IMG/VR virus record: IMGVR_UViG_3300045988_071280
DNA: 64,000 nt
Source: a virus
Strand: one strand, 5' to 3'
The notes under the pieces were generated by a model. It was not told the DNA's origin, searched no databases, and saw nothing but the letters and a program-made list of their open reading frames with translations. Numbering within the stretch: position 1 is the first letter of the stretch; each line of letters begins with the position of its first letter. Shown piece by piece: positions 1 to 64,000 of the stretch. Both the position numbers and the translations under genes were made by a program.

Positions 1-178
1 TATAAGAATCCTACGCATAGCTTAGATCTTGTAATGCCTTTAAAAAAGAAAACAGGATGGGTTAATATATTTATAAATGGCGAATATATATACAACAGAG
101 CAAAGTGCCAAAGTAAATGCGATAATAAACAAAGCTGTTGATACTATTCAGATAGAGTGGTATGAATAAATAAAGATT

Positions 179-877
179 ATGAGTGAGTTTAAAGATCGAT
201 TATTAAAGCAATTAGAGACAGACTATTCAGAAAATGCCAGAGACTGTCTTAAAATATATGAAGCTATTGAAAAGTTAAATGGAGGGAGTGTCCCTAGTGA
301 TCAATGGATGGTATTATCCAGAGTTCAACATTTAGGAACCCATATAGATCCTATGAGAGTTTATTCCCCTTCTAAAATAGGTTATGTATTCCTAAAAGGA
401 TTAGAAAGAAACGACGAGATGAAAACATTACTAATAACAGAAACAGAGGCTAGGATGATTTATTCAAGTATATCCGGAGAATTTAAGAAAAAGCTTGAAG
501 ATATCTTCGGAATAGAAAGACTTACATTGAGTTTCCAGGACCTGGTGAAGACCTATGAGGATGCATGTGAAATCACGGGATCAGTTCCTGATATAGAATG
601 TGATGATAGTTCAGAATTAGCACGCTTAAAACTAATACAGATTTATAAAGCTTGTAATATATTAAACAATAATTGGAAGCCTGGTATTTCTAAAAATGGT
701 TTAGATATATATTACCCGTCTTTTATATGGGATAAAGGTAAATTTAAATATAAAGAAGTGGAACATGGTGCATACATTAACTATGATCCTAAATTATGTT
801 GTGGCAAAAGAGAGGATGCTTTTTACATAGGAACTCGTTTTATTGACTTATATAGGGATTATTTATTACTAGAGTAA
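179..877 (+). CDS. hypothetical protein
   Basis: 232-aa ATG ORF at the head of a tightly spaced co-directional gene array. No motif recognised. Confidence 0.55.
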   Translation: MSEFKDRLLKQLETDYSENARDCLKIYEAIEKLNGGSVPSDQWMVLSRVQHLGTHIDPMRVYSPSKIGYVFLKGLERNDEMKTLLITETEARMIYSSISGEFKKKLEDIFGIERLTLSFQDLVKTYEDACEITGSVPDIECDDSSELARLKLIQIYKACNILNNNWKPGISKNGLDIYYPSFIWDKGKFKYKEVEHGAYINYDPKLCCGKREDAFYIGTRFIDLYRDYLLLE

Positions 878-878
878 A

Positions 879-1064
879 ATGGAAATACAAGAAATAAAAA
901 TTGATGGGATAACATATATAAGGAATAAATGTTCCCGGGTATGTAGTGATTGTGCTGTCAGGGATAAAGTGGATTGTACTATTCTCATTCAAAGTGAACA
1001 AGTTACGCTTTGTCATCTATTTGATGGATATGCACTTAAAGTAAAGGAGGAATATGAGAAATAA
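879..1064 (+). CDS. small Cys-rich hypothetical protein
   Basis: 61-aa ORF starting 2 nt after the previous stop. Contains CSRVCSDC...C..C cysteine clusters. Confidence 0.45.
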   Translation: MEIQEIKIDGITYIRNKCSRVCSDCAVRDKVDCTILIQSEQVTLCHLFDGYALKVKEEYEK

Positions 1065-1272
1065 TAAGGATCTTATTAAAATCAGTAAAGGTCATTATAC
1101 CTATAAGGGTATTCAGATAAACTGCATTGGGTATTATCCTCCGGAAAAAAGAGTAGTATGGGAAGCTGTAGACAAGAATGGCTGTGGTTTCGCCCACTCT
1201 TTTTCCTTAAGAAATACTATTAGGTTAATCGATGAAGATATTAAAATCAAAATTAAATTAAAGGAGGATTAA
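1054..1272 (+). CDS. hypothetical protein
   Basis: 72-aa ORF overlapping the previous stop by 11 nt, with a GGAGG-like sequence upstream. Confidence 0.45.
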   Translation: MRNNKDLIKISKGHYTYKGIQINCIGYYPPEKRVVWEAVDKNGCGFAHSFSLRNTIRLIDEDIKIKIKLKED

Positions 1273-1273
1273 T

Positions 1274-1606
1274 ATGTTTCCAATTAATTTTATAATAGCT
1301 TTTATAATAATTGTTTTATTTCTTATTTTTGTTGCTCAAGAACTTCGTGATAGAGATATTAATTTCTATAACAAATATAAAATTTTTGAGAACAAAAACG
1401 GACATTATGTTGTTAAATATGTAAAATATTATCTCTACGGATTTATTCCTATGTGGAGATGGCTTAAGAAGAAATGTCCTTTTAGCTTGGATGAAGAGGT
1501 TGTCGAATTTCAACATAAAGAATCAGCACATAATATTATGTTAGACTACTACGAATTGGCTCGCCATGATTATAATATAACTAAAATCAAAAATAAAACA
1601 CTTTAA
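1274..1606 (+). CDS. hypothetical membrane protein
   Basis: 110-aa ORF with a hydrophobic N-terminus (FPINFIIAFIIIVLFLIFV). Ends in a TAA TAA double stop. Confidence 0.5.
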   Translation: MFPINFIIAFIIIVLFLIFVAQELRDRDINFYNKYKIFENKNGHYVVKYVKYYLYGFIPMWRWLKKKCPFSLDEEVVEFQHKESAHNIMLDYYELARHDYNITKIKNKTL

Positions 1607-1925
1607 TAAATAACAGAAGAACAAATTAGAGATTATAAAATAGCATCACGAACAAAAATTGCTCTCTTAAACAAACACTCTATAGTTACGGAAAATTTAG
1701 AAATAAATGGTATATTTACTCCTGATATACTTGATAATTGTAGCAGTTTATCTTATAAGTGTTATACAATATATATAGAATTACAAAAAGAAGTTGATGA
1801 TACATTCAAAAAAGCTATTGAAAGAATCACCAATATTATATCTGAAATATAAATATTTAATAAATTAATATCTATATATGAAGATATATTAGATTAAGTA
1901 AATAACTAAATTAATATTTAAAAAG

Positions 1926-2747
1926 ATGTTACCTATATTATATCTAATTAGATATATTCATAATGTTTGTATGAAATTTCTAAAAGAAGTAAACTTCGAT
2001 GAAGCTGTAGATATGTACATAGATGAACGTACTAGATCCAATTGTTTAATTGAAAGAATTAGACTAAATAATTTTCGGAATCTTTTAATGGAAGGTGTAG
2101 AAAACTCTACAGATTTAAAGATTTTTTCAAAAAATTGTATAAAGTTTCTTACTAAAGCTTTTAGTAGCTCTGATATAATAGAAGCTTTTACTCATTGTAA
2201 TGTAAATGGATCGTGGGAGGAATTTGAGTATAGTTATAGGATTTGGTATTCGAATATATTAGAACATAATGTTGTAAATCCTGATATATATAATCTTAAT
2301 TATATACTACAAGGAGGAGAGGGGCTTAAAAATTCCTGGAAAGATAATTCCTGTAATTTTAATCTACTGCTCACTTATATAAACAGATATAATCATGAAC
2401 CTTCTAATTATTATCCAAACGAACTAAAAATATCTATTCTAAAAGATGCTAAACGTATTATAAAATTAAAAAGTATATCAGGGTTATGTTTAGCTCTTAA
2501 GGCATCTTTTCAATGTCAACCAAAATTTTACTATCATAATGGTATAAAAGAAATACCAAATCTATCTACAGCATTACAATATTATTTTCCAGAGTTTAAT
2601 AAGGATAGATTTGCTCCGTATTGTACTGATTATAATGGTTACTGGTGGGATCCTGATGATAAAACTTCAAGAATAGATGTACTATCTATATTAATAGATA
2701 TATACGAAGAAGAATTAAATGATAAAAATCTTTATTATGTTGAATAA
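1926..2747 (+). CDS. hypothetical protein
   Basis: 273-aa ORF. An alternative ATG at 1971 (MKFLKEV) is equally plausible. Confidence 0.5.
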   Translation: MLPILYLIRYIHNVCMKFLKEVNFDEAVDMYIDERTRSNCLIERIRLNNFRNLLMEGVENSTDLKIFSKNCIKFLTKAFSSSDIIEAFTHCNVNGSWEEFEYSYRIWYSNILEHNVVNPDIYNLNYILQGGEGLKNSWKDNSCNFNLLLTYINRYNHEPSNYYPNELKISILKDAKRIIKLKSISGLCLALKASFQCQPKFYYHNGIKEIPNLSTALQYYFPEFNKDRFAPYCTDYNGYWWDPDDKTSRIDVLSILIDIYEEELNDKNLYYVE

Positions 2748-2883
2748 GTTTTTATTAGAACGCATGAAGGAAAATAACTTATACTTTAGGGGGGGGGATT
2801 TAAGTAAAAATATAAGATCTCAGCTATAGAATAATAAATATTATAACTAAATTTAATTATAAACTTTAAAATTTATTATATCT

Positions 2884-3250
2884 ATGGCAAAAGAATTTAT
2901 TACTGAGGACGATGTTAGTACTAGTTACATAACATCCTCAAAAGTTTATGAACTAATTAATGGTGTTAAGCCAAATTACACTACTGTAGGTTCTAATGGG
3001 TATATTACATTTCCGGCGGAATAACTTTTGAATAGGGAAATGTATCAGTAGCATCTGGATCACGAGAAGTAACTGTTAGTTTACCAAAATCCTTGTCCTA
3101 TGTATTTCAAGGGTATGTTAGTGTACAACATTCTGTTAATGAAGGAGCATATGTAGCATATGTAAGATCTATATCTACTACTACATTAAAATTATATAAA
3201 TATGGGTCGATGCAAATACACTTAGGTGGTTTGTTGTAGGAAAGGTTTAA
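2884..3250 (+). pseudogene. disrupted small gene resembling a tail-fibre gp53-like C-terminal domain
   Basis: ATG 2884 reads ...SNGYYISGGITFE, then an in-frame TAG (3031-3033) where homologues usually have Trp (..QWG..). A frame change near 3059-3062 is needed to continue into REVTVSLPKSLSYVFQGYV. A further shift near 3200 may be needed to reach WFVVGKV*. Confidence 0.45.
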
Positions 3251-3341
3251 ATATTTAATATTATTTAAATAAAACATACAAAACTAATTATTCTAATAAT
3301 CACTTAAATCTTTATTTATAAATGAAAGGATAAAATCTCTA

Positions 3342-3707
3342 GTGTATAATAAAAATATCTACACACATCCTACTCCTATAACAGCAAGAGTAGAAGTAGT
3401 TGAGAAAGAAGAAGGATTATACAGTACGTATATATTTAAAGATTTAGATCTAGAAAATGAATATTATATGATAACTAAATATCCAAATTGGAATCAAGGT
3501 CCTATAAATATCGGGGATATTGGATATGTTACTTATTATATAATAATCGCAGGAGTATCTAAATGGTATGTTAATTCTGGAGAAAATGTAAAAGAAGTAT
3601 ATACTCCATATAATTATACTCATTTAGCTCTTGTTAAATTTATTAAAGATAATTCTAATATAATTAAAAAAGATAAAGATAATAAACTTAAAATAAAAAT
3701 TATTTAA
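3342..3707 (+). CDS. hypothetical protein
   Basis: 121-aa ORF with a GTG start and AGGA upstream. Confidence 0.45.
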   Translation: MYNKNIYTHPTPITARVEVVEKEEGLYSTYIFKDLDLENEYYMITKYPNWNQGPINIGDIGYVTYYIIIAGVSKWYVNSGENVKEVYTPYNYTHLALVKFIKDNSNIIKKDKDNKLKIKII

Positions 3708-3719
3708 ACACATAAAGTT

Positions 3720-4580
3720 ATGACATTATTAAAAGAAAGACTATTAGAAGCACAAGAAAGAAAAGAGAATGATATTAAAAACTTTACATGGTTATATCCG
3801 AAAGATAGAGATAATGGAAATGTTCAGAATGAGGTTAAATTAGTATCTTGTACTGAGGAACAACTTAAGGGTTTTTATTCCCACTGTAATAAAATGTTAT
3901 ATAATGACTCTAAGGAAAATCCCGGAAGAGTTAATGTGTTAAAAATAATTCAGGACCAAATTACAAAGATTGGAGTCGAGTTAATGCTTCGAGATTTCGA
4001 AGCTAAAAATGAGAATTTCGATAGATTCTCTTTCGCATTATCTATCGATGAGTTCTTGGAAAAGAATAAAGATGTAGATCCCAAAGTTGCTACAATTAAG
4101 AACTTTATTAAGGTAGCTAGAAAATATGAAGATTTAACTTTACATTCTGTATATGAAGGATGTATTGGGAAGTTGGGATTATTTGAGAATCCTCATATCA
4201 CTAAATCTTTTATTCTTAGAATGGGGCTATGGATGAGTAAAATGGCTGGAGATCATAAGAAATTAAAAGAGTGGGCTGAGTTAAATAAATTATCCAGCTT
4301 AAATCCTATGGATAAAGTATATAAATATTTAAGACTTAAAGAACATGATAAATTAAGATCTAATCCAACCGGATTAACTTTATCCCAGATAAAAGGGATG
4401 TTAGAAATTACTAACCATCCTAAAAAGTATAGTGAATTAACTACAGAACAGCTAACAACTCTTAGATATAGGGTATTGTTAGACTTAAGAACTAGTGTAA
4501 GAAGTCATATCTCAAGATGGGAAACTTTAAAGCATCAGATTGAATTAGTTGCTGAATCTAAAGGATTTAAATTGCTTTAA
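3720..4580 (+). CDS. hypothetical protein
   Basis: 286-aa ORF whose stop overlaps the polymerase ATG (TAATG). Confidence 0.55.
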   Translation: MTLLKERLLEAQERKENDIKNFTWLYPKDRDNGNVQNEVKLVSCTEEQLKGFYSHCNKMLYNDSKENPGRVNVLKIIQDQITKIGVELMLRDFEAKNENFDRFSFALSIDEFLEKNKDVDPKVATIKNFIKVARKYEDLTLHSVYEGCIGKLGLFENPHITKSFILRMGLWMSKMAGDHKKLKEWAELNKLSSLNPMDKVYKYLRLKEHDKLRSNPTGLTLSQIKGMLEITNHPKKYSELTTEQLTTLRYRVLLDLRTSVRSHISRWETLKHQIELVAESKGFKLL

Positions 4581-5935
4581 TGATTTATTACGTAACAAAA
4601 GCTTCTGAACTATATAAATCTAATAGATATACTATTATATCCCCTGAAGAGTCGTTAAAATTACTACATCCATTAAAATATGTAGGAACAGATACTGAAA
4701 CTGAAGGATTAGATTGTCATAGTAAGAAACTTTTATCTATTCAATTTGGATGTAGGGATTTTCAAGTAGTTATAGATTGTACTACTATAAATCCCATTAT
4801 ATATAAAGATTATTTAGAATCCGAAAGAATTTTTCTTTTATGGAATGCTAATTTTGATCTTAAATTCTTCTATAAAATAGGAATCTTTCCAGATAATATC
4901 CGAGACTTGATGTTATCTGAAAAAGCTATATATCTAGGATATCCTTCTGGTATGCATAGTATGGCTTTGAAAGAAGCTGCTTGGAAGTATCTAAAAAAGA
5001 GTCTAGATAAATCTGTTAGAGGAAAAATTATCACTCAAGGTTTAAATGAAGAAACTATCGTATATTCCGCAGAGGATGTTGAGCACTTGGAGGATATAAT
5101 GATTGCTCAACAACCAGAATTAGATAATCAAAATTTAAATGCAGCACTTAAATTAGAAAATGAATATGTTAAAGTAAATGCTTATTTTGAATTTTGTGGA
5201 GCTAAATTAGATATTTCTAAGTGGAAGGAGAAAATGAAGAGGGATCAGGAGAACTTAAATAAAGCTAAAGATATCCTCGATTCATGGGTTGTTGATTGGG
5301 AAAATGATAGAATATCTAGAGAATCTGAGTTAGTATATTTAGATGTTTCCAAATTTAGAGGGGATAATGTTATAGAAGAAGATAGGAAAAAATTAAAATT
5401 TGCAAAGAGAAGAAAAGAGTCCGACATCAGAGAGAAAGATGGCACCTTAATTGCAGAAGCATATGAGAAAGAAGTTAAGAGGAAGTATTCTAGTATAAAT
5501 ACTCAGGGGAATTTATTTTCCGGGTTTGATTTAACCCCTAAGTGTACTATCAACTGGAAAAGCTCTGCACAAGTATTACTTCTATTCGAAGAATTAGGCA
5601 TAAAATGTTCTACAATAGATCCGAAAACCAAAGCTTTCAAAAAGTCTATAAATGAAAAAGTTATAGCTCCACAAAAGAAAAAGTTTCCGATTATTGAGTT
5701 GTATCTTAATTTTAAAGAAGCAGAGAAGTTAGTAGATTCTTTTGGACAGAAATTTTTGGATTTTGTTAATCCAGCTACTGGAAGAATACATTCTACTTTT
5801 CATCAGTTTGGTACGGATACGGGGAGATTGTCGTCTACAAGTCCTAATCTACAGCAATTACCAAAGGATGCACTTACTAGATCATGCTTTGTAGCAGAAA
5901 AAGGGAATAAATGGATTAGTTGTGACTATTCTGGT
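4580..5935 (+). CDS. polA: family A DNA polymerase, exon 1 (3'-5' exonuclease domain through motif A)
   Basis: Contains the DTETEGL exonuclease motif and TGRIHSTFHQFGTDTGRLSSTSPNLQQLP. The ORF breaks inside motif A (ISCDYSG|). Confidence 0.9.
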
Positions 5936-5990
5936 TAAAATTGTCATATATAAATGTAATTTTTCTTCATTAATAAAATTTAATAAAATA

Positions 5991-6022
5991 TTTGGATTAA
6001 TCCTGACTAATCTGTATCTTTG
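5991..6022 (+). promoter_or_regulatory. Bacteroidota-type promoter inside intron polA-i1
   Basis: TTTG (5991-5994), a 20-nt spacer, then TATCTTTG (6015-6022), 24 nt upstream of the endonuclease ATG. Confidence 0.5.
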
Positions 6023-6046
6023 CATATTAATCAATACATTTTTATT

Positions 6047-7105
6047 ATGTCAAAGAGAATCACTAAAAGTCAAGAAAATGAAATTATTAAATTGTATGTA
6101 GAGGAAAATAAATCCTCTAAAGAAATTTCGGAGATTATAGGAATCTCTAGTAGTTCAGTATTAAGAGTTTTAAAGAGAAATAATATTGAAACTAGATCTA
6201 AAGCTCCAGTTAGGATACCTAATAAGTTTGGTGAAGAAAAAGAAAAAGAAATTATTAGATTATATACAGAAGAAAATAAAAGTACATTAGAGATTGCAAA
6301 TATTTTCGAAACTTATAATACTTCTATTAGAAGAGTTTTAGAAAGAAATAATGTAAAAATTCGTTCTTATAGTGAAGCTCAACGCTATATAGAGTTAGAA
6401 GATATATCTCTAAAAGAGGGTACTAGAGACTTTGATTATTTTTTAGGGTTATTAGCTACAGACGGATGTGTAACAGAAAATAAGATAGTATTAGATTTTA
6501 GTGAAGAAAACAAGGAACTTTTAGACTATTGGAATGATTTTTTAGGGAATAAATGTAACATTACTATTTCCATTCATAAAGTTTTTAAAGTTCCACAATA
6601 TAGAATAGCTTTTAGGAATAAAGAAGTTGTTAAATATTTAGCTACCTTTGGAATAGTCCCTAGAAAATCCTTCAATTTGAAACTAAAATACATTAATTGG
6701 GATGTATTAAGAGGCATTATTGACGGGGATGGATGTATTTCTTCTACTAATTCAGGAAATACAATAAAATTAGGAATCACTTCTGCATGTAAAGAATTCC
6801 TAATTCAAATCCAAGAATTTCTAGAAGGCGAAGGAATTACTTCTTTTATAAATGAAAGTAAAAGAAACGAAAATCCAATATTTGATCTTTTTGTATATAA
6901 AACTAATGATTTAATGATAATACATAAACATTTATATACTGATGCTCATTACTTTCTTAAAAGAAAAGAGAGTAATTTTGGCCCAATATTAAAGAAATTT
7001 AATATATGTAACTCCGTAAATTCAGTTAACGATGAGCATTCCAAGACTGAGCCAAGCCTTATAGAGGAAGGTGCAGAGACTAGAAACGGAGAACCTAAGG
7101 AATAG
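6047..7105 (+). CDS. LAGLIDADG homing endonuclease with N-terminal tandem HTH repeats
   Basis: Two LAGLIDADG motifs (FLGLLATDGCV, LRGIIDGDGCIS) and two repeats of SKEISEIIGISSSSVLRVLKRNNIETRS type. ATG 6047 is preferred over the tracked TTG at 6020. Confidence 0.85.
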   Translation: MSKRITKSQENEIIKLYVEENKSSKEISEIIGISSSSVLRVLKRNNIETRSKAPVRIPNKFGEEKEKEIIRLYTEENKSTLEIANIFETYNTSIRRVLERNNVKIRSYSEAQRYIELEDISLKEGTRDFDYFLGLLATDGCVTENKIVLDFSEENKELLDYWNDFLGNKCNITISIHKVFKVPQYRIAFRNKEVVKYLATFGIVPRKSFNLKLKYINWDVLRGIIDGDGCISSTNSGNTIKLGITSACKEFLIQIQEFLEGEGITSFINESKRNENPIFDLFVYKTNDLMIIHKHLYTDAHYFLKRKESNFGPILKKFNICNSVNSVNDEHSKTEPSLIEEGAETRNGEPKE

Positions 7106-7157
7106 TATTAGTATATACTATTCTATGGTTAAGGTATAGTCCAGTGTTGACACACTG

Positions 7158-7745
7158 CAAGAAAGTTTCATTATGGCATCTCTATCCAATGATTCCGCTA
7201 TGTTAGATGAGCTACTTAGGGGATCCGGTGACCTTCATTCGCTAACAGCTCGAATGGTGTTCGAAGAGATACCAGATGATACACCACTTAAAGAAATTAA
7301 GACAAAATACCATGATCTCAGACAAAAAGCTAAAGGTTATGAATTTTGCTTTAATTATGGAGGAAATGCCTCTACTCTAGTAAAAAATTATGGGATAGAT
7401 GAGGATTATGCGAAATCTATTTACGATAACTACATGTCTGGTTTTGATGGTTTATGTAGATATCAGAAAAATCAGAGAGATTTTGTTAATAGATATGGTT
7501 ATATTATATTAAATAAACTAGGTCTTCGTGCTCATATATATGACTTCTCTGATTGGGAATATTTAAAGCAGAATAACCCAAGAGAGTATAGACAAAGGAA
7601 AGCAGCTTCAGAAAAGCAGGCAATCAACTATAAAATACAGGGCTCAGGTGCTGCAATGTGGAAATTGGCAATGGTAAAGATATTTAATTATATTAAAAAG
7701 AATAATTATCTTAATATAGTTAAATTATGTGTGCCAGTACACGAT
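7158..7745 (+). CDS. polA: family A DNA polymerase, exon 2 (motif A remainder through motif C)
   Basis: Reads QESFIMASLSNDSAMLDELL..DLHSLTA and motif B-like INYKIQGSGAAMWK. Ends at motif C (VPVHD|). Confidence 0.85.
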
Positions 7746-8114
7746 AATTCTCAACTTTGTCGTGTTAAAACTTGGTTAATTGCTGGGAATCTTTAAAATA
7801 CTATATACTACAAAAATATTGAAAAATATTTTGAATGTTTTAATAAATATAGTATATCTATGTTAAATATAATATAGAGATAAGACAATCAGCAGCTTTT
7901 TCCTAAGTAATACAATTATAAGGAAAGAAGTTCAGAGACTATCTAGAAATAGAGTAAGCTCCAAGAGGAGTTGAAACGCCAAGGTAAGACAGTATTAGAT
8001 TTTGAATCTCGTTAACTATCTAATATGCTAAATAGAATTGTCTTATAAGATATAGTCCGATACTGCAAGAGATTGCAGAAATATCGCGGAATCGGCGATA
8101 TTGTTAACATAAAG
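7746..8114 (+). mobile_element. ORF-less group I intron polA-i2 (369 nt)
   Basis: A 7-bp P1 forms between exon ACACGAT (7739-7745) and GTCGTGT (7759-7765). R GTTCAGAGACTATC lies near 7930 and S AAGATATAGTCC at 8047-8058. The intron ends ...AACATAAAG|GAAGTC. Confidence 0.85.
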
Positions 8115-8261
8115 GAAGTCAACTTAGAAGCACCAGAGAACATAGCAGATGAGATAGCCTCTGTAGTAGTAACTGCAATGAAGTCTGCTGGAGTATATTT
8201 TTGTCCAAATGCTCCCTTAAATGTTACTTGTGATATAGGGGATTTTTGGATTCATGAATAA
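8115..8261 (+). CDS. polA: family A DNA polymerase, exon 3 (C-terminus)
   Basis: Splicing gives VHD|EVNLEAPENIADE..., completing motif C (HDE). All three exons are in phase 0. Confidence 0.85.
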   Translation, partial: EVNLEAPENIADEIASVVVTAMKSAGVYFCPNAPLNVTCDIGDFWIHE

Positions 8262-8487
8262 TATAAGTTAATTATATGGTAACCAACGAAGAATTATCTC
8301 TTAAACTTGATCAAGTTCTTAGAAATCAGAGGAATTAAAAACAATAGGATTGGTAACAATCCAAATTCTAAATAAATTCATAGAACATGAGAAAGGTCCA
8401 GAAGATTTTATTAGGAATATAATAGCTAATATAACCGGAGATGAAATAGAATGGAATAGAAGAGGACAGTATATAAAATAAGTTAAT

Positions 8488-8739
8488 ATGATAGAGTTAA
8501 AAATACTTCCAAAATTTTATGATGATATTATATATAAGGATAAGAGATTCGAAGTAAGAAATATTATAGATAGAACATTCAAACTCGGAGATCTAATTCT
8601 TTTAAGAGAATATTACAAAGGAGAATATACTGATCGAGAATGTATTATAAAGATTATATATATTCTAAAAGATCCTGAATATTGTAAAGAAAATACATGT
8701 ATCTTTGGATTTGAATTAATTACTACTAATCACATATAA
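8488..8739 (+). CDS. ASCH/DUF3850-like protein
   Basis: ELKILPKFYDDIIYKDKRFEVRN..FKLGDLILLREY matches the DUF3850 pattern from memory. Confidence 0.55.
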   Translation: MIELKILPKFYDDIIYKDKRFEVRNIIDRTFKLGDLILLREYYKGEYTDRECIIKIIYILKDPEYCKENTCIFGFELITTNHI

Positions 8740-9920
8740 TGAAAAAAGAAGATAGAATAAAAGAGTTAGTAGAACTCTGGAGAAAAAATAATGGGAGAGG
8801 TAGAATAATTCTCCCTAATCAATTTGGGAAACAATTATTACTATCTAAAGTATTAGAGCTTTTCTTAGATAAAAATCCTTCTTCTGAGGTATTTATTATA
8901 ACTCAAAATTATTCTTCTTCTTATCAATGGAATATGTGGTTATATACTCAGAAGTTATATAATAAATGTAAAGCTTATAGTATTTCTTATATATTAAGTA
9001 ATTTATCTACCTTTACTAAATTCCCATTCTTGATAATTGATGATGTAACTAATGAGAAAAGTTTATACAGTATTTTAAAGATTCCTTATAAATTCTTATT
9101 ATCTATAACTTCTTTTTACGATTTAAATTATTTAAAATCTCTTCCAATTGTCGGAGAAATTACTAAAGAGGAAGCAATATCTAATAAATGGATTAATAAT
9201 TATAAAGAGTATAAAGTTATTATAGATGTAGATGATTTAGATTTATATAAAGAGCATGATCAGAAGTTTTATAAATATATGAAACTATTTAATTATGATC
9301 TTACTCTAGCAATGAACTGCTTATCATCTAAAGAAGTAAGAGAAGAATTTAGTAAACTCAAGAACTGTAAAATTGAATTAGTTAATGCTTGTACTTTTGG
9401 AGTTTATAGAGAGCTTAAATGGAGAAAAGATTTTGTATTTTTCCACCCAAAAAAGAGAGAATTAACTGAAAAGATTTTAGAGTATAATAAATTTAAAAGA
9501 GTTATTATATTCTCTCCAACTATAGAAGAGTCTTATAAGTATGGAGATATTCAATACAATAGTAAACTATCAGATAAACAGAAGTTCGAAGCATTGAAGC
9601 ATATAAATTTCCCAAGTCCGATATTAGTATCTGCTGTAAATGATATTTCTTATGAAATAAAGTCGCAATTTGATGTGGAAATTATTACATGTAATAATTC
9701 ATCTAATATATTAAAAGAGAATAGATTAAAATTAATAAAAGAAGAAGGTAAGATTTTTACATTTGTTATAAAGAATACTATGGAAGAAGCTTGGTACAAG
9801 TTAAGTACTTTAGATAATGATTATATAACAATCACTGAGAAAATGCTACAAAGAGTCTTAGAAGGAAAAGAAATCTTAGAAGAAAGAATTGAAGGTCCGG
9901 AAATGATTTATAATTATTAA
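8739..9920 (+). CDS. SF2 helicase-like protein with degenerate ATPase motifs
   Basis: Walker A-like NQFGKQLL lacks the GKT/S. Also LIIDDV (motif II-like) and RVIIFSPT / ILVSAVNDISYEI (RecA2-like). Confidence 0.35.
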   Translation: MKKEDRIKELVELWRKNNGRGRIILPNQFGKQLLLSKVLELFLDKNPSSEVFIITQNYSSSYQWNMWLYTQKLYNKCKAYSISYILSNLSTFTKFPFLIIDDVTNEKSLYSILKIPYKFLLSITSFYDLNYLKSLPIVGEITKEEAISNKWINNYKEYKVIIDVDDLDLYKEHDQKFYKYMKLFNYDLTLAMNCLSSKEVREEFSKLKNCKIELVNACTFGVYRELKWRKDFVFFHPKKRELTEKILEYNKFKRVIIFSPTIEESYKYGDIQYNSKLSDKQKFEALKHINFPSPILVSAVNDISYEIKSQFDVEIITCNNSSNILKENRLKLIKEEGKIFTFVIKNTMEEAWYKLSTLDNDYITITEKMLQRVLEGKEILEERIEGPEMIYNY

Positions 9921-9929
9921 ATATTTAAC

Positions 9930-10259
9930 ATGAAAGAATATAACACTCCGTATGATGAGTTTGGTTGTGAACATGGTCCTGGATGGTATGGATTAGTTTA
10001 TCCTATTATATTTGATATAGAAGAATATAATAAGACTCATCCAGATAAATCACAACAAATAGAAATTTTTCAGATAAAACAGAAATTTGGAGAATTACAT
10101 ATTTACTTAGATAATGCTCCAGAAGATATTAAGAAAAAAGTTAGAAAGGCAGAAGAATTATCTAAGAAAATATGTGAAGTATGTGGTTCTCCTATAGATG
10201 TAGTTACATATTCTAAAAATGGATGGATACGTACTCGATGTAAGGATTGTAAAATTTAA
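9930..10259 (+). CDS. conserved phage protein with C-terminal zinc ribbon
   Basis: Contains an IKQKFGELHIY motif and CEVCGS...CKDC. Confidence 0.5.
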   Translation: MKEYNTPYDEFGCEHGPGWYGLVYPIIFDIEEYNKTHPDKSQQIEIFQIKQKFGELHIYLDNAPEDIKKKVRKAEELSKKICEVCGSPIDVVTYSKNGWIRTRCKDCKI

Positions 10260-10264
10260 AAATT

Positions 10265-10525
10265 ATGCCATACTATAGAATATTGATGAATGTACCATGT
10301 ACAAAACTTGCAGAAGTTGAGGTATATGCTAAATCTAAAGAAGAAATTATAGAATTCTTTGAACGTAATAGTTATATAGATAGAGATCCTGAACCAGAAG
10401 AGTATGGAGATATTGCGTATTATAATAGTATAGAAGATCTTGTAGAGGTATCTACTACCGTAGACACATACTATGATGAACTTATATATGAGGATCTTGA
10501 ATCTATAACAGAAATTTCAGATTGA
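10265..10525 (+). CDS. small acidic protein, paralogue A
   Basis: MPYYRILMNVPC...VYAKSKEEIIEFF is similar to the next ORF. Confidence 0.5.
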   Translation: MPYYRILMNVPCTKLAEVEVYAKSKEEIIEFFERNSYIDRDPEPEEYGDIAYYNSIEDLVEVSTTVDTYYDELIYEDLESITEISD

Positions 10526-10528
10526 TTT

Positions 10529-10780
10529 ATGCCATATTACGATATATCGTTAACCATTCCTTGTAATGTAAAAGTCTCAACTACTGTGTATGCAGAGTCC
10601 GAAGAAGAAATTAAATATTTCATAAATAAGGGCTATATAAATAGAAATACCACAAATATAATTGAAGATATTGGTAACTTTTATAATGCTTATGATTTAG
10701 TTGAGCTTGCTAATATAGTTGATATAGAACCAAACGCAATTGGAGAACAATATATAGATCGTATAGAAGAAGTAAACTAA
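10529..10780 (+). CDS. small acidic protein, paralogue B
   Basis: MPYYDISLTIPC...VYAESEEEIKYFI is a tandem duplicate of 10265..10525. Confidence 0.5.
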   Translation: MPYYDISLTIPCNVKVSTTVYAESEEEIKYFINKGYINRNTTNIIEDIGNFYNAYDLVELANIVDIEPNAIGEQYIDRIEEVN

Positions 10781-10827
10781 CACTATTCCATTCACGTAAC
10801 ATCTAATAAACTAGAATTAACCGTGCT

Positions 10828-10863
10828 TGTTTGTGTTATATTGTATAACAATATAAACAAACA
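10828..10863 (+). promoter_or_regulatory. extended hairpin immediately upstream of a start codon
   Basis: TGTTTGTGTTATATTGT / ACAATATAAACAAACA arms with one bulge. The hairpin ends 4 nt before ATG 10867. Confidence 0.3.
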
Positions 10864-10866
10864 TTA

Positions 10867-11523
10867 ATGGAAAAAATCTCAATCTCATTAGATCGTGAAT
10901 TAGATCTAATGACACAATATAATCTATCAGCCGAGGAATGGTGGATTATACAATTATTATTCCTCGCTCAGTATCCAGAGGGAAGGATAGATCCTTTAGA
11001 AAGATATAGTAAAATTGTAGGCGGATTTAAATATAATATAATTGAATCTCTTCAATCTAAAGGAGTATTAAAAAAGATGGTTATTAAAAAAGGAGATCAT
11101 TTTGAGATAGATGATTTACAGTTTAATTATGTAAAAGGTGAAGATAAGAAAACATATCCATTAGATATTCCATTCACTGCTAATTTTATTAAGTCCTATT
11201 TAAAACATTCTGGGGAATTAGGGAAGGAATTGTTCCTAGAATATCCAAGTTTTATATACATTAATAATTCTCCTGTAAATGCTCGTAGTATAACGACTGG
11301 GAATCATTTCGGATCTATGGAAGATTTCTTTTTCTTTTACGGAAAGACTATCAAATGGAATCCAACATTACATAGAGAAATAATTGACCTGCTACAATGG
11401 GGAAAAGAAAATGATATGATAAAAATGGGGATTTCTACATTCGTTATTAACCAATCATGGATTGCTTTAAAAGAGGCTAGGGATAAGGGTATGGGATCGG
11501 TGGATATAAATACTCTTATATGA
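10867..11523 (+). CDS. hypothetical protein (possible helicase-associated factor)
   Basis: 218-aa ORF whose stop overlaps the helicase ATG (ATGA). The function is inferred from position only. Confidence 0.5.
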   Translation: MEKISISLDRELDLMTQYNLSAEEWWIIQLLFLAQYPEGRIDPLERYSKIVGGFKYNIIESLQSKGVLKKMVIKKGDHFEIDDLQFNYVKGEDKKTYPLDIPFTANFIKSYLKHSGELGKELFLEYPSFIYINNSPVNARSITTGNHFGSMEDFFFFYGKTIKWNPTLHREIIDLLQWGKENDMIKMGISTFVINQSWIALKEARDKGMGSVDINTLI

Positions 11524-11666
11524 ATTTAATTGATTCTTTTTATCAAAAAGTAGAAGAAGGGAAGAAAGGGAATAATATGGGTATACCATCTGGATTTCCT
11601 AAATTGGATAAGTATATATATGGTATACAAAGAAGGTTTATGAGCACAGTTATTGCCGATTCGGGT
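11520..11666 (+). CDS. DnaB-like replicative helicase, exon 1 (49 codons)
   Basis: MNLIDSFYQKVEEGKKGNNMGIPSGFPKLDKYIYGIQRRFMSTVIADSG. It is too short for the ORF track and ends in the first half of Walker A. Confidence 0.8.
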
Positions 11667-11979
11667 AAATTAAGTGCCCCTATTTAATACAAATAAATAG
11701 AAAACCATTTGAATTGCTAGGAACTCGCGAAGATTTAGTAACTAAAACATCAGAAGAAATTCTAAATGTGAATGTTAAAAATACTAAATTATGTGATAAT
11801 TAGCAGCTAAGCTCCTAAGGATGTAATCTATGGAGAAAGTTCAACGACTATCTCGAAAGAGAGTAGGGCTAAGTAGCTCGAAGCGGATGGTATAATATTT
11901 TAATATTATAATGAAATAGTCTAATCTTACACGAAAGTGTAAGAGTATATATGGAAACGATATATACGTAATATAATTG
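11667..11979 (+). mobile_element. ORF-less group I intron in the helicase gene (313 nt)
   Basis: P1 pairs GGGT with GCCC. Q-like TTAGCAGC; R GTTCAACGACTATC near 11839; S GAAATAGTCT near 11913. The intron ends ...TAATATAATTG|GCAGGT. Confidence 0.8.
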
Positions 11980-12960
11980 GCAGGTAAGAGTTCTGTGGCC
12001 ATATTTATGTATATCTATAAACCTTTAGTTTATTCCTTAGAACATCCAGAGATACCTGTAAATATTCTCGCATTAAGCTTTGAAATGTCAAAAGAAGTAC
12101 TTCTCGCTAAACTTCTCTCTCTTTATATCCTTGATAAATATCATATTGATATTAGTTATTCTGAAATATTCTCATTAGATAAACCTGTTTCAGACGATAA
12201 ACTTAAATATATCTATGATGCTAGGGATTGGTTAACTAAAATAGATGATAAATTAACTATCTACGATACTCCTTTAAATTCTACTGGAGTATATAATATC
12301 CTCAGAACATGGGCTGGATATTTTGGGAAGTTTGAAACAGATGATAATGGTGAGAGGTATATAAAGAATGATAAAAATCAGTATTTAATAACAGTATTAG
12401 ATCATTGTAAGTTATTAAAGAATAATGGTTCCGGAATTAAGCATGAGATAGATGAAACAGCTAAACATTTTATTTATTACCGTAATTTGTGTGATATGAC
12501 AATATGTGCTGTTCAACAAGCTAATAGACAATTTAAATCTATGGATAGAAGAAATTCCGAACATAATTATCTCGAATTACAAGATGCTCAGGATACTGCG
12601 GACATGACACAAGCATCAGAAATTGTTATTGGTGTCTATCATCCATTCAGAGAGAAGAAGGCTAAGTGTGAAGGGTTTGATATTAAGAAATTACGAGATA
12701 ACTTTAGGTTGATCCAATTGCTTAAAGGACGATTTGGACAGTCTGATGTTGTTGAGGGTTGTATTTTCCAAGGAAGTATAGGATATTTCAAAGAATTAGA
12801 TCCTCCCGAAGATGGAAAGAGATTTGATTACGATAGAGTTCTGAGAATGGATTATTTATTCGAAGAATTTGATAATCAACAAAAGAAAAAAGAAGAGTTA
12901 GATAGAGTTATTAAAGAAGATGAAGAAGATGAAGTACTTGAATTTAATTTTAATGTATAA
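11980..12960 (+). CDS. DnaB-like replicative helicase, exon 2
   Basis: Splicing gives ADSG|AGKSS (Walker A), with VLDH (Walker B-like) downstream. The tracked TTG start at 11977 is an artefact. Confidence 0.8.
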   Translation, partial: AGKSSVAIFMYIYKPLVYSLEHPEIPVNILALSFEMSKEVLLAKLLSLYILDKYHIDISYSEIFSLDKPVSDDKLKYIYDARDWLTKIDDKLTIYDTPLNSTGVYNILRTWAGYFGKFETDDNGERYIKNDKNQYLITVLDHCKLLKNNGSGIKHEIDETAKHFIYYRNLCDMTICAVQQANRQFKSMDRRNSEHNYLELQDAQDTADMTQASEIVIGVYHPFREKKAKCEGFDIKKLRDNFRLIQLLKGRFGQSDVVEGCIFQGSIGYFKELDPPEDGKRFDYDRVLRMDYLFEEFDNQQKKKEELDRVIKEDEEDEVLEFNFNV

Positions 12961-13845
12961 ATGGCTATAGTATTACCAACAAGTAAAATACAACCAACAG
13001 AAACTGAACCTAGGGTATTAGTTATATTCTCGAAGCCAAAATCTGGGAAATCTACAGCTCTAAGCTTATTAGATAATAATTTAATACTAGATACAGAAGG
13101 AGGAACAGCGTATATTGAAGCATTAAAAGTAGATGTTTCCTCAGTTAAAGATATATTAGAAGTATGTAAACAAATTAAAGCAGCAGGATATCCTTATAAA
13201 TACATAACTCTAGATACCTTAACTTCTTTAGAGGAAATTCTACAACCGTATGCTTTAAATCTATGGAAGAAATCTAATGCATATAATCCAGAAAAGAATC
13301 CGGAACAATTAAAAGTAACTGATGTATATACTTTACCCTTTGGATTAGGGCAGAAGTATATGAGAGATTCATATTTAGCAGTAATCGGATTATTACAACA
13401 AGTATGTAAGAGAATTATTCTAGTATGTCATTCAAAAGATGCGAAAATAAATGAGAATGAATTAACTATAAAAGATATTGATTTAGCTGGAAAGTTATCT
13501 GATATTATTGCATCTAAATATGATGGAGCTGGATATTTGTATAGGGATAAAGATGATAATACTATTATTACTTTTGATATAAAACAACTTGCAGCAGAAT
13601 GTAAATGTAGAGTCCCTAGATTAGATGGTAAGAAGTTTGTATTAATCGAGAATCGAGATGGAAAATTAATACCTCATTGGGATCGTATTTATTCTTCCGA
13701 ACCCTATAGTGGAGAAGATGTAATTACTACTCCTCAGATTAATGTTGCAGATATTTCAGATGAAATAGAATTTAACAAAGAAGATCAATCTGAAAATTCT
13801 AATACATCCGAAGAGAAATCTGAAGTAGTGAACTTTCAAATATAG
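12961..13845 (+). CDS. AAA_24 / Sak4-like ATPase
   Basis: VLVIFSKPKSGKSTALSLL..LILDTEGG resembles the phage AAA_24 family. Confidence 0.65.
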   Translation: MAIVLPTSKIQPTETEPRVLVIFSKPKSGKSTALSLLDNNLILDTEGGTAYIEALKVDVSSVKDILEVCKQIKAAGYPYKYITLDTLTSLEEILQPYALNLWKKSNAYNPEKNPEQLKVTDVYTLPFGLGQKYMRDSYLAVIGLLQQVCKRIILVCHSKDAKINENELTIKDIDLAGKLSDIIASKYDGAGYLYRDKDDNTIITFDIKQLAAECKCRVPRLDGKKFVLIENRDGKLIPHWDRIYSSEPYSGEDVITTPQINVADISDEIEFNKEDQSENSNTSEEKSEVVNFQI

Positions 13846-13854
13846 AATTATAAA

Positions 13855-14541
13855 ATGGAAATAGAACTTAATCTTGTAGTTACTCTATCAGATAATTTAA
13901 AAGTTACTGGAGTTAGAATTAATAAACCATCTAACTCTTTTGAAGAAGCAGCTTCTAAAACTATTGCTGTAGTAACTCCTAAAAGATCTAAATCTAAAAA
14001 AGATCAGGATACAATAGTTCTGGAAGATAATAAACTAGTATTAACTCAGAAATTATTAGATATAATTAATGCTGAACCAGGAGATAGATTACTAGTCTCT
14101 TTTAAAGAAGAGAATGGTATTTACTTTCCAGTAATTGCTAAATCAGAAGTTTTTGCGGATCCAGAATCTGGAAATAAATTAACTAAAAGTCTTACTCTTT
14201 CTTATAGAGGAAAACAGAGAGAACAGTTATTAATCTATGGTACAAAATTTAGATTCGAGGAAACTTCCGAAAATTCTAAAACATGTAAATTAATTGGAGA
14301 TAAAGAAGTTAAAGCAGATGATAAAGTTATTAAATCTAATAAAGATATTGTAACTTTTGATTCTGATGAATCGGAAGATGATACAAAGAAAACTTATACA
14401 AGGGAATTAAAAACTCCTTTTGAAGTTACTTTGGAAGATGAGGGAGATTATGAAATTCCAACAGATCTTAAAAACTTAGATTTAGAGGGATTAGAAGAAA
14501 TAAATCTAGATGATAAAACACTTTTTAATTTAACTAATTAA
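13855..14541 (+). CDS. hypothetical acidic protein
   Basis: 228-aa ORF with an acidic C-terminal half. Confidence 0.5.
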   Translation: MEIELNLVVTLSDNLKVTGVRINKPSNSFEEAASKTIAVVTPKRSKSKKDQDTIVLEDNKLVLTQKLLDIINAEPGDRLLVSFKEENGIYFPVIAKSEVFADPESGNKLTKSLTLSYRGKQREQLLIYGTKFRFEETSENSKTCKLIGDKEVKADDKVIKSNKDIVTFDSDESEDDTKKTYTRELKTPFEVTLEDEGDYEIPTDLKNLDLEGLEEINLDDKTLFNLTN

Positions 14542-14555
14542 TTTATTTAAACATT

Positions 14556-15281
14556 ATGGCACTAAATTTTGGAGCAGATTTTAACAACGCAGGAGAACAC
14601 ACATTAGCTAAAGGAAGTTATTTACAAGGTGATAAAATTCACATTGTTAAATTAAAAGAAGCGAAAGCTGATAGACAAAAATTAAAAGATGGAAGGGAAG
14701 TAGATACTATCAACGTAGTATTTGAGGATGAAAATGGAGCAACTTTTGAAGATAGAACCTTTGAATTAACACAAGACTCTATTGAAAGAAAAACATTCGA
14801 GTGGGGAACTTCTGCGTCTATGTATGATTCCGCAGTATTAAAGTTCCGGTGTTATATTGAACACTTCGCACCTAAATATAATGAAAAACTAATTAAAGGA
14901 GAAGTAAAACTTGAAATGAAGAGCTGGAAACAATTCCGGGATTCGATGGTTGCAATTCTCCAAGCTGTTATTAAACAGAAAACTCCTGTATGGTGTAAAC
15001 TTAAATTAATTAAGAATAGCTCAGGATTTGCTAGTCTTCCTTTCTTTGCAGCAGTAGATAAAGAAGGAAATGCGTATGTAAACAATAACTTTATCGGCAA
15101 TGTAGAAATTTTGAAACAACAAGATAGGGATATTGCATTTACTGCTTCTGAAATCAAGAAGATTAGAGCTAGAGAAGAAGCTTCTTCTGGAACTACTACT
15201 TCCACAGAAGAATTAATTTCTTCTAATCCGGAGGAAATTTCGGATATTAATATGGAAGATTTTGAAAATATGACTCTGTAA
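14556..15281 (+). CDS. DUF669-like putative ssDNA-binding protein
   Basis: N-terminus MALNFGADF..., position directly after the AAA_24 ATPase, and an acidic C-terminal tail (DINMEDFENMTL). Confidence 0.4.
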   Translation: MALNFGADFNNAGEHTLAKGSYLQGDKIHIVKLKEAKADRQKLKDGREVDTINVVFEDENGATFEDRTFELTQDSIERKTFEWGTSASMYDSAVLKFRCYIEHFAPKYNEKLIKGEVKLEMKSWKQFRDSMVAILQAVIKQKTPVWCKLKLIKNSSGFASLPFFAAVDKEGNAYVNNNFIGNVEILKQQDRDIAFTASEIKKIRAREEASSGTTTSTEELISSNPEEISDINMEDFENMTL

Positions 15282-16342
15282 TGGGAGTTAACCTCAGTAA
15301 AGTAGATGTTTCTAGTCCTCCTTTAATAGCTGATTACGATTCCATGTTCTCTGAGAAGTTAACTCAAGAATTATTACTTAGATATAATTCAGAAGAAACT
15401 TATATGGAACATTATTTGGGAATTCCAGTTAAAAAAGGGTTATTTAAGTCCCCACTTAGAAAAGATAATACTCCTACATGTGCATTTTTTAGAGATAGTG
15501 CAGGAAGGCTCGTATTTAAAGATTTTAGGGGCGATTTTTATGGAAATTTTATTGAGGTAGTTAAGTATAAATATAATGTTTCTTATTCTAAAGCGTTAGC
15601 AATTATTGCTAATGACTTTGGGATAAGAAAAAATATTAACTTTCCAGTTAATAAATCTTGTATAAAAGAATATACTAATTCGAAATTTGAAAAGACAGAA
15701 GGATCTATTATTAAAGTTAAAGTTAAGGATTTTACGGAAGAGGAATTAAAATGGTGGGGAAAATTTGGAATAAGTCTGAATACTTTAAAGAAATTCTTTG
15801 TATTTTCCTTAGAACTAGTATATTTAAATAATGAAATATTCTCATTTAGCACCTCTAAAAAGTTTCAGTTTGGGTATTACTATCCTACTAAGGACAAAGA
15901 GAAGCAATTGTGGAAAATTTACTACCCAATGAATAAAAAGTATCGCTTCATAACTAATTATAAGAAAAGTATAATTCAAGGTATTCATAACATGCCGAAG
16001 AATGGAGAATATTTAGTAATAACTAAATCTCTTAAAGATGTTATGTGTTTATATGAACTTGGGATACCTGCAATTGCACCTAATTCAGAAAATCAGTTTG
16101 TGAGTGATATTTTATATTCTAAATTAAAAGAAAGATTTAAGAAAATATTCTTGTTTTATGATTCTGATTTAGCTGGGATTAGTAATATGAATAAAATTAG
16201 AAAGAAATTTTCTGATATACTTCCTATATATATTCCGAGGAGATATAAGGCTAAAGATATATCAGATTTCTATTCTAAATATGGAAGTTTAAAGACTTTC
16301 GACTTAATAGAAAATACGAAAAGGTTATATTTAAATGGATAA
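15281..16342 (+). CDS. DNA primase (Toprim domain)
   Basis: LVITKSLKDVMCLYELGIPAIAPNSEN and FLFYDSDLAG are Toprim-type motifs. Confidence 0.6.
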   Translation: MGVNLSKVDVSSPPLIADYDSMFSEKLTQELLLRYNSEETYMEHYLGIPVKKGLFKSPLRKDNTPTCAFFRDSAGRLVFKDFRGDFYGNFIEVVKYKYNVSYSKALAIIANDFGIRKNINFPVNKSCIKEYTNSKFEKTEGSIIKVKVKDFTEEELKWWGKFGISLNTLKKFFVFSLELVYLNNEIFSFSTSKKFQFGYYYPTKDKEKQLWKIYYPMNKKYRFITNYKKSIIQGIHNMPKNGEYLVITKSLKDVMCLYELGIPAIAPNSENQFVSDILYSKLKERFKKIFLFYDSDLAGISNMNKIRKKFSDILPIYIPRRYKAKDISDFYSKYGSLKTFDLIENTKRLYLNG

Positions 16343-16529
16343 AGTACAAAAAATAGAATTAGAAGAATGTATAGTTGATATAGATGCTGCTTTACATAGT
16401 ATTTCTAATTTTAGAAACAAATATCATGATAGTGTTTTTAATACCTTAGAGATAATACATTATCTTGACCTAATAAAAATATATACTAATTCTTTAAAAC
16501 ATCTCCTAAAAAATTCAGTAGAAGAATAA
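16335..16529 (+). CDS. hypothetical protein
   Basis: 64-aa ORF overlapping the primase stop. Confidence 0.4.
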   Translation: MDKVQKIELEECIVDIDAALHSISNFRNKYHDSVFNTLEIIHYLDLIKIYTNSLKHLLKNSVEE

Positions 16530-16567
16530 CAAATATTTAATACATAGAGAAAGATTTAAAGTAATTT

Positions 16568-17068
16568 ATGAAAGATTTAAAAATCATCTGTGATATAGAT
16601 GGAATAGTTGCAGATTTTATGGGACATTATAAAAAATGGTTTAATGTAGATACATATCCATCTAGATTACAAGAGTATGCAATATTAAAAAACGTATATA
16701 ATTTAAGGAATAATAAGAAATTTTGGACAACCGTTCCTAAATTAAGAGATATTAATTTCCCTATAGTTGCTTATTGTACTAAAAGAATTAATTCTAAATC
16801 ATATACTAAGGAATGGATAATTAAAAATAATCTTCCTGATAAACCTATTTATCAAATGGTATGTTATTCAGGTAATAAATCGAGGTTGATTAAGGGGAAA
16901 TGTGATGTATTTATTGAAGATTCTATAGCTAATTTTATAGAGTGTAATAAATCCGGAGTATTTACATTATTACTGACTACTCCAGAGAATAAATATTACG
17001 ATACTCCTCTTAGAATTGATTCATTAAATTACCTAGATATTATAAATAAATATGAAGAATATAATTGA
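16568..17068 (+). CDS. 5'(3')-deoxyribonucleotidase (HAD superfamily)
   Basis: N-terminal ICDIDGIVADF (DxDG motif) and a length typical of NT5C-like enzymes. Confidence 0.6.
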   Translation: MKDLKIICDIDGIVADFMGHYKKWFNVDTYPSRLQEYAILKNVYNLRNNKKFWTTVPKLRDINFPIVAYCTKRINSKSYTKEWIIKNNLPDKPIYQMVCYSGNKSRLIKGKCDVFIEDSIANFIECNKSGVFTLLLTTPENKYYDTPLRIDSLNYLDIINKYEEYN

Positions 17069-17513
17069 ATATAAAAACGAATATGAATCGAGCATAAATA
17101 GTGCTATTTTACGATGTTTAAATACTTGTACTTCTACTAATGATAAAGAGGGATTTTTAAGTCTTATATATTATCTCAAAGAAAAGTATGAAGTCGAAAT
17201 GTATGATATTGAATACTATATTCTGTGTGCATTTCAAAATGATTCAATAGATAGAGTTCTAGGAAATGTATATGAGAGTATATTTAATGAAATAATTAAG
17301 AGTTTATTAGATGATGATGCTTGTGATATATGCAATTTCATAAGTTATCATATTTCAAATATTAATTCCGAGTTTGGATTATCTATAGAATATTTTACAT
17401 ACGAAAATTTTTTAGAGGGAAGAAAGTTCTTTTTTAGTTTAGAAGAACTTCTTCCAGATATTACTATACATGAAACTATAGATGGAGAACTGCAAGATAG
17501 AACTAATATCTAA
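17052..17513 (+). CDS. hypothetical protein
   Basis: 153-aa ORF in the operon. Confidence 0.45.
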   Translation: MKNIIEYKNEYESSINSAILRCLNTCTSTNDKEGFLSLIYYLKEKYEVEMYDIEYYILCAFQNDSIDRVLGNVYESIFNEIIKSLLDDDACDICNFISYHISNINSEFGLSIEYFTYENFLEGRKFFFSLEELLPDITIHETIDGELQDRTNI

Positions 17514-18276
17514 AGAAGTATTATCTAAATTTAAGATAAAAATATTATCAATAAATAGTTTAGATATAACTGATGAAGTATATTTTTCTGATAAATATTC
17601 TAATTATATATCTAATTCTAAATTAAAACTGATAAATCCTAATGAAGGAGGATCATTTAAAACATATTTAGAAGGATTAAAATCTAAATTTACCGGATCT
17701 TTAGATTTAGGATCGGCGGTTCATGAGTTAATTCTACAAAATGAATCGTTTGAATTAAATTCTTATACCAAATTATCTGGTAAAATTGGGAAAGTTATAG
17801 AGGTTGTATTTAAATATAGAAATAAGGGATATTCCATATTAAATGCAATTCGAAAAGCTTCCGAAGAAGTTTCTTATTACATATCTCAATTAACTGATAC
17901 AAGAATATCTAATATAATCTCATCTGGATTTAAATATTATCTTTATTTATATAAAAATAAAGATGTTAAATATGATAAAGAACAAATAATCTTGGATGAG
18001 AAATCTAGGGAAACTTGTATAAAATGTGTAGATTCTATTAGAAGAAATTCTGATGCAATGAATCTCCTTTCCCCAGATGAATTTTCATTAGATCAGTATT
18101 TAAATAAGAATGAGGATACTATTATAATAGAAATTTTAGTATCATTTCCTAATAGTTTAAATAATCCAAATGCACCCATTGTTGAGATTCCTTTAAAACT
18201 AAAAGCTAAGATAGATAATTGGAATTTAAATATAAATGAAGGTATTCTTAATTTAAATGATTTAAAGACTACTGGT
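17482..18276 (+). CDS. PD-(D/E)XK exonuclease (RecE/DUF3799-like), exon 1
   Basis: YISNSKLKLIN...LDLGSAVHELILQ, with the ORF breaking in LNDLKTTG| (D-x-K-T-G nuclease motif). Confidence 0.6.
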
Positions 18277-19551
18277 AAGTAAATTTTTTTTATTGTATTT
18301 TATTTGTTTTATTTCATTAAATGTATTTAATTTGTATATTATTAAATAATACAATAAAAATACATTTATGAATAATTTAAATCAAGCTATTAGTGATTAT
18401 GAACATTTATTTATAGGAATTTGTGAATTAAGTAAAAAATATAAAATTCCTAATAAAGAAATTAGAAAAGCGTTAGAAGATAAAGGATATTATTTAGGAA
18501 AAGGAGTATCTCCAAAAAGTGTTGTGCATATTAAACTTGCAGTAGAGGAATATAAAAATATTCTTAATGCTGGTGAAGAACCTAATATTCATCAACTGGC
18601 ATTAAAGTATGATATTTCCGATACGTCTATAAAAGACAATTTAATTAGATTAAATCTTCCTGTTGTAAGATACCCTAAAAAAATCCATTTTGATGAACAT
18701 GTCTTTGATGTTATAGATACTGAAGAAAAAGCATATTGGCTAGGATTTTTAACTGCTGATGGGTATATTTGTAGTAGAGATAATACATTTGGAATTGGTC
18801 TAGCTAGTATAGATAAGCATCATGTAGAAAAATATGCCACATTTCTTAAATGTCCTCAACATGTTAAATTTAAGAATAACGAACATGCTGGAATATATAG
18901 ATGTGATTTAGGAAACGCTCATGTAAAGCAAGTATTACAAAAATATGGATTTACTGCTTCTAAATCTTTTGACTGTACCTTTTTAAAAGACCAGTTTTTT
19001 GCAAATTCCGATTTAATAAGACATTATATTAGAGGATATTTTGATGGAGATGGCTGTGTCAGTTATAAAAAAAAGTATAGAAAAACAATTAATGCCACTA
19101 TTTATATTCCGATAGTTTCTATAGTTGGAACAGAAGCTTTTTTACAAGAATTAAGAAATAAATCAAGTTTAATTTGTCTTTTTCAGTCACAACAAAATTT
19201 ATGGAATTTATATGGATCTGGAAAAAAGGCAAAAGATTTTCTTTATTACATTTATAATAACGCTACTATTTATCTAGATAGAAAATACAATATTTATAAA
19301 AATTATATTGCCCCACACTTAGAGAAATCGAGTGTTCCGCAGTGGCCAATATCGGTAGATACTGAAATGTAAATACCGAGATAAATTCAGAGATCACGAA
19401 AGGCTCTGAATCATCGTAACGCGTAGAAGGTGAATAAATATAATCCTTCCAAGAGTGGCTGCCACCTTAAAGGGTGAAAATGTACGCTGAACTATATCGA
19501 ATAACAAGATATAGAAATAAAGGATAAAAAGCCTTTATGATAACAAAATTG
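18277..19551 (+). mobile_element. group I-like intron, family 2 (about 1275 nt), carrying a LAGLIDADG endonuclease
   Basis: Structured 3' region 19373-19551 with ATCGTAACGCGTAGAA / GTACGCTGAACTAT pairing (GCGTA/TACGC) and hairpins that covary with the intron at 22754-24063. Ends ...TAACAAAATTG|AAACCA. The 5' site is set by phase and the shared TGGT|AAA junction. Confidence 0.65.
18368..19372 (+). CDS. LAGLIDADG homing endonuclease
   Basis: IDTEEKAYWLGFLTADGYI and IRGYFDGDGCVSY. Homologous to 22855..23910. Confidence 0.85.
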   Translation: MNNLNQAISDYEHLFIGICELSKKYKIPNKEIRKALEDKGYYLGKGVSPKSVVHIKLAVEEYKNILNAGEEPNIHQLALKYDISDTSIKDNLIRLNLPVVRYPKKIHFDEHVFDVIDTEEKAYWLGFLTADGYICSRDNTFGIGLASIDKHHVEKYATFLKCPQHVKFKNNEHAGIYRCDLGNAHVKQVLQKYGFTASKSFDCTFLKDQFFANSDLIRHYIRGYFDGDGCVSYKKKYRKTINATIYIPIVSIVGTEAFLQELRNKSSLICLFQSQQNLWNLYGSGKKAKDFLYYIYNNATIYLDRKYNIYKNYIAPHLEKSSVPQWPISVDTEM

Positions 19552-19863
19552 AAACCATGGTATTTATTCCCAGGATCTATAGTAAATGAAACTGGAGAAT
19601 TTGTTGAAGGGTCCTTCCAGCATTATCATTATTATCGCCAATTAGGTATGTATTACTGGATGTTATTATCTTATTTAAATTCTGAGAATTATGTAGTATC
19701 TAAATCATATTTAAATATTATATCAGTGCAAACTATTCCTAATTATTCTACTGTAGTATTTAGAATCCCGAATAAATGGTTTATTAAAGGATTAAAAGAA
19801 TTTAAAACATTATTATCTTACGCAGCTTATGCTGAATATAATAAAGAAAAAATATTATCATGA
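19552..19863 (+). CDS. PD-(D/E)XK exonuclease, exon 2
   Basis: Continues KPWYLFPGS...QHYHYYRQLGMYYW in phase 0. The tracked ATG at 19537 lies inside the intron. Confidence 0.6.
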   Translation, partial: KPWYLFPGSIVNETGEFVEGSFQHYHYYRQLGMYYWMLLSYLNSENYVVSKSYLNIISVQTIPNYSTVVFRIPNKWFIKGLKEFKTLLSYAAYAEYNKEKILS

Positions 19864-20267
19864 TTCCATATAGAGATGATGTTTTAATATCAGAACAAAT
19901 AGTACAAGATTTAGTCAATCAGTTTAATAACTTAACTCAAGAAGAAAAAGAAAGATTTTTTAAAAAGGTTTTATGTATTGGTTCTTTAGCTGTAGACTCT
20001 TTAGATACTGTTACAGCTTTAATATCTATACTTATTGCTATATATAGAAAATATGCTGAGAAGCATCCGGATGTTTCTATAGAGAAGTTTACTAAAGCAT
20101 TTTTAAAAGATACTATATCTACCTATGATGATTCATGGATGGAGAATTTTTTACCTTTATGTAAAGCCATTACAGATTGTAAAAAAGTAAATCTGTGTGG
20201 GGCAAAGAATCTTGAGGAATGTAAATCTAAGATAAATAGTGTATTAGATAAACTACTTCCATTTTAA
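19860..20267 (+). CDS. hypothetical protein
   Basis: 135-aa ORF with an ATGA overlap with the previous gene. Confidence 0.5.
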   Translation: MIPYRDDVLISEQIVQDLVNQFNNLTQEEKERFFKKVLCIGSLAVDSLDTVTALISILIAIYRKYAEKHPDVSIEKFTKAFLKDTISTYDDSWMENFLPLCKAITDCKKVNLCGAKNLEECKSKINSVLDKLLPF

Positions 20268-20341
20268 TATAGGAGTATCACTACTTTAGATAAAAACAAT
20301 ACCTCACTAGAAATTATTAATAAATTTTTAGTGATTAATAT

Positions 20342-20372
20342 TTTGATAACATTAAAAATCCCCTTATCTTTG
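20342..20372 (+). promoter_or_regulatory. Bacteroidota sigma-A type promoter (-33 TTTG / -7 TAnnTTTG)
   Basis: TTTG 20342-20345, a 19-nt spacer, then TATCTTTG 20365-20372, within the 170-nt non-coding gap upstream of 20438. Confidence 0.55.
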
Positions 20373-20437
20373 TACTATCAAATTAAGGGAAAATATAACA
20401 ACTTAAATATTTATTAACCTATAAAATTTTTAGAATT

Positions 20438-21016
20438 ATGGCAAAATTGTTTATGACCAATGTAAAAGGATTTAGTAAAGAAGAAGCAATGTGTGAACTT
20501 CCGTTAGAAATTAATCAAAATGCAACTGCAAAATGGCGTGCTGCTGGAGAACCTACTTTTGGTTCAGATGATTTCCGAGCATTCGCTGAGAACTTCATCA
20601 GCAACAAACATATGATTACTGGAGCTGGTGCTTATATTCAGAAAACTTCCCCTGTAGCTGATACTCGTACAAAACCTTATAAAATTGTAAACTTCAAGAA
20701 AGAAGGTAAGACTAAATGGGAAACTGTATATAATGTTTGTGAAGCAGAATTTAACTTGGATAAAGAAGGTAAATTTAAATCAATCGAATCAATTGGTATG
20801 CCTGTAGATCAATCTGCTGTTAATAAGGCTGATGCTGAACGTAAAATGCGTGAATTAATTGCTCAAAATAAACGTAATTATGTAGTAAGAAAGACTAAAG
20901 AAGTTGTTGAGGATGAAACTTCTAAGAACGGAGAAATCTTGTGTGCAGGTGTTTATACTCCGTCAATTACTACTAAACAAGGAGAATTTTATGTATTTGG
21001 ATTAGTTAAAGAATAA
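20438..21016 (+). CDS. hypothetical protein in a stand-alone transcription unit
   Basis: 192-aa ORF with its own promoter and a strong terminator. Codon choice is visibly shifted toward GCT/CGT/GGT. Confidence 0.65.
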   Translation: MAKLFMTNVKGFSKEEAMCELPLEINQNATAKWRAAGEPTFGSDDFRAFAENFISNKHMITGAGAYIQKTSPVADTRTKPYKIVNFKKEGKTKWETVYNVCEAEFNLDKEGKFKSIESIGMPVDQSAVNKADAERKMRELIAQNKRNYVVRKTKEVVEDETSKNGEILCAGVYTPSITTKQGEFYVFGLVKE

Positions 21017-21060
21017 TCTTGAATATAATAAAATATTTATACAAATATATAATTAATTAG

Positions 21061-21097
21061 AAGGGTGTAATATTAATTTATTACACCCTTTATTTTT
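21061..21097 (+). terminator. intrinsic terminator
   Basis: 12-bp perfect stem AAGGGTGTAATA/TATTACACCCTT, loop TTAATT, followed by TATTTTT. Confidence 0.7.
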
Positions 21098-21152
21098 AAA
21101 AACATAACAGTAATAATTTTAACAGTGTCGCTACTTAAAGCCGTGATTAAAT

Positions 21153-22310
21153 ATGAAACTAGAATTATCTAAATCGATCTTAGAATCTATCTCAAGTAGA
21201 GTAAATAATGATATTTTTACATTTGATGATGTAGAAAGTGAATATAAATTGGATAATATTCAAGAAAAGTTATATAATAGATTATATAAAAACTATCAGG
21301 ATTTAACTCCACCACAATTTGATTTAGATACGTTTAGATTTACATATAAAATACTTTGTCAAAACTCTGGAGTAAAAAAGACTCCTCAGAAACAATTAAA
21401 TAAAGTTAAGGATAGAAAAATTGTATATGATGCTACTACTGATGAATCTTTCGAAAGTAGAATTGTTGGTTCATCTGTAAGAGATGAAGAAGGTAAAGTA
21501 ACACATTATGAATTTAGAATCCTTATTAGAGATAAAGAATCTTTTGAAGGTACTCTCACGTTATCTGAAATGCAGGATATTTATGTTGGATATTCTAATA
21601 GAGGATATAATTTATCAGCTAGGAAATTGTCTGAGAAATTCCCACAATATGATTTGATTCAATTAAAGAAGATTTTAAGAGCGTTTCAGATTACTAAAGA
21701 TTGTTACCCATTTGCTCCACATATTGCAGAAAGTAAGAGTAAAGAGGAATTAGAAAGGATGTTATTAGATTTAAAATTACATTCTGCTTCTAAGAATGCT
21801 GATAGAGATGAGGTACAAGATAAGAATAAATATATCTTAGAATTAACTAAGGAACTTAATAAGTATAGAGATAAAGAAACATTTGTTAAGGATTTACTTA
21901 GAATTCCTGTTAAATATAATACTCCTATAACGCCTTTATATTCCGATGCTAATGAATATACTAATACGTTAGTTATATTCTTGTCTGATATGCATATCGG
22001 AGCTTATAATCCTAAATATGGATTTATACAATTGGAAGATTATAATAAAGAAGAAATTAGTAGGAGATTAGATAAAGTATATAATTTTATTATTAATAAA
22101 TTATTTGATAATTTAATTATCTGTAATTTAGGAGATAGTGTAGATTCTTATAAAGGTGAAACTGTTAGAGGTCATGAATTACCTACTACTATTACTCCAA
22201 AAGAACAATCTAAGATGTATTTAGATATTATGTTAGGGTTCTTTAATAAATTACTTGATTATGTAGAAAATTCTCATATTAAATACATCTGTATTGGAGA
22301 TTCAAATCAT
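21153..22310 (+). CDS. calcineurin-like metallophosphoesterase, exon 1
   Basis: LSDMHIGA (motif I) and NLGDSVDS (motif II). The ORF breaks in motif III (GDSNH|). Confidence 0.7.
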
Positions 22311-22618
22311 TGATTGTATTTAAATACAATTTGTGCTAATAATAAGAAATTATTATTTGAAACTAGGTTAACTGCTGGGACGCCTGAGATGGTAATCAGC
22401 AACCAAGCTACAGATTTAAATTCTGTAGAAGGCTCATCGACTATTCCTGAAATGGAAGTAGAATCAAGCGATTCGAAATGCCTAGCCCTTAGCATTATAT
22501 CTAATATAGATATAGATATAGATGAAGGTGAAGAGATAGTCAGTTCTCATATTAATAAGGAAGTATGAGGAGGTTTTATTAACCCATATAAGAGTAGCGA
22601 ACTTATATGAACATAAAG
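22311..22618 (+). mobile_element. ORF-less group I intron mpe-i1 (308 nt)
   Basis: Q-like TAATCAGCAAC; R GCTCATCGACTATTC near 22432; S AAGAGATAGTCAG near 22531. Ends ...GAACATAAAG|GATGGT. Splicing restores GDSNH|DGDW (GNHD). Confidence 0.8.
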
Positions 22619-22753
22619 GATGGTGACTGGGGATGGCTAAATAACGTTGTTCTTTCTGCTAAACTTAAAGAACTGAATATAGAATCCCACATTTCTGATC
22701 TTCCAATCGATAAATTTGATATCGGAAACAATTCTATATTATTCATGCATGGT
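22619..22753 (+). CDS. metallophosphoesterase, exon 2 (45 codons)
   Basis: DGDWGWLNNVVLSAKLKELNIESHISDLPIDKFDIGNNSILFMHG. The end could be 3 nt later (after GAT 22756). Confidence 0.65.
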
Positions 22754-22807
22754 GATATATTTTTCATATTTTTAATATAATTATTTAGTTTCCATGGAAA
22801 TAATTTA

Positions 22808-22815
22808 TATATTTG
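22808..22815 (+). promoter_or_regulatory. candidate -7 promoter element inside the intron
   Basis: TATATTTG lies 39 nt upstream of the endonuclease ATG. No clear -33 element. Confidence 0.35.
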
Positions 22816-22854
22816 TTAAATAATAATATATTTAATAAATAATAGAATTATAAC

Positions 22855-23910
22855 ATGGAAAAATTTTTAAATTTATTTTTGAGGAGTGAATTAAGTTTAC
22901 TCGATTTTTGTAAGCAATATAATCTATCTAGAGTTGAATTTGAAGGTTATATTAATGACAAAGGATATTATTGGAAGAATGGAAGGTCTGGCATAAAAGT
23001 TAACCTATTTAAACTGGCAATAGATGATTATGTAAATTCTTTAGAGAGTGTAGGAGCTTCTGCTAAAAGATTTGGAATTAATTCTCAATCTCTTAGTAAA
23101 GATTTAAAAGAATTAGATCTTTATGATGAATCCAGAAAAGGTAAGTCAATAAAAAAATATAATGAACGTATTTTTGATACTATTGACACAGAGGAGAAAG
23201 CATATTGGTTAGGATTTATCTTTGCTGATGGATATATATATTCATCCCCAATCGAAGAGAAAAAATCTAGAACAGATTGGAACTTTGAATTATGTGCTTC
23301 TGGTACTGATAAAGAACACATGGAAAAATTTGCCAAGTTTATAGGATACACTAAAGAATTAAAGATTACTAAAGCTGATAATAAAGGAAATACTAGATGT
23401 AGGGTATGTCTATCTAGTCAACATTTATGGGAAACACTTAATAGTTATGGTTGTACTCCTAGAAAATCTTTAACCTTAAAGTTCCCAAGTCTAAACATAT
23501 TTAAGGACGAGAGTTTAGTATGGGACTTTATAAGAGGTTATATAGATGGAGATGGGTGTATTTCATATGCAACTAAAGATCATTCTAAAATGCTCCTTTC
23601 CTTATTAGGAACAGAAGATTTTTTAAATTCTATACAAGATGTATTTTCTACTAAGTACACTTTGGAATATAATCATAATGATAAGAATTCTAAAACTAGA
23701 GTACTAGAAATAGCTTGTAGACCAGGGCTTAACATTTTACATAAATTATATTCACACTCAAAAATATATTTAAAAAGAAAATATGAAAGATATTTAGAAT
23801 ATTGCCGTCTATATGAGGAATCATATAGAGAATTAGAAACCAATAACGGGGAAGGCTGTGATGTCAATCCCGTGATAAGTACAGAAAGTAAAGAGTCTGT
23901 GCCATCGTAA
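22855..23910 (+). CDS. LAGLIDADG homing endonuclease
   Basis: IDTEEKAYWLGFIFADGYI and IRGYIDGDGCISY. The stop codon lies inside the conserved CATCGTAACGCG core element. Confidence 0.85.
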   Translation: MEKFLNLFLRSELSLLDFCKQYNLSRVEFEGYINDKGYYWKNGRSGIKVNLFKLAIDDYVNSLESVGASAKRFGINSQSLSKDLKELDLYDESRKGKSIKKYNERIFDTIDTEEKAYWLGFIFADGYIYSSPIEEKKSRTDWNFELCASGTDKEHMEKFAKFIGYTKELKITKADNKGNTRCRVCLSSQHLWETLNSYGCTPRKSLTLKFPSLNIFKDESLVWDFIRGYIDGDGCISYATKDHSKMLLSLLGTEDFLNSIQDVFSTKYTLEYNHNDKNSKTRVLEIACRPGLNILHKLYSHSKIYLKRKYERYLEYCRLYEESYRELETNNGEGCDVNPVISTESKESVPS

Positions 23911-24063
23911 CGCGTAGAACTTGAACCTCGAAAGAGAATAAAATAGTTCCAAGAGTGGTTTCTACCCCAACACTTTTATAAGTAGTGGGTAAAAAGGTAC
24001 GCTGGACTATAGCAAAAAGAAGCTATAGAAGTTAGGATAAAAAGCCTAACGATAACAAAATCG

Positions 24064-24360
24064 AAAGATAGCGATTCCCAGTTTAAAGGAATGCCTCTTA
24101 CATTGAATGATAGAACAATAAATTGGGTAAATGATTATATTTATGATTCTGGATTAAAATTTAAAGACAATCTCTATGTAGTAAAAGGAGATTTACATCA
24201 ATATGCTATAACAGAATCTAGAAGATTTCAATATATTTCTGTTCCAAGTTTATATGGATCTTCTAATTATATAGCTGCTAATTTTGGGAAGACTAAATGG
24301 GGAGTAGGTTTTATGGAAGTATTTAATGACCATGTAACAACTGGAGTAATTAAAGAATGA
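24064..24360 (+). CDS. metallophosphoesterase, exon 3
   Basis: KDSDSQFKG...VVKGDLHQY (GxxH-type motif V) in phase 0. Confidence 0.6.
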   Translation, partial: KDSDSQFKGMPLTLNDRTINWVNDYIYDSGLKFKDNLYVVKGDLHQYAITESRRFQYISVPSLYGSSNYIAANFGKTKWGVGFMEVFNDHVTTGVIKE

Positions 24361-24361
24361 T

Positions 24362-24913
24362 ATGATAAATGGAACGTTCGTAGGAGGGAATGCTAAAGTG
24401 ATAATTCCTCTAAGAGATAAAAAGAGTATTTATAAGTATTGCCAGGAACAAAAATATGATACTTCTTTACCATTAAGTTGTGATAGTTCTATTGGATTAA
24501 AATATACACTTTCTTTTCCAAAATCAAATGAACAATCTAATTATTTTATTCTTTTAAATCTTGATGAGGATTTACTTAAGATGTTTATAGAAAGGGAAAT
24601 GACTCTTGATGAAATTGTTTATATAGTTGAAGAATCAGAAAAGTTAGACGATTATGAATTATTTCTCTGTTGTTTATATTATTTTCATAATTATACTAAT
24701 TTAGAAAATTTTGAATATGCACTTAAATCTTTTTTATGTAAAGTAGAAGATGATGAAGATTATATAGATTTATATCTTAGTATATATGGAGATATAATAA
24801 AAGCAACACCATTATTTTCTAGATATATAGACTTTAAAAAGTTCTTTTTGGAACAGTATACCACTATTAGCTTTAATAATACAAACTATATATTTTTATA
24901 TGATAAAATTTAA
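24362..24913 (+). CDS. ArdA-like anti-restriction protein candidate, paralogue 1
   Basis: Acidic protein. The C-terminus SRYIDFKKFFLEQYTTISFNNTNYIF resembles the ArdA terminus (..YIDYQAYGRDL....IS.N.GIFE) from memory. Confidence 0.35.
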   Translation: MINGTFVGGNAKVIIPLRDKKSIYKYCQEQKYDTSLPLSCDSSIGLKYTLSFPKSNEQSNYFILLNLDEDLLKMFIEREMTLDEIVYIVEESEKLDDYELFLCCLYYFHNYTNLENFEYALKSFLCKVEDDEDYIDLYLSIYGDIIKATPLFSRYIDFKKFFLEQYTTISFNNTNYIFLYDKI

Positions 24914-25054
24914 TATAAAGAGAAATGGAAATTCTATTGAGTTTGATAATATTCAAGAATTTATTTAATCCAAAACAATAAATATGTATCTATATAAATC
25001 GAATTATTTAAATAAGGATATTTATTATATACTTAAATAAAATTTTATATAAAC

Positions 25055-25588
25055 ATGGGCTTCGTTTATTTATGTGATACAAAGAAATCAGATACAATTG
25101 AAATAGATTATAACTGGTTAGAATCAAATCCTTCTTTCTACTCCTTACTCTGGAAATGTATAGATAGTGATGAAACAACAAATTCAATACGATTTGTTGC
25201 AAAGGACTTAAAATACTCTGATTATATTATTACTATAAATCCTAATAATATAAATCCTAATTTATCTTATCTGTTAAAAACTAAAGATTGGAGTATTAGC
25301 GAACTATTTTTAATAGCTACAATTCCATATTATTATCACGAAGAAAATATATTTATAATCATCTTAGCATATATTAACTCTATTATTACTAGTCTTGAGG
25401 ATTATCAATATGCTTTAGATAATTATATAGGGAAAATACAAAATAAAGAATGGATAGATTTTATGATAAATACATTAAATATTACTATAGATCCTCGAAT
25501 ATATGAATATGTAGATGCATGTACTTATATAGAAGATAATTTTAATTATGCAAGTTTTGATAACTGCTGTTATATATTTGGATATTAA
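25055..25588 (+). CDS. ArdA-like anti-restriction protein candidate, paralogue 2
   Basis: LEDYQYALDNY...YEYVDACTYIEDNFNYASFDNCCYIF parallels 24362..24913. Confidence 0.3.
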   Translation: MGFVYLCDTKKSDTIEIDYNWLESNPSFYSLLWKCIDSDETTNSIRFVAKDLKYSDYIITINPNNINPNLSYLLKTKDWSISELFLIATIPYYYHEENIFIIILAYINSIITSLEDYQYALDNYIGKIQNKEWIDFMINTLNITIDPRIYEYVDACTYIEDNFNYASFDNCCYIFGY

Positions 25589-25591
25589 TAC

Positions 25592-26353
25592 ATGGAAATA
25601 ACTTTAGAACAATTATTAAAAGGAAAAGCAACGCAAATAGGAAAGAAAGAATTCTATTCTACTAAAGACTACATAGATCCCTTTCTTCAATCAATGAGTA
25701 AATTTACAGATGAATTTATATGTAAAGTAAAAGAGCCAAAACAGATTAGTATTGGAGAAGAAAAAGATATAATGTATAATAGAGTTTATATTCAAGCAGT
25801 TTTACCTAAAAGCTATTGGGAGTATGAAGATCATCAGCAAGTAATATCTTTAATTTATGGATTAGATTGTAAAGTCCCAGTAGTAAAAATTTTTAGGGGA
25901 GGGATTAATATGGCGTGTTTAAATCTTTGTGTGTTTAATGCTACATATTTAAATACACAAGTATTAGAGCCACAAAAGATGTATGATGTTTCTCCTATTA
26001 AAAACCTAATGAATTTAACAGATGATTTAGGAGTTAAGATTAAAAAATTAAAGAATACATTTATATCTAGAGATAAAGTAGATATGACTAATACTCTAGG
26101 TAAATGGGTAGATTTTTGTATTAAATCTGAGTATAAAAGTGATTTTGGAAAAGCTAAATTATCCCCAACTACTGCAATATCTGCATATAAAAATTTAGTT
26201 TTAAATCCCGACTCAGAGTATTATATTCCGGAAGATGAAGAAGTTTCGTTATTTACTGCATATAATGCATTTACTGAATTATTAAGGGATGATAAAGATG
26301 TTGTCAATCCTTTTGAAAAGAATTTACTTTTAAATAATTTATTTGAAATTTAA
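25592..26353 (+). CDS. hypothetical protein
   Basis: 253-aa ORF. No motif assigned confidently. Confidence 0.5.
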   Translation: MEITLEQLLKGKATQIGKKEFYSTKDYIDPFLQSMSKFTDEFICKVKEPKQISIGEEKDIMYNRVYIQAVLPKSYWEYEDHQQVISLIYGLDCKVPVVKIFRGGINMACLNLCVFNATYLNTQVLEPQKMYDVSPIKNLMNLTDDLGVKIKKLKNTFISRDKVDMTNTLGKWVDFCIKSEYKSDFGKAKLSPTTAISAYKNLVLNPDSEYYIPEDEEVSLFTAYNAFTELLRDDKDVVNPFEKNLLLNNLFEI

Positions 26354-26354
26354 T

Positions 26355-27092
26355 ATGTACAATGATCAATCTAATGCTTTAGGAGAATTTATTTTTCAAT
26401 CTAAATATGCTAGATATAATTCTAATCTGAAAAGGAAAGAGACCTTTGAGGAATCTGTAGATAGAATATTACAGATGCATTTAAAACATCTTAAAGATAA
26501 ATATCCAGAAGTATTAAATAATGCAGAATTTAATAATGATTTATTAGAAGCCTTTGAGGAGTATAAAAATAAAAATGTTTATGGATCTCAGAGAGCTTTG
26601 CAATTCGGAGGTGATCCTATTTTAAGAAAGAATGAAAAAATCTTCAATTGTTCATATACTTATATAGATGATCTTGAGAGATTTAAACAAATTGAGTATT
26701 TACTATTATGTGGTTGTGGAGTGGGATGTTCTGTTGAATATAAACATGTGAATACACTTCCTGAGATGGCAGAAGTACTTAATAGTTCAGTTGAAGAGTA
26801 TATAATCGAGGATAGTATTGAAGGATGGTCAAATTCTATAGATAGACTAATTCGATATTATTTTAATTCGGATATAGCATATCCTAGATTTGATTATTCT
26901 AAAATCAGACCTAATGGAAGTTTGATATCAGGAGGATTTTTAGCTCCTGGCCCTGATGGTTTAAGAAATGCTCTAAATAAAATAGACTCTTTACTTAATA
27001 TTATTCATAAAACTACTAAAAGATTATCTCCACTTAACTGTGCTGATATATTATCACACTGTGCTGATTCTGTTCTCAGTGGTGGCGTCCGT
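26355..27092 (+). CDS. nrdJ: class II (RTPR-like) ribonucleotide reductase, exon 1
   Basis: FQSKYARY..RKETFEESVDRIL resembles the monomeric B12-dependent RTPR N-terminus. Breaks at VLSGGVR|. ATG 26355 is preferred over the tracked TTG at 26343. Confidence 0.7.
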
Positions 27093-27317
27093 TAGACATT
27101 GGCGGCTTATAATAGTAATATTATAATGATAATTCTGTGAATTCAGGGAATATCTTATATAGATAAGACAATCCTGATCCAAGCACTTAAATATAGTGAA
27201 GGAGCAACGACTATCCCAGACGTGGGAGTAGGGTAATATCATCTACCCGAAGCGCAGAACATCCTATTAAAGGATGATGATATAGTCTAAACTATATAGT
27301 GATATATAGAGTCTTTG
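27093..27317 (+). mobile_element. ORF-less group I intron rnr-i1 (225 nt)
   Basis: R GAGCAACGACTATCC near 27203 and S GATGATGATATAGTCT near 27275. A P9 hairpin CTATATAGTGATATATAG precedes ...AGTCTTTG|CGATGT. Confidence 0.75.
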
Positions 27318-28737
27318 CGATGTCTACGTGGAGACGATGATATAATAACTAATAAAGGATTAGTTAAATTAAAAAATATTAAAAATGGAGATTTAGTATT
27401 AACACATGATGGATCTTTTCAAAAAGTTATTAACAAGGAAAATAATGGGATTAGAAAAGTAGATAGAATAACTACGAATTTAAATATAAATTATTCTACA
27501 AATAATCATAGGTGGTTAGTATTAAATAATCTTTCTGGAGAATTTAAGGAAGTGTATGCATCAGATTTAAAAGAGGGGGATGTTTTATTATTAAATAACA
27601 GAAGTGTATCAGGAGAATATCAGGATTTTCCTAAATATACTGATTTAAAATTACCTAAATTAGATGAAGATTTAGCTTGGTTTATTGGATATTTCTTAGG
27701 GAATGGTAATGTATCTACTAGAACTAGATCTGATACTGGGTTTGAAGATAATAAATTTAGAGTTTGTATCCCAACTAATTACCCTACTATAGTTAATAAG
27801 GTAAAGAGTATCTTTGAAAAAATTGTTGGAACATATAGTATACATAAAAAGAAAAGTGCTATAGAACTTACATCAAGTAAAAAGTGTTTTGTTGAATATT
27901 TTCTAAATATCAAACAACCTAATACTCCAATCCAAATTCCGGATTTTATAAAACAGAATACATCATCTATACAATTAGCATTCTTAGCTGGAGTATTAGA
28001 TTCAGATGGAAGTGTTAGAAATGATAATAAGAATGGAAAAGGATATGGACAAATTACTTTAAATAGTTCTAAATATTCTATATTTATTACTCAACTTCAA
28101 GCTTTATACAATTTAAATGGAATTATTACTAAGACTCAAACAAAAATTAGAAAAGGAAAATCTAATGAGTATATTCTTAAAACAGTTTCATTTAAATATA
28201 GAAAAGAATGTGTAGAGAAATTAAGTCTATATTCCGAAAAGCTTAAGGAAGATTATATTTTAGAAGAAATTTCTAAAGAGAAAGACGGAATTTATTTTCC
28301 TAAATATTTAGCAATAAGAGGAGAAGGTAATAAGATTTGGAATAGTTGTAAAAGATGTTCTTTAAATAAAGTATTAGAATATTATCCAGATTTAAATTAC
28401 ATTCCTGCTGTAATTACTAATATAGAAAAGGACGTTGAAGAAGTAGAAGTATTTGATATAGAAGTAGAAAATAATCATAACTTTTATGTAAATGGAGTAC
28501 TAACACATAATTCTGCTTTAGCTATATTATTCTCTCCTAATGATGAGGAGATGTATAATTCTAAAGTAGGTAATTGGTTTTATGATAATCCTCAACGTGG
28601 AAGATATAATGCTTCTGTTGCTTTGGAGAGAAGTGATGATAATAAAGAAGTATTTAATAAAATCTTTGAATCTACTAAAGAATATGGAGAACCTGGGTTT
28701 TTCTTTAGGTCTGATTCTGGTATAGGATGTAATCCAT
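27318..28737 (+). CDS. nrdJ: RNR exon 2 (one Arg codon, intein, then SALAILF...GCNP + T)
   Basis: GGVR|R followed by the intein, then SA..., which completes the GGxRRSA motif. The exon ends with the first base of a Cys codon (phase 1). Confidence 0.75.
27321..28511 (+). mobile_element. LAGLIDADG intein (397 aa) in the RNR
   Basis: Starts CLRGDDDIITNKGLV with TNNHRW (block B-like). Has LAWFIGYFLGNGNV and LAFLAGVLDSDGSV. Ends FYVNGVLTHN, followed by extein Ser. Confidence 0.85.
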
Positions 28738-29007
28738 AAAATGATGTGGCTATATATAGTGATATATATAGAAAACTAGGCTAATTCGGGGAATCTCTTA
28801 TTTAATAAGACAATCCCGAGCTAAGTGATTAAATATTTAATCTAAATGTGTAACGACTATCCTGAAAAGGAGTAGAACCAAGTGGTTCGAAATGCCTAGC
28901 GTCTTATATTAAATATATAAGATGATGATATAGTCTAATCTCTATAGTGATATAGAGGATCTTTAATTAGATCAGATAAGAAGTAACGAGCTTATCTTAA
29001 TATAATG
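28738..29007 (+). mobile_element. ORF-less group I intron rnr-i2 (270 nt)
   Basis: P1 pairs CCAT with GTGG (28746-28749). R TGTAACGACTATCC near 28849 and S GATGATGATATAGTCT near 28921. Ends ...TAATATAATG|GTTTTG. Splits a TGT codon (T|GT), giving NPCFEIGF. Confidence 0.75.
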
Positions 29008-29399
29008 GTTTTGAAATAGGTTTTAAACCAGTATTAGAAATACAGAAACCTGATGGAGTATCTAAACAAACTGGGATACAGTTTTGTAATTTGATCTCCA
29101 TCTCAGGTAAAGAATCCACAACAGAAGAGAAATTCTATAAACAATGTAAAGCAGCTGCTACTATTGGAACAATTCAAGCTACATATAATTCCTTCCCTTT
29201 CTTAGGTGAAGTAACAGAGCAATTAGCTAAGAATGATCCATTAATTGGAGTATCTATTAGCGGGATTATGATGAATCCTGATATATTATTAAATAAAAAT
29301 ATTCTACGTAAAGGAGCTGAGATTATTAAAGAGCAAAATAATAAAATAGCTAACTTACTAGGAATTAATCCTGCATCTAGGACTACTTGTATTAAGCCT
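29008..29399 (+). CDS. nrdJ: RNR exon 3
   Basis: (C)FEIGFKP...FCNLISI...RTTCIKP|. The lengths of exons 2 and 3 sum to a multiple of 3. Confidence 0.75.
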
Positions 29400-29440
29400 A
29401 AAAATATGATTAAATAGTAGGTTTATAGTAAGACATTTTT

Positions 29441-29448
29441 TAATTTTG
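29441..29448 (+). promoter_or_regulatory. candidate -7 promoter element inside the intron
   Basis: TAATTTTG lies 33 nt upstream of the HNH ATG. Confidence 0.35.
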
Positions 29449-29481
29449 TAGTATTATAAAAAATACTTAAAATTAAAAAAT

Positions 29482-30516
29482 ATGAAATCACAATTAATAA
29501 TCAAATTAGAAAATTTAAAAAATTTAAAAACTCTTGTTGAAGAAGAACTATATTCTGCAAAGGATATATGTAACTTTCTAGAATTACCAGAAGAAAAAAA
29601 TACTATTAGAAATATTAATAGTTACTTAAGACGATATAAAATAAAGTCTCCTTATCCAAAAATAACAGATCGTAATTCTAGAATTATAGAAAAATATAAA
29701 TCAAAAGTACCTGAATGGTGGAATCATCCAAAATTAAAAACTGTAATTGAATTTAAACTAAAAAATAATTTAGTTATAAATTATGCAGATAAGGATAAAA
29801 AAATTGCTAGATATGTAATCTCTGTAAAATATCATCCAAGAGCTTCATCTGCAAATCAAGTAAAGGCTCATATTATATTATGGGAATTACATAATAAACA
29901 ATTATTTCCTGATAATTATGTAATGATTCCAAAAGACGGAAATTTTTTAAATTTAAATATTGATAATTTTGATGTAATGTCAAACGAAGAATATAGATCT
30001 ATCACAGCTACTAGTAAAAAAAATCATTTTTATACTACTGGTAGTAAATCTGGAGTATGTTATAAAGGAGGATGGAAAACTATCTCTAAAAAATTTCTTC
30101 AGACAAATACATCATGCGAAATATGTGGATGTTCAAATAAATATAAGTTAAATGTACATCATATAATTAGCTACTATTTATTTGATAAATCTAAGGATGC
30201 ACATTTTTTAGAAAACTTAATTTGTTTATGTGATTCATGTCATCAAAATCTACATTTAGGAAAATTAAACTTATTGGGCATCTTATCTGAAAAGATAAGA
30301 TTAAAACTTCTTAAATTGCTGGAAACACTTAAAGAAAAATTTAAAAATGATGATAAATTATTATTAGTAAATTTTTCAATTAAGTCAATCAGCAGCCAAG
30401 CTGATTTGAAATCAGAAGGTTCAACGACTATCTCGAAAGAGAGTACATCACAAGCTAATGGTGATGGAAATAGGAAGCATCTTAACTCAAATGAGAAAGA
30501 TGATGATATAGTCTAA
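29482..30516 (+). CDS. HNH homing endonuclease
   Basis: CEICGCSNKYKLNVHHII...NLICLCDSCHQNLH. The C-terminal ~40 codons are read from the Q, R and S core elements. Confidence 0.8.
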   Translation: MKSQLIIKLENLKNLKTLVEEELYSAKDICNFLELPEEKNTIRNINSYLRRYKIKSPYPKITDRNSRIIEKYKSKVPEWWNHPKLKTVIEFKLKNNLVINYADKDKKIARYVISVKYHPRASSANQVKAHIILWELHNKQLFPDNYVMIPKDGNFLNLNIDNFDVMSNEEYRSITATSKKNHFYTTGSKSGVCYKGGWKTISKKFLQTNTSCEICGCSNKYKLNVHHIISYYLFDKSKDAHFLENLICLCDSCHQNLHLGKLNLLGILSEKIRLKLLKLLETLKEKFKNDDKLLLVNFSIKSISSQADLKSEGSTTISKESTSQANGDGNRKHLNSNEKDDDIV

Positions 30517-30588
30517 TCTATATGGTGACATATAGCAGTTCATAGGAGAACGTATATAAGAGTTGCGTCTTATATAGAATATATAATG

Positions 30589-31686
30589 GATGGAAATATA
30601 AGTACCTTAACTGGAAACACTCCTGGATGTCATGGTCAACATGCGAAAAGATATATCCGGAGAGTTCAGGTTAATAAAGAAGAAGAAGCAGGTAAAGTAT
30701 ACGCTAAATATAATCCTAAAGCAGTAGTAGAATCTGTTTGGTCTAATAATCATACTGATAATTGTATTATGTTCGCAATAGAATCGGATGATAACGTTAA
30801 AACCAAATCGGAATTATTAGGAATTAGACAATTAGAAGTAGTTAAATTACTATATAATAACTGGATTCTTCCAGGAATGGTAGATCCTACTAATCCTGTA
30901 TGTAATAATGTATCTAATACTGTTATAGTTCCAAATCAAGATTGGCATAGAGTAAAAGATTGGGTATGGAATAATAAAAACTTTATTGCTGGAGTATCAT
31001 TTATTCCTTCAACTGGAGACATTACTTTTACACAACCTCCATACTCAGAAGTATTTATTCCAGAAGAATTGGTAGAAATGTATGGAGACGGAGTAATATT
31101 TGCCTCAGGTTTAATCGTAGACGCAGAAAAAACTTTCGGAAATTTATGGAGAGCTTGCGATACATTTAATTATAAAGGGGAGAAGTTATATTCTACTGTT
31201 GAAGATGCTAAAGAATTTATTAAAGAACTTAATGTAACAGAAGATCCCTCTTATTTAAATAAACCTCATTCTGAATGGGTAAAAGCTAATTCAATTCAAT
31301 ATAATAATTGGGTTAAAGTATTATCCACATTGGGATATACAGAAGAATTTATAGATGAAATTTTAGATTCTGACATAGAAATTCCAATTGCAGAAATTCA
31401 GAAGTATTTAGATAAAACAGCATTTACTAATGTAAAAAATCTAAATGCTAAGAGAGATATAATGCGGAGAATGAAAAAATTCGGAGATACATATTTTGGA
31501 GAAGATTATAACACTATGATTGAAGCTCTTAAATATGTACAATTATATCACGATTGGTGTGATATAACTAGAAACTATACTCCTATCGACTGGACTATAG
31601 TTAAATGGAAAAAAGTACTGATCGATGCAGATACAACAGGAGCTCAGGCCTGTTCTGGAGGACAATGTGATATAACTAAAATATAA
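30589..31686 (+). CDS. nrdJ: RNR exon 4 (C-terminus)
   Basis: IKP|DGNISTLTGNTPGCHGQHAKRYIRRV, with a C-terminal CSGGQC cysteine pair. Confidence 0.7.
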   Translation, partial: DGNISTLTGNTPGCHGQHAKRYIRRVQVNKEEEAGKVYAKYNPKAVVESVWSNNHTDNCIMFAIESDDNVKTKSELLGIRQLEVVKLLYNNWILPGMVDPTNPVCNNVSNTVIVPNQDWHRVKDWVWNNKNFIAGVSFIPSTGDITFTQPPYSEVFIPEELVEMYGDGVIFASGLIVDAEKTFGNLWRACDTFNYKGEKLYSTVEDAKEFIKELNVTEDPSYLNKPHSEWVKANSIQYNNWVKVLSTLGYTEEFIDEILDSDIEIPIAEIQKYLDKTAFTNVKNLNAKRDIMRRMKKFGDTYFGEDYNTMIEALKYVQLYHDWCDITRNYTPIDWTIVKWKKVLIDADTTGAQACSGGQCDITKI

Positions 31687-31693
31687 TAAGTAT

Positions 31694-31888
31694 ATGAAAT
31701 ACAGAATTACTTATACAGTATCTTGTGATTCTACATTTTATGTAGATATCGATGCAGATAATGAAAAAAAAGCAATAGATGAATTTAATTCTGGATACTG
31801 GGATTATGATGAAGACATACTTATAGACTCTTCTTGTTTAGATCCAGAAATAGAGAATATTCAAGTAGTAGATGAGGAGGATGTCTGA
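31694..31888 (+). CDS. small acidic hypothetical protein
   Basis: 64-aa ORF, loosely similar in style to 10265/10529. Confidence 0.4.
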   Translation: MKYRITYTVSCDSTFYVDIDADNEKKAIDEFNSGYWDYDEDILIDSSCLDPEIENIQVVDEEDV

Positions 31889-32079
31889 TGAAATATACTA
31901 TTCACAATTTAAACAACGGATTATATTGGGACGATACTTGTGAGTTATTTAGAACTGGAGGATTAGTTCCATTATATAATACAGAAGATGAAGCTAAAGA
32001 TGTTATAATTAAAAAAGAATTGAAAGAATGTGAAGTACTTCCTGTTTTACTAATTCCAAATCCTGACGATAATGATTAA
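31888..32079 (+). CDS. hypothetical protein
   Basis: 63-aa ORF with an overlapping TGATG junction. Confidence 0.4.
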   Translation: MKYTIHNLNNGLYWDDTCELFRTGGLVPLYNTEDEAKDVIIKKELKECEVLPVLLIPNPDDND

Positions 32080-32257
32080 ATCTTTTTATGCTATATATAA
32101 TCCTAAATTATCTAATTATTACAATCCTATAACAAAAGAGTTTGGAGTGTATAATACTAATGCTATTTATGATAAAGATACTGCTCTTAAATATATAGAT
32201 CAAGATGGATTAAAAGGTTGTGAGTTAAAAATTATATATAAATATTTTAAATCATGA
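32072..32257 (+). CDS. hypothetical protein
   Basis: 61-aa ORF overlapping its neighbours. Confidence 0.4.
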   Translation: MIKSFYAIYNPKLSNYYNPITKEFGVYNTNAIYDKDTALKYIDQDGLKGCELKIIYKYFKS

Positions 32258-32553
32258 TATTAAATTTTATATATAATAGTCTGGAATCTGATATTGATCC
32301 TTTTGAGATTCTTCCTCCTGATAATGATATAGAGAATTTAAATATAAATTATTATGATATATCATATACTAAAGATAAGAAAAAAGGAAGAGCTATATTA
32401 AATAAATATGCTGCTAGAGAACTTCCGGTATTTGAATTAACAGATGACAATGGGAATTATTTATATTTTTCTTATGCAGAAAGTAGATTATATAAATTAA
32501 CTAAGGAATTTATTATATCTAAAGTAAAAGAATACGAACATAATAAAGAATAA
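32254..32553 (+). CDS. hypothetical protein
   Basis: 99-aa ORF with an ATGA overlap. Confidence 0.45.
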   Translation: MILNFIYNSLESDIDPFEILPPDNDIENLNINYYDISYTKDKKKGRAILNKYAARELPVFELTDDNGNYLYFSYAESRLYKLTKEFIISKVKEYEHNKE

Positions 32554-32566
32554 ATATATTTTATTT

Positions 32567-32821
32567 ATGTTAGCAGAAGATCTCAAAATTGGAGATATTA
32601 TACTTGTAGAAGGAGGAAGTAGTAATTATAATATAGAAATTTTGGATATATTATCTCCTAATATTAAATATAGATATACTGATTTACCTAAAACTAATAA
32701 TTGGGCGGATTATTCTATATTTAATAAAACTTTTAAAATACTTGAATTATTAAAAGAAGGAGATGGAAAAAGAAAAGGAAATAAAACTATAACAGTATCA
32801 AAGAAATCTAAGAAAAAATGA
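32567..32821 (+). CDS. hypothetical protein
   Basis: 84-aa ORF with a basic C-terminus. Confidence 0.45.
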   Translation: MLAEDLKIGDIILVEGGSSNYNIEILDILSPNIKYRYTDLPKTNNWADYSIFNKTFKILELLKEGDGKRKGNKTITVSKKSKKK

Positions 32822-33336
32822 AAGTAAAAATATATAATAAATCTAATAACGAACTACCTAAATATAAAACATCTGGAGCAGCTGGAATGGACGCAAGAGC
32901 TAGCTTTAGTAATATTGATCCAAAAGATTTAATTAAATATGGTCCTGTTGTATATACTTTAGATACGGAAACGAAAAAAATTAAATCTATCTCAATGCAG
33001 CCAGGGTCAAGAGTTTTAGTTCCTTTAGATATTCATACAAGTATTCCGGAAGGTTATATGATTACTTTACATATTCGTAGTGGAGTAGCTCTTAAAGATG
33101 GATTAATTCTTGGAAATGCAACTGGGATTATAGATTTTGATTATAGAGGGAATTATGGAGCTATTTTAGTAAATCCTTCATGGAATAAACCTGTAGATAT
33201 CTCAGAAGGAGATAGAATTTGCCAATTAATTCTTCAAAAGGTAGAGATATGTGAATGGGAAGAAGTAGATAATTTAGAAGATTTAGATATAACAAATAGA
33301 GGGATTGGTGGATTTGGATCAACTGGAAAACAATGA
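32818..33336 (+). CDS. dut: dUTP diphosphatase (trimeric dUTPase)
   Basis: SGAAGMDARA, RSGVALKDGLILGNATGIIDFDYRG, GDRICQLIL, RGIGGFGSTG. Confidence 0.9.
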   Translation: MKVKIYNKSNNELPKYKTSGAAGMDARASFSNIDPKDLIKYGPVVYTLDTETKKIKSISMQPGSRVLVPLDIHTSIPEGYMITLHIRSGVALKDGLILGNATGIIDFDYRGNYGAILVNPSWNKPVDISEGDRICQLILQKVEICEWEEVDNLEDLDITNRGIGGFGSTGKQ

Positions 33337-33626
33337 TGCTTATATTAGAAATATTAGGAACTGAATTTTCTACTCCGAATAAATCAGGATGTAAAATATT
33401 ATTCGATGAAATAGAGAATATAGATCTTATTAGGAAAGCTTCTAGATGTATATATAGTTACCAACAAGATTTAAATTTTAAAACATTACAGAATATATTC
33501 TTCTGTAATCTTAATGTAGATCAAGATTTAATGAATTATATAGAAGTAATGTCAGAAGATTTTGATTATATTTCTAACATAGTAATACATACTGTAAAAC
33601 ATATAAATGAAGAGATTATGTTCTAA
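33333..33626 (+). CDS. hypothetical protein
   Basis: 97-aa ORF with ATGA overlaps on both sides. Confidence 0.45.
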   Translation: MMLILEILGTEFSTPNKSGCKILFDEIENIDLIRKASRCIYSYQQDLNFKTLQNIFFCNLNVDQDLMNYIEVMSEDFDYISNIVIHTVKHINEEIMF

Positions 33627-34996
33627 TGGAGAATGCAAATAACATATTTTCTGAATTTGGAAGTGCTTTAATACAAGAAAAAGAAGATCAAGAGTTGGAA
33701 TCTGAAATAAAAGGATTCCATACTCTGGATTTTGAATTATCTTGGGAACAATTATCTGCAATTAAGAAAATTATTAAGTTTATAAATAATAAAAATATTA
33801 GTAACAAAGACAATACTGATAATAATAAATTATTATTATCTGGAAAAGCTGGAACAGGCAAAACTTCTGTTATATCACAAGTAATAGCATATTTAGATAA
33901 TCATAGCTATGATTATGTAGTGTGTGCTCCAACTCATAAAGCTAGAATTAATTTAGAAAAACTTACTAAGACTGAAACATTAACACTACACCAATTATTA
34001 TTATTAAAACCCAATCTAGAAATTGAACAATTAAATATTAAAGAATTAGAATTTCAAAGTGGATTAAAACATAATTGGAAAGCTAGAATTCCTAGATTAG
34101 TAATAGTAGATGAATGTAGTATGATAACCTCTGATTTATATGAGTTTATAGATAAAGAGTTAGTATCAAAAAGAAATGTAAAAATAGTTTTTCTAGGTGA
34201 TTCAGCGCAACTACGAGGAGTTAAAGATTTGGAAATATCTAAAGTATTCTCTTTAAAGAATAAAATAGAATTAACCAAAATATATCGGCAGAAAGACGAA
34301 GCTCCGTTATTATATTTATTAGATGAATTAAGAACATCTCCGCATTTTGGTAAGTTTAAAGAATTTAAATCTGACTATGGATCTTTATATAACTGTAGTA
34401 ATGTAAAAGATTTTATAATCAAAGCTGGAAAGAATTTTAAGAAGGCTATTAGTAAAGAAGATCCGTACTTATGTAGAATTCTTACATATACAAATAAAAG
34501 ATTAAATGAGTATAACACTGTACTTAATAAACTTTTATTTAATAATAATGAAGAATATAATATCGGAGGATTCCTAACTGGATATGATAACTTTGAGTCC
34601 GATGATTATTTTGGAAAAATATATAATTCTCTAGATTATATAATAAAAGATGTAAAACCTTATATTAAACCTCCATCTCAGATATTTCCTCTAGAATTAA
34701 AGGGATTTATATTAACTTTAAAAGATTTTATATATGAAGATGATATAGAAGTATTTATTATATCTAAATATATAGATCCTGAAATATTAAATTCTTTTAT
34801 ATCCTTATTTGAAACAACTAGACTAACCGCTCTAAAAGTAGACAAGAAAGTAAATTCTAGATTATATGGAGCATTATGGGGTAAATACTATAAGTTACAA
34901 CAATACTTTGCATCTCCAATTGATTTATATTATGACGGGAGATTAATAAAATCAGCAACGCTAAAGCCTGGATATGCTATTAGCACGCATAAGAGT
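33626..34996 (+). CDS. SF1 Dda/RecD-like DNA helicase, exon 1
   Basis: LLLSGKAGTGKTSV (Walker A), VIVDECSM (Walker B), FLGDSAQL. Breaks in AISTHKS|. Confidence 0.8.
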
Positions 34997-35233
34997 TGAT
35001 TTTTTGGCTCTTGTAAAACCTACTTAATTGACGGGAACATCCTTAGAGATTATCCTACTAAATTATAACAGTAATGTATATAATGGTGAGATTAACTACC
35101 TCAGTATAGTAAAAAAGGATAATATTGGACAATCCGCAGCTAAATTTCCATGTATGGAAAAGAGTTCAGAGACTATCTCGAAAGAGAGTACATTTAAATT
35201 ATTAAAATTTATTTGGAAACAGTAGGGTATTTA

Positions 35234-35265
35234 TTTGGACTTATGAATTTTTATGGTTACTTTTG
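35234..35265 (+). promoter_or_regulatory. Bacteroidota-type promoter inside the intron
   Basis: TTTG 35234-35237, a 20-nt spacer, then TACTTTTG 35258-35265, upstream of the GIY-YIG ATG at 35308. Confidence 0.5.
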
Positions 35266-35307
35266 TGTATTGAAATCAATATAAATAGTAACTTAAAAAT
35301 TCGTATA

Positions 35308-36066
35308 ATGGAACAATGTTATTTACCAAATCAAAAAGACAAATTAGTTAGGTTAGGATTTATTTATGCTTTAAAAAATCCTGACACAGGAGAAATTTTT
35401 TATGTAGGTGCTACCGAATCTACTCCAAAAGATAGATTAGCAGGACACTATAATCATTTTATAGAAGCTTTAGAAGGAAAGCGAAAAATGAATAAAAAAT
35501 TTGAATATTTTAAAAAAATTTATCCTAAAACAGCAGATTGGGAAGTATTAAAAATAGTAGAAAATGATTATTTATATAAGATAGAAGTAGAATATATAGA
35601 AAAATATTCAAAACTATGGAATTTAACTAATCAAACTAAAGGAGGAGAAGGAGGAGATACTTTTACAATGCAGGATTCTATTGCTAAAAAACGTATATCA
35701 GAATTAATATCTTCTAAAATTGTTGGGAGACCAAAACCAGAAGGTTTTGGAGAGAATTTATCTAAAGCTAGGATGGGAGGAAATAATCCAGCTGCCGGAA
35801 AAACTAGATATAACGTTGCAATTTTCAATAATAAAGAGGAGTTTATTAAAATTATTCACTACCCCTATGAAATTACTGATTTTCTTGATGGAGTTTTTCC
35901 GGAAGAGCCACATGAAAAACATGCTAAAACAGCTGGAAACGTAATGGCAGGAATAAGAAAAAACCAGAGTAAAACTTCAAAAAACAATGGTTATATATTT
36001 AAAGATGTTTCTATTTGTCCACAAGAAATACAAGATATAGTCCAATCTACAAATGAAAGTTTGTAG
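35308..36066 (+). CDS. GIY-YIG homing endonuclease
   Basis: GFIYALKNPDTGEIFYVGAT..R..GH, with NUMOD3-like GRPKPEGFGENLSKARMGGNNPAAGK. The C-terminus overlaps the S element. Confidence 0.8.
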   Translation: MEQCYLPNQKDKLVRLGFIYALKNPDTGEIFYVGATESTPKDRLAGHYNHFIEALEGKRKMNKKFEYFKKIYPKTADWEVLKIVENDYLYKIEVEYIEKYSKLWNLTNQTKGGEGGDTFTMQDSIAKKRISELISSKIVGRPKPEGFGENLSKARMGGNNPAAGKTRYNVAIFNNKEEFIKIIHYPYEITDFLDGVFPEEPHEKHAKTAGNVMAGIRKNQSKTSKNNGYIFKDVSICPQEIQDIVQSTNESL

Positions 36067-36073
36067 TATTATG

Positions 36074-36205
36074 CAAGGAAGCTCAATTACTAATGTTTAT
36101 ATAGATATGAAAGATATTTTAAGATGTAAAGATGAAGAGGAATTAAGACAATTACAATATGTAGCATTGTCCAGAACTAAAAATAACATTTATTTATTAA
36201 ATTAA
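36074..36205 (+). CDS. SF1 helicase, exon 2 (43 aa)
   Basis: THKS|QGSSITNVYID...YVALSRTKNNIYLLN restores the HKSQG and ALSR motifs. Not in the ORF track. Confidence 0.8.
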   Translation, partial: QGSSITNVYIDMKDILRCKDEEELRQLQYVALSRTKNNIYLLN

Positions 36206-36206
36206 A

Positions 36207-36746
36207 ATGGATTATAATATAGACTTAAATTTTCCAAAAGATATTCCTGTAGAAATCTATACCCCGGAAGGAGAATTACTTACCACTGTAACTACTCAAA
36301 CTGAACTTTTATATATCACAAATCAGATTAGATCACAGAAATTAGAAGGATTCTATATTAAGTTCAAAGATTTAGAAATACATATAACTAAAGATGGAAA
36401 TTTAGAAAGTACTCCTGAGGAAATGTTCTATAATTATCGTAAAATTATTAATGAGACTATGTATGGAATACCTATTGAAGAATATAATAAAGTAAAGATA
36501 GAAGTAGATGAAAACGGAGTCTTAACCGAAGTATATTATAAAGGTAATTTCTATGCTAAATATCTTTCTAGAATGAGTAAAGACTCTTTTACAATAAAAA
36601 CATATCCAGAATGGATGGATGTAATGACTTCTACAGAAATGGAAGGAACAACTCAAAGGAAGATATTAGAAGAACTTTCTAATGGAATATCTTTTACAAT
36701 TATATGTAATCTTTTACTATCTAATGAGAACAACGTACAAGAATGA
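36207..36746 (+). CDS. hypothetical protein
   Basis: 179-aa ORF. Confidence 0.5.
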   Translation: MDYNIDLNFPKDIPVEIYTPEGELLTTVTTQTELLYITNQIRSQKLEGFYIKFKDLEIHITKDGNLESTPEEMFYNYRKIINETMYGIPIEEYNKVKIEVDENGVLTEVYYKGNFYAKYLSRMSKDSFTIKTYPEWMDVMTSTEMEGTTQRKILEELSNGISFTIICNLLLSNENNVQE

Positions 36747-37947
36747 ATTAATATCTAGAGATTCTAAAGGAAAAATTAGAGTAGTATATGCTAGTGCTAA
36801 ATACCTTCCTCTAGTTAACGAATTTAGAATCTTTAAAAAAACTGGATTATTTAAAGGAAAACTTATTGAACAGCCTGAGAAAGTTATTACAGAAGGTAAA
36901 GCTAAAAGAACTGTTCATCAACAAGGAGATTTAGAATATAATTCTACTATATCTAAGTATTTAGATAAAGGGTATAAGAAAGTAGAAGAATTATTCACAA
37001 AGCCTTTAGATAAGTTATCGGAAGAGGAAATAAATGAAAAACTTCCGTTAATAAAAACTAATGCCGATAATGTTCCTATTCCAATGGGATGTAAAAAATA
37101 TACGGAAGTAGCCACTAAAGCTTTTGATAAAGAATATTTAGCTTCAAGAAAATTAGATGGAGTAAAGTGTATCTTCTATCAAAGAGATGGGAAGATTAGG
37201 ACAAGTTCTAGGGGTGGTAAAGACTACAATATAGCAGCAGAGCATTTAATTAATGATCCTGCTATGATAGAGATATTTAAAAAGTATCCAGATATAATGT
37301 TAGATGGAGAAATTTATAAACACGGATGGCCATTACAAAAAATCTCTGGATTAGCTAGAACTAAGGAAATTACTCCTGAAAAATATCAAGATATTATCCA
37401 ATTACAGTATTGGATATACGATATCGCTGATGATAAAATGAAGTTTGAGGATAGATGGGAGTTAATGCAGGAATTAGAACCTATTATATCTAAATCATCT
37501 CACTTAAAATTAGTAGAACAAACTCCAATTTCTGGATGGTTAGGAATCGATAAATTAAATAAGAAATATGTAGCAGAAGGATTTGAAGGAGTAGTCATTA
37601 AACGATTAGACGCATATTATGGATACGGAAAGAAGACTAGCGCGGCTATAAAGATTAAGGACTATAAGGATGAAGAATTTCTCATTGTTGGATGGGTTCC
37701 AGGATTAAGACCTGAAGAGGATATGTGTTTTGTAATGGAGACTAAATCTGGAAAGAGATTTAAAGCAAAACCTGTAGGAGATAGGAATACTAAATTAGAT
37801 TATGTAGAGAATATATCTAATATTATTGGACATATGGGTACTGTTACATATTTTAGTATGTCAGAAGATGGAATTCCGACTCAGCCTGTATTTAAAACTA
37901 TTAGATATGAAGAAGATATATATAATAATTATGATGAAGAGGATTAA
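36724..37947 (+). CDS. ATP-dependent DNA ligase
   Basis: SRKLDGVK (motif I KxDG), MLDGEIY, EGVVIK, IKIKDY. ATG 36724 is preferred over 36682. Confidence 0.85.
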   Translation: MRTTYKNELISRDSKGKIRVVYASAKYLPLVNEFRIFKKTGLFKGKLIEQPEKVITEGKAKRTVHQQGDLEYNSTISKYLDKGYKKVEELFTKPLDKLSEEEINEKLPLIKTNADNVPIPMGCKKYTEVATKAFDKEYLASRKLDGVKCIFYQRDGKIRTSSRGGKDYNIAAEHLINDPAMIEIFKKYPDIMLDGEIYKHGWPLQKISGLARTKEITPEKYQDIIQLQYWIYDIADDKMKFEDRWELMQELEPIISKSSHLKLVEQTPISGWLGIDKLNKKYVAEGFEGVVIKRLDAYYGYGKKTSAAIKIKDYKDEEFLIVGWVPGLRPEEDMCFVMETKSGKRFKAKPVGDRNTKLDYVENISNIIGHMGTVTYFSMSEDGIPTQPVFKTIRYEEDIYNNYDEED

Positions 37948-37960
37948 ATAATAATTAAAT

Positions 37961-38188
37961 ATGAAAATTAATAATAGGAAATCGATCTACGACGATCTTC
38001 AAAAATACGATTGTTTAAAGAATAAGTCTTCTTTTATAGAAATAACCGAATGGACTAATGGAGAAGGATGGGATATAACTATAGATGAAAAAATGTTTAA
38101 TCTAACTTATGGAGAACTTGAAGCTATAAATTATCTTGTTAAAGCATTAGATTATGAATCCGATAAAGTCAAAAATAAAGATTATTAA
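37961..38188 (+). CDS. hypothetical protein
   Basis: 75-aa ORF. Confidence 0.4.
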   Translation: MKINNRKSIYDDLQKYDCLKNKSSFIEITEWTNGEGWDITIDEKMFNLTYGELEAINYLVKALDYESDKVKNKDY

Positions 38189-38630
38189 TAAATATAATAA
38201 TCCTCTTTATTATTGGTGGAAAGTTAGAAAAATATTTAAAAGACCTAAATGCCATCTTATAATTAAGAAAAATTTCTGGTTTTTTGGACTTCCTGCTAGA
38301 AGAGATTATTATAATTCTGTTATAGATATAAGATTCTCAGGGCTAGGATGGAAATGGAAATATGATGAAGTTAGACATGAATGGGATCCTTATATTCAGA
38401 TATGTTTATTTCGGAAATATCATATTATATGGATATTTAATTGGGTAAATAAACATGATAAATTAAATTCCGATATAATAAGTATGTCTACATGGGAAGC
38501 TATATTAGATTATTTGTATAATCATAAAACTATACAAGAATGTGTAAATTTTCATGCTTGGAAGTATAATAGAGAAATTCTAACTATAAAAGAAAATATA
38601 AAGAAAAAGTATTTAAAAACTTTAAAATAA
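38154..38630 (+). CDS. hypothetical protein
   Basis: 158-aa Trp-rich ORF. Confidence 0.45.
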   Translation: MNPIKSKIKIINKYNNPLYYWWKVRKIFKRPKCHLIIKKNFWFFGLPARRDYYNSVIDIRFSGLGWKWKYDEVRHEWDPYIQICLFRKYHIIWIFNWVNKHDKLNSDIISMSTWEAILDYLYNHKTIQECVNFHAWKYNREILTIKENIKKKYLKTLK

Positions 38631-38644
38631 TAAACATAAATTAT

Positions 38645-38672
38645 ATTAGAGATAATTTATTTTATCTCTAAT
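38645..38672 (+). terminator. terminator-like hairpin
   Basis: 11-bp stem ATTAGAGATAA/TTATCTCTAAT with a 6-nt loop. The downstream T-run is weak. Confidence 0.35.
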
Positions 38673-38688
38673 ATTTAAATCATAATTT

Positions 38689-38958
38689 ATGAAATATAAA
38701 AAGAAACCAGTAATCATAGAAGCTATACAACTTTTAAATAATAATTCTTCTATAGAAGAATGTTTAAAGTTTATATATAATGTTTTTATAACTGACGATG
38801 ATATAGAAACTGTTAAAAATGATAAACATATACGTATTCAAACTTTAGAAGGAGATATGAAAGCTTCTTTTGGAGATTATATTATTAAAGGAGTAAATGG
38901 AGAATTTTATCCATGTAAACCGGATATTTTTGAAAAAACATATGAAAGTATTGAATAA
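38689..38958 (+). CDS. hypothetical protein
   Basis: 89-aa ORF. Confidence 0.45.
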   Translation: MKYKKKPVIIEAIQLLNNNSSIEECLKFIYNVFITDDDIETVKNDKHIRIQTLEGDMKASFGDYIIKGVNGEFYPCKPDIFEKTYESIE

Positions 38959-38959
38959 T

Positions 38960-39832
38960 ATGAGGAGAATATTTATTTTTATAACATTAATATCATTAGT
39001 ATTTTTATTAACAAAATGTAATGGAGACATATATAAAAAGAATAAAAGTGAGTTAGTTAAAACACTTTCTTCTATGAATTTATATACAGTTCCAGTGAAA
39101 GAAAATTTATCTACTATAGTAACATTCGGAAAGGATACTTTAGCGGTAACTAATACTCCTATAAATATATATATTCCAAATGTATTAAATAGATTTGATA
39201 GTCTTAAATTAGATACTATTGCTGTAGATACTAATAACTTATTTAGTCAATATGCTCAAACCATATTATTTGAAGATATAGAGAGCAAAGATTATGATTT
39301 TAACGATCTTGTGATTTATATTAAAAATAAATGTAAGTATTTAAATAATAAAGATTACTTCTTGCAATCTATAGAAATCCAACCTATTGCTCTAGGAACA
39401 ACTCAGAATATAAAACTAGGATGTGTATTAAGTAACGGTTCAGAATATATTATATCTAATAATGTTAGAGAAGAGTTATTTAATAATCATAAAGGATATA
39501 TAAATACAATATCAGGAAAAGGAAATATTAAATTTAAATCCTATTTAGCACTTGATAGTATTAGATTAAATAAAGACTCTAATCCATATATTGCTTGGTT
39601 CATTGAAATAAATAAAGCTAGATATTATGCAGTGTGTTCTGAAATAAATTATGAGGAATATAATATGTTTGGAGATAAAGATATTCCATATGGATTAGTC
39701 TTTTATAATACTTTTACATATCCGGAAGAAGGAAATTCTATATTTGAAGTATATAAAGACTTCTATCTCTGGAGAGATGGAAAGAGATCTTCAATAGGAG
39801 AATATTCCGAGTCTAAATGCTATAAGTATTAA
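38960..39832 (+). CDS. lipoprotein with LruC/DUF4842-like domain
   Basis: MRRIFIFITLISLVFLLTKC is a signal peptide plus lipobox Cys. FEDIESKDYDFNDLVIYI resembles the FEDxWPxxGDYDFNDLVV signature of LruC-domain proteins, from memory. Start moved from 38897 to ATG 38960. Confidence 0.5.
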   Translation: MRRIFIFITLISLVFLLTKCNGDIYKKNKSELVKTLSSMNLYTVPVKENLSTIVTFGKDTLAVTNTPINIYIPNVLNRFDSLKLDTIAVDTNNLFSQYAQTILFEDIESKDYDFNDLVIYIKNKCKYLNNKDYFLQSIEIQPIALGTTQNIKLGCVLSNGSEYIISNNVREELFNNHKGYINTISGKGNIKFKSYLALDSIRLNKDSNPYIAWFIEINKARYYAVCSEINYEEYNMFGDKDIPYGLVFYNTFTYPEEGNSIFEVYKDFYLWRDGKRSSIGEYSESKCYKY

Positions 39833-39849
39833 AAACATCATTTAAATAA

Positions 39850-40146
39850 ATGAAAGATTTATATAACACTATAAATAAAATAATTAATAACAAATCTTTA
39901 AATTCTGAGGAAGCAACTAACTTAGTTCATATATATATTACAGAAGAGTTAGGAAAAGAACCAACTTCCGAAGAACTTACAGAAGTATTAAAATTACTAC
40001 AAAGAGGTATATTTGATTTTGAATATATGTTGGATATTATATTAAAGAAACCTCATGTATATGGATTATATACTTGTAGTATTTATTCTTCGTTAGATGA
40101 AAGTGGGAATAGAAAATTTATAAAAAGAACTCTTTATAGAAATTAG
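39850..40146 (+). CDS. hypothetical protein
   Basis: 98-aa ORF. Confidence 0.45.
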   Translation: MKDLYNTINKIINNKSLNSEEATNLVHIYITEELGKEPTSEELTEVLKLLQRGIFDFEYMLDIILKKPHVYGLYTCSIYSSLDESGNRKFIKRTLYRN

Positions 40147-40147
40147 A

Positions 40148-40315
40148 ATGGAAACTTATATTGATTTTGATGAACCTTATACATCGGATGTATTTGATGA
40201 TGTAGATCCTTTATTGGAAGTAGAAGAACTTCCGAAAGAAATTAGAAATGAATTATTTAAAGAAATCGAAAAAGAATTTGAAGAGGAAGAGGAGTCCGAT
40301 TTATTAAAAGATTGA
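40148..40315 (+). CDS. small acidic hypothetical protein
   Basis: 55-aa ATG ORF filling the gap. Below the ORF-track length cutoff. Confidence 0.35.
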   Translation: METYIDFDEPYTSDVFDDVDPLLEVEELPKEIRNELFKEIEKEFEEEEESDLLKD

Positions 40316-40317
40316 TT

Positions 40318-40530
40318 ATGAGAAATTTTAAAATTACTTTATCAACCGAAGAAATTATTTCAGAAGAAGAATTACTTGATATTATAAATTATTGTTATGA
40401 TACTAATTATTTAACTTTTTCTGATATCCCAAAAGAACTAATAAAAGAATATATAATTGATGAAATGGGAAGTATATTTTCTTTCGAAACCTCTAATATA
40501 GATATTAAAGAAGTACATTGTGAAGAATAA
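40318..40530 (+). CDS. hypothetical protein
   Basis: ATG 40318 (MRNFKITL) is preferred over TTG 40312. Confidence 0.4.
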   Translation: MRNFKITLSTEEIISEEELLDIINYCYDTNYLTFSDIPKELIKEYIIDEMGSIFSFETSNIDIKEVHCEE

Positions 40531-40792
40531 ATATATTGATATTACTAGGGAAGATTGGATTAGTCTAATCTCCCTAGATAAAAATAATCCAATAAATAAA
40601 AAATTGGGAGCAAAATTTATTTGTCAAGAAGAAATTAAGAAGACGGAGGAAACTATTTTATATAGAATATGTATAGAAGATATAAAATCAAAACGATTAT
40701 TTTGTGTTAAATATATTCTATTTAAAGATTCTGAAGGAAAGCCTGATATAGCAGTAAATACTGAATATACTGATAAGTTATATAAAATCTAA
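40520..40792 (+). CDS. hypothetical protein
   Basis: 90-aa ORF with a GTG start overlapping the previous stop. Confidence 0.4.
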   Translation: MKNKYIDITREDWISLISLDKNNPINKKLGAKFICQEEIKKTEETILYRICIEDIKSKRLFCVKYILFKDSEGKPDIAVNTEYTDKLYKI

Positions 40793-40796
40793 TAAA

Positions 40797-41846
40797 ATGC
40801 TTACATATTATTTAAGAAACTTCTGGCAGGATTGTAAAATAGATTCAATTCAAAAAATTCGAGAAGCTATTCCAAATATAGATGATGAAACACTTCTAGA
40901 AATTTTAGAAGGTAAAAAGAAAGCTGTAACTGAGGATGGTATAAATTTTACTATAGAAGATGATCATGAGGAAGATAGAATGTATTTAAGTAGAGATAGT
41001 ATACAAGAATCTTTTGAATACAAATTTAGGGATTTAGCTTCTCAGGTTATGGGATATTCAAAAGGATTGTATCTTGATACAGATGAGGATAGAAAACATT
41101 ATTACTCTCTTTTAGAAAATACTTTTAAAAAGATTCACGAATTGGAGGATAATTGGAAAGCTTTCTGTGTTTTGATAAAATGTAATATAAATCTAAAAAT
41201 TGAGGATTATCTTTATGACGAAGATTCTTTGGAAGTAGATGATGTTGATACATTTACTTGTGTGTCTGAATATTTAGATTCTCCTAATAAAGCTTCTTCT
41301 TACAAGGACCTTGTTTCTGCATACCTATCCACACTAAACTTTAGTTTTAAATATGCTCTAGATTATTTAACAAGAGAACATAACTATCAAACTATAGAAT
41401 TATTAAAATTAGATTTATCTAACGGATTAAAATATATCCCAGAGCATAAAAAAGCCCAATCTGAATTAGACACTCTTAGAGGAGATGATATCTTTCCAGA
41501 AGATATTCTTGAATGTATATGGAATAGTGGTTGGTTATCTCCAAATGGAGAATTATATGGATGTCCAGATTATGATCATATAAATTTCTCTGATAGATTA
41601 GTTAAATATTTAAATTTATCAGGAACAAATTCTGATAGAATATTAGAAACTAATGGATATATTAAATTCTCATGTGGAAGATGGTTATATATGGAGAAAG
41701 ATTTTACTCCTACTATAGCCCAATTAGAAACAATTTTAAAGTGGAATAAGGAAAAGAATAAAAGTCTTAAAATTTGTATTGGAGATGGATTATCAATGGT
41801 TAATGTAGATATTATAGAGTCTAAATTAAATTCTTTAAATAAATAA
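40797..41846 (+). CDS. hypothetical protein
   Basis: 349-aa ORF. Confidence 0.55.
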   Translation: MLTYYLRNFWQDCKIDSIQKIREAIPNIDDETLLEILEGKKKAVTEDGINFTIEDDHEEDRMYLSRDSIQESFEYKFRDLASQVMGYSKGLYLDTDEDRKHYYSLLENTFKKIHELEDNWKAFCVLIKCNINLKIEDYLYDEDSLEVDDVDTFTCVSEYLDSPNKASSYKDLVSAYLSTLNFSFKYALDYLTREHNYQTIELLKLDLSNGLKYIPEHKKAQSELDTLRGDDIFPEDILECIWNSGWLSPNGELYGCPDYDHINFSDRLVKYLNLSGTNSDRILETNGYIKFSCGRWLYMEKDFTPTIAQLETILKWNKEKNKSLKICIGDGLSMVNVDIIESKLNSLNK

Positions 41847-41847
41847 A

Positions 41848-42213
41848 ATGAAAGTACATAATTTCCAAATAGAGAAAAGAATGGAATTATTTAATCGGTG
41901 GGTTAAGAAAAGGGGCGAGAGAGATAACGATTTCATTAAATATTTTTATGATGGAGGTAATGATATATACATAACCCCATATCAATTACAAGATCCGGAT
42001 TATATCATCCCAGAATGGAATAAGACTATCCCTTCAAGTTTAAGAAAGTTATATAATAAAATAGGAAAATTATGTAAAATCGATGGTGATGTTATTGGAT
42101 ATTTTGCTGGGATAGTATGTGATTATACTGATTTTTATTATAGAATAGTATTAGAAGATGAACCTAGAAGTATTTTACATTCATGTGTTGGAAATATAGA
42201 TTTTATTGATTAG
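41848..42213 (+). CDS. hypothetical protein
   Basis: 121-aa ORF. Confidence 0.5.
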   Translation: MKVHNFQIEKRMELFNRWVKKRGERDNDFIKYFYDGGNDIYITPYQLQDPDYIIPEWNKTIPSSLRKLYNKIGKLCKIDGDVIGYFAGIVCDYTDFYYRIVLEDEPRSILHSCVGNIDFID

Positions 42214-42238
42214 TATTAACATTTTAAATATATTTATT

Positions 42239-42514
42239 ATGAATTATTCAGAGGTTATGGAATTACTAACTGATGAAATACTTGAGTTGTACGAAATAAA
42301 AAATAGTGATTACGGAAATTCTTTTTATAAGCAATTAGATGAGGATGGATTATTAGTATCTAAGATTAGATTACAGGATAAATTAAGTAGATTTTCATCT
42401 ATTATTAAAAAAGGTACTATAGAAGTAAAAGATGAGAAGCTTAGAGACACATTAATTGATCTCGCTACATACAGTATAATGACTGTTGCCTGGTTAGATA
42501 ATAAACAGAAGTAA
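42239..42514 (+). CDS. DUF1599-like protein (nucleotide-modification-associated domain 1)
   Basis: KNSDYGNSF...KIRLQDKLSRF...DEKLRDTLIDLATYSIM fits the DUF1599 pattern from memory. ATG 42239 preferred. Confidence 0.5.
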   Translation: MNYSEVMELLTDEILELYEIKNSDYGNSFYKQLDEDGLLVSKIRLQDKLSRFSSIIKKGTIEVKDEKLRDTLIDLATYSIMTVAWLDNKQK

Positions 42515-42527
42515 ATGAAATTATTTT

Positions 42528-42899
42528 ATGAAAAAGAAAACGTTTAGTGACTTAAAAGGAGGAGATTTTTTATATAAAATATGTAATAAAAAAGTTACTA
42601 AAGAAGAAGTATGTAGTACATATAAATATCCATCCGGAATGATTTATACTACTTTAATGTGCGATCTTCCATTTGAAGCTCCTGAATCAGAATCTGTATT
42701 TAAAGTCAAAAAATCTACTCATTACTATTACTATGTAATAAATAAAGAAGATATTGTTAAATACCAACTTATAATAGCAAAAGAAAAATTAAATGAGATG
42801 GAAGAACAATTAATTCCATCAATAGAGAAATTAAAAAAGCAACAAGAAAATTATTTAGAACAACTTAAATATGTTCAGGAGCTAGAAAGTAAAATATAA
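42528..42899 (+). CDS. hypothetical protein, paralogue A
   Basis: KKTFSDLKGGDFLY...YYYVINKEDIVKYQ. Confidence 0.5.
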   Translation: MKKKTFSDLKGGDFLYKICNKKVTKEEVCSTYKYPSGMIYTTLMCDLPFEAPESESVFKVKKSTHYYYYVINKEDIVKYQLIIAKEKLNEMEEQLIPSIEKLKKQQENYLEQLKYVQELESKI

Positions 42900-42900
42900 A

Positions 42901-43320
42901 ATGTTGATCATGAAAACTTTTAAAGATTTAAAAGAAGGGGATACAGTATGGATTATTGATTATAAAGATATTAAAGAATATAAAGTTCATTATTGTATAC
43001 CTTATAATGGTTATTATTGTCTAGTAATAGAAGGCTTTGGTATGGATCCATTTCGTAATGGAGAAGGGATTTGTGAAGAACATACTGTACGTCCTGATGA
43101 GAGTATCTACTATATTTATTATTATAAAAATATTAATTTTGAAACTAAAGGTTATATAATACTTAATAAAGAAGATATCAATAAATATCAATCTAAACTT
43201 CTTAAAGGTTATAGGAAACATCTATATAAAAGATTAAAAAAGGTAAGAAATTTAGAGAATTTATACATAAGACAGATAGACGAAGTTGAGGATATAATAA
43301 AACTTAAATCTAATGGATAA
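42901..43320 (+). CDS. hypothetical protein, paralogue B
   Basis: MKTFKDLKEGDTVW...GYIILNKEDINKYQ is a tandem duplicate of 42528..42899. Confidence 0.5.
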   Translation: MLIMKTFKDLKEGDTVWIIDYKDIKEYKVHYCIPYNGYYCLVIEGFGMDPFRNGEGICEEHTVRPDESIYYIYYYKNINFETKGYIILNKEDINKYQSKLLKGYRKHLYKRLKKVRNLENLYIRQIDEVEDIIKLKSNG

Positions 43321-43696
43321 TTTTAAAGTTGCTATAGTTAATTATATTTGTCCTATCTGTGGAAGAGTTGCGGAAGAAAATATCATATGTAATAGTTTAT
43401 TAACCCCAAAAGTAGCTTCCGAAGTAGAAAAACTTCATAATCAAAATGTAGGATATTCTGATCATGCTTGTAAAAATTGTGCTAAATATAAAGATGATGT
43501 AGTGTATTTTGTAGGAATTAACGAAGAAAAATCTACTAATAAAGATGTATATAGAACAGGTCAAATTGCAGGAGTAAGAAAAGAAGCTTCTTTAGTTTCA
43601 GAAGTTGAAAAGTTTATAATTACTTTAAAAGATGAAACTAAATTTTGCTTTATTGATGTGAATATAGGAAAACAAATAGGATTGTGGAATGATTAA
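43313..43696 (+). CDS. zinc-finger hypothetical protein
   Basis: CPICGR...CKNC. Confidence 0.5.
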   Translation: MDNFKVAIVNYICPICGRVAEENIICNSLLTPKVASEVEKLHNQNVGYSDHACKNCAKYKDDVVYFVGINEEKSTNKDVYRTGQIAGVRKEASLVSEVEKFIITLKDETKFCFIDVNIGKQIGLWND

Positions 43697-43706
43697 ATTT
43701 TAATAA

Positions 43707-44786
43707 ATGAAATTAATTAAATCAAATGTAGAAATATGGGATCAGGAAGAGGGTCTTGACGGGATTTATAAAAGTATTGAACGTGCAGGACGTATTTGTT
43801 ATAAAAGTTCTGATAAAATAACAGAAGATTCTGCTAAACTTTTTGTGGATAAAATGATTAACTTAAAGCATTATTCAATGCTTGAGCATGGTACTGTATA
43901 TTTACGACAGGATATATCTATAGAAGAATTAGCTTCACAGATTGCTCAGGGCAATAGTAATCCAGAATTATTAGATATATATGGAAAAAATCCATATTCT
44001 ACAGTTTATGGAGGACGGTTATTTGACGAAGATACATTCTCAATCTTAGTCACTACAAATTATAGAGTAATTATAGAGCATAACCGGATAAATGATTTAA
44101 AGTACTTGTGTGAACCTACGAAATTTCATGAGAAGAGAATTAGTGTTCATTTTACATGTGATAGGGGGGTATGGAATGAATTTATTAGACATAAAACTCT
44201 ACAAAGGGGAGATGATTGTGAAGTATATCTAATTGTAGACTATGATACTGAGCAGAATAATTCATTTGCCCAGGAATCTACGAGGTATTGTAATTTCTCT
44301 AAAAATAAATTCAATAATGAGATTACTTATATAATTCCAACATGGTTAGATATTCCAGAAGGAAAAATTACTATTAAACCTCACATTGGGGGAGATTGTA
44401 TTAAATCAACTCCATTTATTGATGATGATTCATTTATATCATATCATAAAGAATATGGTTCAGATAAACAAAGAGGAGGATATTATATAAATGATTTCCA
44501 TTTAAGTGATATAGATAATTCTCCTATATCTCTATTTATTAGATCTTTAGAATTTACAGAACAAGTATATTTAAATCTAGTTTCTTCTAATTGGACCCCA
44601 CAACAAGCAAGACAAGTACTACCTAACGCTCTTAAAACAGAACTTGTAATGACTGGATTTATTTCTGACTGGAAACATTTTATAGATCTTAGATATAGAG
44701 GAACTACTGGAAAACCTCATCCAGATGCATTTTATTTAGCAGAGAAATTATATAATTTATTTAAAGAAAAAGGTATTGATGTATAA
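43707..44786 (+). CDS. thyX: flavin-dependent thymidylate synthase (ThyX/Thy1), divergent and enlarged
   Basis: RICYKS, MLEHGTVY, RHK...SFAQESTRY (ThyX motif with an insert), LPNALKTELVMTG..HFIDLR. Confidence 0.7.
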   Translation: MKLIKSNVEIWDQEEGLDGIYKSIERAGRICYKSSDKITEDSAKLFVDKMINLKHYSMLEHGTVYLRQDISIEELASQIAQGNSNPELLDIYGKNPYSTVYGGRLFDEDTFSILVTTNYRVIIEHNRINDLKYLCEPTKFHEKRISVHFTCDRGVWNEFIRHKTLQRGDDCEVYLIVDYDTEQNNSFAQESTRYCNFSKNKFNNEITYIIPTWLDIPEGKITIKPHIGGDCIKSTPFIDDDSFISYHKEYGSDKQRGGYYINDFHLSDIDNSPISLFIRSLEFTEQVYLNLVSSNWTPQQARQVLPNALKTELVMTGFISDWKHFIDLRYRGTTGKPHPDAFYLAEKLYNLFKEKGIDV

Positions 44787-45112
44787 TGAAAGAATACATT
44801 CGATTTGGAGAAATTCCTGATAATGAACGTTCTGGTATATATAACAATGAAGGAGAGTTAATTGGAAGAGAGCGTGGAGTATCATGTTATGAATGTATAT
44901 GTTTTAATAATCAATATAGAGTCCTATTACCATATAGACCTACTAGATATACATGTATAACATTACATAATCTATATGAACGATATTTTGGCGGAGACAT
45001 TAACATGTACATTGTAACAGGAATTGCAGTTGGATACGGAAGTGATAATGAACCATTATTAAGAAATGTAAAGGTAGTAAAGAAACTTAATATAAAATCT
45101 TTTAAATCTTAG
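44786..45112 (+). CDS. hypothetical protein
   Basis: 108-aa ORF with a TAATG overlap. Confidence 0.5.
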   Translation: MKEYIRFGEIPDNERSGIYNNEGELIGRERGVSCYECICFNNQYRVLLPYRPTRYTCITLHNLYERYFGGDINMYIVTGIAVGYGSDNEPLLRNVKVVKKLNIKSFKS

Positions 45113-45138
45113 TTTTTATATATTAAATTAAACATAAT

Positions 45139-45612
45139 ATGTCAATAAAAATAAAGTCTAAAGTTTTAAAAGCTTCCGAATATACTCATTCCTTAATATT
45201 ATTCTCTAATAAATTCTTGGAAAATGAAAATTTTACTTCAAAAATAATATATTATACAGCTAAAGGTATCTTAAATCTCTTTTCAGTATCTAAATTAGGA
45301 GATTTTTTATCTGGATATGTTCTTCAAAAAGTATTTAAACATAGAGGAATATTTGAATATTGGGTAAAAAACAAATGCCAAACTAAAATTATATATAATA
45401 TACCTCGCTACCAATTAGACACCCTTATCGAACGTTGTGATAAAGAAAATATTCCAACCTATCAAGATATCGATTTTAAAACAAAAGAGTGTGTAGGTCT
45501 TTATATAGGACCTTATTGGACAAATAAATTATATTATGTCTTAGATAACAGAATCATCCAAGAAAAATTTGAATCAGATTTAGATATAAAGAATGATGAT
45601 AAAAATGTGTAA
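45139..45612 (+). CDS. hypothetical protein
   Basis: 157-aa ORF. Confidence 0.5.
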   Translation: MSIKIKSKVLKASEYTHSLILFSNKFLENENFTSKIIYYTAKGILNLFSVSKLGDFLSGYVLQKVFKHRGIFEYWVKNKCQTKIIYNIPRYQLDTLIERCDKENIPTYQDIDFKTKECVGLYIGPYWTNKLYYVLDNRIIQEKFESDLDIKNDDKNV

Positions 45613-45632
45613 AATAGATTTTAGAATTTAAT

Positions 45633-46340
45633 ATGAATAAAAATAAAAATCCTTTCGTATCATATTCGGAGTTTTTTACTAAATTAGATCCTAATACAGA
45701 GAAAGTATCTCCAGAAATATTAGATATGAAATTTAAAGATTTAACAAATGATAGAAACAATATTTCTAACAGCCCTAGCAATAATGATTCTGGGGTATCT
45801 ACTAACAGCAGCTCCGATAATTTTAATTTTACTAAACCAGCTGATTCTAGCAATTTGGAAACTAGTAGAGCCAATGTGGGACAAAATCAAAAGAATGAAT
45901 TAAAGAAGCAGATTACTTCTTATATAAATTCTTTAGACATAGAAAATGATTATAAGAAATATTTAATTAGATTAGCTGAAAGAGAGAGTAATTTTAATCC
46001 AGAAGTAATAAATGCACAAGGATTTAAAGGATTATTTCAATTTGGGGATGATGCTTTAAGAGACATTGGGATGACTACTTCTGATTATATGTCAGACTGG
46101 AAGAAGCAGATTGATGCTGTTATTAAATTTACTAATTTAAATAGAGAAAGACTTAGAAATACTCTAAGAGGAACTAATGGAAAAGATATAGATGGGACTA
46201 AAATAAATGAATGGGGCTTGTTAGGAGCTGCGCATTTAGGTGGTGTTAGAGGAGTAAACAAGTTCCTGTTTAAAGGAGCCAATCCAGTTGATGCGAATAA
46301 TACTAGTATAAAAGATTATTTAATATACTTTAGTAAGTAA
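45633..46340 (+). CDS. lytic transglycosylase (SLT domain) / lysin candidate
   Basis: AERESNFNPEVINAQGFKGLFQF matches the SLT E-S...GLMQ signature. The N-terminal region is low-complexity and Ser/Asn-rich. Confidence 0.65.
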   Translation: MNKNKNPFVSYSEFFTKLDPNTEKVSPEILDMKFKDLTNDRNNISNSPSNNDSGVSTNSSSDNFNFTKPADSSNLETSRANVGQNQKNELKKQITSYINSLDIENDYKKYLIRLAERESNFNPEVINAQGFKGLFQFGDDALRDIGMTTSDYMSDWKKQIDAVIKFTNLNRERLRNTLRGTNGKDIDGTKINEWGLLGAAHLGGVRGVNKFLFKGANPVDANNTSIKDYLIYFSK

Positions 46341-46645
46341 TGAAATATAAAGATATTGTATTAATATTCTATTGTTTATTAATTGTAATATTAACATTTG
46401 GAATTGGAAGAATCTCAGGAAAGATTTCATATCAAAGTGATATATTAAAAGAGAATTTAAATATACAAAACTATCTTCCATCTATAGATATTAGAAGATA
46501 TTCTCCGGTAAGTGAGACCGAACAATCTTTATTAAATAAAATGAGTAAAGAAGGTTATTGCTTAGTTGATGTAACAACTGAAAATGGAAGAGTATTTTAC
46601 TATTTTCAAAAGATAGTATATAAGAAAGAATTTAATTTAAAATAA
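46340..46645 (+). CDS. small membrane protein (possible lysis accessory)
   Basis: N-terminal TM segment IVLIFYCLLIVILTFGIG, with a start overlapping the lysin stop. Confidence 0.45.
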   Translation: MKYKDIVLIFYCLLIVILTFGIGRISGKISYQSDILKENLNIQNYLPSIDIRRYSPVSETEQSLLNKMSKEGYCLVDVTTENGRVFYYFQKIVYKKEFNLK

Positions 46646-46647
46646 AG

Positions 46648-46690
46648 AAACCCTAGCAGTGCATTATGCATTGTTAGGGTTTTTCTTTTT
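46648..46690. terminator. bidirectional intrinsic terminator at the strand switch
   Basis: Long hairpin AAACCCTAGCAGTGCA-TTA-TGCATTGTTAGGGTTT, flanked by A-rich 5' and T-rich 3' runs, between convergent genes. Confidence 0.75.
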
Positions 46691-47161
46691 TTATTTGGCT
46701 GGATATTTTTTATTAGATATGTATTTTAAGAATTTAAATTGAAATAATTTTCTAGTATTTAAATATTCTGAATTATTTTCATTATATCTAGCCTCAGTTT
46801 CAAAACATATATTTTTATACGCCATATTATATGGAGGTAGAATTATTTCTATAATCCAACATATTACATATATTAATAATGGAAGTAAAGGAGTAGCTAA
46901 AATCCACCATAAAGAGAGATTAAATATTAAACAAGATAGAACTGCTATAATAATAGATGTAATCCAAATCTCAGTCTGTTGATATACATGAATTGTTTCA
47001 TGTCTAAAAAATCTTTCATTAAGTCTTCTAGTATCACCTTTATATTCGCTTCTTATCCATAAAATAAAAATAGTTACCATAGCAAGAAATCCTTTAACTG
47101 GAATTAGTGGATTATATATTACTAATGGTAAAAGTTTATGTTTTTGTTTTGATGTAGTCAT
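46691..47161 (-). CDS. integral membrane protein with HExxH motif
   Basis: About four hydrophobic segments, with HETIH at 46988-47002. Confidence 0.5.
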   Translation of the reverse strand: MTTSKQKHKLLPLVIYNPLIPVKGFLAMVTIFILWIRSEYKGDTRRLNERFFRHETIHVYQQTEIWITSIIIAVLSCLIFNLSLWWILATPLLPLLIYVICWIIEIILPPYNMAYKNICFETEARYNENNSEYLNTRKLFQFKFLKYISNKKYPAK

Positions 47162-47174
47162 ATATAATAAGTAT

Positions 47175-50100
47175 TTATTCTTCCGAATTTAATAAATTAA
47201 ACACATTCTGAGTTTGTTTTATTACATAAAAATTCTTAGGAACCTCTTTTCCAAAAGAACTTTCTCCTTTAACTATTCTAATAGTAGAGTCTTTCAGTCT
47301 TTCTAAAAAACTAAGAGCTACTGGAGTATCTAAAGAAAGTCCTAGAGGAGCCCAAAATACAAGTTCATCAGTGGAATTTAATAAAGTTTGTCTTAGAATA
47401 TTCTTAGTTAAGGGATCAAATTCTTCTCCACTTTCTTCTTTATCTTCCATTATTAATCTAAATAATAATGCAAGTAAAGCAGCCCACATAGAATCTGCTA
47501 ATAATTGTCTAGCATTTCTAATTCTATAATCTTTATGTTCTAAAGTTGCATCAGTATCCTTATTTATATAATATTTAAATAAATATTGCATATAATAGAA
47601 AGTACTATTCACCATTCCTTCTATAAATCTTCCAGACCATTCCTTTGCAGGGATATCTGTAACTTCTGTAGTTTCTATTAAATGAGATTCTCCATCCTCA
47701 CCTATCACAGATTTTAAATAAAGTAAATTTCCTTCTTCATCTGTTTTTTGTTTCCATTCTCCTTTAGGTGTTTTATCAGTTCCTCCTAAGAAGAATCTTT
47801 CACGAGTAGATGAGAAATAAGATTTAAATTGGAATAGTATCTTACCTACAAATTTATGTCTAGCAGCAAATGCATTTTCATGATCCATATATCCGAATAA
47901 TGAATCGGCAGAAGATTTTATATTTCTCTTTTCTGCTATAGTATATGCGGAAGGTAATGCTACTGGATTAGATTCGTTAAATTTTAATTCTTCCCAATCA
48001 AGATCATTCTCATGTTCAATATTAAATTGAGTTAGATGTGCGATATAATCTGCTTTTTGTTTATTATATAAAGGATGCGATTTATCTCCAGATGCGAATA
48101 TAGAATATCTCCCATCTTTAGTCCAATCATATATCAATTCTCCATCTTTAGACATATGGTGAGCTTTCAAACAATCATCATGAATCATTTGAGCTACTAT
48201 AAATACCATTCTATTTAAAAAATCTGGAGCAGTAGTAGCCCAATAAGCACCTCTTCTTAATAATCCTTTATAACCTTTTCTATCAGAATTTAATTCGTAC
48301 GCTAACGAATTAGCATCCATTCTAGTCATCCCATAAAAATGGTTTAAAGCTTCTACTAAAGTCCAATTATCAGAACTTACACCGGTATTTCCCATAACTA
48401 TACCATAAGCTTTAGCAGCATCGGCAGTAGTAAAACCATTATCTCCTAACAACCGTCCAGCAGCTCTAGTCATTAGAAGATAAAATCCTTGAATTGGCTC
48501 TCTAACTAATGAATTAAGATTTAATGCCAACATTGAAACTCGTGCAGCAGTAGTAATAGGTTGAAATACTTTATAGAATTTTTGATTGGATTTTTCTATA
48601 GAACTTTCTCCGAATATAACAGTTTTTAAATAAATATCAATTTGCTTATTTAAATTCTCGAAATTAATATTAGTATCATAAGATTGTAAATAGATAGCAT
48701 GTCTTATATCATTAATAAGGGGAAGAATAGTATCAAAAGAAGATTTCCTTATATAAGCATGAACAAATACATCCTCTAATAACTCTAAGTTAGTCTCCCA
48801 ATAAGAGGTATCTTGCTCTGAAAGATATTTTTCTCTAGTAGTTGGAGAGACGTTTAGAAAATTATACATTGTTAAATAATCATTCTTCCCAGCTTCGGAA
48901 TCCTGTTCAATTGTCTCTTCTTGTGCTTTAGTAGCTCTTCTTATATCAACTTGTTCGTTCCATTTATCTTGTATCCACGAAAAGAATCCTTTACTTTTCA
49001 ATTGTGAAAATGCAGTACCTCTTAACAATGGGATATCAAAATAATGTCCACTTTGAATTAATTCTTGAACTGGAGTAGTTTTTATTGCTTCTTCTTCTGT
49101 CAAATTATAATCAACTCCGCGCTTTATTCTATTTACATTCCATAAGAAAGATTTCAACCATTTTCGTTCGGCTTGAGAAAGATCATTTGTCATATCATAA
49201 GGATTCTTTGCTCTAAAATTACGAGCTATTCTTCCAGTAGAATCTCTCTCAAACATATTTTTAAATGCGTTAGTTGAATCTTTAAAAGTCCATCGTTCTA
49301 CTTGAGTAAATCCTTTTGATTTATATAACTCTAACACTCGTTGTAAAGATTTCTCCTTATATTTCTCAAACCATTCACGCATCTTCTGGAATTGTAATTC
49401 AGTTAGATCTACTATATCTTTCATTAAAGGGATCATTTCGGGATTTTCTACATAATACCCTCCTAAGGTCATAGTTTCAGATATGTTTTTGAGGTTGAAA
49501 CTTATTTGACTTATATCATGATCTGAATCGAAATAAATACGTTTATAATGTAGAATAGTTCTAGATATTTGGGAATATAATAAAGATAATCCAGTTGGAT
49601 CGGAATCATAATTATTATCTGCTCTAATAATTAATCTATTTCCAGCTACTTCCCTAATAATCTCTTGTAGTTTTCTTAATTGTTCTATTTTATACTTTCC
49701 TGTCTCATTATCTAATTTATAATTATTATAGAAATCATAAATTAAATCAGAAGCTCCTTTTACTAATTCTGTTCTATCTTGTCCTAGAATAGTTAATAGT
49801 CTTAATTTTAAAGCTTCTATCCTATCTGCAATTATTAATTCTGATTTAAAGTAATTTGTAATACCTAATTCCTTAGATAAAATATTAAAATTATGCGTTA
49901 ATTTATTTATATCTATAGGATAAGATTGTCCTTCTTTATAATTAATTACTTGAATATTTCCTATTTTAAAGTTACTAAAATAATCATGTAATTCATTTAT
50001 AACTAACATTGTCTCTAATAACTTAGCGTTTCCTACAGTATTGGATAATAGATTTTTTAATTTCTTATATTTAGCCTCAGATCCTAAATTTCCAAAGATA

Positions 50101-51647
50101 TTATGAGATCCATTATTCCAATTAAGTTTTTTTGTTAAATTTATATCTGTCATAGATATAATATCTACTATGTTATTAGCTACATCTCTAAACGCATAAA
50201 TTCCTATTTCTGCTAATTCTGGAAGGTCTAATACTTCATATCCTGGATTATCTATGTAATTACAAAATACTCTAGTTAGATATGTATTTGCTTTTTGTGG
50301 AAGGTATTTAAATTTATTTTTATCTTCTAAAGATTCAGAAGTCTTTTTTAAATAATCAAACTCTTTCCATAAAGTAAAATAGTAAGATTCACTTCTATCC
50401 TCCATTTTTTCTTGATACTCTCTAGCTTTTTCTAATAATTCTTCTTTAGTTGGAGCTTCTATTACGGGAATATCTTGTCCCTTTCTTTTAGATATATAAT
50501 CATTAAAGAACCATACTTTTCTATAATTATCATATTTAGCCACCCTCTCTACAAATTCTTTCGGAGTTTCTTTAGATAATTTCCCAAAAGCGATTTCTGA
50601 GTATTTAGCCACATTTTTAGTAGCTTCTGTATTATAACTTACTTCTGATACATTTGCTCTAATATGTTCTTGTACTATCCTAGTTATATATCCATTAGGA
50701 TAAGATAATCTTTGCATAGATTTTCCTTCGGTAGTTTTGTTTATAGGTTCTTCAACTTTATAAGATGTAAATGTCTCATTATTATAATCTATATCCGATA
50801 TAATAATAGGAACTATATTTAAAGAAGCTAACTTTACCCCAATTCCATTATTAGCTAATAACGCTCTATATGCAGCTAATTGATAATCTATTGTTAATTG
50901 TTTAGAAGAATACCATGTTTCATATGGTTTATTTGAGATTTTAAAATCATAAATTTCTACATTTCCTCTTTCATCTATAGCTAATAAATCTAATCGTCCT
51001 ATGATAGGATCAGATTCATCATCAGAAGTTTGTAGTGTTAATTCCGGGATAAATTTATACTTTTTTCCTTTACTAATTTTAGATTCTAAATTCTTAAATG
51101 TAAAATATAAATTTTCGATTGTATCATATGGAAGATCAACAATCTGAGATATTGTATTTAAATCCTGATTTTTGAAATATAACTCAGCTACTTTATGTAC
51201 TTTATCTCCAATCTTTGCTAGATGTCCCCAATTTTCTATATCAAATTCTATCTGTCTCTTTGCGTCTTCTTCTGATAATCCTTCTTTAGTTAAAAGTTTT
51301 AACTGATTCTTTTTATATTCCTCTACTTTAAATTCTGGAATTACACGATCTCCATTAGAATTTAGCCAAGTAGTTATAGCTGTAGTTACTCCTAATCTCT
51401 TAGGGGTAACTACTTCATTTTCTTGCGTTGACTGATTAAATTTGGACTCTTGTACAGTAGAATTTAACGCTAAGAGTTTATTATATATAGAATCCTGAAT
51501 AGTATTACTTTCATCAAATACCGCATCTCCATATTTATTATAATAGAGCATATTTCCATAATTCTTGGCTATGAAAGCATCTAAGTCTCGTTCAGAATTA
51601 AAGGAATGCTTAGATCCGTTTATTGTTAAAAAATATTTACATGCCAT
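47175..51647 (-). CDS. 1490-aa protein with N-terminal PD-(D/E)XK nuclease-like motif (possible virion/ejected protein)
   Basis: GRLDLLAIDERGNVEIYDFKIS near 50942-51000. The virion role is inferred only from position beside the RNAP-like gene. Confidence 0.6.
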   Translation of the reverse strand: MACKYFLTINGSKHSFNSERDLDAFIAKNYGNMLYYNKYGDAVFDESNTIQDSIYNKLLALNSTVQESKFNQSTQENEVVTPKRLGVTTAITTWLNSNGDRVIPEFKVEEYKKNQLKLLTKEGLSEEDAKRQIEFDIENWGHLAKIGDKVHKVAELYFKNQDLNTISQIVDLPYDTIENLYFTFKNLESKISKGKKYKFIPELTLQTSDDESDPIIGRLDLLAIDERGNVEIYDFKISNKPYETWYSSKQLTIDYQLAAYRALLANNGIGVKLASLNIVPIIISDIDYNNETFTSYKVEEPINKTTEGKSMQRLSYPNGYITRIVQEHIRANVSEVSYNTEATKNVAKYSEIAFGKLSKETPKEFVERVAKYDNYRKVWFFNDYISKRKGQDIPVIEAPTKEELLEKAREYQEKMEDRSESYYFTLWKEFDYLKKTSESLEDKNKFKYLPQKANTYLTRVFCNYIDNPGYEVLDLPELAEIGIYAFRDVANNIVDIISMTDINLTKKLNWNNGSHNIFGNLGSEAKYKKLKNLLSNTVGNAKLLETMLVINELHDYFSNFKIGNIQVINYKEGQSYPIDINKLTHNFNILSKELGITNYFKSELIIADRIEALKLRLLTILGQDRTELVKGASDLIYDFYNNYKLDNETGKYKIEQLRKLQEIIREVAGNRLIIRADNNYDSDPTGLSLLYSQISRTILHYKRIYFDSDHDISQISFNLKNISETMTLGGYYVENPEMIPLMKDIVDLTELQFQKMREWFEKYKEKSLQRVLELYKSKGFTQVERWTFKDSTNAFKNMFERDSTGRIARNFRAKNPYDMTNDLSQAERKWLKSFLWNVNRIKRGVDYNLTEEEAIKTTPVQELIQSGHYFDIPLLRGTAFSQLKSKGFFSWIQDKWNEQVDIRRATKAQEETIEQDSEAGKNDYLTMYNFLNVSPTTREKYLSEQDTSYWETNLELLEDVFVHAYIRKSSFDTILPLINDIRHAIYLQSYDTNINFENLNKQIDIYLKTVIFGESSIEKSNQKFYKVFQPITTAARVSMLALNLNSLVREPIQGFYLLMTRAAGRLLGDNGFTTADAAKAYGIVMGNTGVSSDNWTLVEALNHFYGMTRMDANSLAYELNSDRKGYKGLLRRGAYWATTAPDFLNRMVFIVAQMIHDDCLKAHHMSKDGELIYDWTKDGRYSIFASGDKSHPLYNKQKADYIAHLTQFNIEHENDLDWEELKFNESNPVALPSAYTIAEKRNIKSSADSLFGYMDHENAFAARHKFVGKILFQFKSYFSSTRERFFLGGTDKTPKGEWKQKTDEEGNLLYLKSVIGEDGESHLIETTEVTDIPAKEWSGRFIEGMVNSTFYYMQYLFKYYINKDTDATLEHKDYRIRNARQLLADSMWAALLALLFRLIMEDKEESGEEFDPLTKNILRQTLLNSTDELVFWAPLGLSLDTPVALSFLERLKDSTIRIVKGESSFGKEVPKNFYVIKQTQNVFNLLNSEE

Positions 51648-51651
51648 ACTG

Positions 51652-54600
51652 TTAACATTTTTCTAGTAATTGTGTATTTGGATTTTTAGAATTTAATAAA
51701 CTACTTTTTATATTAGTAATATTCCTGTTCTTAAATGCTTCTGATACATTTTCTGGATTAAATAAAGAGAATCTTTTATTTCCGGCAGAGAGTAATAAAC
51801 TATTAAATTCTGTTATTATTTTTTCAATTGGCATCTTACTTAATTCCCTACTTAAAGTTTCTGATGTTTTTTCTGGAAGAGTATTTAAATCTAGAGATAA
51901 CGTAGAATCTAATACTTTTAAATATTCTCCAAAGAAATCTGTAGAAGATAATAAATTATTTATATTAAATTCCTCACTACTAAATACTCCACTTAAACTA
52001 TCTGCTATAAATTCTACGAAAGCTTCTTCTTTAGCATCATTTAATGTTCTATTAGTAAGTATATTTCTAAATCTCTCATTAAATTCTGGGAGAGTAGCAA
52101 CTTTATCTAGTAAAGAGGAATATAAAGAATAATTCTTACTTCTCAATGCTCCCATTATTAAATGCATTAATTCATGTAATGGAGAAGAGATATCGGCTCT
52201 ATTAATATTTACATATATTTTCCCATTCCAAATAAACGCTCCTGCTCTAGAAAACGAATCAGCTAAAGTACTATTTAGATTTTCAGAATCAACCAATTCT
52301 TGAATTTTAGCATCATCTATTACGTTAATAATATTATTATATGTTGAATTAACATTTTCTATAACCCTATTTAGAATTTTCTTTTTATCAAATTTATCAT
52401 AAGTATCAGTAAAGTATTCTACCTTTTTTATTTGAGGAACCTCATCTGTTATAGATAAATTCTCTAATTCTTTTTGTCTAGTTTTATTTATTGGATAATA
52501 TAATTCTGAAATAAGATATTTTCCGGATTTAATATCATTAAAATTTATATACCAAGAGTTATTATATATCTCTCCATTTAATCCTACTATTTCAGACTCT
52601 AAATTGATTCCTTTATCAGTTATAGATTTAATTCTAAGATATTTAGTAAATTTATCATTATACTTAATCTTTACAACATCATTTACTTCTATGATATTAA
52701 TAACTTGTTCTGGAGAACGTTGATATATTCTAGGATCGTAATAAAATCCAGTCGAATCATTTACCTGAATTCCGGTTCTTATATTCTTTAACCCATAAAT
52801 TTTAGTATCTTTTACATTATTAGCTTTTATATATTCAGAAGTGAGATCTATCAACTCTCCATTTTTAATCATATCTAATATTGTTGGAGTTAATAGTGTT
52901 ACTCTACCATGAGGAAGAGTTTTCTTTTTTGAATCTTGATAACTTTCTTTAAATTCTCTCTCTGTAATATTCTTAGGAATTACATACACTGCCTCTTGTT
53001 CAATTACCCAATCTTGGGATTTGTTCAGGAGGTTTTTCTTTTTCAAGATTTCTTCTAGAGAATAACCATAAGTGCTATGATTTAAATCATATAATCTACT
53101 TAAACGTTTTTTATTATATTCAGAAATCTCTTTATGTCCAATTATTCCTAATTCATAATTTGGATTTATAGCAAATCCGATATATTCTAATTGCTGTGGA
53201 GATACTATTTTCCTAAAAGATCTCCCTTTTAAATATCCAGATCTATAACTACCTGGAACAATAATAGTTCCTGTTATAGGATCATAATTAGATACTACTC
53301 CAATAAATGTTATATCATTTTCTTTAAATCTAATAATATCTCCTCTTTGTAATTTAGCAGTTTCTTGTTCTGCATTAGAAGAGTCTATATTTATAATATA
53401 ATATAAATCTTTTAAAGGAATATAGTTAGAATTAGGATCAAATACTATTTTATCATCGACTCTAGTAAAAGCTTTACTAGCATTCTCTTTTTTAATATTT
53501 AAATCTTCTACTAATTCTAAATCGGAAGTATTATTATAATGTATAGCTGATAGTGATGGAATATTTATTCTCTGTCCTTTAGAATTTTCTGATAATGGAA
53601 ATTCTGTTTTTAAATCTACAAATCCTATTTTAGGAGCAGAGTCATTTGTTGTTCTATTTAAAAAGTATATTCTATCCCCACTTATCCCAACTACTATATG
53701 TTTACTAATAACAGGTGATCCATCAGTTCTTTTTAAATCCCATTCAATAGAAATAGAGTCACCAATACGTAAAGATCTAACTTTATCTCTTCTATATTTA
53801 ATAACAGATTCCCTATCTAAATTATCAGAGAAGTCTCCTTCTAATTTCCGATAAGGTTGTTGGTCAGATTTTAGAATATTTAAATTGAACCAGATAGATT
53901 GATATTTACTTTTATCTTTAGTATTTAAAGAATAAGTATCATAATCATTAATGAACTGATTATATATATTATCTAAATCCGGATGATTTTCTTTAGTAAA
54001 TATCACTGTCTCTATATTCCGAAAAGGAATTTTTTTAGTAAAGTATTTACCATCTTTATTCTTTAAAGCTACTTCTACTATTGTACCTATAGTTCTAATT
54101 ACAGGAGCATAATATGTAAAAGAATCCCATTCACTATTCTCATCCTCTTTATTCCAAGATCTTAATTTAATTATATCATTTTGACGTAATTCTTGGGTTA
54201 TAGTAGCATTAGTTCCGTTAGAAACATCTAATTTAAATCCTGATTTTCCTACTGTGTAATACTTGAATGAGAGTCCTTTTCTGTCGAATCCTATAGATTT
54301 AATCAGTGGTTGATTATTATAATCTTCTGATTCAATATTTCTTTCATAAGTATCTCTTATATTCTTTATTAAATCTTCCGGAAGATTTGGATCTTTCAAT
54401 GCTCCATATAACTTTCTAAATACAATTTGTTTGTTTTTTTCTAGAGATAATTTAACTAAATCAGTATAAGATATAGTAAAATGTCCTATATTAGATCCGT
54501 ATTTATTAACTAATGTGATAAATGTTTCCCCATTTCTATTCTTCCAAACAGATTGAATTGGATGATATTTAGCATAAGAAAAATAATCATCATCAAATTT

Positions 54601-55845
54601 ACCGTATATTATATTCTTATCTCTATTAAAATTTGGGATTAGTAATAAATCTCCTGGGACTAAGGAATATAACTGAGCTTCTGTGGTTAATTTAACAGGT
54701 TCTGAGTAATTTAAATTATATAAATCCTTCTTAGGATTACCTTCCGAATCTAATACTGTTGATTCATAATTCTTCCAGATTATTTCTGATATTTGTTGAT
54801 AGGATACGTTTTTAGATTTCGGGATTTCGAGTTCTATATAATAAGAATCATTTTTACCAACGAAAGGAACATTATCATATTCCCATCTATTATTTTCTCT
54901 AGAAAAATAAAAGAAATAATTTTTGTTAATTTTAGATACATTTCCATCCCATATTTCTTCTTTGTGTGTAGAATGATTATAATATTTTGTACCAACTAGA
55001 GGATATCTATTATTTAATGGATTTATAATTTCTAACTCTTGATTTGATCCTTGGATAAAAGGATTTATATCCATAGAAAATAATCTCCCAATAAACTCAT
55101 TAAATAAATCAGAGTTATTTATATTTAAAACATCTCTATATTTAGGTTCTGATACTAAATATGCAATAAATTCATTTAAGTCATAACTAGATCCTTTAGA
55201 TACTTTATTAACAAATTCCTTTATATAAGGATCTTTATCCTGATTTTGTTTAGCAGTAGTATATATATTATAAGCTATTTCATTTACTCTCTCAAAATTA
55301 GGATCAGATTTATTTATTTTAGAATAATATAAATGAAGTAGTTCGTGATATAAATCTCTAAGAGTAGCTTCATTAAATATTCCATTAGTTTTTAAGATAA
55401 TAAATTCATTATTTAATAAAGTCCCTCTAACATCTACATTTCCATCGATATTTAATGATTCTATATCTTCATCTAATAATAATATATTTGGTTGAGATGG
55501 ATTAATAGCATTCATATCTATTAACTTATTAATTAATAGAAGAAAATCTTCCTGTAAAGATTTATTAGGTACATAAGAAACTAAAGACCTAATATCATTT
55601 ATAGTGGCGTTTCCGATTAAAGGTTCTCCATTAGAATATACTACTTTAGTAGATAAAAGATTTAAATCTGAAAGAGTACTTAATAATGTATTTAAAGAAT
55701 CTATATCTAATCCAGAAATAGCCTCACTTAAACTAACTGCATTAACTTCGTCATATGAATTTAAGTTGGTAGGAATAATCCCACCAACTTTTTCTTCTCC
55801 ATCTACAATATATTGTATTTCTATGTTACATCCCATATTTAACAA
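51652..55845 (-). CDS. 1397-aa protein with two HExxH zincin-like motifs
   Basis: HELLH at 55333-55347 and HELMH at 52162-52176. The start overlaps the stop of the upstream gene. Confidence 0.6.
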   Translation of the reverse strand: MLNMGCNIEIQYIVDGEEKVGGIIPTNLNSYDEVNAVSLSEAISGLDIDSLNTLLSTLSDLNLLSTKVVYSNGEPLIGNATINDIRSLVSYVPNKSLQEDFLLLINKLIDMNAINPSQPNILLLDEDIESLNIDGNVDVRGTLLNNEFIILKTNGIFNEATLRDLYHELLHLYYSKINKSDPNFERVNEIAYNIYTTAKQNQDKDPYIKEFVNKVSKGSSYDLNEFIAYLVSEPKYRDVLNINNSDLFNEFIGRLFSMDINPFIQGSNQELEIINPLNNRYPLVGTKYYNHSTHKEEIWDGNVSKINKNYFFYFSRENNRWEYDNVPFVGKNDSYYIELEIPKSKNVSYQQISEIIWKNYESTVLDSEGNPKKDLYNLNYSEPVKLTTEAQLYSLVPGDLLLIPNFNRDKNIIYGKFDDDYFSYAKYHPIQSVWKNRNGETFITLVNKYGSNIGHFTISYTDLVKLSLEKNKQIVFRKLYGALKDPNLPEDLIKNIRDTYERNIESEDYNNQPLIKSIGFDRKGLSFKYYTVGKSGFKLDVSNGTNATITQELRQNDIIKLRSWNKEDENSEWDSFTYYAPVIRTIGTIVEVALKNKDGKYFTKKIPFRNIETVIFTKENHPDLDNIYNQFINDYDTYSLNTKDKSKYQSIWFNLNILKSDQQPYRKLEGDFSDNLDRESVIKYRRDKVRSLRIGDSISIEWDLKRTDGSPVISKHIVVGISGDRIYFLNRTTNDSAPKIGFVDLKTEFPLSENSKGQRINIPSLSAIHYNNTSDLELVEDLNIKKENASKAFTRVDDKIVFDPNSNYIPLKDLYYIINIDSSNAEQETAKLQRGDIIRFKENDITFIGVVSNYDPITGTIIVPGSYRSGYLKGRSFRKIVSPQQLEYIGFAINPNYELGIIGHKEISEYNKKRLSRLYDLNHSTYGYSLEEILKKKNLLNKSQDWVIEQEAVYVIPKNITEREFKESYQDSKKKTLPHGRVTLLTPTILDMIKNGELIDLTSEYIKANNVKDTKIYGLKNIRTGIQVNDSTGFYYDPRIYQRSPEQVINIIEVNDVVKIKYNDKFTKYLRIKSITDKGINLESEIVGLNGEIYNNSWYINFNDIKSGKYLISELYYPINKTRQKELENLSITDEVPQIKKVEYFTDTYDKFDKKKILNRVIENVNSTYNNIINVIDDAKIQELVDSENLNSTLADSFSRAGAFIWNGKIYVNINRADISSPLHELMHLIMGALRSKNYSLYSSLLDKVATLPEFNERFRNILTNRTLNDAKEEAFVEFIADSLSGVFSSEEFNINNLLSSTDFFGEYLKVLDSTLSLDLNTLPEKTSETLSRELSKMPIEKIITEFNSLLLSAGNKRFSLFNPENVSEAFKNRNITNIKSSLLNSKNPNTQLLEKC

Positions 55846-57962
55846 TTTATAATAAGTTTTATTTTATTAAGTCTCATTAGATCATTTAGAAGTTCAACTG
55901 TCTTAATAGCTTTTTCAGATTTATTAATAGTTTCTTTTAATTTATAATTGTAATTACTTCTTATTAGATAATATCTCTCATCTCCTAAAAGTTCTACATC
56001 CTTATAGCTCTTATTCTTATTATCATTTCCTAATCTTTCTTGTAATTGATATTTACCTAAGTTCTCATTATATACTTTTACATATTTATTATTTGAAACA
56101 AGAGCTTCGAAACTATCTTTAATTGGAGCCATTCTAAGAAGAACATCATCTATATTAACATCATCCATTGTTACTTTATCACTTTTTGAATCATAAATTA
56201 CTCCCGGAGTTATAGTATTTAAATCTAGTCCTCCAATGTATTTAAAGTAATCTACAATTAAACTTCCCGGATTAAATACTGATCCTTGTAATACTTTTAA
56301 TATACTATCTTGTCCTTTTCTTCCTTTATGAGTAATTAGATTATATATAAAAAACAAGTCAGATAATTTAATACCCCTAAATTCAACATTTTCAATTTCT
56401 CCAAATGCTGAAACTTGTTTATCAAATTCAGGATTGTTTATAGTAGTAACCATATTTATAGATGGCCTATAATATATATAATTAGATCCATCTAATTTAG
56501 AAGTATTATCAGTTATAATTAATCCATTTAAAAATGCGTTATTAACTAACTGCGATCCAAAAGTCATTACTCCTTTAGAATTAATTGTATATCCACTCTT
56601 TAACATTGGAATTACATAAGATTCCATATATAATTTAAAGGATGCTAAACCATCATCATTAGATAAAGAATAAGATGTTTGCTCAGTAGCGGTAAGCATT
56701 TCCCCATTTAAGAAATAATTTTGGCCTTTAGGAACTGAAATAGATAAATTTTTATTTTTTAAATATTTTCTAATTATTAATTCATCTATATAATCTCTAA
56801 TAATATTTAGTTGAGATTCAGATAATTTATTAGGCATAGTAATTTTACCAATTCTCCTTCTCATTATTATATTTTCTAAATTATCTATAATAGCGTTTGA
56901 TAATGCATATTTAACACTTCCTAATTTAGAATTTTGTTCATTTATATAATAAGCATTAATAAACGATTTATAATGTGGAAGAGAATTTATTAAATCAAAT
57001 ACATTTATTACAGACTTTATTAAGTTATAGAATTTAATAACAGACTCTGTATAATCAGGTTGTTCCAAGAACTTAGCTATATCAAACTTCATACTAGAAA
57101 AAGTTCCATTTGAAGACATTTTATCTAGAGCATCTCCAACTATAGAAGATAATTCTTGGTCTGTATATATATTCCCAATATTAGGATTATATTTTTTTAA
57201 TGCTCCAATGAAATCATTAGCTGTATCTCCAGTTAATTGAAGTTTATCTAACCCGTTTTGAATTAATGTATTAAAGGACTTACTGAAATTATATCTATCA
57301 TATTGCTTAGTCTTTATACCTCCATTAATTCCTAAAATTTGACCTAACGTAGCTATTTCTTTTGCTCCAGTGTAAGCTTTTACAAAGGTAGTAAAATTTG
57401 TTTTAGATTTTACTGATGAATCAAATAAATCTTTTAAATCCTTAAATTTCTTCACTTGTTTAAAATATCTAATCAAACCCTGCACTACTTCCTCAGAAGA
57501 TCTAACTAATGCTAATTCATCCCACTCTGACATAGAATCTAAGAATGTCAAAGCATACTCTTCATCAAGAAATCTCTCATTAACAAAATTATATTTAGTA
57601 GTTTCGAGATCATTGATAATTTCGTTTATATCATTTGATGTTAGTTCATTAAGTTTAAATGCGGAGATTATCTTAGAATTATATAATGTATTTAAATATA
57701 ATGAAACAGATTTTACATATCCTTTCCCAATAAAATTTGTAAGTGATGGTCCTTTTTCTATATTTCTTAATGTAGAATCTATAGTGGCGTATTGATCGTA
57801 CATTCTATTAACTGTAGCTGCTTGAACTATAGCATTAACCTCTGAACTAGTCATAAGATCTGAGATATTATCAAATGATAAGCCTTGGATTAATAAATAT
57901 ACATATACTCCAGCTAGATCGGGACCAGCATTAATCTTTGATAAGATCAATTCTTTAGCATT
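55839..57962 (-). CDS. giant RNA polymerase-like protein, exon 3 (707 aa)
   Basis: Begins NAKELILSK directly after intron-terminal G 57963. The tracked TTG at 57965 is an artefact. Confidence 0.65.
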   Translation of the reverse strand, partial: NAKELILSKINAGPDLAGVYVYLLIQGLSFDNISDLMTSSEVNAIVQAATVNRMYDQYATIDSTLRNIEKGPSLTNFIGKGYVKSVSLYLNTLYNSKIISAFKLNELTSNDINEIINDLETTKYNFVNERFLDEEYALTFLDSMSEWDELALVRSSEEVVQGLIRYFKQVKKFKDLKDLFDSSVKSKTNFTTFVKAYTGAKEIATLGQILGINGGIKTKQYDRYNFSKSFNTLIQNGLDKLQLTGDTANDFIGALKKYNPNIGNIYTDQELSSIVGDALDKMSSNGTFSSMKFDIAKFLEQPDYTESVIKFYNLIKSVINVFDLINSLPHYKSFINAYYINEQNSKLGSVKYALSNAIIDNLENIIMRRRIGKITMPNKLSESQLNIIRDYIDELIIRKYLKNKNLSISVPKGQNYFLNGEMLTATEQTSYSLSNDDGLASFKLYMESYVIPMLKSGYTINSKGVMTFGSQLVNNAFLNGLIITDNTSKLDGSNYIYYRPSINMVTTINNPEFDKQVSAFGEIENVEFRGIKLSDLFFIYNLITHKGRKGQDSILKVLQGSVFNPGSLIVDYFKYIGGLDLNTITPGVIYDSKSDKVTMDDVNIDDVLLRMAPIKDSFEALVSNNKYVKVYNENLGKYQLQERLGNDNKNKSYKDVELLGDERYYLIRSNYNYKLKETINKSEKAIKTVELLNDLMRLNKIKLIINC

Positions 57963-58285
57963 CAATTATGTTACTGTTATATCGTTTCCATATAACATCT
58001 CTATATTTCTATAGAAGTTCTGACTATATCTTAGCCAATAAGGCTCTCCCCATTTCGGAATTACTAATTCCTACGATACTCGATTCTATTTGTTTAAATA
58101 GTCTTTCTCTAGTCGATGCTCTTTTATCCTATTAGGATACTTAGATCAGGATTATCCAATCTTTATACTTGTTACTATACCTGAGTAATTAGTTCAGCCA
58201 TTTAAATATTACTATTTAAATTTAGTATATAAAGCTCTAAGGATGTTCCCTGAGTTAAAGGAGTTTTTTACAACAAACCACGCAT

Positions 58286-59353
58286 TTAATTAAAATATTT
58301 AAGTTTATATTTCATTTCTGGAATAATATAAGGTAATATCAATTCTTCGAAGTGTTTTCTGCTTTTCTCTTTGATATAAAAAAGATTCCAATTTTTGTCT
58401 TTTACAATTCGAATAGTGGTTTCAATATTAAATTTAGTTAATAACCACTTAGATAGTAGACTACATTCCTGTAAAGTAAAGGAACATGTAGCAATAGTCC
58501 CATTCGAACTCCCATCATCCATAAACCAATAAGCCAATGCTATTGGATGATAGATTTTGGATAGATACTCTTCTGTAACAGTTTTTACTTTATTTATATA
58601 AAGAATGTCATATATATTAGTGAATATGGGATGACTATAACTATTTCCTCTATACGTTTGATAAACATTTCCAGTTCTCGAATCTGGGGAAGGTGTTTCT
58701 AATCTATATGCTCCCATAAATTCCCCTAATATCTCAACCTTCTTCATAAATAACGCCTTTTGTTTGACGGAATGTACTATTGTTAGTCTTGAATTATTAT
58801 GTCTATTACTCTGTGGATGTGATAAATTTAAATCTCCTAAAAGAGAACCTAAAATCATTTGTTCCTGTTCTTCCGTTAGAGAGACATCTAATTGAGAGAA
58901 ATATCTTTGTTGTTTCAAATTTAATATTCCTCTATGTCTCCTAACAGTAGGAATAGAACAATTAAAATATTCAGCTAATTGTTCATCGGAATATCCAGAC
59001 TCAAATAGGTCTATTAATTCTGGATATTGATCTTCTGTAATAGACTTTAAAGATCTAGGTTGTATTCCTAATTTTCTAAGATGAAATCCTATAGTTTTCC
59101 CACTTTTACCTAGAATTTTTCCTATCTCTTCTGCTGTTTTTCCTTCTTCATAAAGAGATTTTATTTTTTCTAAATATTCCTTATCTACTCTAGTTTCACC
59201 TTTTCTAGATCTTCTAGTTACATTAGCTTTTCTTAAAATGTCCTGAATTGTTCTAGGGTTTTTTCCTTCTTTTTCAGCGATTTCTTTTGCTTCTAATCCT
59301 GAGTTGTACATATCTACAACTCTTTGAATGTATTCTTCACTACGTTTTTGCAT
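58286..59353 (-). CDS. LAGLIDADG homing endonuclease with three N-terminal HTH repeats
   Basis: ILGSLLGDLNL and AYWFMDDGS motifs, with repeated ..EIAEKEGKNPRTIQDILRKANVTRRS-type HTH units. Confidence 0.8.
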   Translation of the reverse strand: MQKRSEEYIQRVVDMYNSGLEAKEIAEKEGKNPRTIQDILRKANVTRRSRKGETRVDKEYLEKIKSLYEEGKTAEEIGKILGKSGKTIGFHLRKLGIQPRSLKSITEDQYPELIDLFESGYSDEQLAEYFNCSIPTVRRHRGILNLKQQRYFSQLDVSLTEEQEQMILGSLLGDLNLSHPQSNRHNNSRLTIVHSVKQKALFMKKVEILGEFMGAYRLETPSPDSRTGNVYQTYRGNSYSHPIFTNIYDILYINKVKTVTEEYLSKIYHPIALAYWFMDDGSSNGTIATCSFTLQECSLLSKWLLTKFNIETTIRIVKDKNWNLFYIKEKSRKHFEELILPYIIPEMKYKLKYFN

Positions 59354-59386
59354 AAAATTTTATTTGATTAAAAATTATTATTTATG

Positions 59387-59394
59387 CAAATATA
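59387..59394 (-). promoter_or_regulatory. candidate -7 promoter element for the intron endonuclease
   Basis: TATATTTG on the minus strand, 33 nt upstream of ATG 59353. Confidence 0.35.
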
Positions 59395-59451
59395 GATATT
59401 ATATTTTATTATTCCTAATGATTTCAATAAATATTTTGACGGCTTTGGATC

Positions 59452-60507
59452 AGTTGCTGCCGAGATTAAACTTGAGATAACGAGAGATTTGTCTTCTTGA
59501 AATCTATTTTGTGTAAGATCTATTGCATCTTTCACACTAATACTTTTATCTCTAGCTTCATTTAAAAGATCATATACAAACTCAATATCATCAAGATTAA
59601 TGTTAGCCAAACTATTTGTGAATAATTTAATGAGTTCCCCATCACTCTTCCCTTCATTTCCAGGAATATTTTTATAAATCTCAAAAACATTATTGAAATA
59701 TAAATTTGATTTTAATAAATCTTCTACAGTCAATCCTTTTTCAGCTAATTTTCTTATTTCCTGATTAAAGTACTGAGTTGCAGCTAAAAATACTTTTTGT
59801 CCTACAGCACTTATACCAATAACCTCTTTTCCAGCCATATTTTCGAAGAATAAGTTCCATTTAACAGACGGACAAAAATCAGTAACTGTTTTTGCATAAG
59901 CTCCAGCTTCTGATTTAGCAGCAGCAGCTTGTGGATCTCCCATACTAATAGGTGATTCAGCAGCTACAAGATTTTTAAAGTTATCGGAGATCTGATATAT
60001 CTTATTATATACGAAATTCTTTGTAGCGGATAAAAGTTTATTTGGACTTATTTCTTTAAGGTGTCTAGATATATCAATATCTAAATTCTCTATCATATTT
60101 GATATAAGTATTCTGGCACTTTCTATATCCTCATTCCTTGATTTATCATCTGAATTTTCTTTTATATAATTTAAATCATTAACTAAATCAGGATTGTAAT
60201 ATAATTGTATATTAGTTTGTTTGAATCTATCTACCTTATTTAAAACGTCTACAGCTAATTTTAATCTAGTATTATCCCCATCATATTCTCCGTTTAAGAT
60301 AGATGAGATTTCAGAAGTTATATCTATATAAGGTATTTCCGGATTTATTTCAGAAGTTATTGTATATTTTAAATCTGAATTTGGAAATGGTAATTGTTTT
60401 GAGAGTTCAAATGATTCATTATCTCTATAATTAAATAACGATGACCATGCTTCATAAATTCCATTTTTATTTATTAAAGGCATTGTCATGTAGACTTTAT
60501 CAATATC
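59452..60507 (-). CDS. giant RNA polymerase-like protein, exon 2 (about 352 aa)
   Basis: Starts DIDKVYMTMPLINK immediately after intron-terminal G 60508. The 3' end is uncertain (see intron rnap-i2). Confidence 0.65.
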
Positions 60508-60844
60508 CGTTTGACCTTTATATTTTCATATAAAGACTGACTATATCATCACTTTTAAAGTGCCTCCCGCTTCGGATTATTTAAATCCTACTCTACTAAG
60601 TTCTATTTAAATATTAAATAGCTTTTCGATAGTCGATGAACTTTTCTCTTATATAAGAGACTTAGCTGCGGATTACCCAATCTTAACACTTTTTACTGTA
60701 CTGAGGTAATTATTCTCACCATTTAAATATTACTATTTAAACTTAGTATATTAAGCTCTAAGGGATTTCCCGCAATTCAAGAGGTTTATTATAGTGATTA
60801 CAATTTTATACTGTCGTCTAACTCAAACTTAAAAATTTAGACCA
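60508..60844 (-). mobile_element. ORF-less group I intron rnap-i1 (337 nt)
   Basis: A perfect 9-bp P1 forms between exon AGTGATTAT (60853-60845) and GTAATCACT (60801-60793). Q GGGTAATCCGCAGCTAAG, R GTTCATCGACTATCG, S GATGATATAGTCAG. Ends ...GGTCAAACG|GATATT. Confidence 0.85.
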
Positions 60845-63800
60845 ATAATCACTACCTTCCAGCCATGTTTGATACAAGCTGACATAAGCTTCATTACTTT
60901 CTGCATCAGAAAATCCTACTACATCCATTGCCATAATAGACTGAAATGCTTGTGCAGGAATACGATTCGCTGTTATTTTTAAACTCTCAATAAATGATCT
61001 ATATATCTTCTTAGAATCTCTTTTGATTCTTTTATTTATGTAATTATTATATTTATCATTTAACTCTTCTATACTACTATTATCTATATCTAATTCTTCT
61101 CCCAATCTTGAATCTGTCATATTTATATAATCTCTTAACTCTTTAATATTATCAGAATTAAAATTATACCATATTCCTATATAATCGTCAGAAGAATTAA
61201 ATACATTAACTAAATTCCCTAAATTAGAAAGATCTACAACAATTACTTCTTGAACTATTCCATTACTAGTATCCTGATAAAAATGAAGTCCAGATGTTTT
61301 ATATACAGCTTCTCCATTTTCATTTAATCTCCATTCTTCTCCATCTATAACTTCTGTTAATATTTCTATTGGAGTTAGTGAAGATATATAATTTTCAGAA
61401 CTAGGCTTATTTATAATAATTCTAGTATTATCTAAACTATTCTTTAAAAATTCTATATCATTTGGAAGAGGATCTGATTTAGCTTTATTATATGTTCTTA
61501 ATAGTTTCTGTCTAAAGTACTCCCCATCACTATTAATAATATTCGCAATATTATCTCCAGTTCGTAATCCGAATATAGATTGATATACCTTAGATATTAC
61601 AGCCTGTGCTCTTTTTATATTTAAATCATGTATTCTTACTCCTTGAAGTCCTTCGCCAAATTCTATTATATCATTATTATCTATAATTGTTTGATATTCA
61701 GGCATTCTAGGATCTAATAACATAATATTCTCATCCAACAATCCAATGTATCTATTAACAAAGTGTTGAAGTGCTAGAATTTCCTCTTTAGATGCTTTAG
61801 ACTCTCTTAATCTAAACATATCTTCGATTATCGGATGGTCATAAATATTATATTTCTTATTTACTCCATCAATACTCCAAGTAGCTCTAAAAGGTTGAAG
61901 TTCTTTTCTGATTCCTTTTAAATTAGTTACTGTAGTATTTAAATTTCGATAATGTTTAAATTTATCATAAGTATTTATATCCACCTGTTCTCCGGTAGTA
62001 GGATCTAATATAATATCGCCAAACTCTATTAAATCCGTAGATATTTCTTGTGTTAAATTTCCTGTTTCTAAATATCTATCTAAACCAGATTTAAGAATAT
62101 TTCCATTTTCATCAGTAAAAGAATAATAACCAGCTTCATTAGCTATATGTATTAAATCTTCCTGAGAATAATACCCTCTTAAAACATTTCTATTAGAATC
62201 AAATAAATTCTCAGATCCATCAAAATAATAATGTTTTATAGATCCATAAGAAGGAATCATTACAGCTCCCATACCAGAGAAGGTTCTTTTAATACTATCA
62301 GAGTTCATTTTAGATGCTAACATAGTTATAAAAGAACTATTTATACTTCCGGAACTAAATGGAATTTTAAATCTTAAATCTCTAGCATTAAATAATTCAT
62401 TATTTAAATTCTCCTCAAACTCTCTTGCAGCTTCTTCTAAATAACCAGTAATTACTCCATCTCCAGAGCTCCCTTCGAAGGCTTTAATAGTTGCTTTAGC
62501 TAGAAGTTTATATAATAATGTTTTATTAGCTTCTCCTAATTCTGTAAGAGTTTCTAAGTTATTAGCTTGATTATGTGCTTCAAAATACTTCTTTAAAGTA
62601 GTATTTACTACAGAACCTAAAGCTCTATAAGCTGCATCAGCTAAATCTGATGTATATCCATTAGCTGCTAAAGTACTAATAATCTGAGTAGATTCAGTAA
62701 CAGTAGATAAATCAGCATGGTGATCTGCATCCATTTGAATACCCATGAATTGTGTACCAACTCTACCATAGGATAAAGGAGTATCATCGTATCTAGCACT
62801 AGCTGGATTTGTATTAAACGCTCCAACTTTTATTGATGTTCCATTTGCTAGATAATGTATATCAGAGTATTTAAGAGGTTGATATATATAATTCTGATCT
62901 AGTATTACTCTTAATTTTCTTTGTTCGTCTAATATATAACTAGAATCTTCTGGAATATTGTTAAATGTAAATGGAAGATCTTGTTTAGATATAATTGTAT
63001 TTAATAAATCTAAATCACCATTAACCATATTTAATAGATCTCTCTTAGTTATATAATATCCGGTTTTATTCATAAACTGTACTGTAGCATTTACAGAAGC
63101 CTCTCCTTTATCTCCGGAATTAGTTAAATAAGGATCTAAAGGATTAGAATTATCTAATGAATAAGAATACTCTCCACCTAGAGCTTTCCATAATTTATAA
63201 TTACTATCTATTACTACAGTTCTTGTTACATTTTTACTATTTTGAGTATCTCCTCCGTTTTTATTAACTCTTCGTTCTATAATATTATAAGTATTATTTC
63301 CTAGAGATTCTAAATCAATTATTCTATAATATTCTCCATTATTCGTATTATAATAATATAAATCCTCGGATATAATATCTCTAAGATGACGTTTATTACC
63401 ATTAAAATCTTGCATTAAATTAATAATAGGAACATCCCATTTTCTATCAGTCATTTTTTGCAACAATTTAACTTTCTCTGGAGACTTTCTCATTCGATAA
63501 TTAGTTATAGAGAATATAGCACATTTCATTAATAACCCATTACCAAATTCAGGATCTACATTATATCCAAAATTCTTTCTATTATATCCAGCACTAGAGC
63601 TAAACATTGAATTATTCTCTAATACATTCTGAAATGGATTACATTCCATAGAGCCATCTAATACCTTTACATTATCAGTCTCCCCAGAAGGATTAAATAC
63701 AGGAGCTTCTATATCTTTGATAATTGCTACATTTATAGTTGGAGTTGTTCCTTCTAATGCTTTTTGATAATAATTGTGTATAGTAGCTTGCATAGCAACC

Positions 63801-63997
63801 ATACGTTTATATTGAGCTAATAATCTATTAGCATGATCCCGGATAAAATATTCCGGATTTATAGATCCATCGGAATTTAAATAATACACACCTCTTAATT
63901 TAGATGGATGTGCATAAGGTTCTCCTACACTTACTTGAAGGAATTGGTTAGATAAGAACCCATCTAAAAAGAAATATTTTTCTAATATAGGATTCAA
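60845..63997 (-). CDS. giant RNA polymerase-like protein, exon 1 (N-terminus lies beyond the window)
   Basis: Open to the window edge. The C-terminal part NRIPAQAFQSIMAMDVVGF...SLYQTWLEGSDY resembles the catalytic double-psi beta-barrel leading into the metal-binding motif. Confidence 0.7.
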
Positions 63998-64000
63998 TTT

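Follow-up and report, generated by a model that had tools for sequence, protein, structure and literature searches.

A group I intron splits the DxDxD codons of a putative giant crAss-like phage RNA polymerase gene

Introduction

The group I introns of phage T4 (td, nrdB, and nrdD [sunY]) and of the SPO1 and Bastille DNA polymerase genes are IA-like, contain P7.1/P7.2 helices, interrupt essential genes for nucleotide metabolism or for polymerases at highly conserved codons, and carry optional endonuclease ORFs in peripheral loops. In PhiPA3, a group I intron with the HNH endonuclease gp210 is located in the gene for the beta subunit of the virion RNA polymerase (RNAP) (Birkholz et al. 2024, PMC11620839). 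Among crAss-like phages, the Zeta group is rich in introns and inteins (Yutin et al. 2021, PMC7886860; Babkin et al. 2025, PMC12386605), and LAGLIDADG introns are drawn in its transcription gene block (Fig. 3 legend; PMC7886860; PMC12386605). The introns in these studies were found via their endonuclease domains; a split DxDxD motif, an ORF-less ribozyme, and a cluster of insertion sites are not described there (PMC7886860; PMC12386605). The virion RNAP of the Cellulophaga phage phi14:2, gp66, is PDB entry 6VR4 (Drobysheva et al., bioRxiv 10.1101/2020.03.07.982082).

Here, we describe a locus in a stretch of viral DNA of 64,000 nucleotides (the window). It shares with PhiPA3 an intron in a putative phage virion RNAP gene, adjoining conserved Asp codons of the catalytic region, and the existence of intron-minus alleles in relatives. 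However, PhiPA3 is a nucleus-forming jumbo phage with a multisubunit RNAP (with a beta-like subunit), whereas the window encodes a probable single-chain crAss-like RNAP, in which the break falls inside the beta'-type DxDxD itself; the window copy of the intron is ORF-less, and its relatives carry LAGLIDADG endonucleases where PhiPA3 has an HNH enzyme. Compared to the T4, SPO1, and Bastille introns, the host gene is a different one, and the window intron has an extra P1 hairpin, no P2, and an AT-rich P5 extension. With the Zeta group, the window has in common a gut-type phage and dense group I introns plus an intein in core genes, with TerL, MCP, and portal lying outside the window; contigs of relatives reach ∼190 kb.

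Results

Table 1. Features of the putative RNAP gene and its two introns in the window
Feature	Position	Strand	Size or sequence	Basis
Exon 1 (in-window part)	60845..64000	minus	1052 codons, ends GAT TAT	translation, homologue identity
Split DxDxD motif	60499..60850	minus	D-Y 60850-60845 + D-I-D 60507-60499	
Intron A, group I, without ORF	60508..60844	minus	337 nt	RF00028, covariation, P1
Internal guide sequence of intron A	60793..60807	minus	5'-AAAAUU-GUAAUCACU-3'	sequence
Exon 2	59449..60507	minus	353 codons, GAT ATT GAT AAA (DIDK) ... SAATD	homologue alignment
Intron B, group I	57963..59448	minus	1486 nt	core alignment to intron A, homologue-fixed junction
LAGLIDADG homing endonuclease ORF in intron B	58286..59353	minus	355 aa	Pfam, PHROG
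Exon 3	55839..57962	minus	707 codons + stop, begins AAT GCT AAA (NAK)	

We found that the segment between exons 1 and 2 is a group I intron (intron A), as seen from its identity, its boundaries, its covarying structure, and its recurrence at the same site (Table 1). Our rereading of the sequence agreed with a first-pass annotation of the window on the end of the minus-strand ORF (60818..63997, which reaches ...YVSLYQTWLEGSDY and then runs into intron codons), on the 5' splice site after U60845 (GATTAT, 60850-60845), and on the 3' end, where ...AAACG with the terminal G60508 is directly followed by the GATATT of exon 2. The unspliced exon-1 frame continues for 8 further codons (WSKFLSLS) into intron A before a stop; this stop and the ribozyme core rule out an intein.

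The P1 helix of intron A (AGUGAUUAU/GUAAUCACU) is present as the 9-bp pairing that had been annotated and is composed of 8 Watson-Crick pairs and a terminal U.G wobble at the splice site (U60845.G60801), with AGTGATTAT of the exon (60853-60845) facing GTAATCACT of the guide (60801-60793). When the intron was shuffled 200,000 times, a P1-like pairing arose by chance within its first 120 nt in 90 cases (∼4.5e-4). The 5' part of the guide (60807-60802) pairs with the exon-2 start GAUAUU to form P10, with 5/6 pairs in the window copy and 6/6 in most relatives. P1 surrounds an extra hairpin with a ∼43-nt loop, P2 is absent, and the other helices are P1a, P3 to P9 with the P3/P7 pseudoknot, and P7.1/P7.2. 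Intron A lacks any ORF of at least 30 aa, so the window copy encodes no homing endonuclease.

The covariance model RF00028 matched positions 60517-60840 (minus strand) with 59.1 bits (E = 1e-14, 371 nt scanned), only 9 bits above the gathering score of 50 bits. Intron A was reported neither when Rfam was run on the entire window with default thresholds nor in a scan of 3.7 kb at E<=10, because its AT-rich P5 extension causes the standard filters to miss it. Related loci have the same filter problem, and the standard Rfam pipeline misses 4/7 introns of the window. When other genes are included, at least 7 group I introns occur in the window, together with one intein. We then evaluated covariation across relatives over 86 pairs: 93.5% of the cells were paired and compensatory changes on both sides occurred in 28/86 pairs, while none of 500 shuffles did as well and slid controls were 38-50% paired. 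P7 does not vary and is therefore uninformative in this test. The minimum free energy fold of intron A (z, -3.1) recovered most of the helices.

Intron B is paralogous to intron A, with 82% identity over the core and compensatory changes in P3, P4, and P8. Its insertion point separates SAATD from NAKEL in a trigger-loop-like motif, and SAATDNAKEL is invariant in homologues; the predicted junction (59449 to 57962) joins GCAGCAACTGAT to AATGCTAAAGAA. By positional analogy with intron A, we located a P1 with 8/9 pairs (GCAACUGAU/GUUUGUUGU), and a search for a perfectly paired P1 of intron B returned none. The ORF of intron B matches Pfam LAGLIDADG_2 (E = 8e-30) and PHROG homing endonuclease families and has N-terminal HTH repeats, and in one relative (L016) intron B occurs as an ORF-less 377-nt version.

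Intron A is inserted in phase 0, and the D-Y and D-I-D codons adjoin only once it is removed; the annotated span 60499-60850 brackets exactly the five codons of the motif. The predicted junction (60845 to 60507) joins GGTAGTGATTAT to GATATTGATAAA (also written GGTAGTGATTAT to GATATTGATAAAGTC) and would restore the frame as LEGSDY-DIDKVY. The intron-less form of this site in DNA reads AGTGATTATGATATTGATAAA, and more than 30 uninterrupted homologues (∼3,000-3,700 aa) match the predicted spliced frame, with LQGSD[YFL]-D[IV]D-K across the junction and zero indels. The Asp triad, on which the first-pass annotation had staked its reading, is invariant as part of G-x-D-x-D-x-D in 23 divergent full-length proteins (D2135/D2137/D2139 in the numbering of P0001). 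A search for peptides spanning the junction in spliced products returned only ORFs ending at the intron.

The in-window exons, all open and conserved, sum to 1052 + 353 + 707 = 2112 aa. The total of at least 2110 aa proposed initially thus holds for the window, but the real protein has ∼3,170 aa, with ∼1,070 codons extending past position 64000 and only part of the gene in the window. Full-length homologues have 3,009-3,694 aa, the closest ones ∼3,160-3,180 aa. Exon 1 is 97% identical to P0002, the product of a 2130-aa ORF, and 57% identical to P0001, an uninterrupted protein of 3162 aa. PHROGs and Pfam contained no family for any exon, megablast of 24 kb against GenBank phages gave zero matches, and tblastn against 50,697 GenBank phage records matched only two unannotated "Bacteriophage sp." records.

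We compared the protein family with solved RNAPs. With hhalign, the motif region aligned with residues 1314-1374 of phi14:2 gp66 (sequence from KC821624; Prob 91.9%, E = 7e-7), placing RIPxQ...GSD[YF]DIDK[VM]Y in register with 1361-DFDID-1365. Further downstream, ISALLSAATDNAKEL aligned with gp66 1602-1658 (E = 2e-5, Prob 76%), within the trigger loop (1598-1636), and a weak colinear match covered the bridge helix (1529-1551, E = 0.33); the putative first-barrel region gave zero matches to gp66 with hhalign. Neither phmmer with the junction region nor an HMM of 12 full-length homologues found anything relevant among PDB sequences. An AlphaFold (AF2) model of spliced residues 1-1160 (pLDDT 77.8, pTM 0.74) had 6vr4_A as its best Foldseek match in the PDB (E = 2e-3, prob 1.00, 1093 columns, with low TM values of 0.25/0.14), followed by bacterial beta' chains (E = 0.09-3), and its BFVD matches were giant crAss-like virus proteins (E = 6e-14 to 1e-6). 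A second model (spliced residues 940-1560) was poor (pLDDT 65), with 6vr4 at E = 0.17.

These alignments and models support the assignment of the protein as a relative of the crAss-like virion RNAP with remote similarity to solved RNAPs, and the resemblance to the metal-binding motif of two-barrel RNAPs, noticed on first reading, stands. The protein shares with gp66 a giant single chain, the RIPxQ...GSD[FY]DIDK[MV]Y register, and a (D)NAK trigger-loop-like motif ∼250 residues downstream. gp66 is uninterrupted and has 2,180 aa against ∼3,170 aa here, the sequence similarity is at the level of motifs only, and the two putative barrels of the window protein, unlike those of gp66, lie ∼900 residues apart. 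By homology, the polymerase would be packaged in the virion.

We then looked into the distribution of introns at site A. The first-pass annotation implied an intron unique to one genome; instead, a site-specific family is widespread in relatives. The same intron occupies the identical phase-0 site in at least 27 related contigs, namely L025 and 26 loci from IMG/VR or Logan (21 distinct sequences), every copy ending in ...G followed by GATAT, while at least 37 loci are uninterrupted, a patchy presence and absence typical of mobile introns. Consistently, 16/58 protein clusters break off directly after GSD[YF]. Exon and guide covary in P1 among relatives (GAUUAU/GUAAUC, GACUAU/GUAGUC, GACUUU/GAAGUC, and CCGACUAU/GUAGUCG). 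Site-A introns of relatives contain a LAGLIDADG_2 ORF (E = 5e-26), which is frequent, and/or a 207-aa zf-FCS ORF, and the intron would spread by homing. In site-A introns of the L007/L044 type, the LAGLIDADG protein has 233 aa.

Discussion

We propose, with a probability of roughly 0.88, that the gene encodes a giant single-chain, two-barrel crAss-like RNAP of ∼3,170 aa and that a selfish, phage IA-like intron lies at its Mg-binding loop, between GSDY and DID. In the pre-mRNA, the guide 5'-AAAAUU-GUAAUCACU-3' would bind the two exon ends through P10 and P1, free guanosine would attack after U60845, and the liberated 3'-OH would then attack after the terminal G60508, which would yield the ligated message ...LEGSDYDIDKVY... 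and restore the three aspartates. Intron B would be removed likewise from between SAATD and NAKEL, and active polymerase would be made only from spliced mRNA. These steps are standard group I chemistry. The proposal that a ribozyme sits inside the active site of the enzyme holds at the level of the gene but not beyond it.

The split motif is a further case of a known tendency, with direct precedents, of mobile introns to occupy those stretches of essential phage genes that are most conserved. The intron would be found at the catalytic site because recognition of invariant codons lets endonucleases and guides spread to divergent relatives and because imprecise loss at this position would be lethal. 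The window copy has no endonuclease gene and would therefore be a passenger that may be unable to move by itself or may shield the site from the endonucleases of relatives.

In a different view, the catalytic-loop introns would serve the phage, either by immunity, because they interrupt the sequence that LAGLIDADG endonucleases of co-infecting relatives target, with endonuclease-bearing copies acting as weapons as PhiPA3 gp210 does, or as a splicing throttle on the polymerase. Relatives have introns at four positions within ∼20 nt (site A and three others), from at least two intron lineages, and one relative has a 16-nt micro-exon flanked by two introns; endonuclease-bearing and ORF-less copies coexist side by side in the clade, and PhiPA3 provides a precedent. 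Yet these data cannot tell a benefit from plain selfish persistence, and introns crowd other genes of the window too, as fits a general infestation, so we regard an adaptive role as possible but doubtful. Equally tentative is the suggestion that this ∼20-nt region is a contested homing hot spot, where endonuclease-bearing copies would be weapons against co-infecting crAss-like phages that lack the intron, and ORF-less copies would persist by making the site uncuttable.

A decayed intron A in a dead polymerase gene, from a defective phage or an assembled nonviable variant, would agree with the missing endonuclease ORF, the P10 mismatch of the window copy, and an Rfam score barely above threshold. 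We consider it improbable: the core helices are all intact, pairing is kept through compensatory changes in four independent ORF-less copies (WIN, L009, L011, and L016), the three exons remain open and conserved, and the cluster of P0002, whose sequence is nearly that of exon 1, comprises 1,261 sequences, pointing to a lineage that is abundant and replicating. Split beta and beta' subunits assemble in some phages and cyanobacteria, gene callers list the pieces as separate genes in public assemblies, and many relatives' ORFs end at GSDY, but a split gene whose interruptions stay and whose exon-1, -2, and -3 polypeptides assemble is very hard to reconcile with a break within a five-residue metal-binding loop that puts the first Asp and the remaining two on different chains, an exon 2 with no start codon ahead of DID (its first ATG is 6 codons downstream), an insert that is a covarying group I ribozyme with a guide pairing with both exon ends, and an uninterrupted form of the same protein in close relatives.

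The reading of a selfish intron in an RNAP gene bears on annotation. Surveys based on endonuclease domains would overlook intron A, and finding the catalytic motif of the polymerase in many genomes requires that ORF-less ribozymes be recognized; because such introns are overlooked, giant RNAP genes of these gut phages are called as several unrelated hypothetical proteins. The locus also offers precise, testable splice junctions in an enzyme that would start infection, and it shows that mobile introns converge repeatedly on the metal loop and on the trigger-loop-like motif, the two catalytic elements of the polymerase that are most conserved. If the catalytic-loop region is the contested hot spot considered above, interference competition of the PhiPA3 type would occur within the phage group that is most abundant in the human gut, and these phages form a natural system in which to ask whether competition among crAss-like phages is mediated by the endonucleases of introns.

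Splice junction and invariant motif

We looked into the codons that flank intron A, the ORF-less group I intron between the GSDY and DID codons of the giant polymerase gene (site A). On the minus strand, the 5' junction reads CTGGAAGGTAGTGATTAT|TGGTCTAAA (GATTAT, 60850-60845) and the 3' junction ATAAAGGTCAAACG|GATATTGATAAAGTC (G at 60508, GAT from 60507). Translation of the ORF at 60818..63997(-) gives ...AYVSLYQTWLEGSDY and then WSKFLSLS before a stop. A join of 60845 to 60507 is in frame and produces LEGSDYDIDKVYMTMP. P1 pairs AGTGATTAT (60853-60845) with GTAATCACT (60801-60793) through 8 Watson-Crick pairs and, at the splice site, the canonical U.G. The split DY|DID, the 9-bp P1, and the splice sites proposed by the first-pass annotation are exact, and a chance match is excluded, as comparable P1 pairing in the first 120 nt was reached by only 90 of 200,000 intron shuffles.

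A homologue search with the spliced 2112-aa product matched 58 protein clusters. Uninterrupted homologues of 3,009-3,694 aa, including clusters P0001 (57% identity), P0003, P0008, P0011-17, and others, read LQGSD[YFL]D[IV]DK[AV]Y at the junction with the query covered and no gap, which confirms the spliced reading. The Asp triad, on whose presence in homologues that reading had been made to depend, is invariant in two alignments, with 23 and 12 full-length members, together with the preceding G (G2133, D2135, D2137, and D2139 in P0001) and R-I-P-x-Q-x-x-Q-S-x-M upstream. The gene starts ∼1,070 codons beyond the window; the exon-1 ORF of cluster P0002 has 2,130 aa and is 97% identical to the window's.

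Relationship to a crAss-like virion RNA polymerase

No match identifying the polymerase came from sequence searches of PDB, PHROGs, or Pfam. We then compared the family with gp66, the virion RNA polymerase (vRNAP) of Cellulophaga phage phi14:2 (PDB 6VR4; sequence from GenBank KC821624). The only DxDxD of gp66, 1361-DFDID-1365, lies in the context YRIPNQGQSS...GSDFDIDKMYVMLP, and its counterpart in the window is NRIPAQAFQS...GSDY|DIDKVYMTMP. With hhalign, the family motif region matched gp66 over 60 columns (Prob 91.9%, E 7e-7), and its aspartates line up with those of DFDID. The motif ISALLSAATDNAKEL, which ranks second in conservation within the family, aligned to gp66 1602-1658 (E 2e-5), within the trigger loop that the gp66 paper places at 1598-1636, and a weak colinear match was found to the bridge helix (1529-1559).

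An AlphaFold model of spliced residues 1-1160 (pLDDT 77.8, pTM 0.74) had 6vr4_A as its best PDB match (E 2e-3, prob 1.00, 1093 columns, low TM-scores), followed by bacterial beta' chains; in BFVD it matched giant crAss-like virus proteins (E 6e-14 to 1e-6). Motif alignment, downstream elements, and structure agree that the protein is a relative of the crAss-like vRNAP, in line with the two-barrel polymerase suggested earlier. The case for this relationship is strong at the level of motifs and moderate at that of the fold, since TM-scores were low and a second model, of a shorter stretch, was of poor quality.

Intron A as a group I ribozyme

Neither a default Rfam scan of the whole window, which found three group I introns, all on the plus strand, nor a 3.7-kb scan at E≤10 reported intron A. 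Restricting the scan to 60490-60860 gave an RF00028 match at 60517-60840(-) with 59.1 bits (gathering score, 50; E 1e-14). Three features account for the miss in the wider scans: P7.1/P7.2 inserts, a P5 extension that is long and AT-rich, and a P1 loop of ∼43 nt that contains a hairpin itself. The intron has each of the core strings AAUUGCGGGAAA, UAAUCCGCAGC, UUCAUCGACUA, and GAUGAUAUAGUC in its place and contains no ORF of ≥30 aa, and the MFE fold alone recovers P1a, P3, P4, P5, P5b/c, P6a, P7.1, P7.2, and P9 (z -3.1). We annotated an alignment of six naturally occurring short copies (window A, loci L009, L011, L025, and L002, and intron B of L016 in its ORF-less form) with a structure comprising P1, P1a, P10, P3-P9, P7.1, and P7.2. 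In this alignment, 93.5% of cells are paired and 28 of 86 pairs change on both sides; none of 500 shuffles reached this pairing and covariation, and only 38-50% of cells pair when partners are slid by 1-3 columns.

Site A and neighboring sites in relatives

ORFs end directly after GSD[YF] in 16 of the 58 clusters. Among 77 IMG/VR and three Logan/ENA loci, site A is uninterrupted in at least 37 and carries intron A at the exact phase-0 position in 26 (21 distinct sequences), all ending ...G|GATAT. These introns measure 333-337 nt (ORF-less), 441 nt, ∼1,006-1,086 nt, or ∼1,745 nt. Where the exon differs by synonymous or Tyr/Phe changes, their guide changes with it (GAUUAU/GUAAUC, GACUAU/GUAGUC, GACUUU/GAAGUC, CCGACUAU/GUAGUCG), and P3, P8, and P9 show many compensations. 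Long copies carry a LAGLIDADG_2 endonuclease of 233 aa (E 5e-26), a zinc-finger ORF of 207 aa, or both. L007 has both ORFs in an intron of the type seen in the window; the copy in the window, which lacks them, is therefore either derived from such an intron or ancestral to it. The 207-aa ORF (P5 region; L001/L006/L007) has a zf-FCS zinc finger at its N terminus, matches DUF5889 weakly, falls outside classical homing-endonuclease families, and accompanies the LAGLIDADG ORF in L006 and L007.

A different, 1,457-nt intron with a 363-aa LAGLIDADG ORF lies 6 nt upstream of site A (GS|DYDID) in L008, L010, and L055 (∼9372), whose exon 2 shows no difference from the window's in the compared stretch. 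Another lies 3 nt downstream (GSDYD|IDK) in L059, L061, and L073 (∼8433); TGA codons occur in frame in its ORF, which hints that this phage reads TGA as Trp. In L025 (9353-9935), two introns (Rfam, 62.3 and 50.7 bits) surround a 16-nt micro-exon, CCAAGGATCGGACTAT, that supplies the initial half of the catalytic loop, (L)QGSDY.

Other selfish elements in the window

Intron B, a paralog in the same gene, differs from intron A by compensatory P3/P4/P8 changes and splits the invariant motif SAATD|NAKEL, which aligns to the gp66 trigger loop; both catalytic hallmarks are therefore interrupted. This is also where P0005, P0010, and P0039 ORFs end. With 7 occurrences in the window versus 1.0 expected, the core string GATATAGTC quickly flags the window's group I introns, of which standard Rfam filters report only 3 of at least 7; AT-rich introns with long peripheral inserts were detected only in scans of a few hundred bases. 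For the two giant ORFs downstream, Pfam gave no match and PHROG one weak match only (exonuclease, 9.7e-6); these ORFs probably complete a crAss-type "transcription block."

Features of the polymerase gene and other interrupted genes in the window
Feature	Coordinates	Strand	Remark
Exon 1	60845-64000	-	gene runs off window
Intron A	60508-60844	-	group I, 337 nt
Exon 2	59449-60507	-	
Intron B	57963-59448	-	group I, 1,486 nt; core 82% identical to intron A
LAGLIDADG/HTH ORF of intron B, 355 aa	58286-59353	-	LAGLIDADG_2
Exon 3	55839-57962	-	
Two giant ORFs, 1,397 + 1,490 aa	47175-55845	-	directly downstream of polymerase gene
Family A DNA polymerase (PolA), split	4580-5938 and 7173-7796	+	
LAGLIDADG_3 ORF between PolA pieces	6020-7105	+	
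Group I intron match	7735-8079	+	46 bits, just below threshold
Ribonucleotide reductase (RNR) gene in pieces	26343-31686	+	
Group I introns in RNR gene	27083-27309, 28728-28957, 30256-30535	+	Rfam-confirmed
RNR piece containing an intein	27315-28739	+	Intein_splicing + LAGLIDADG_3
HNH ORF in RNR region	29482-30516	+	
Partial intron match	35024-35184	+	then ORF 35263-36066, GATATAGTC at 36034

Discussion

We propose, as the reading best supported by the sequences, that ordinary group I self-splicing would rejoin the DxDxD codons, and that intron A would be present at this site because of homing into invariant sequence. A possible adaptive role of the intron in immunity or competition, as shown for PhiPA3 gp210 (PMC11620839), would be compatible with the insertion hot spot. 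It is unlikely that the gene is dead, given that the helices are intact, the exons are open, and the lineage is abundant (1,261 member sequences in the P0002 cluster). The idea that the polymerase is made as separate pieces fails on three counts: the metal loop itself is cut in two, no start codon precedes DID in exon 2, and what interrupts the gene is a ribozyme with covarying pairs.

Conserved codons of essential phage genes are classical group I intron sites. The PhiPA3 virion-RNAP gene resembles ours in carrying a group I intron next to conserved Asp codons, directly after two of them (PMC11620839), and Zeta-group crAss-like phages are described as having up to 14 introns per genome and a transcription block drawn with a LAGLIDADG intron (PMC7886860). 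With these precedents, the split motif is no surprise for specialists; our literature search found no published description of a DxDxD split or ORF-less ribozyme at site A, nor of the trigger-loop intron or the insertion-site cluster. The finding has practical weight for annotation, and the split polymerase gene is a good experimental handle.
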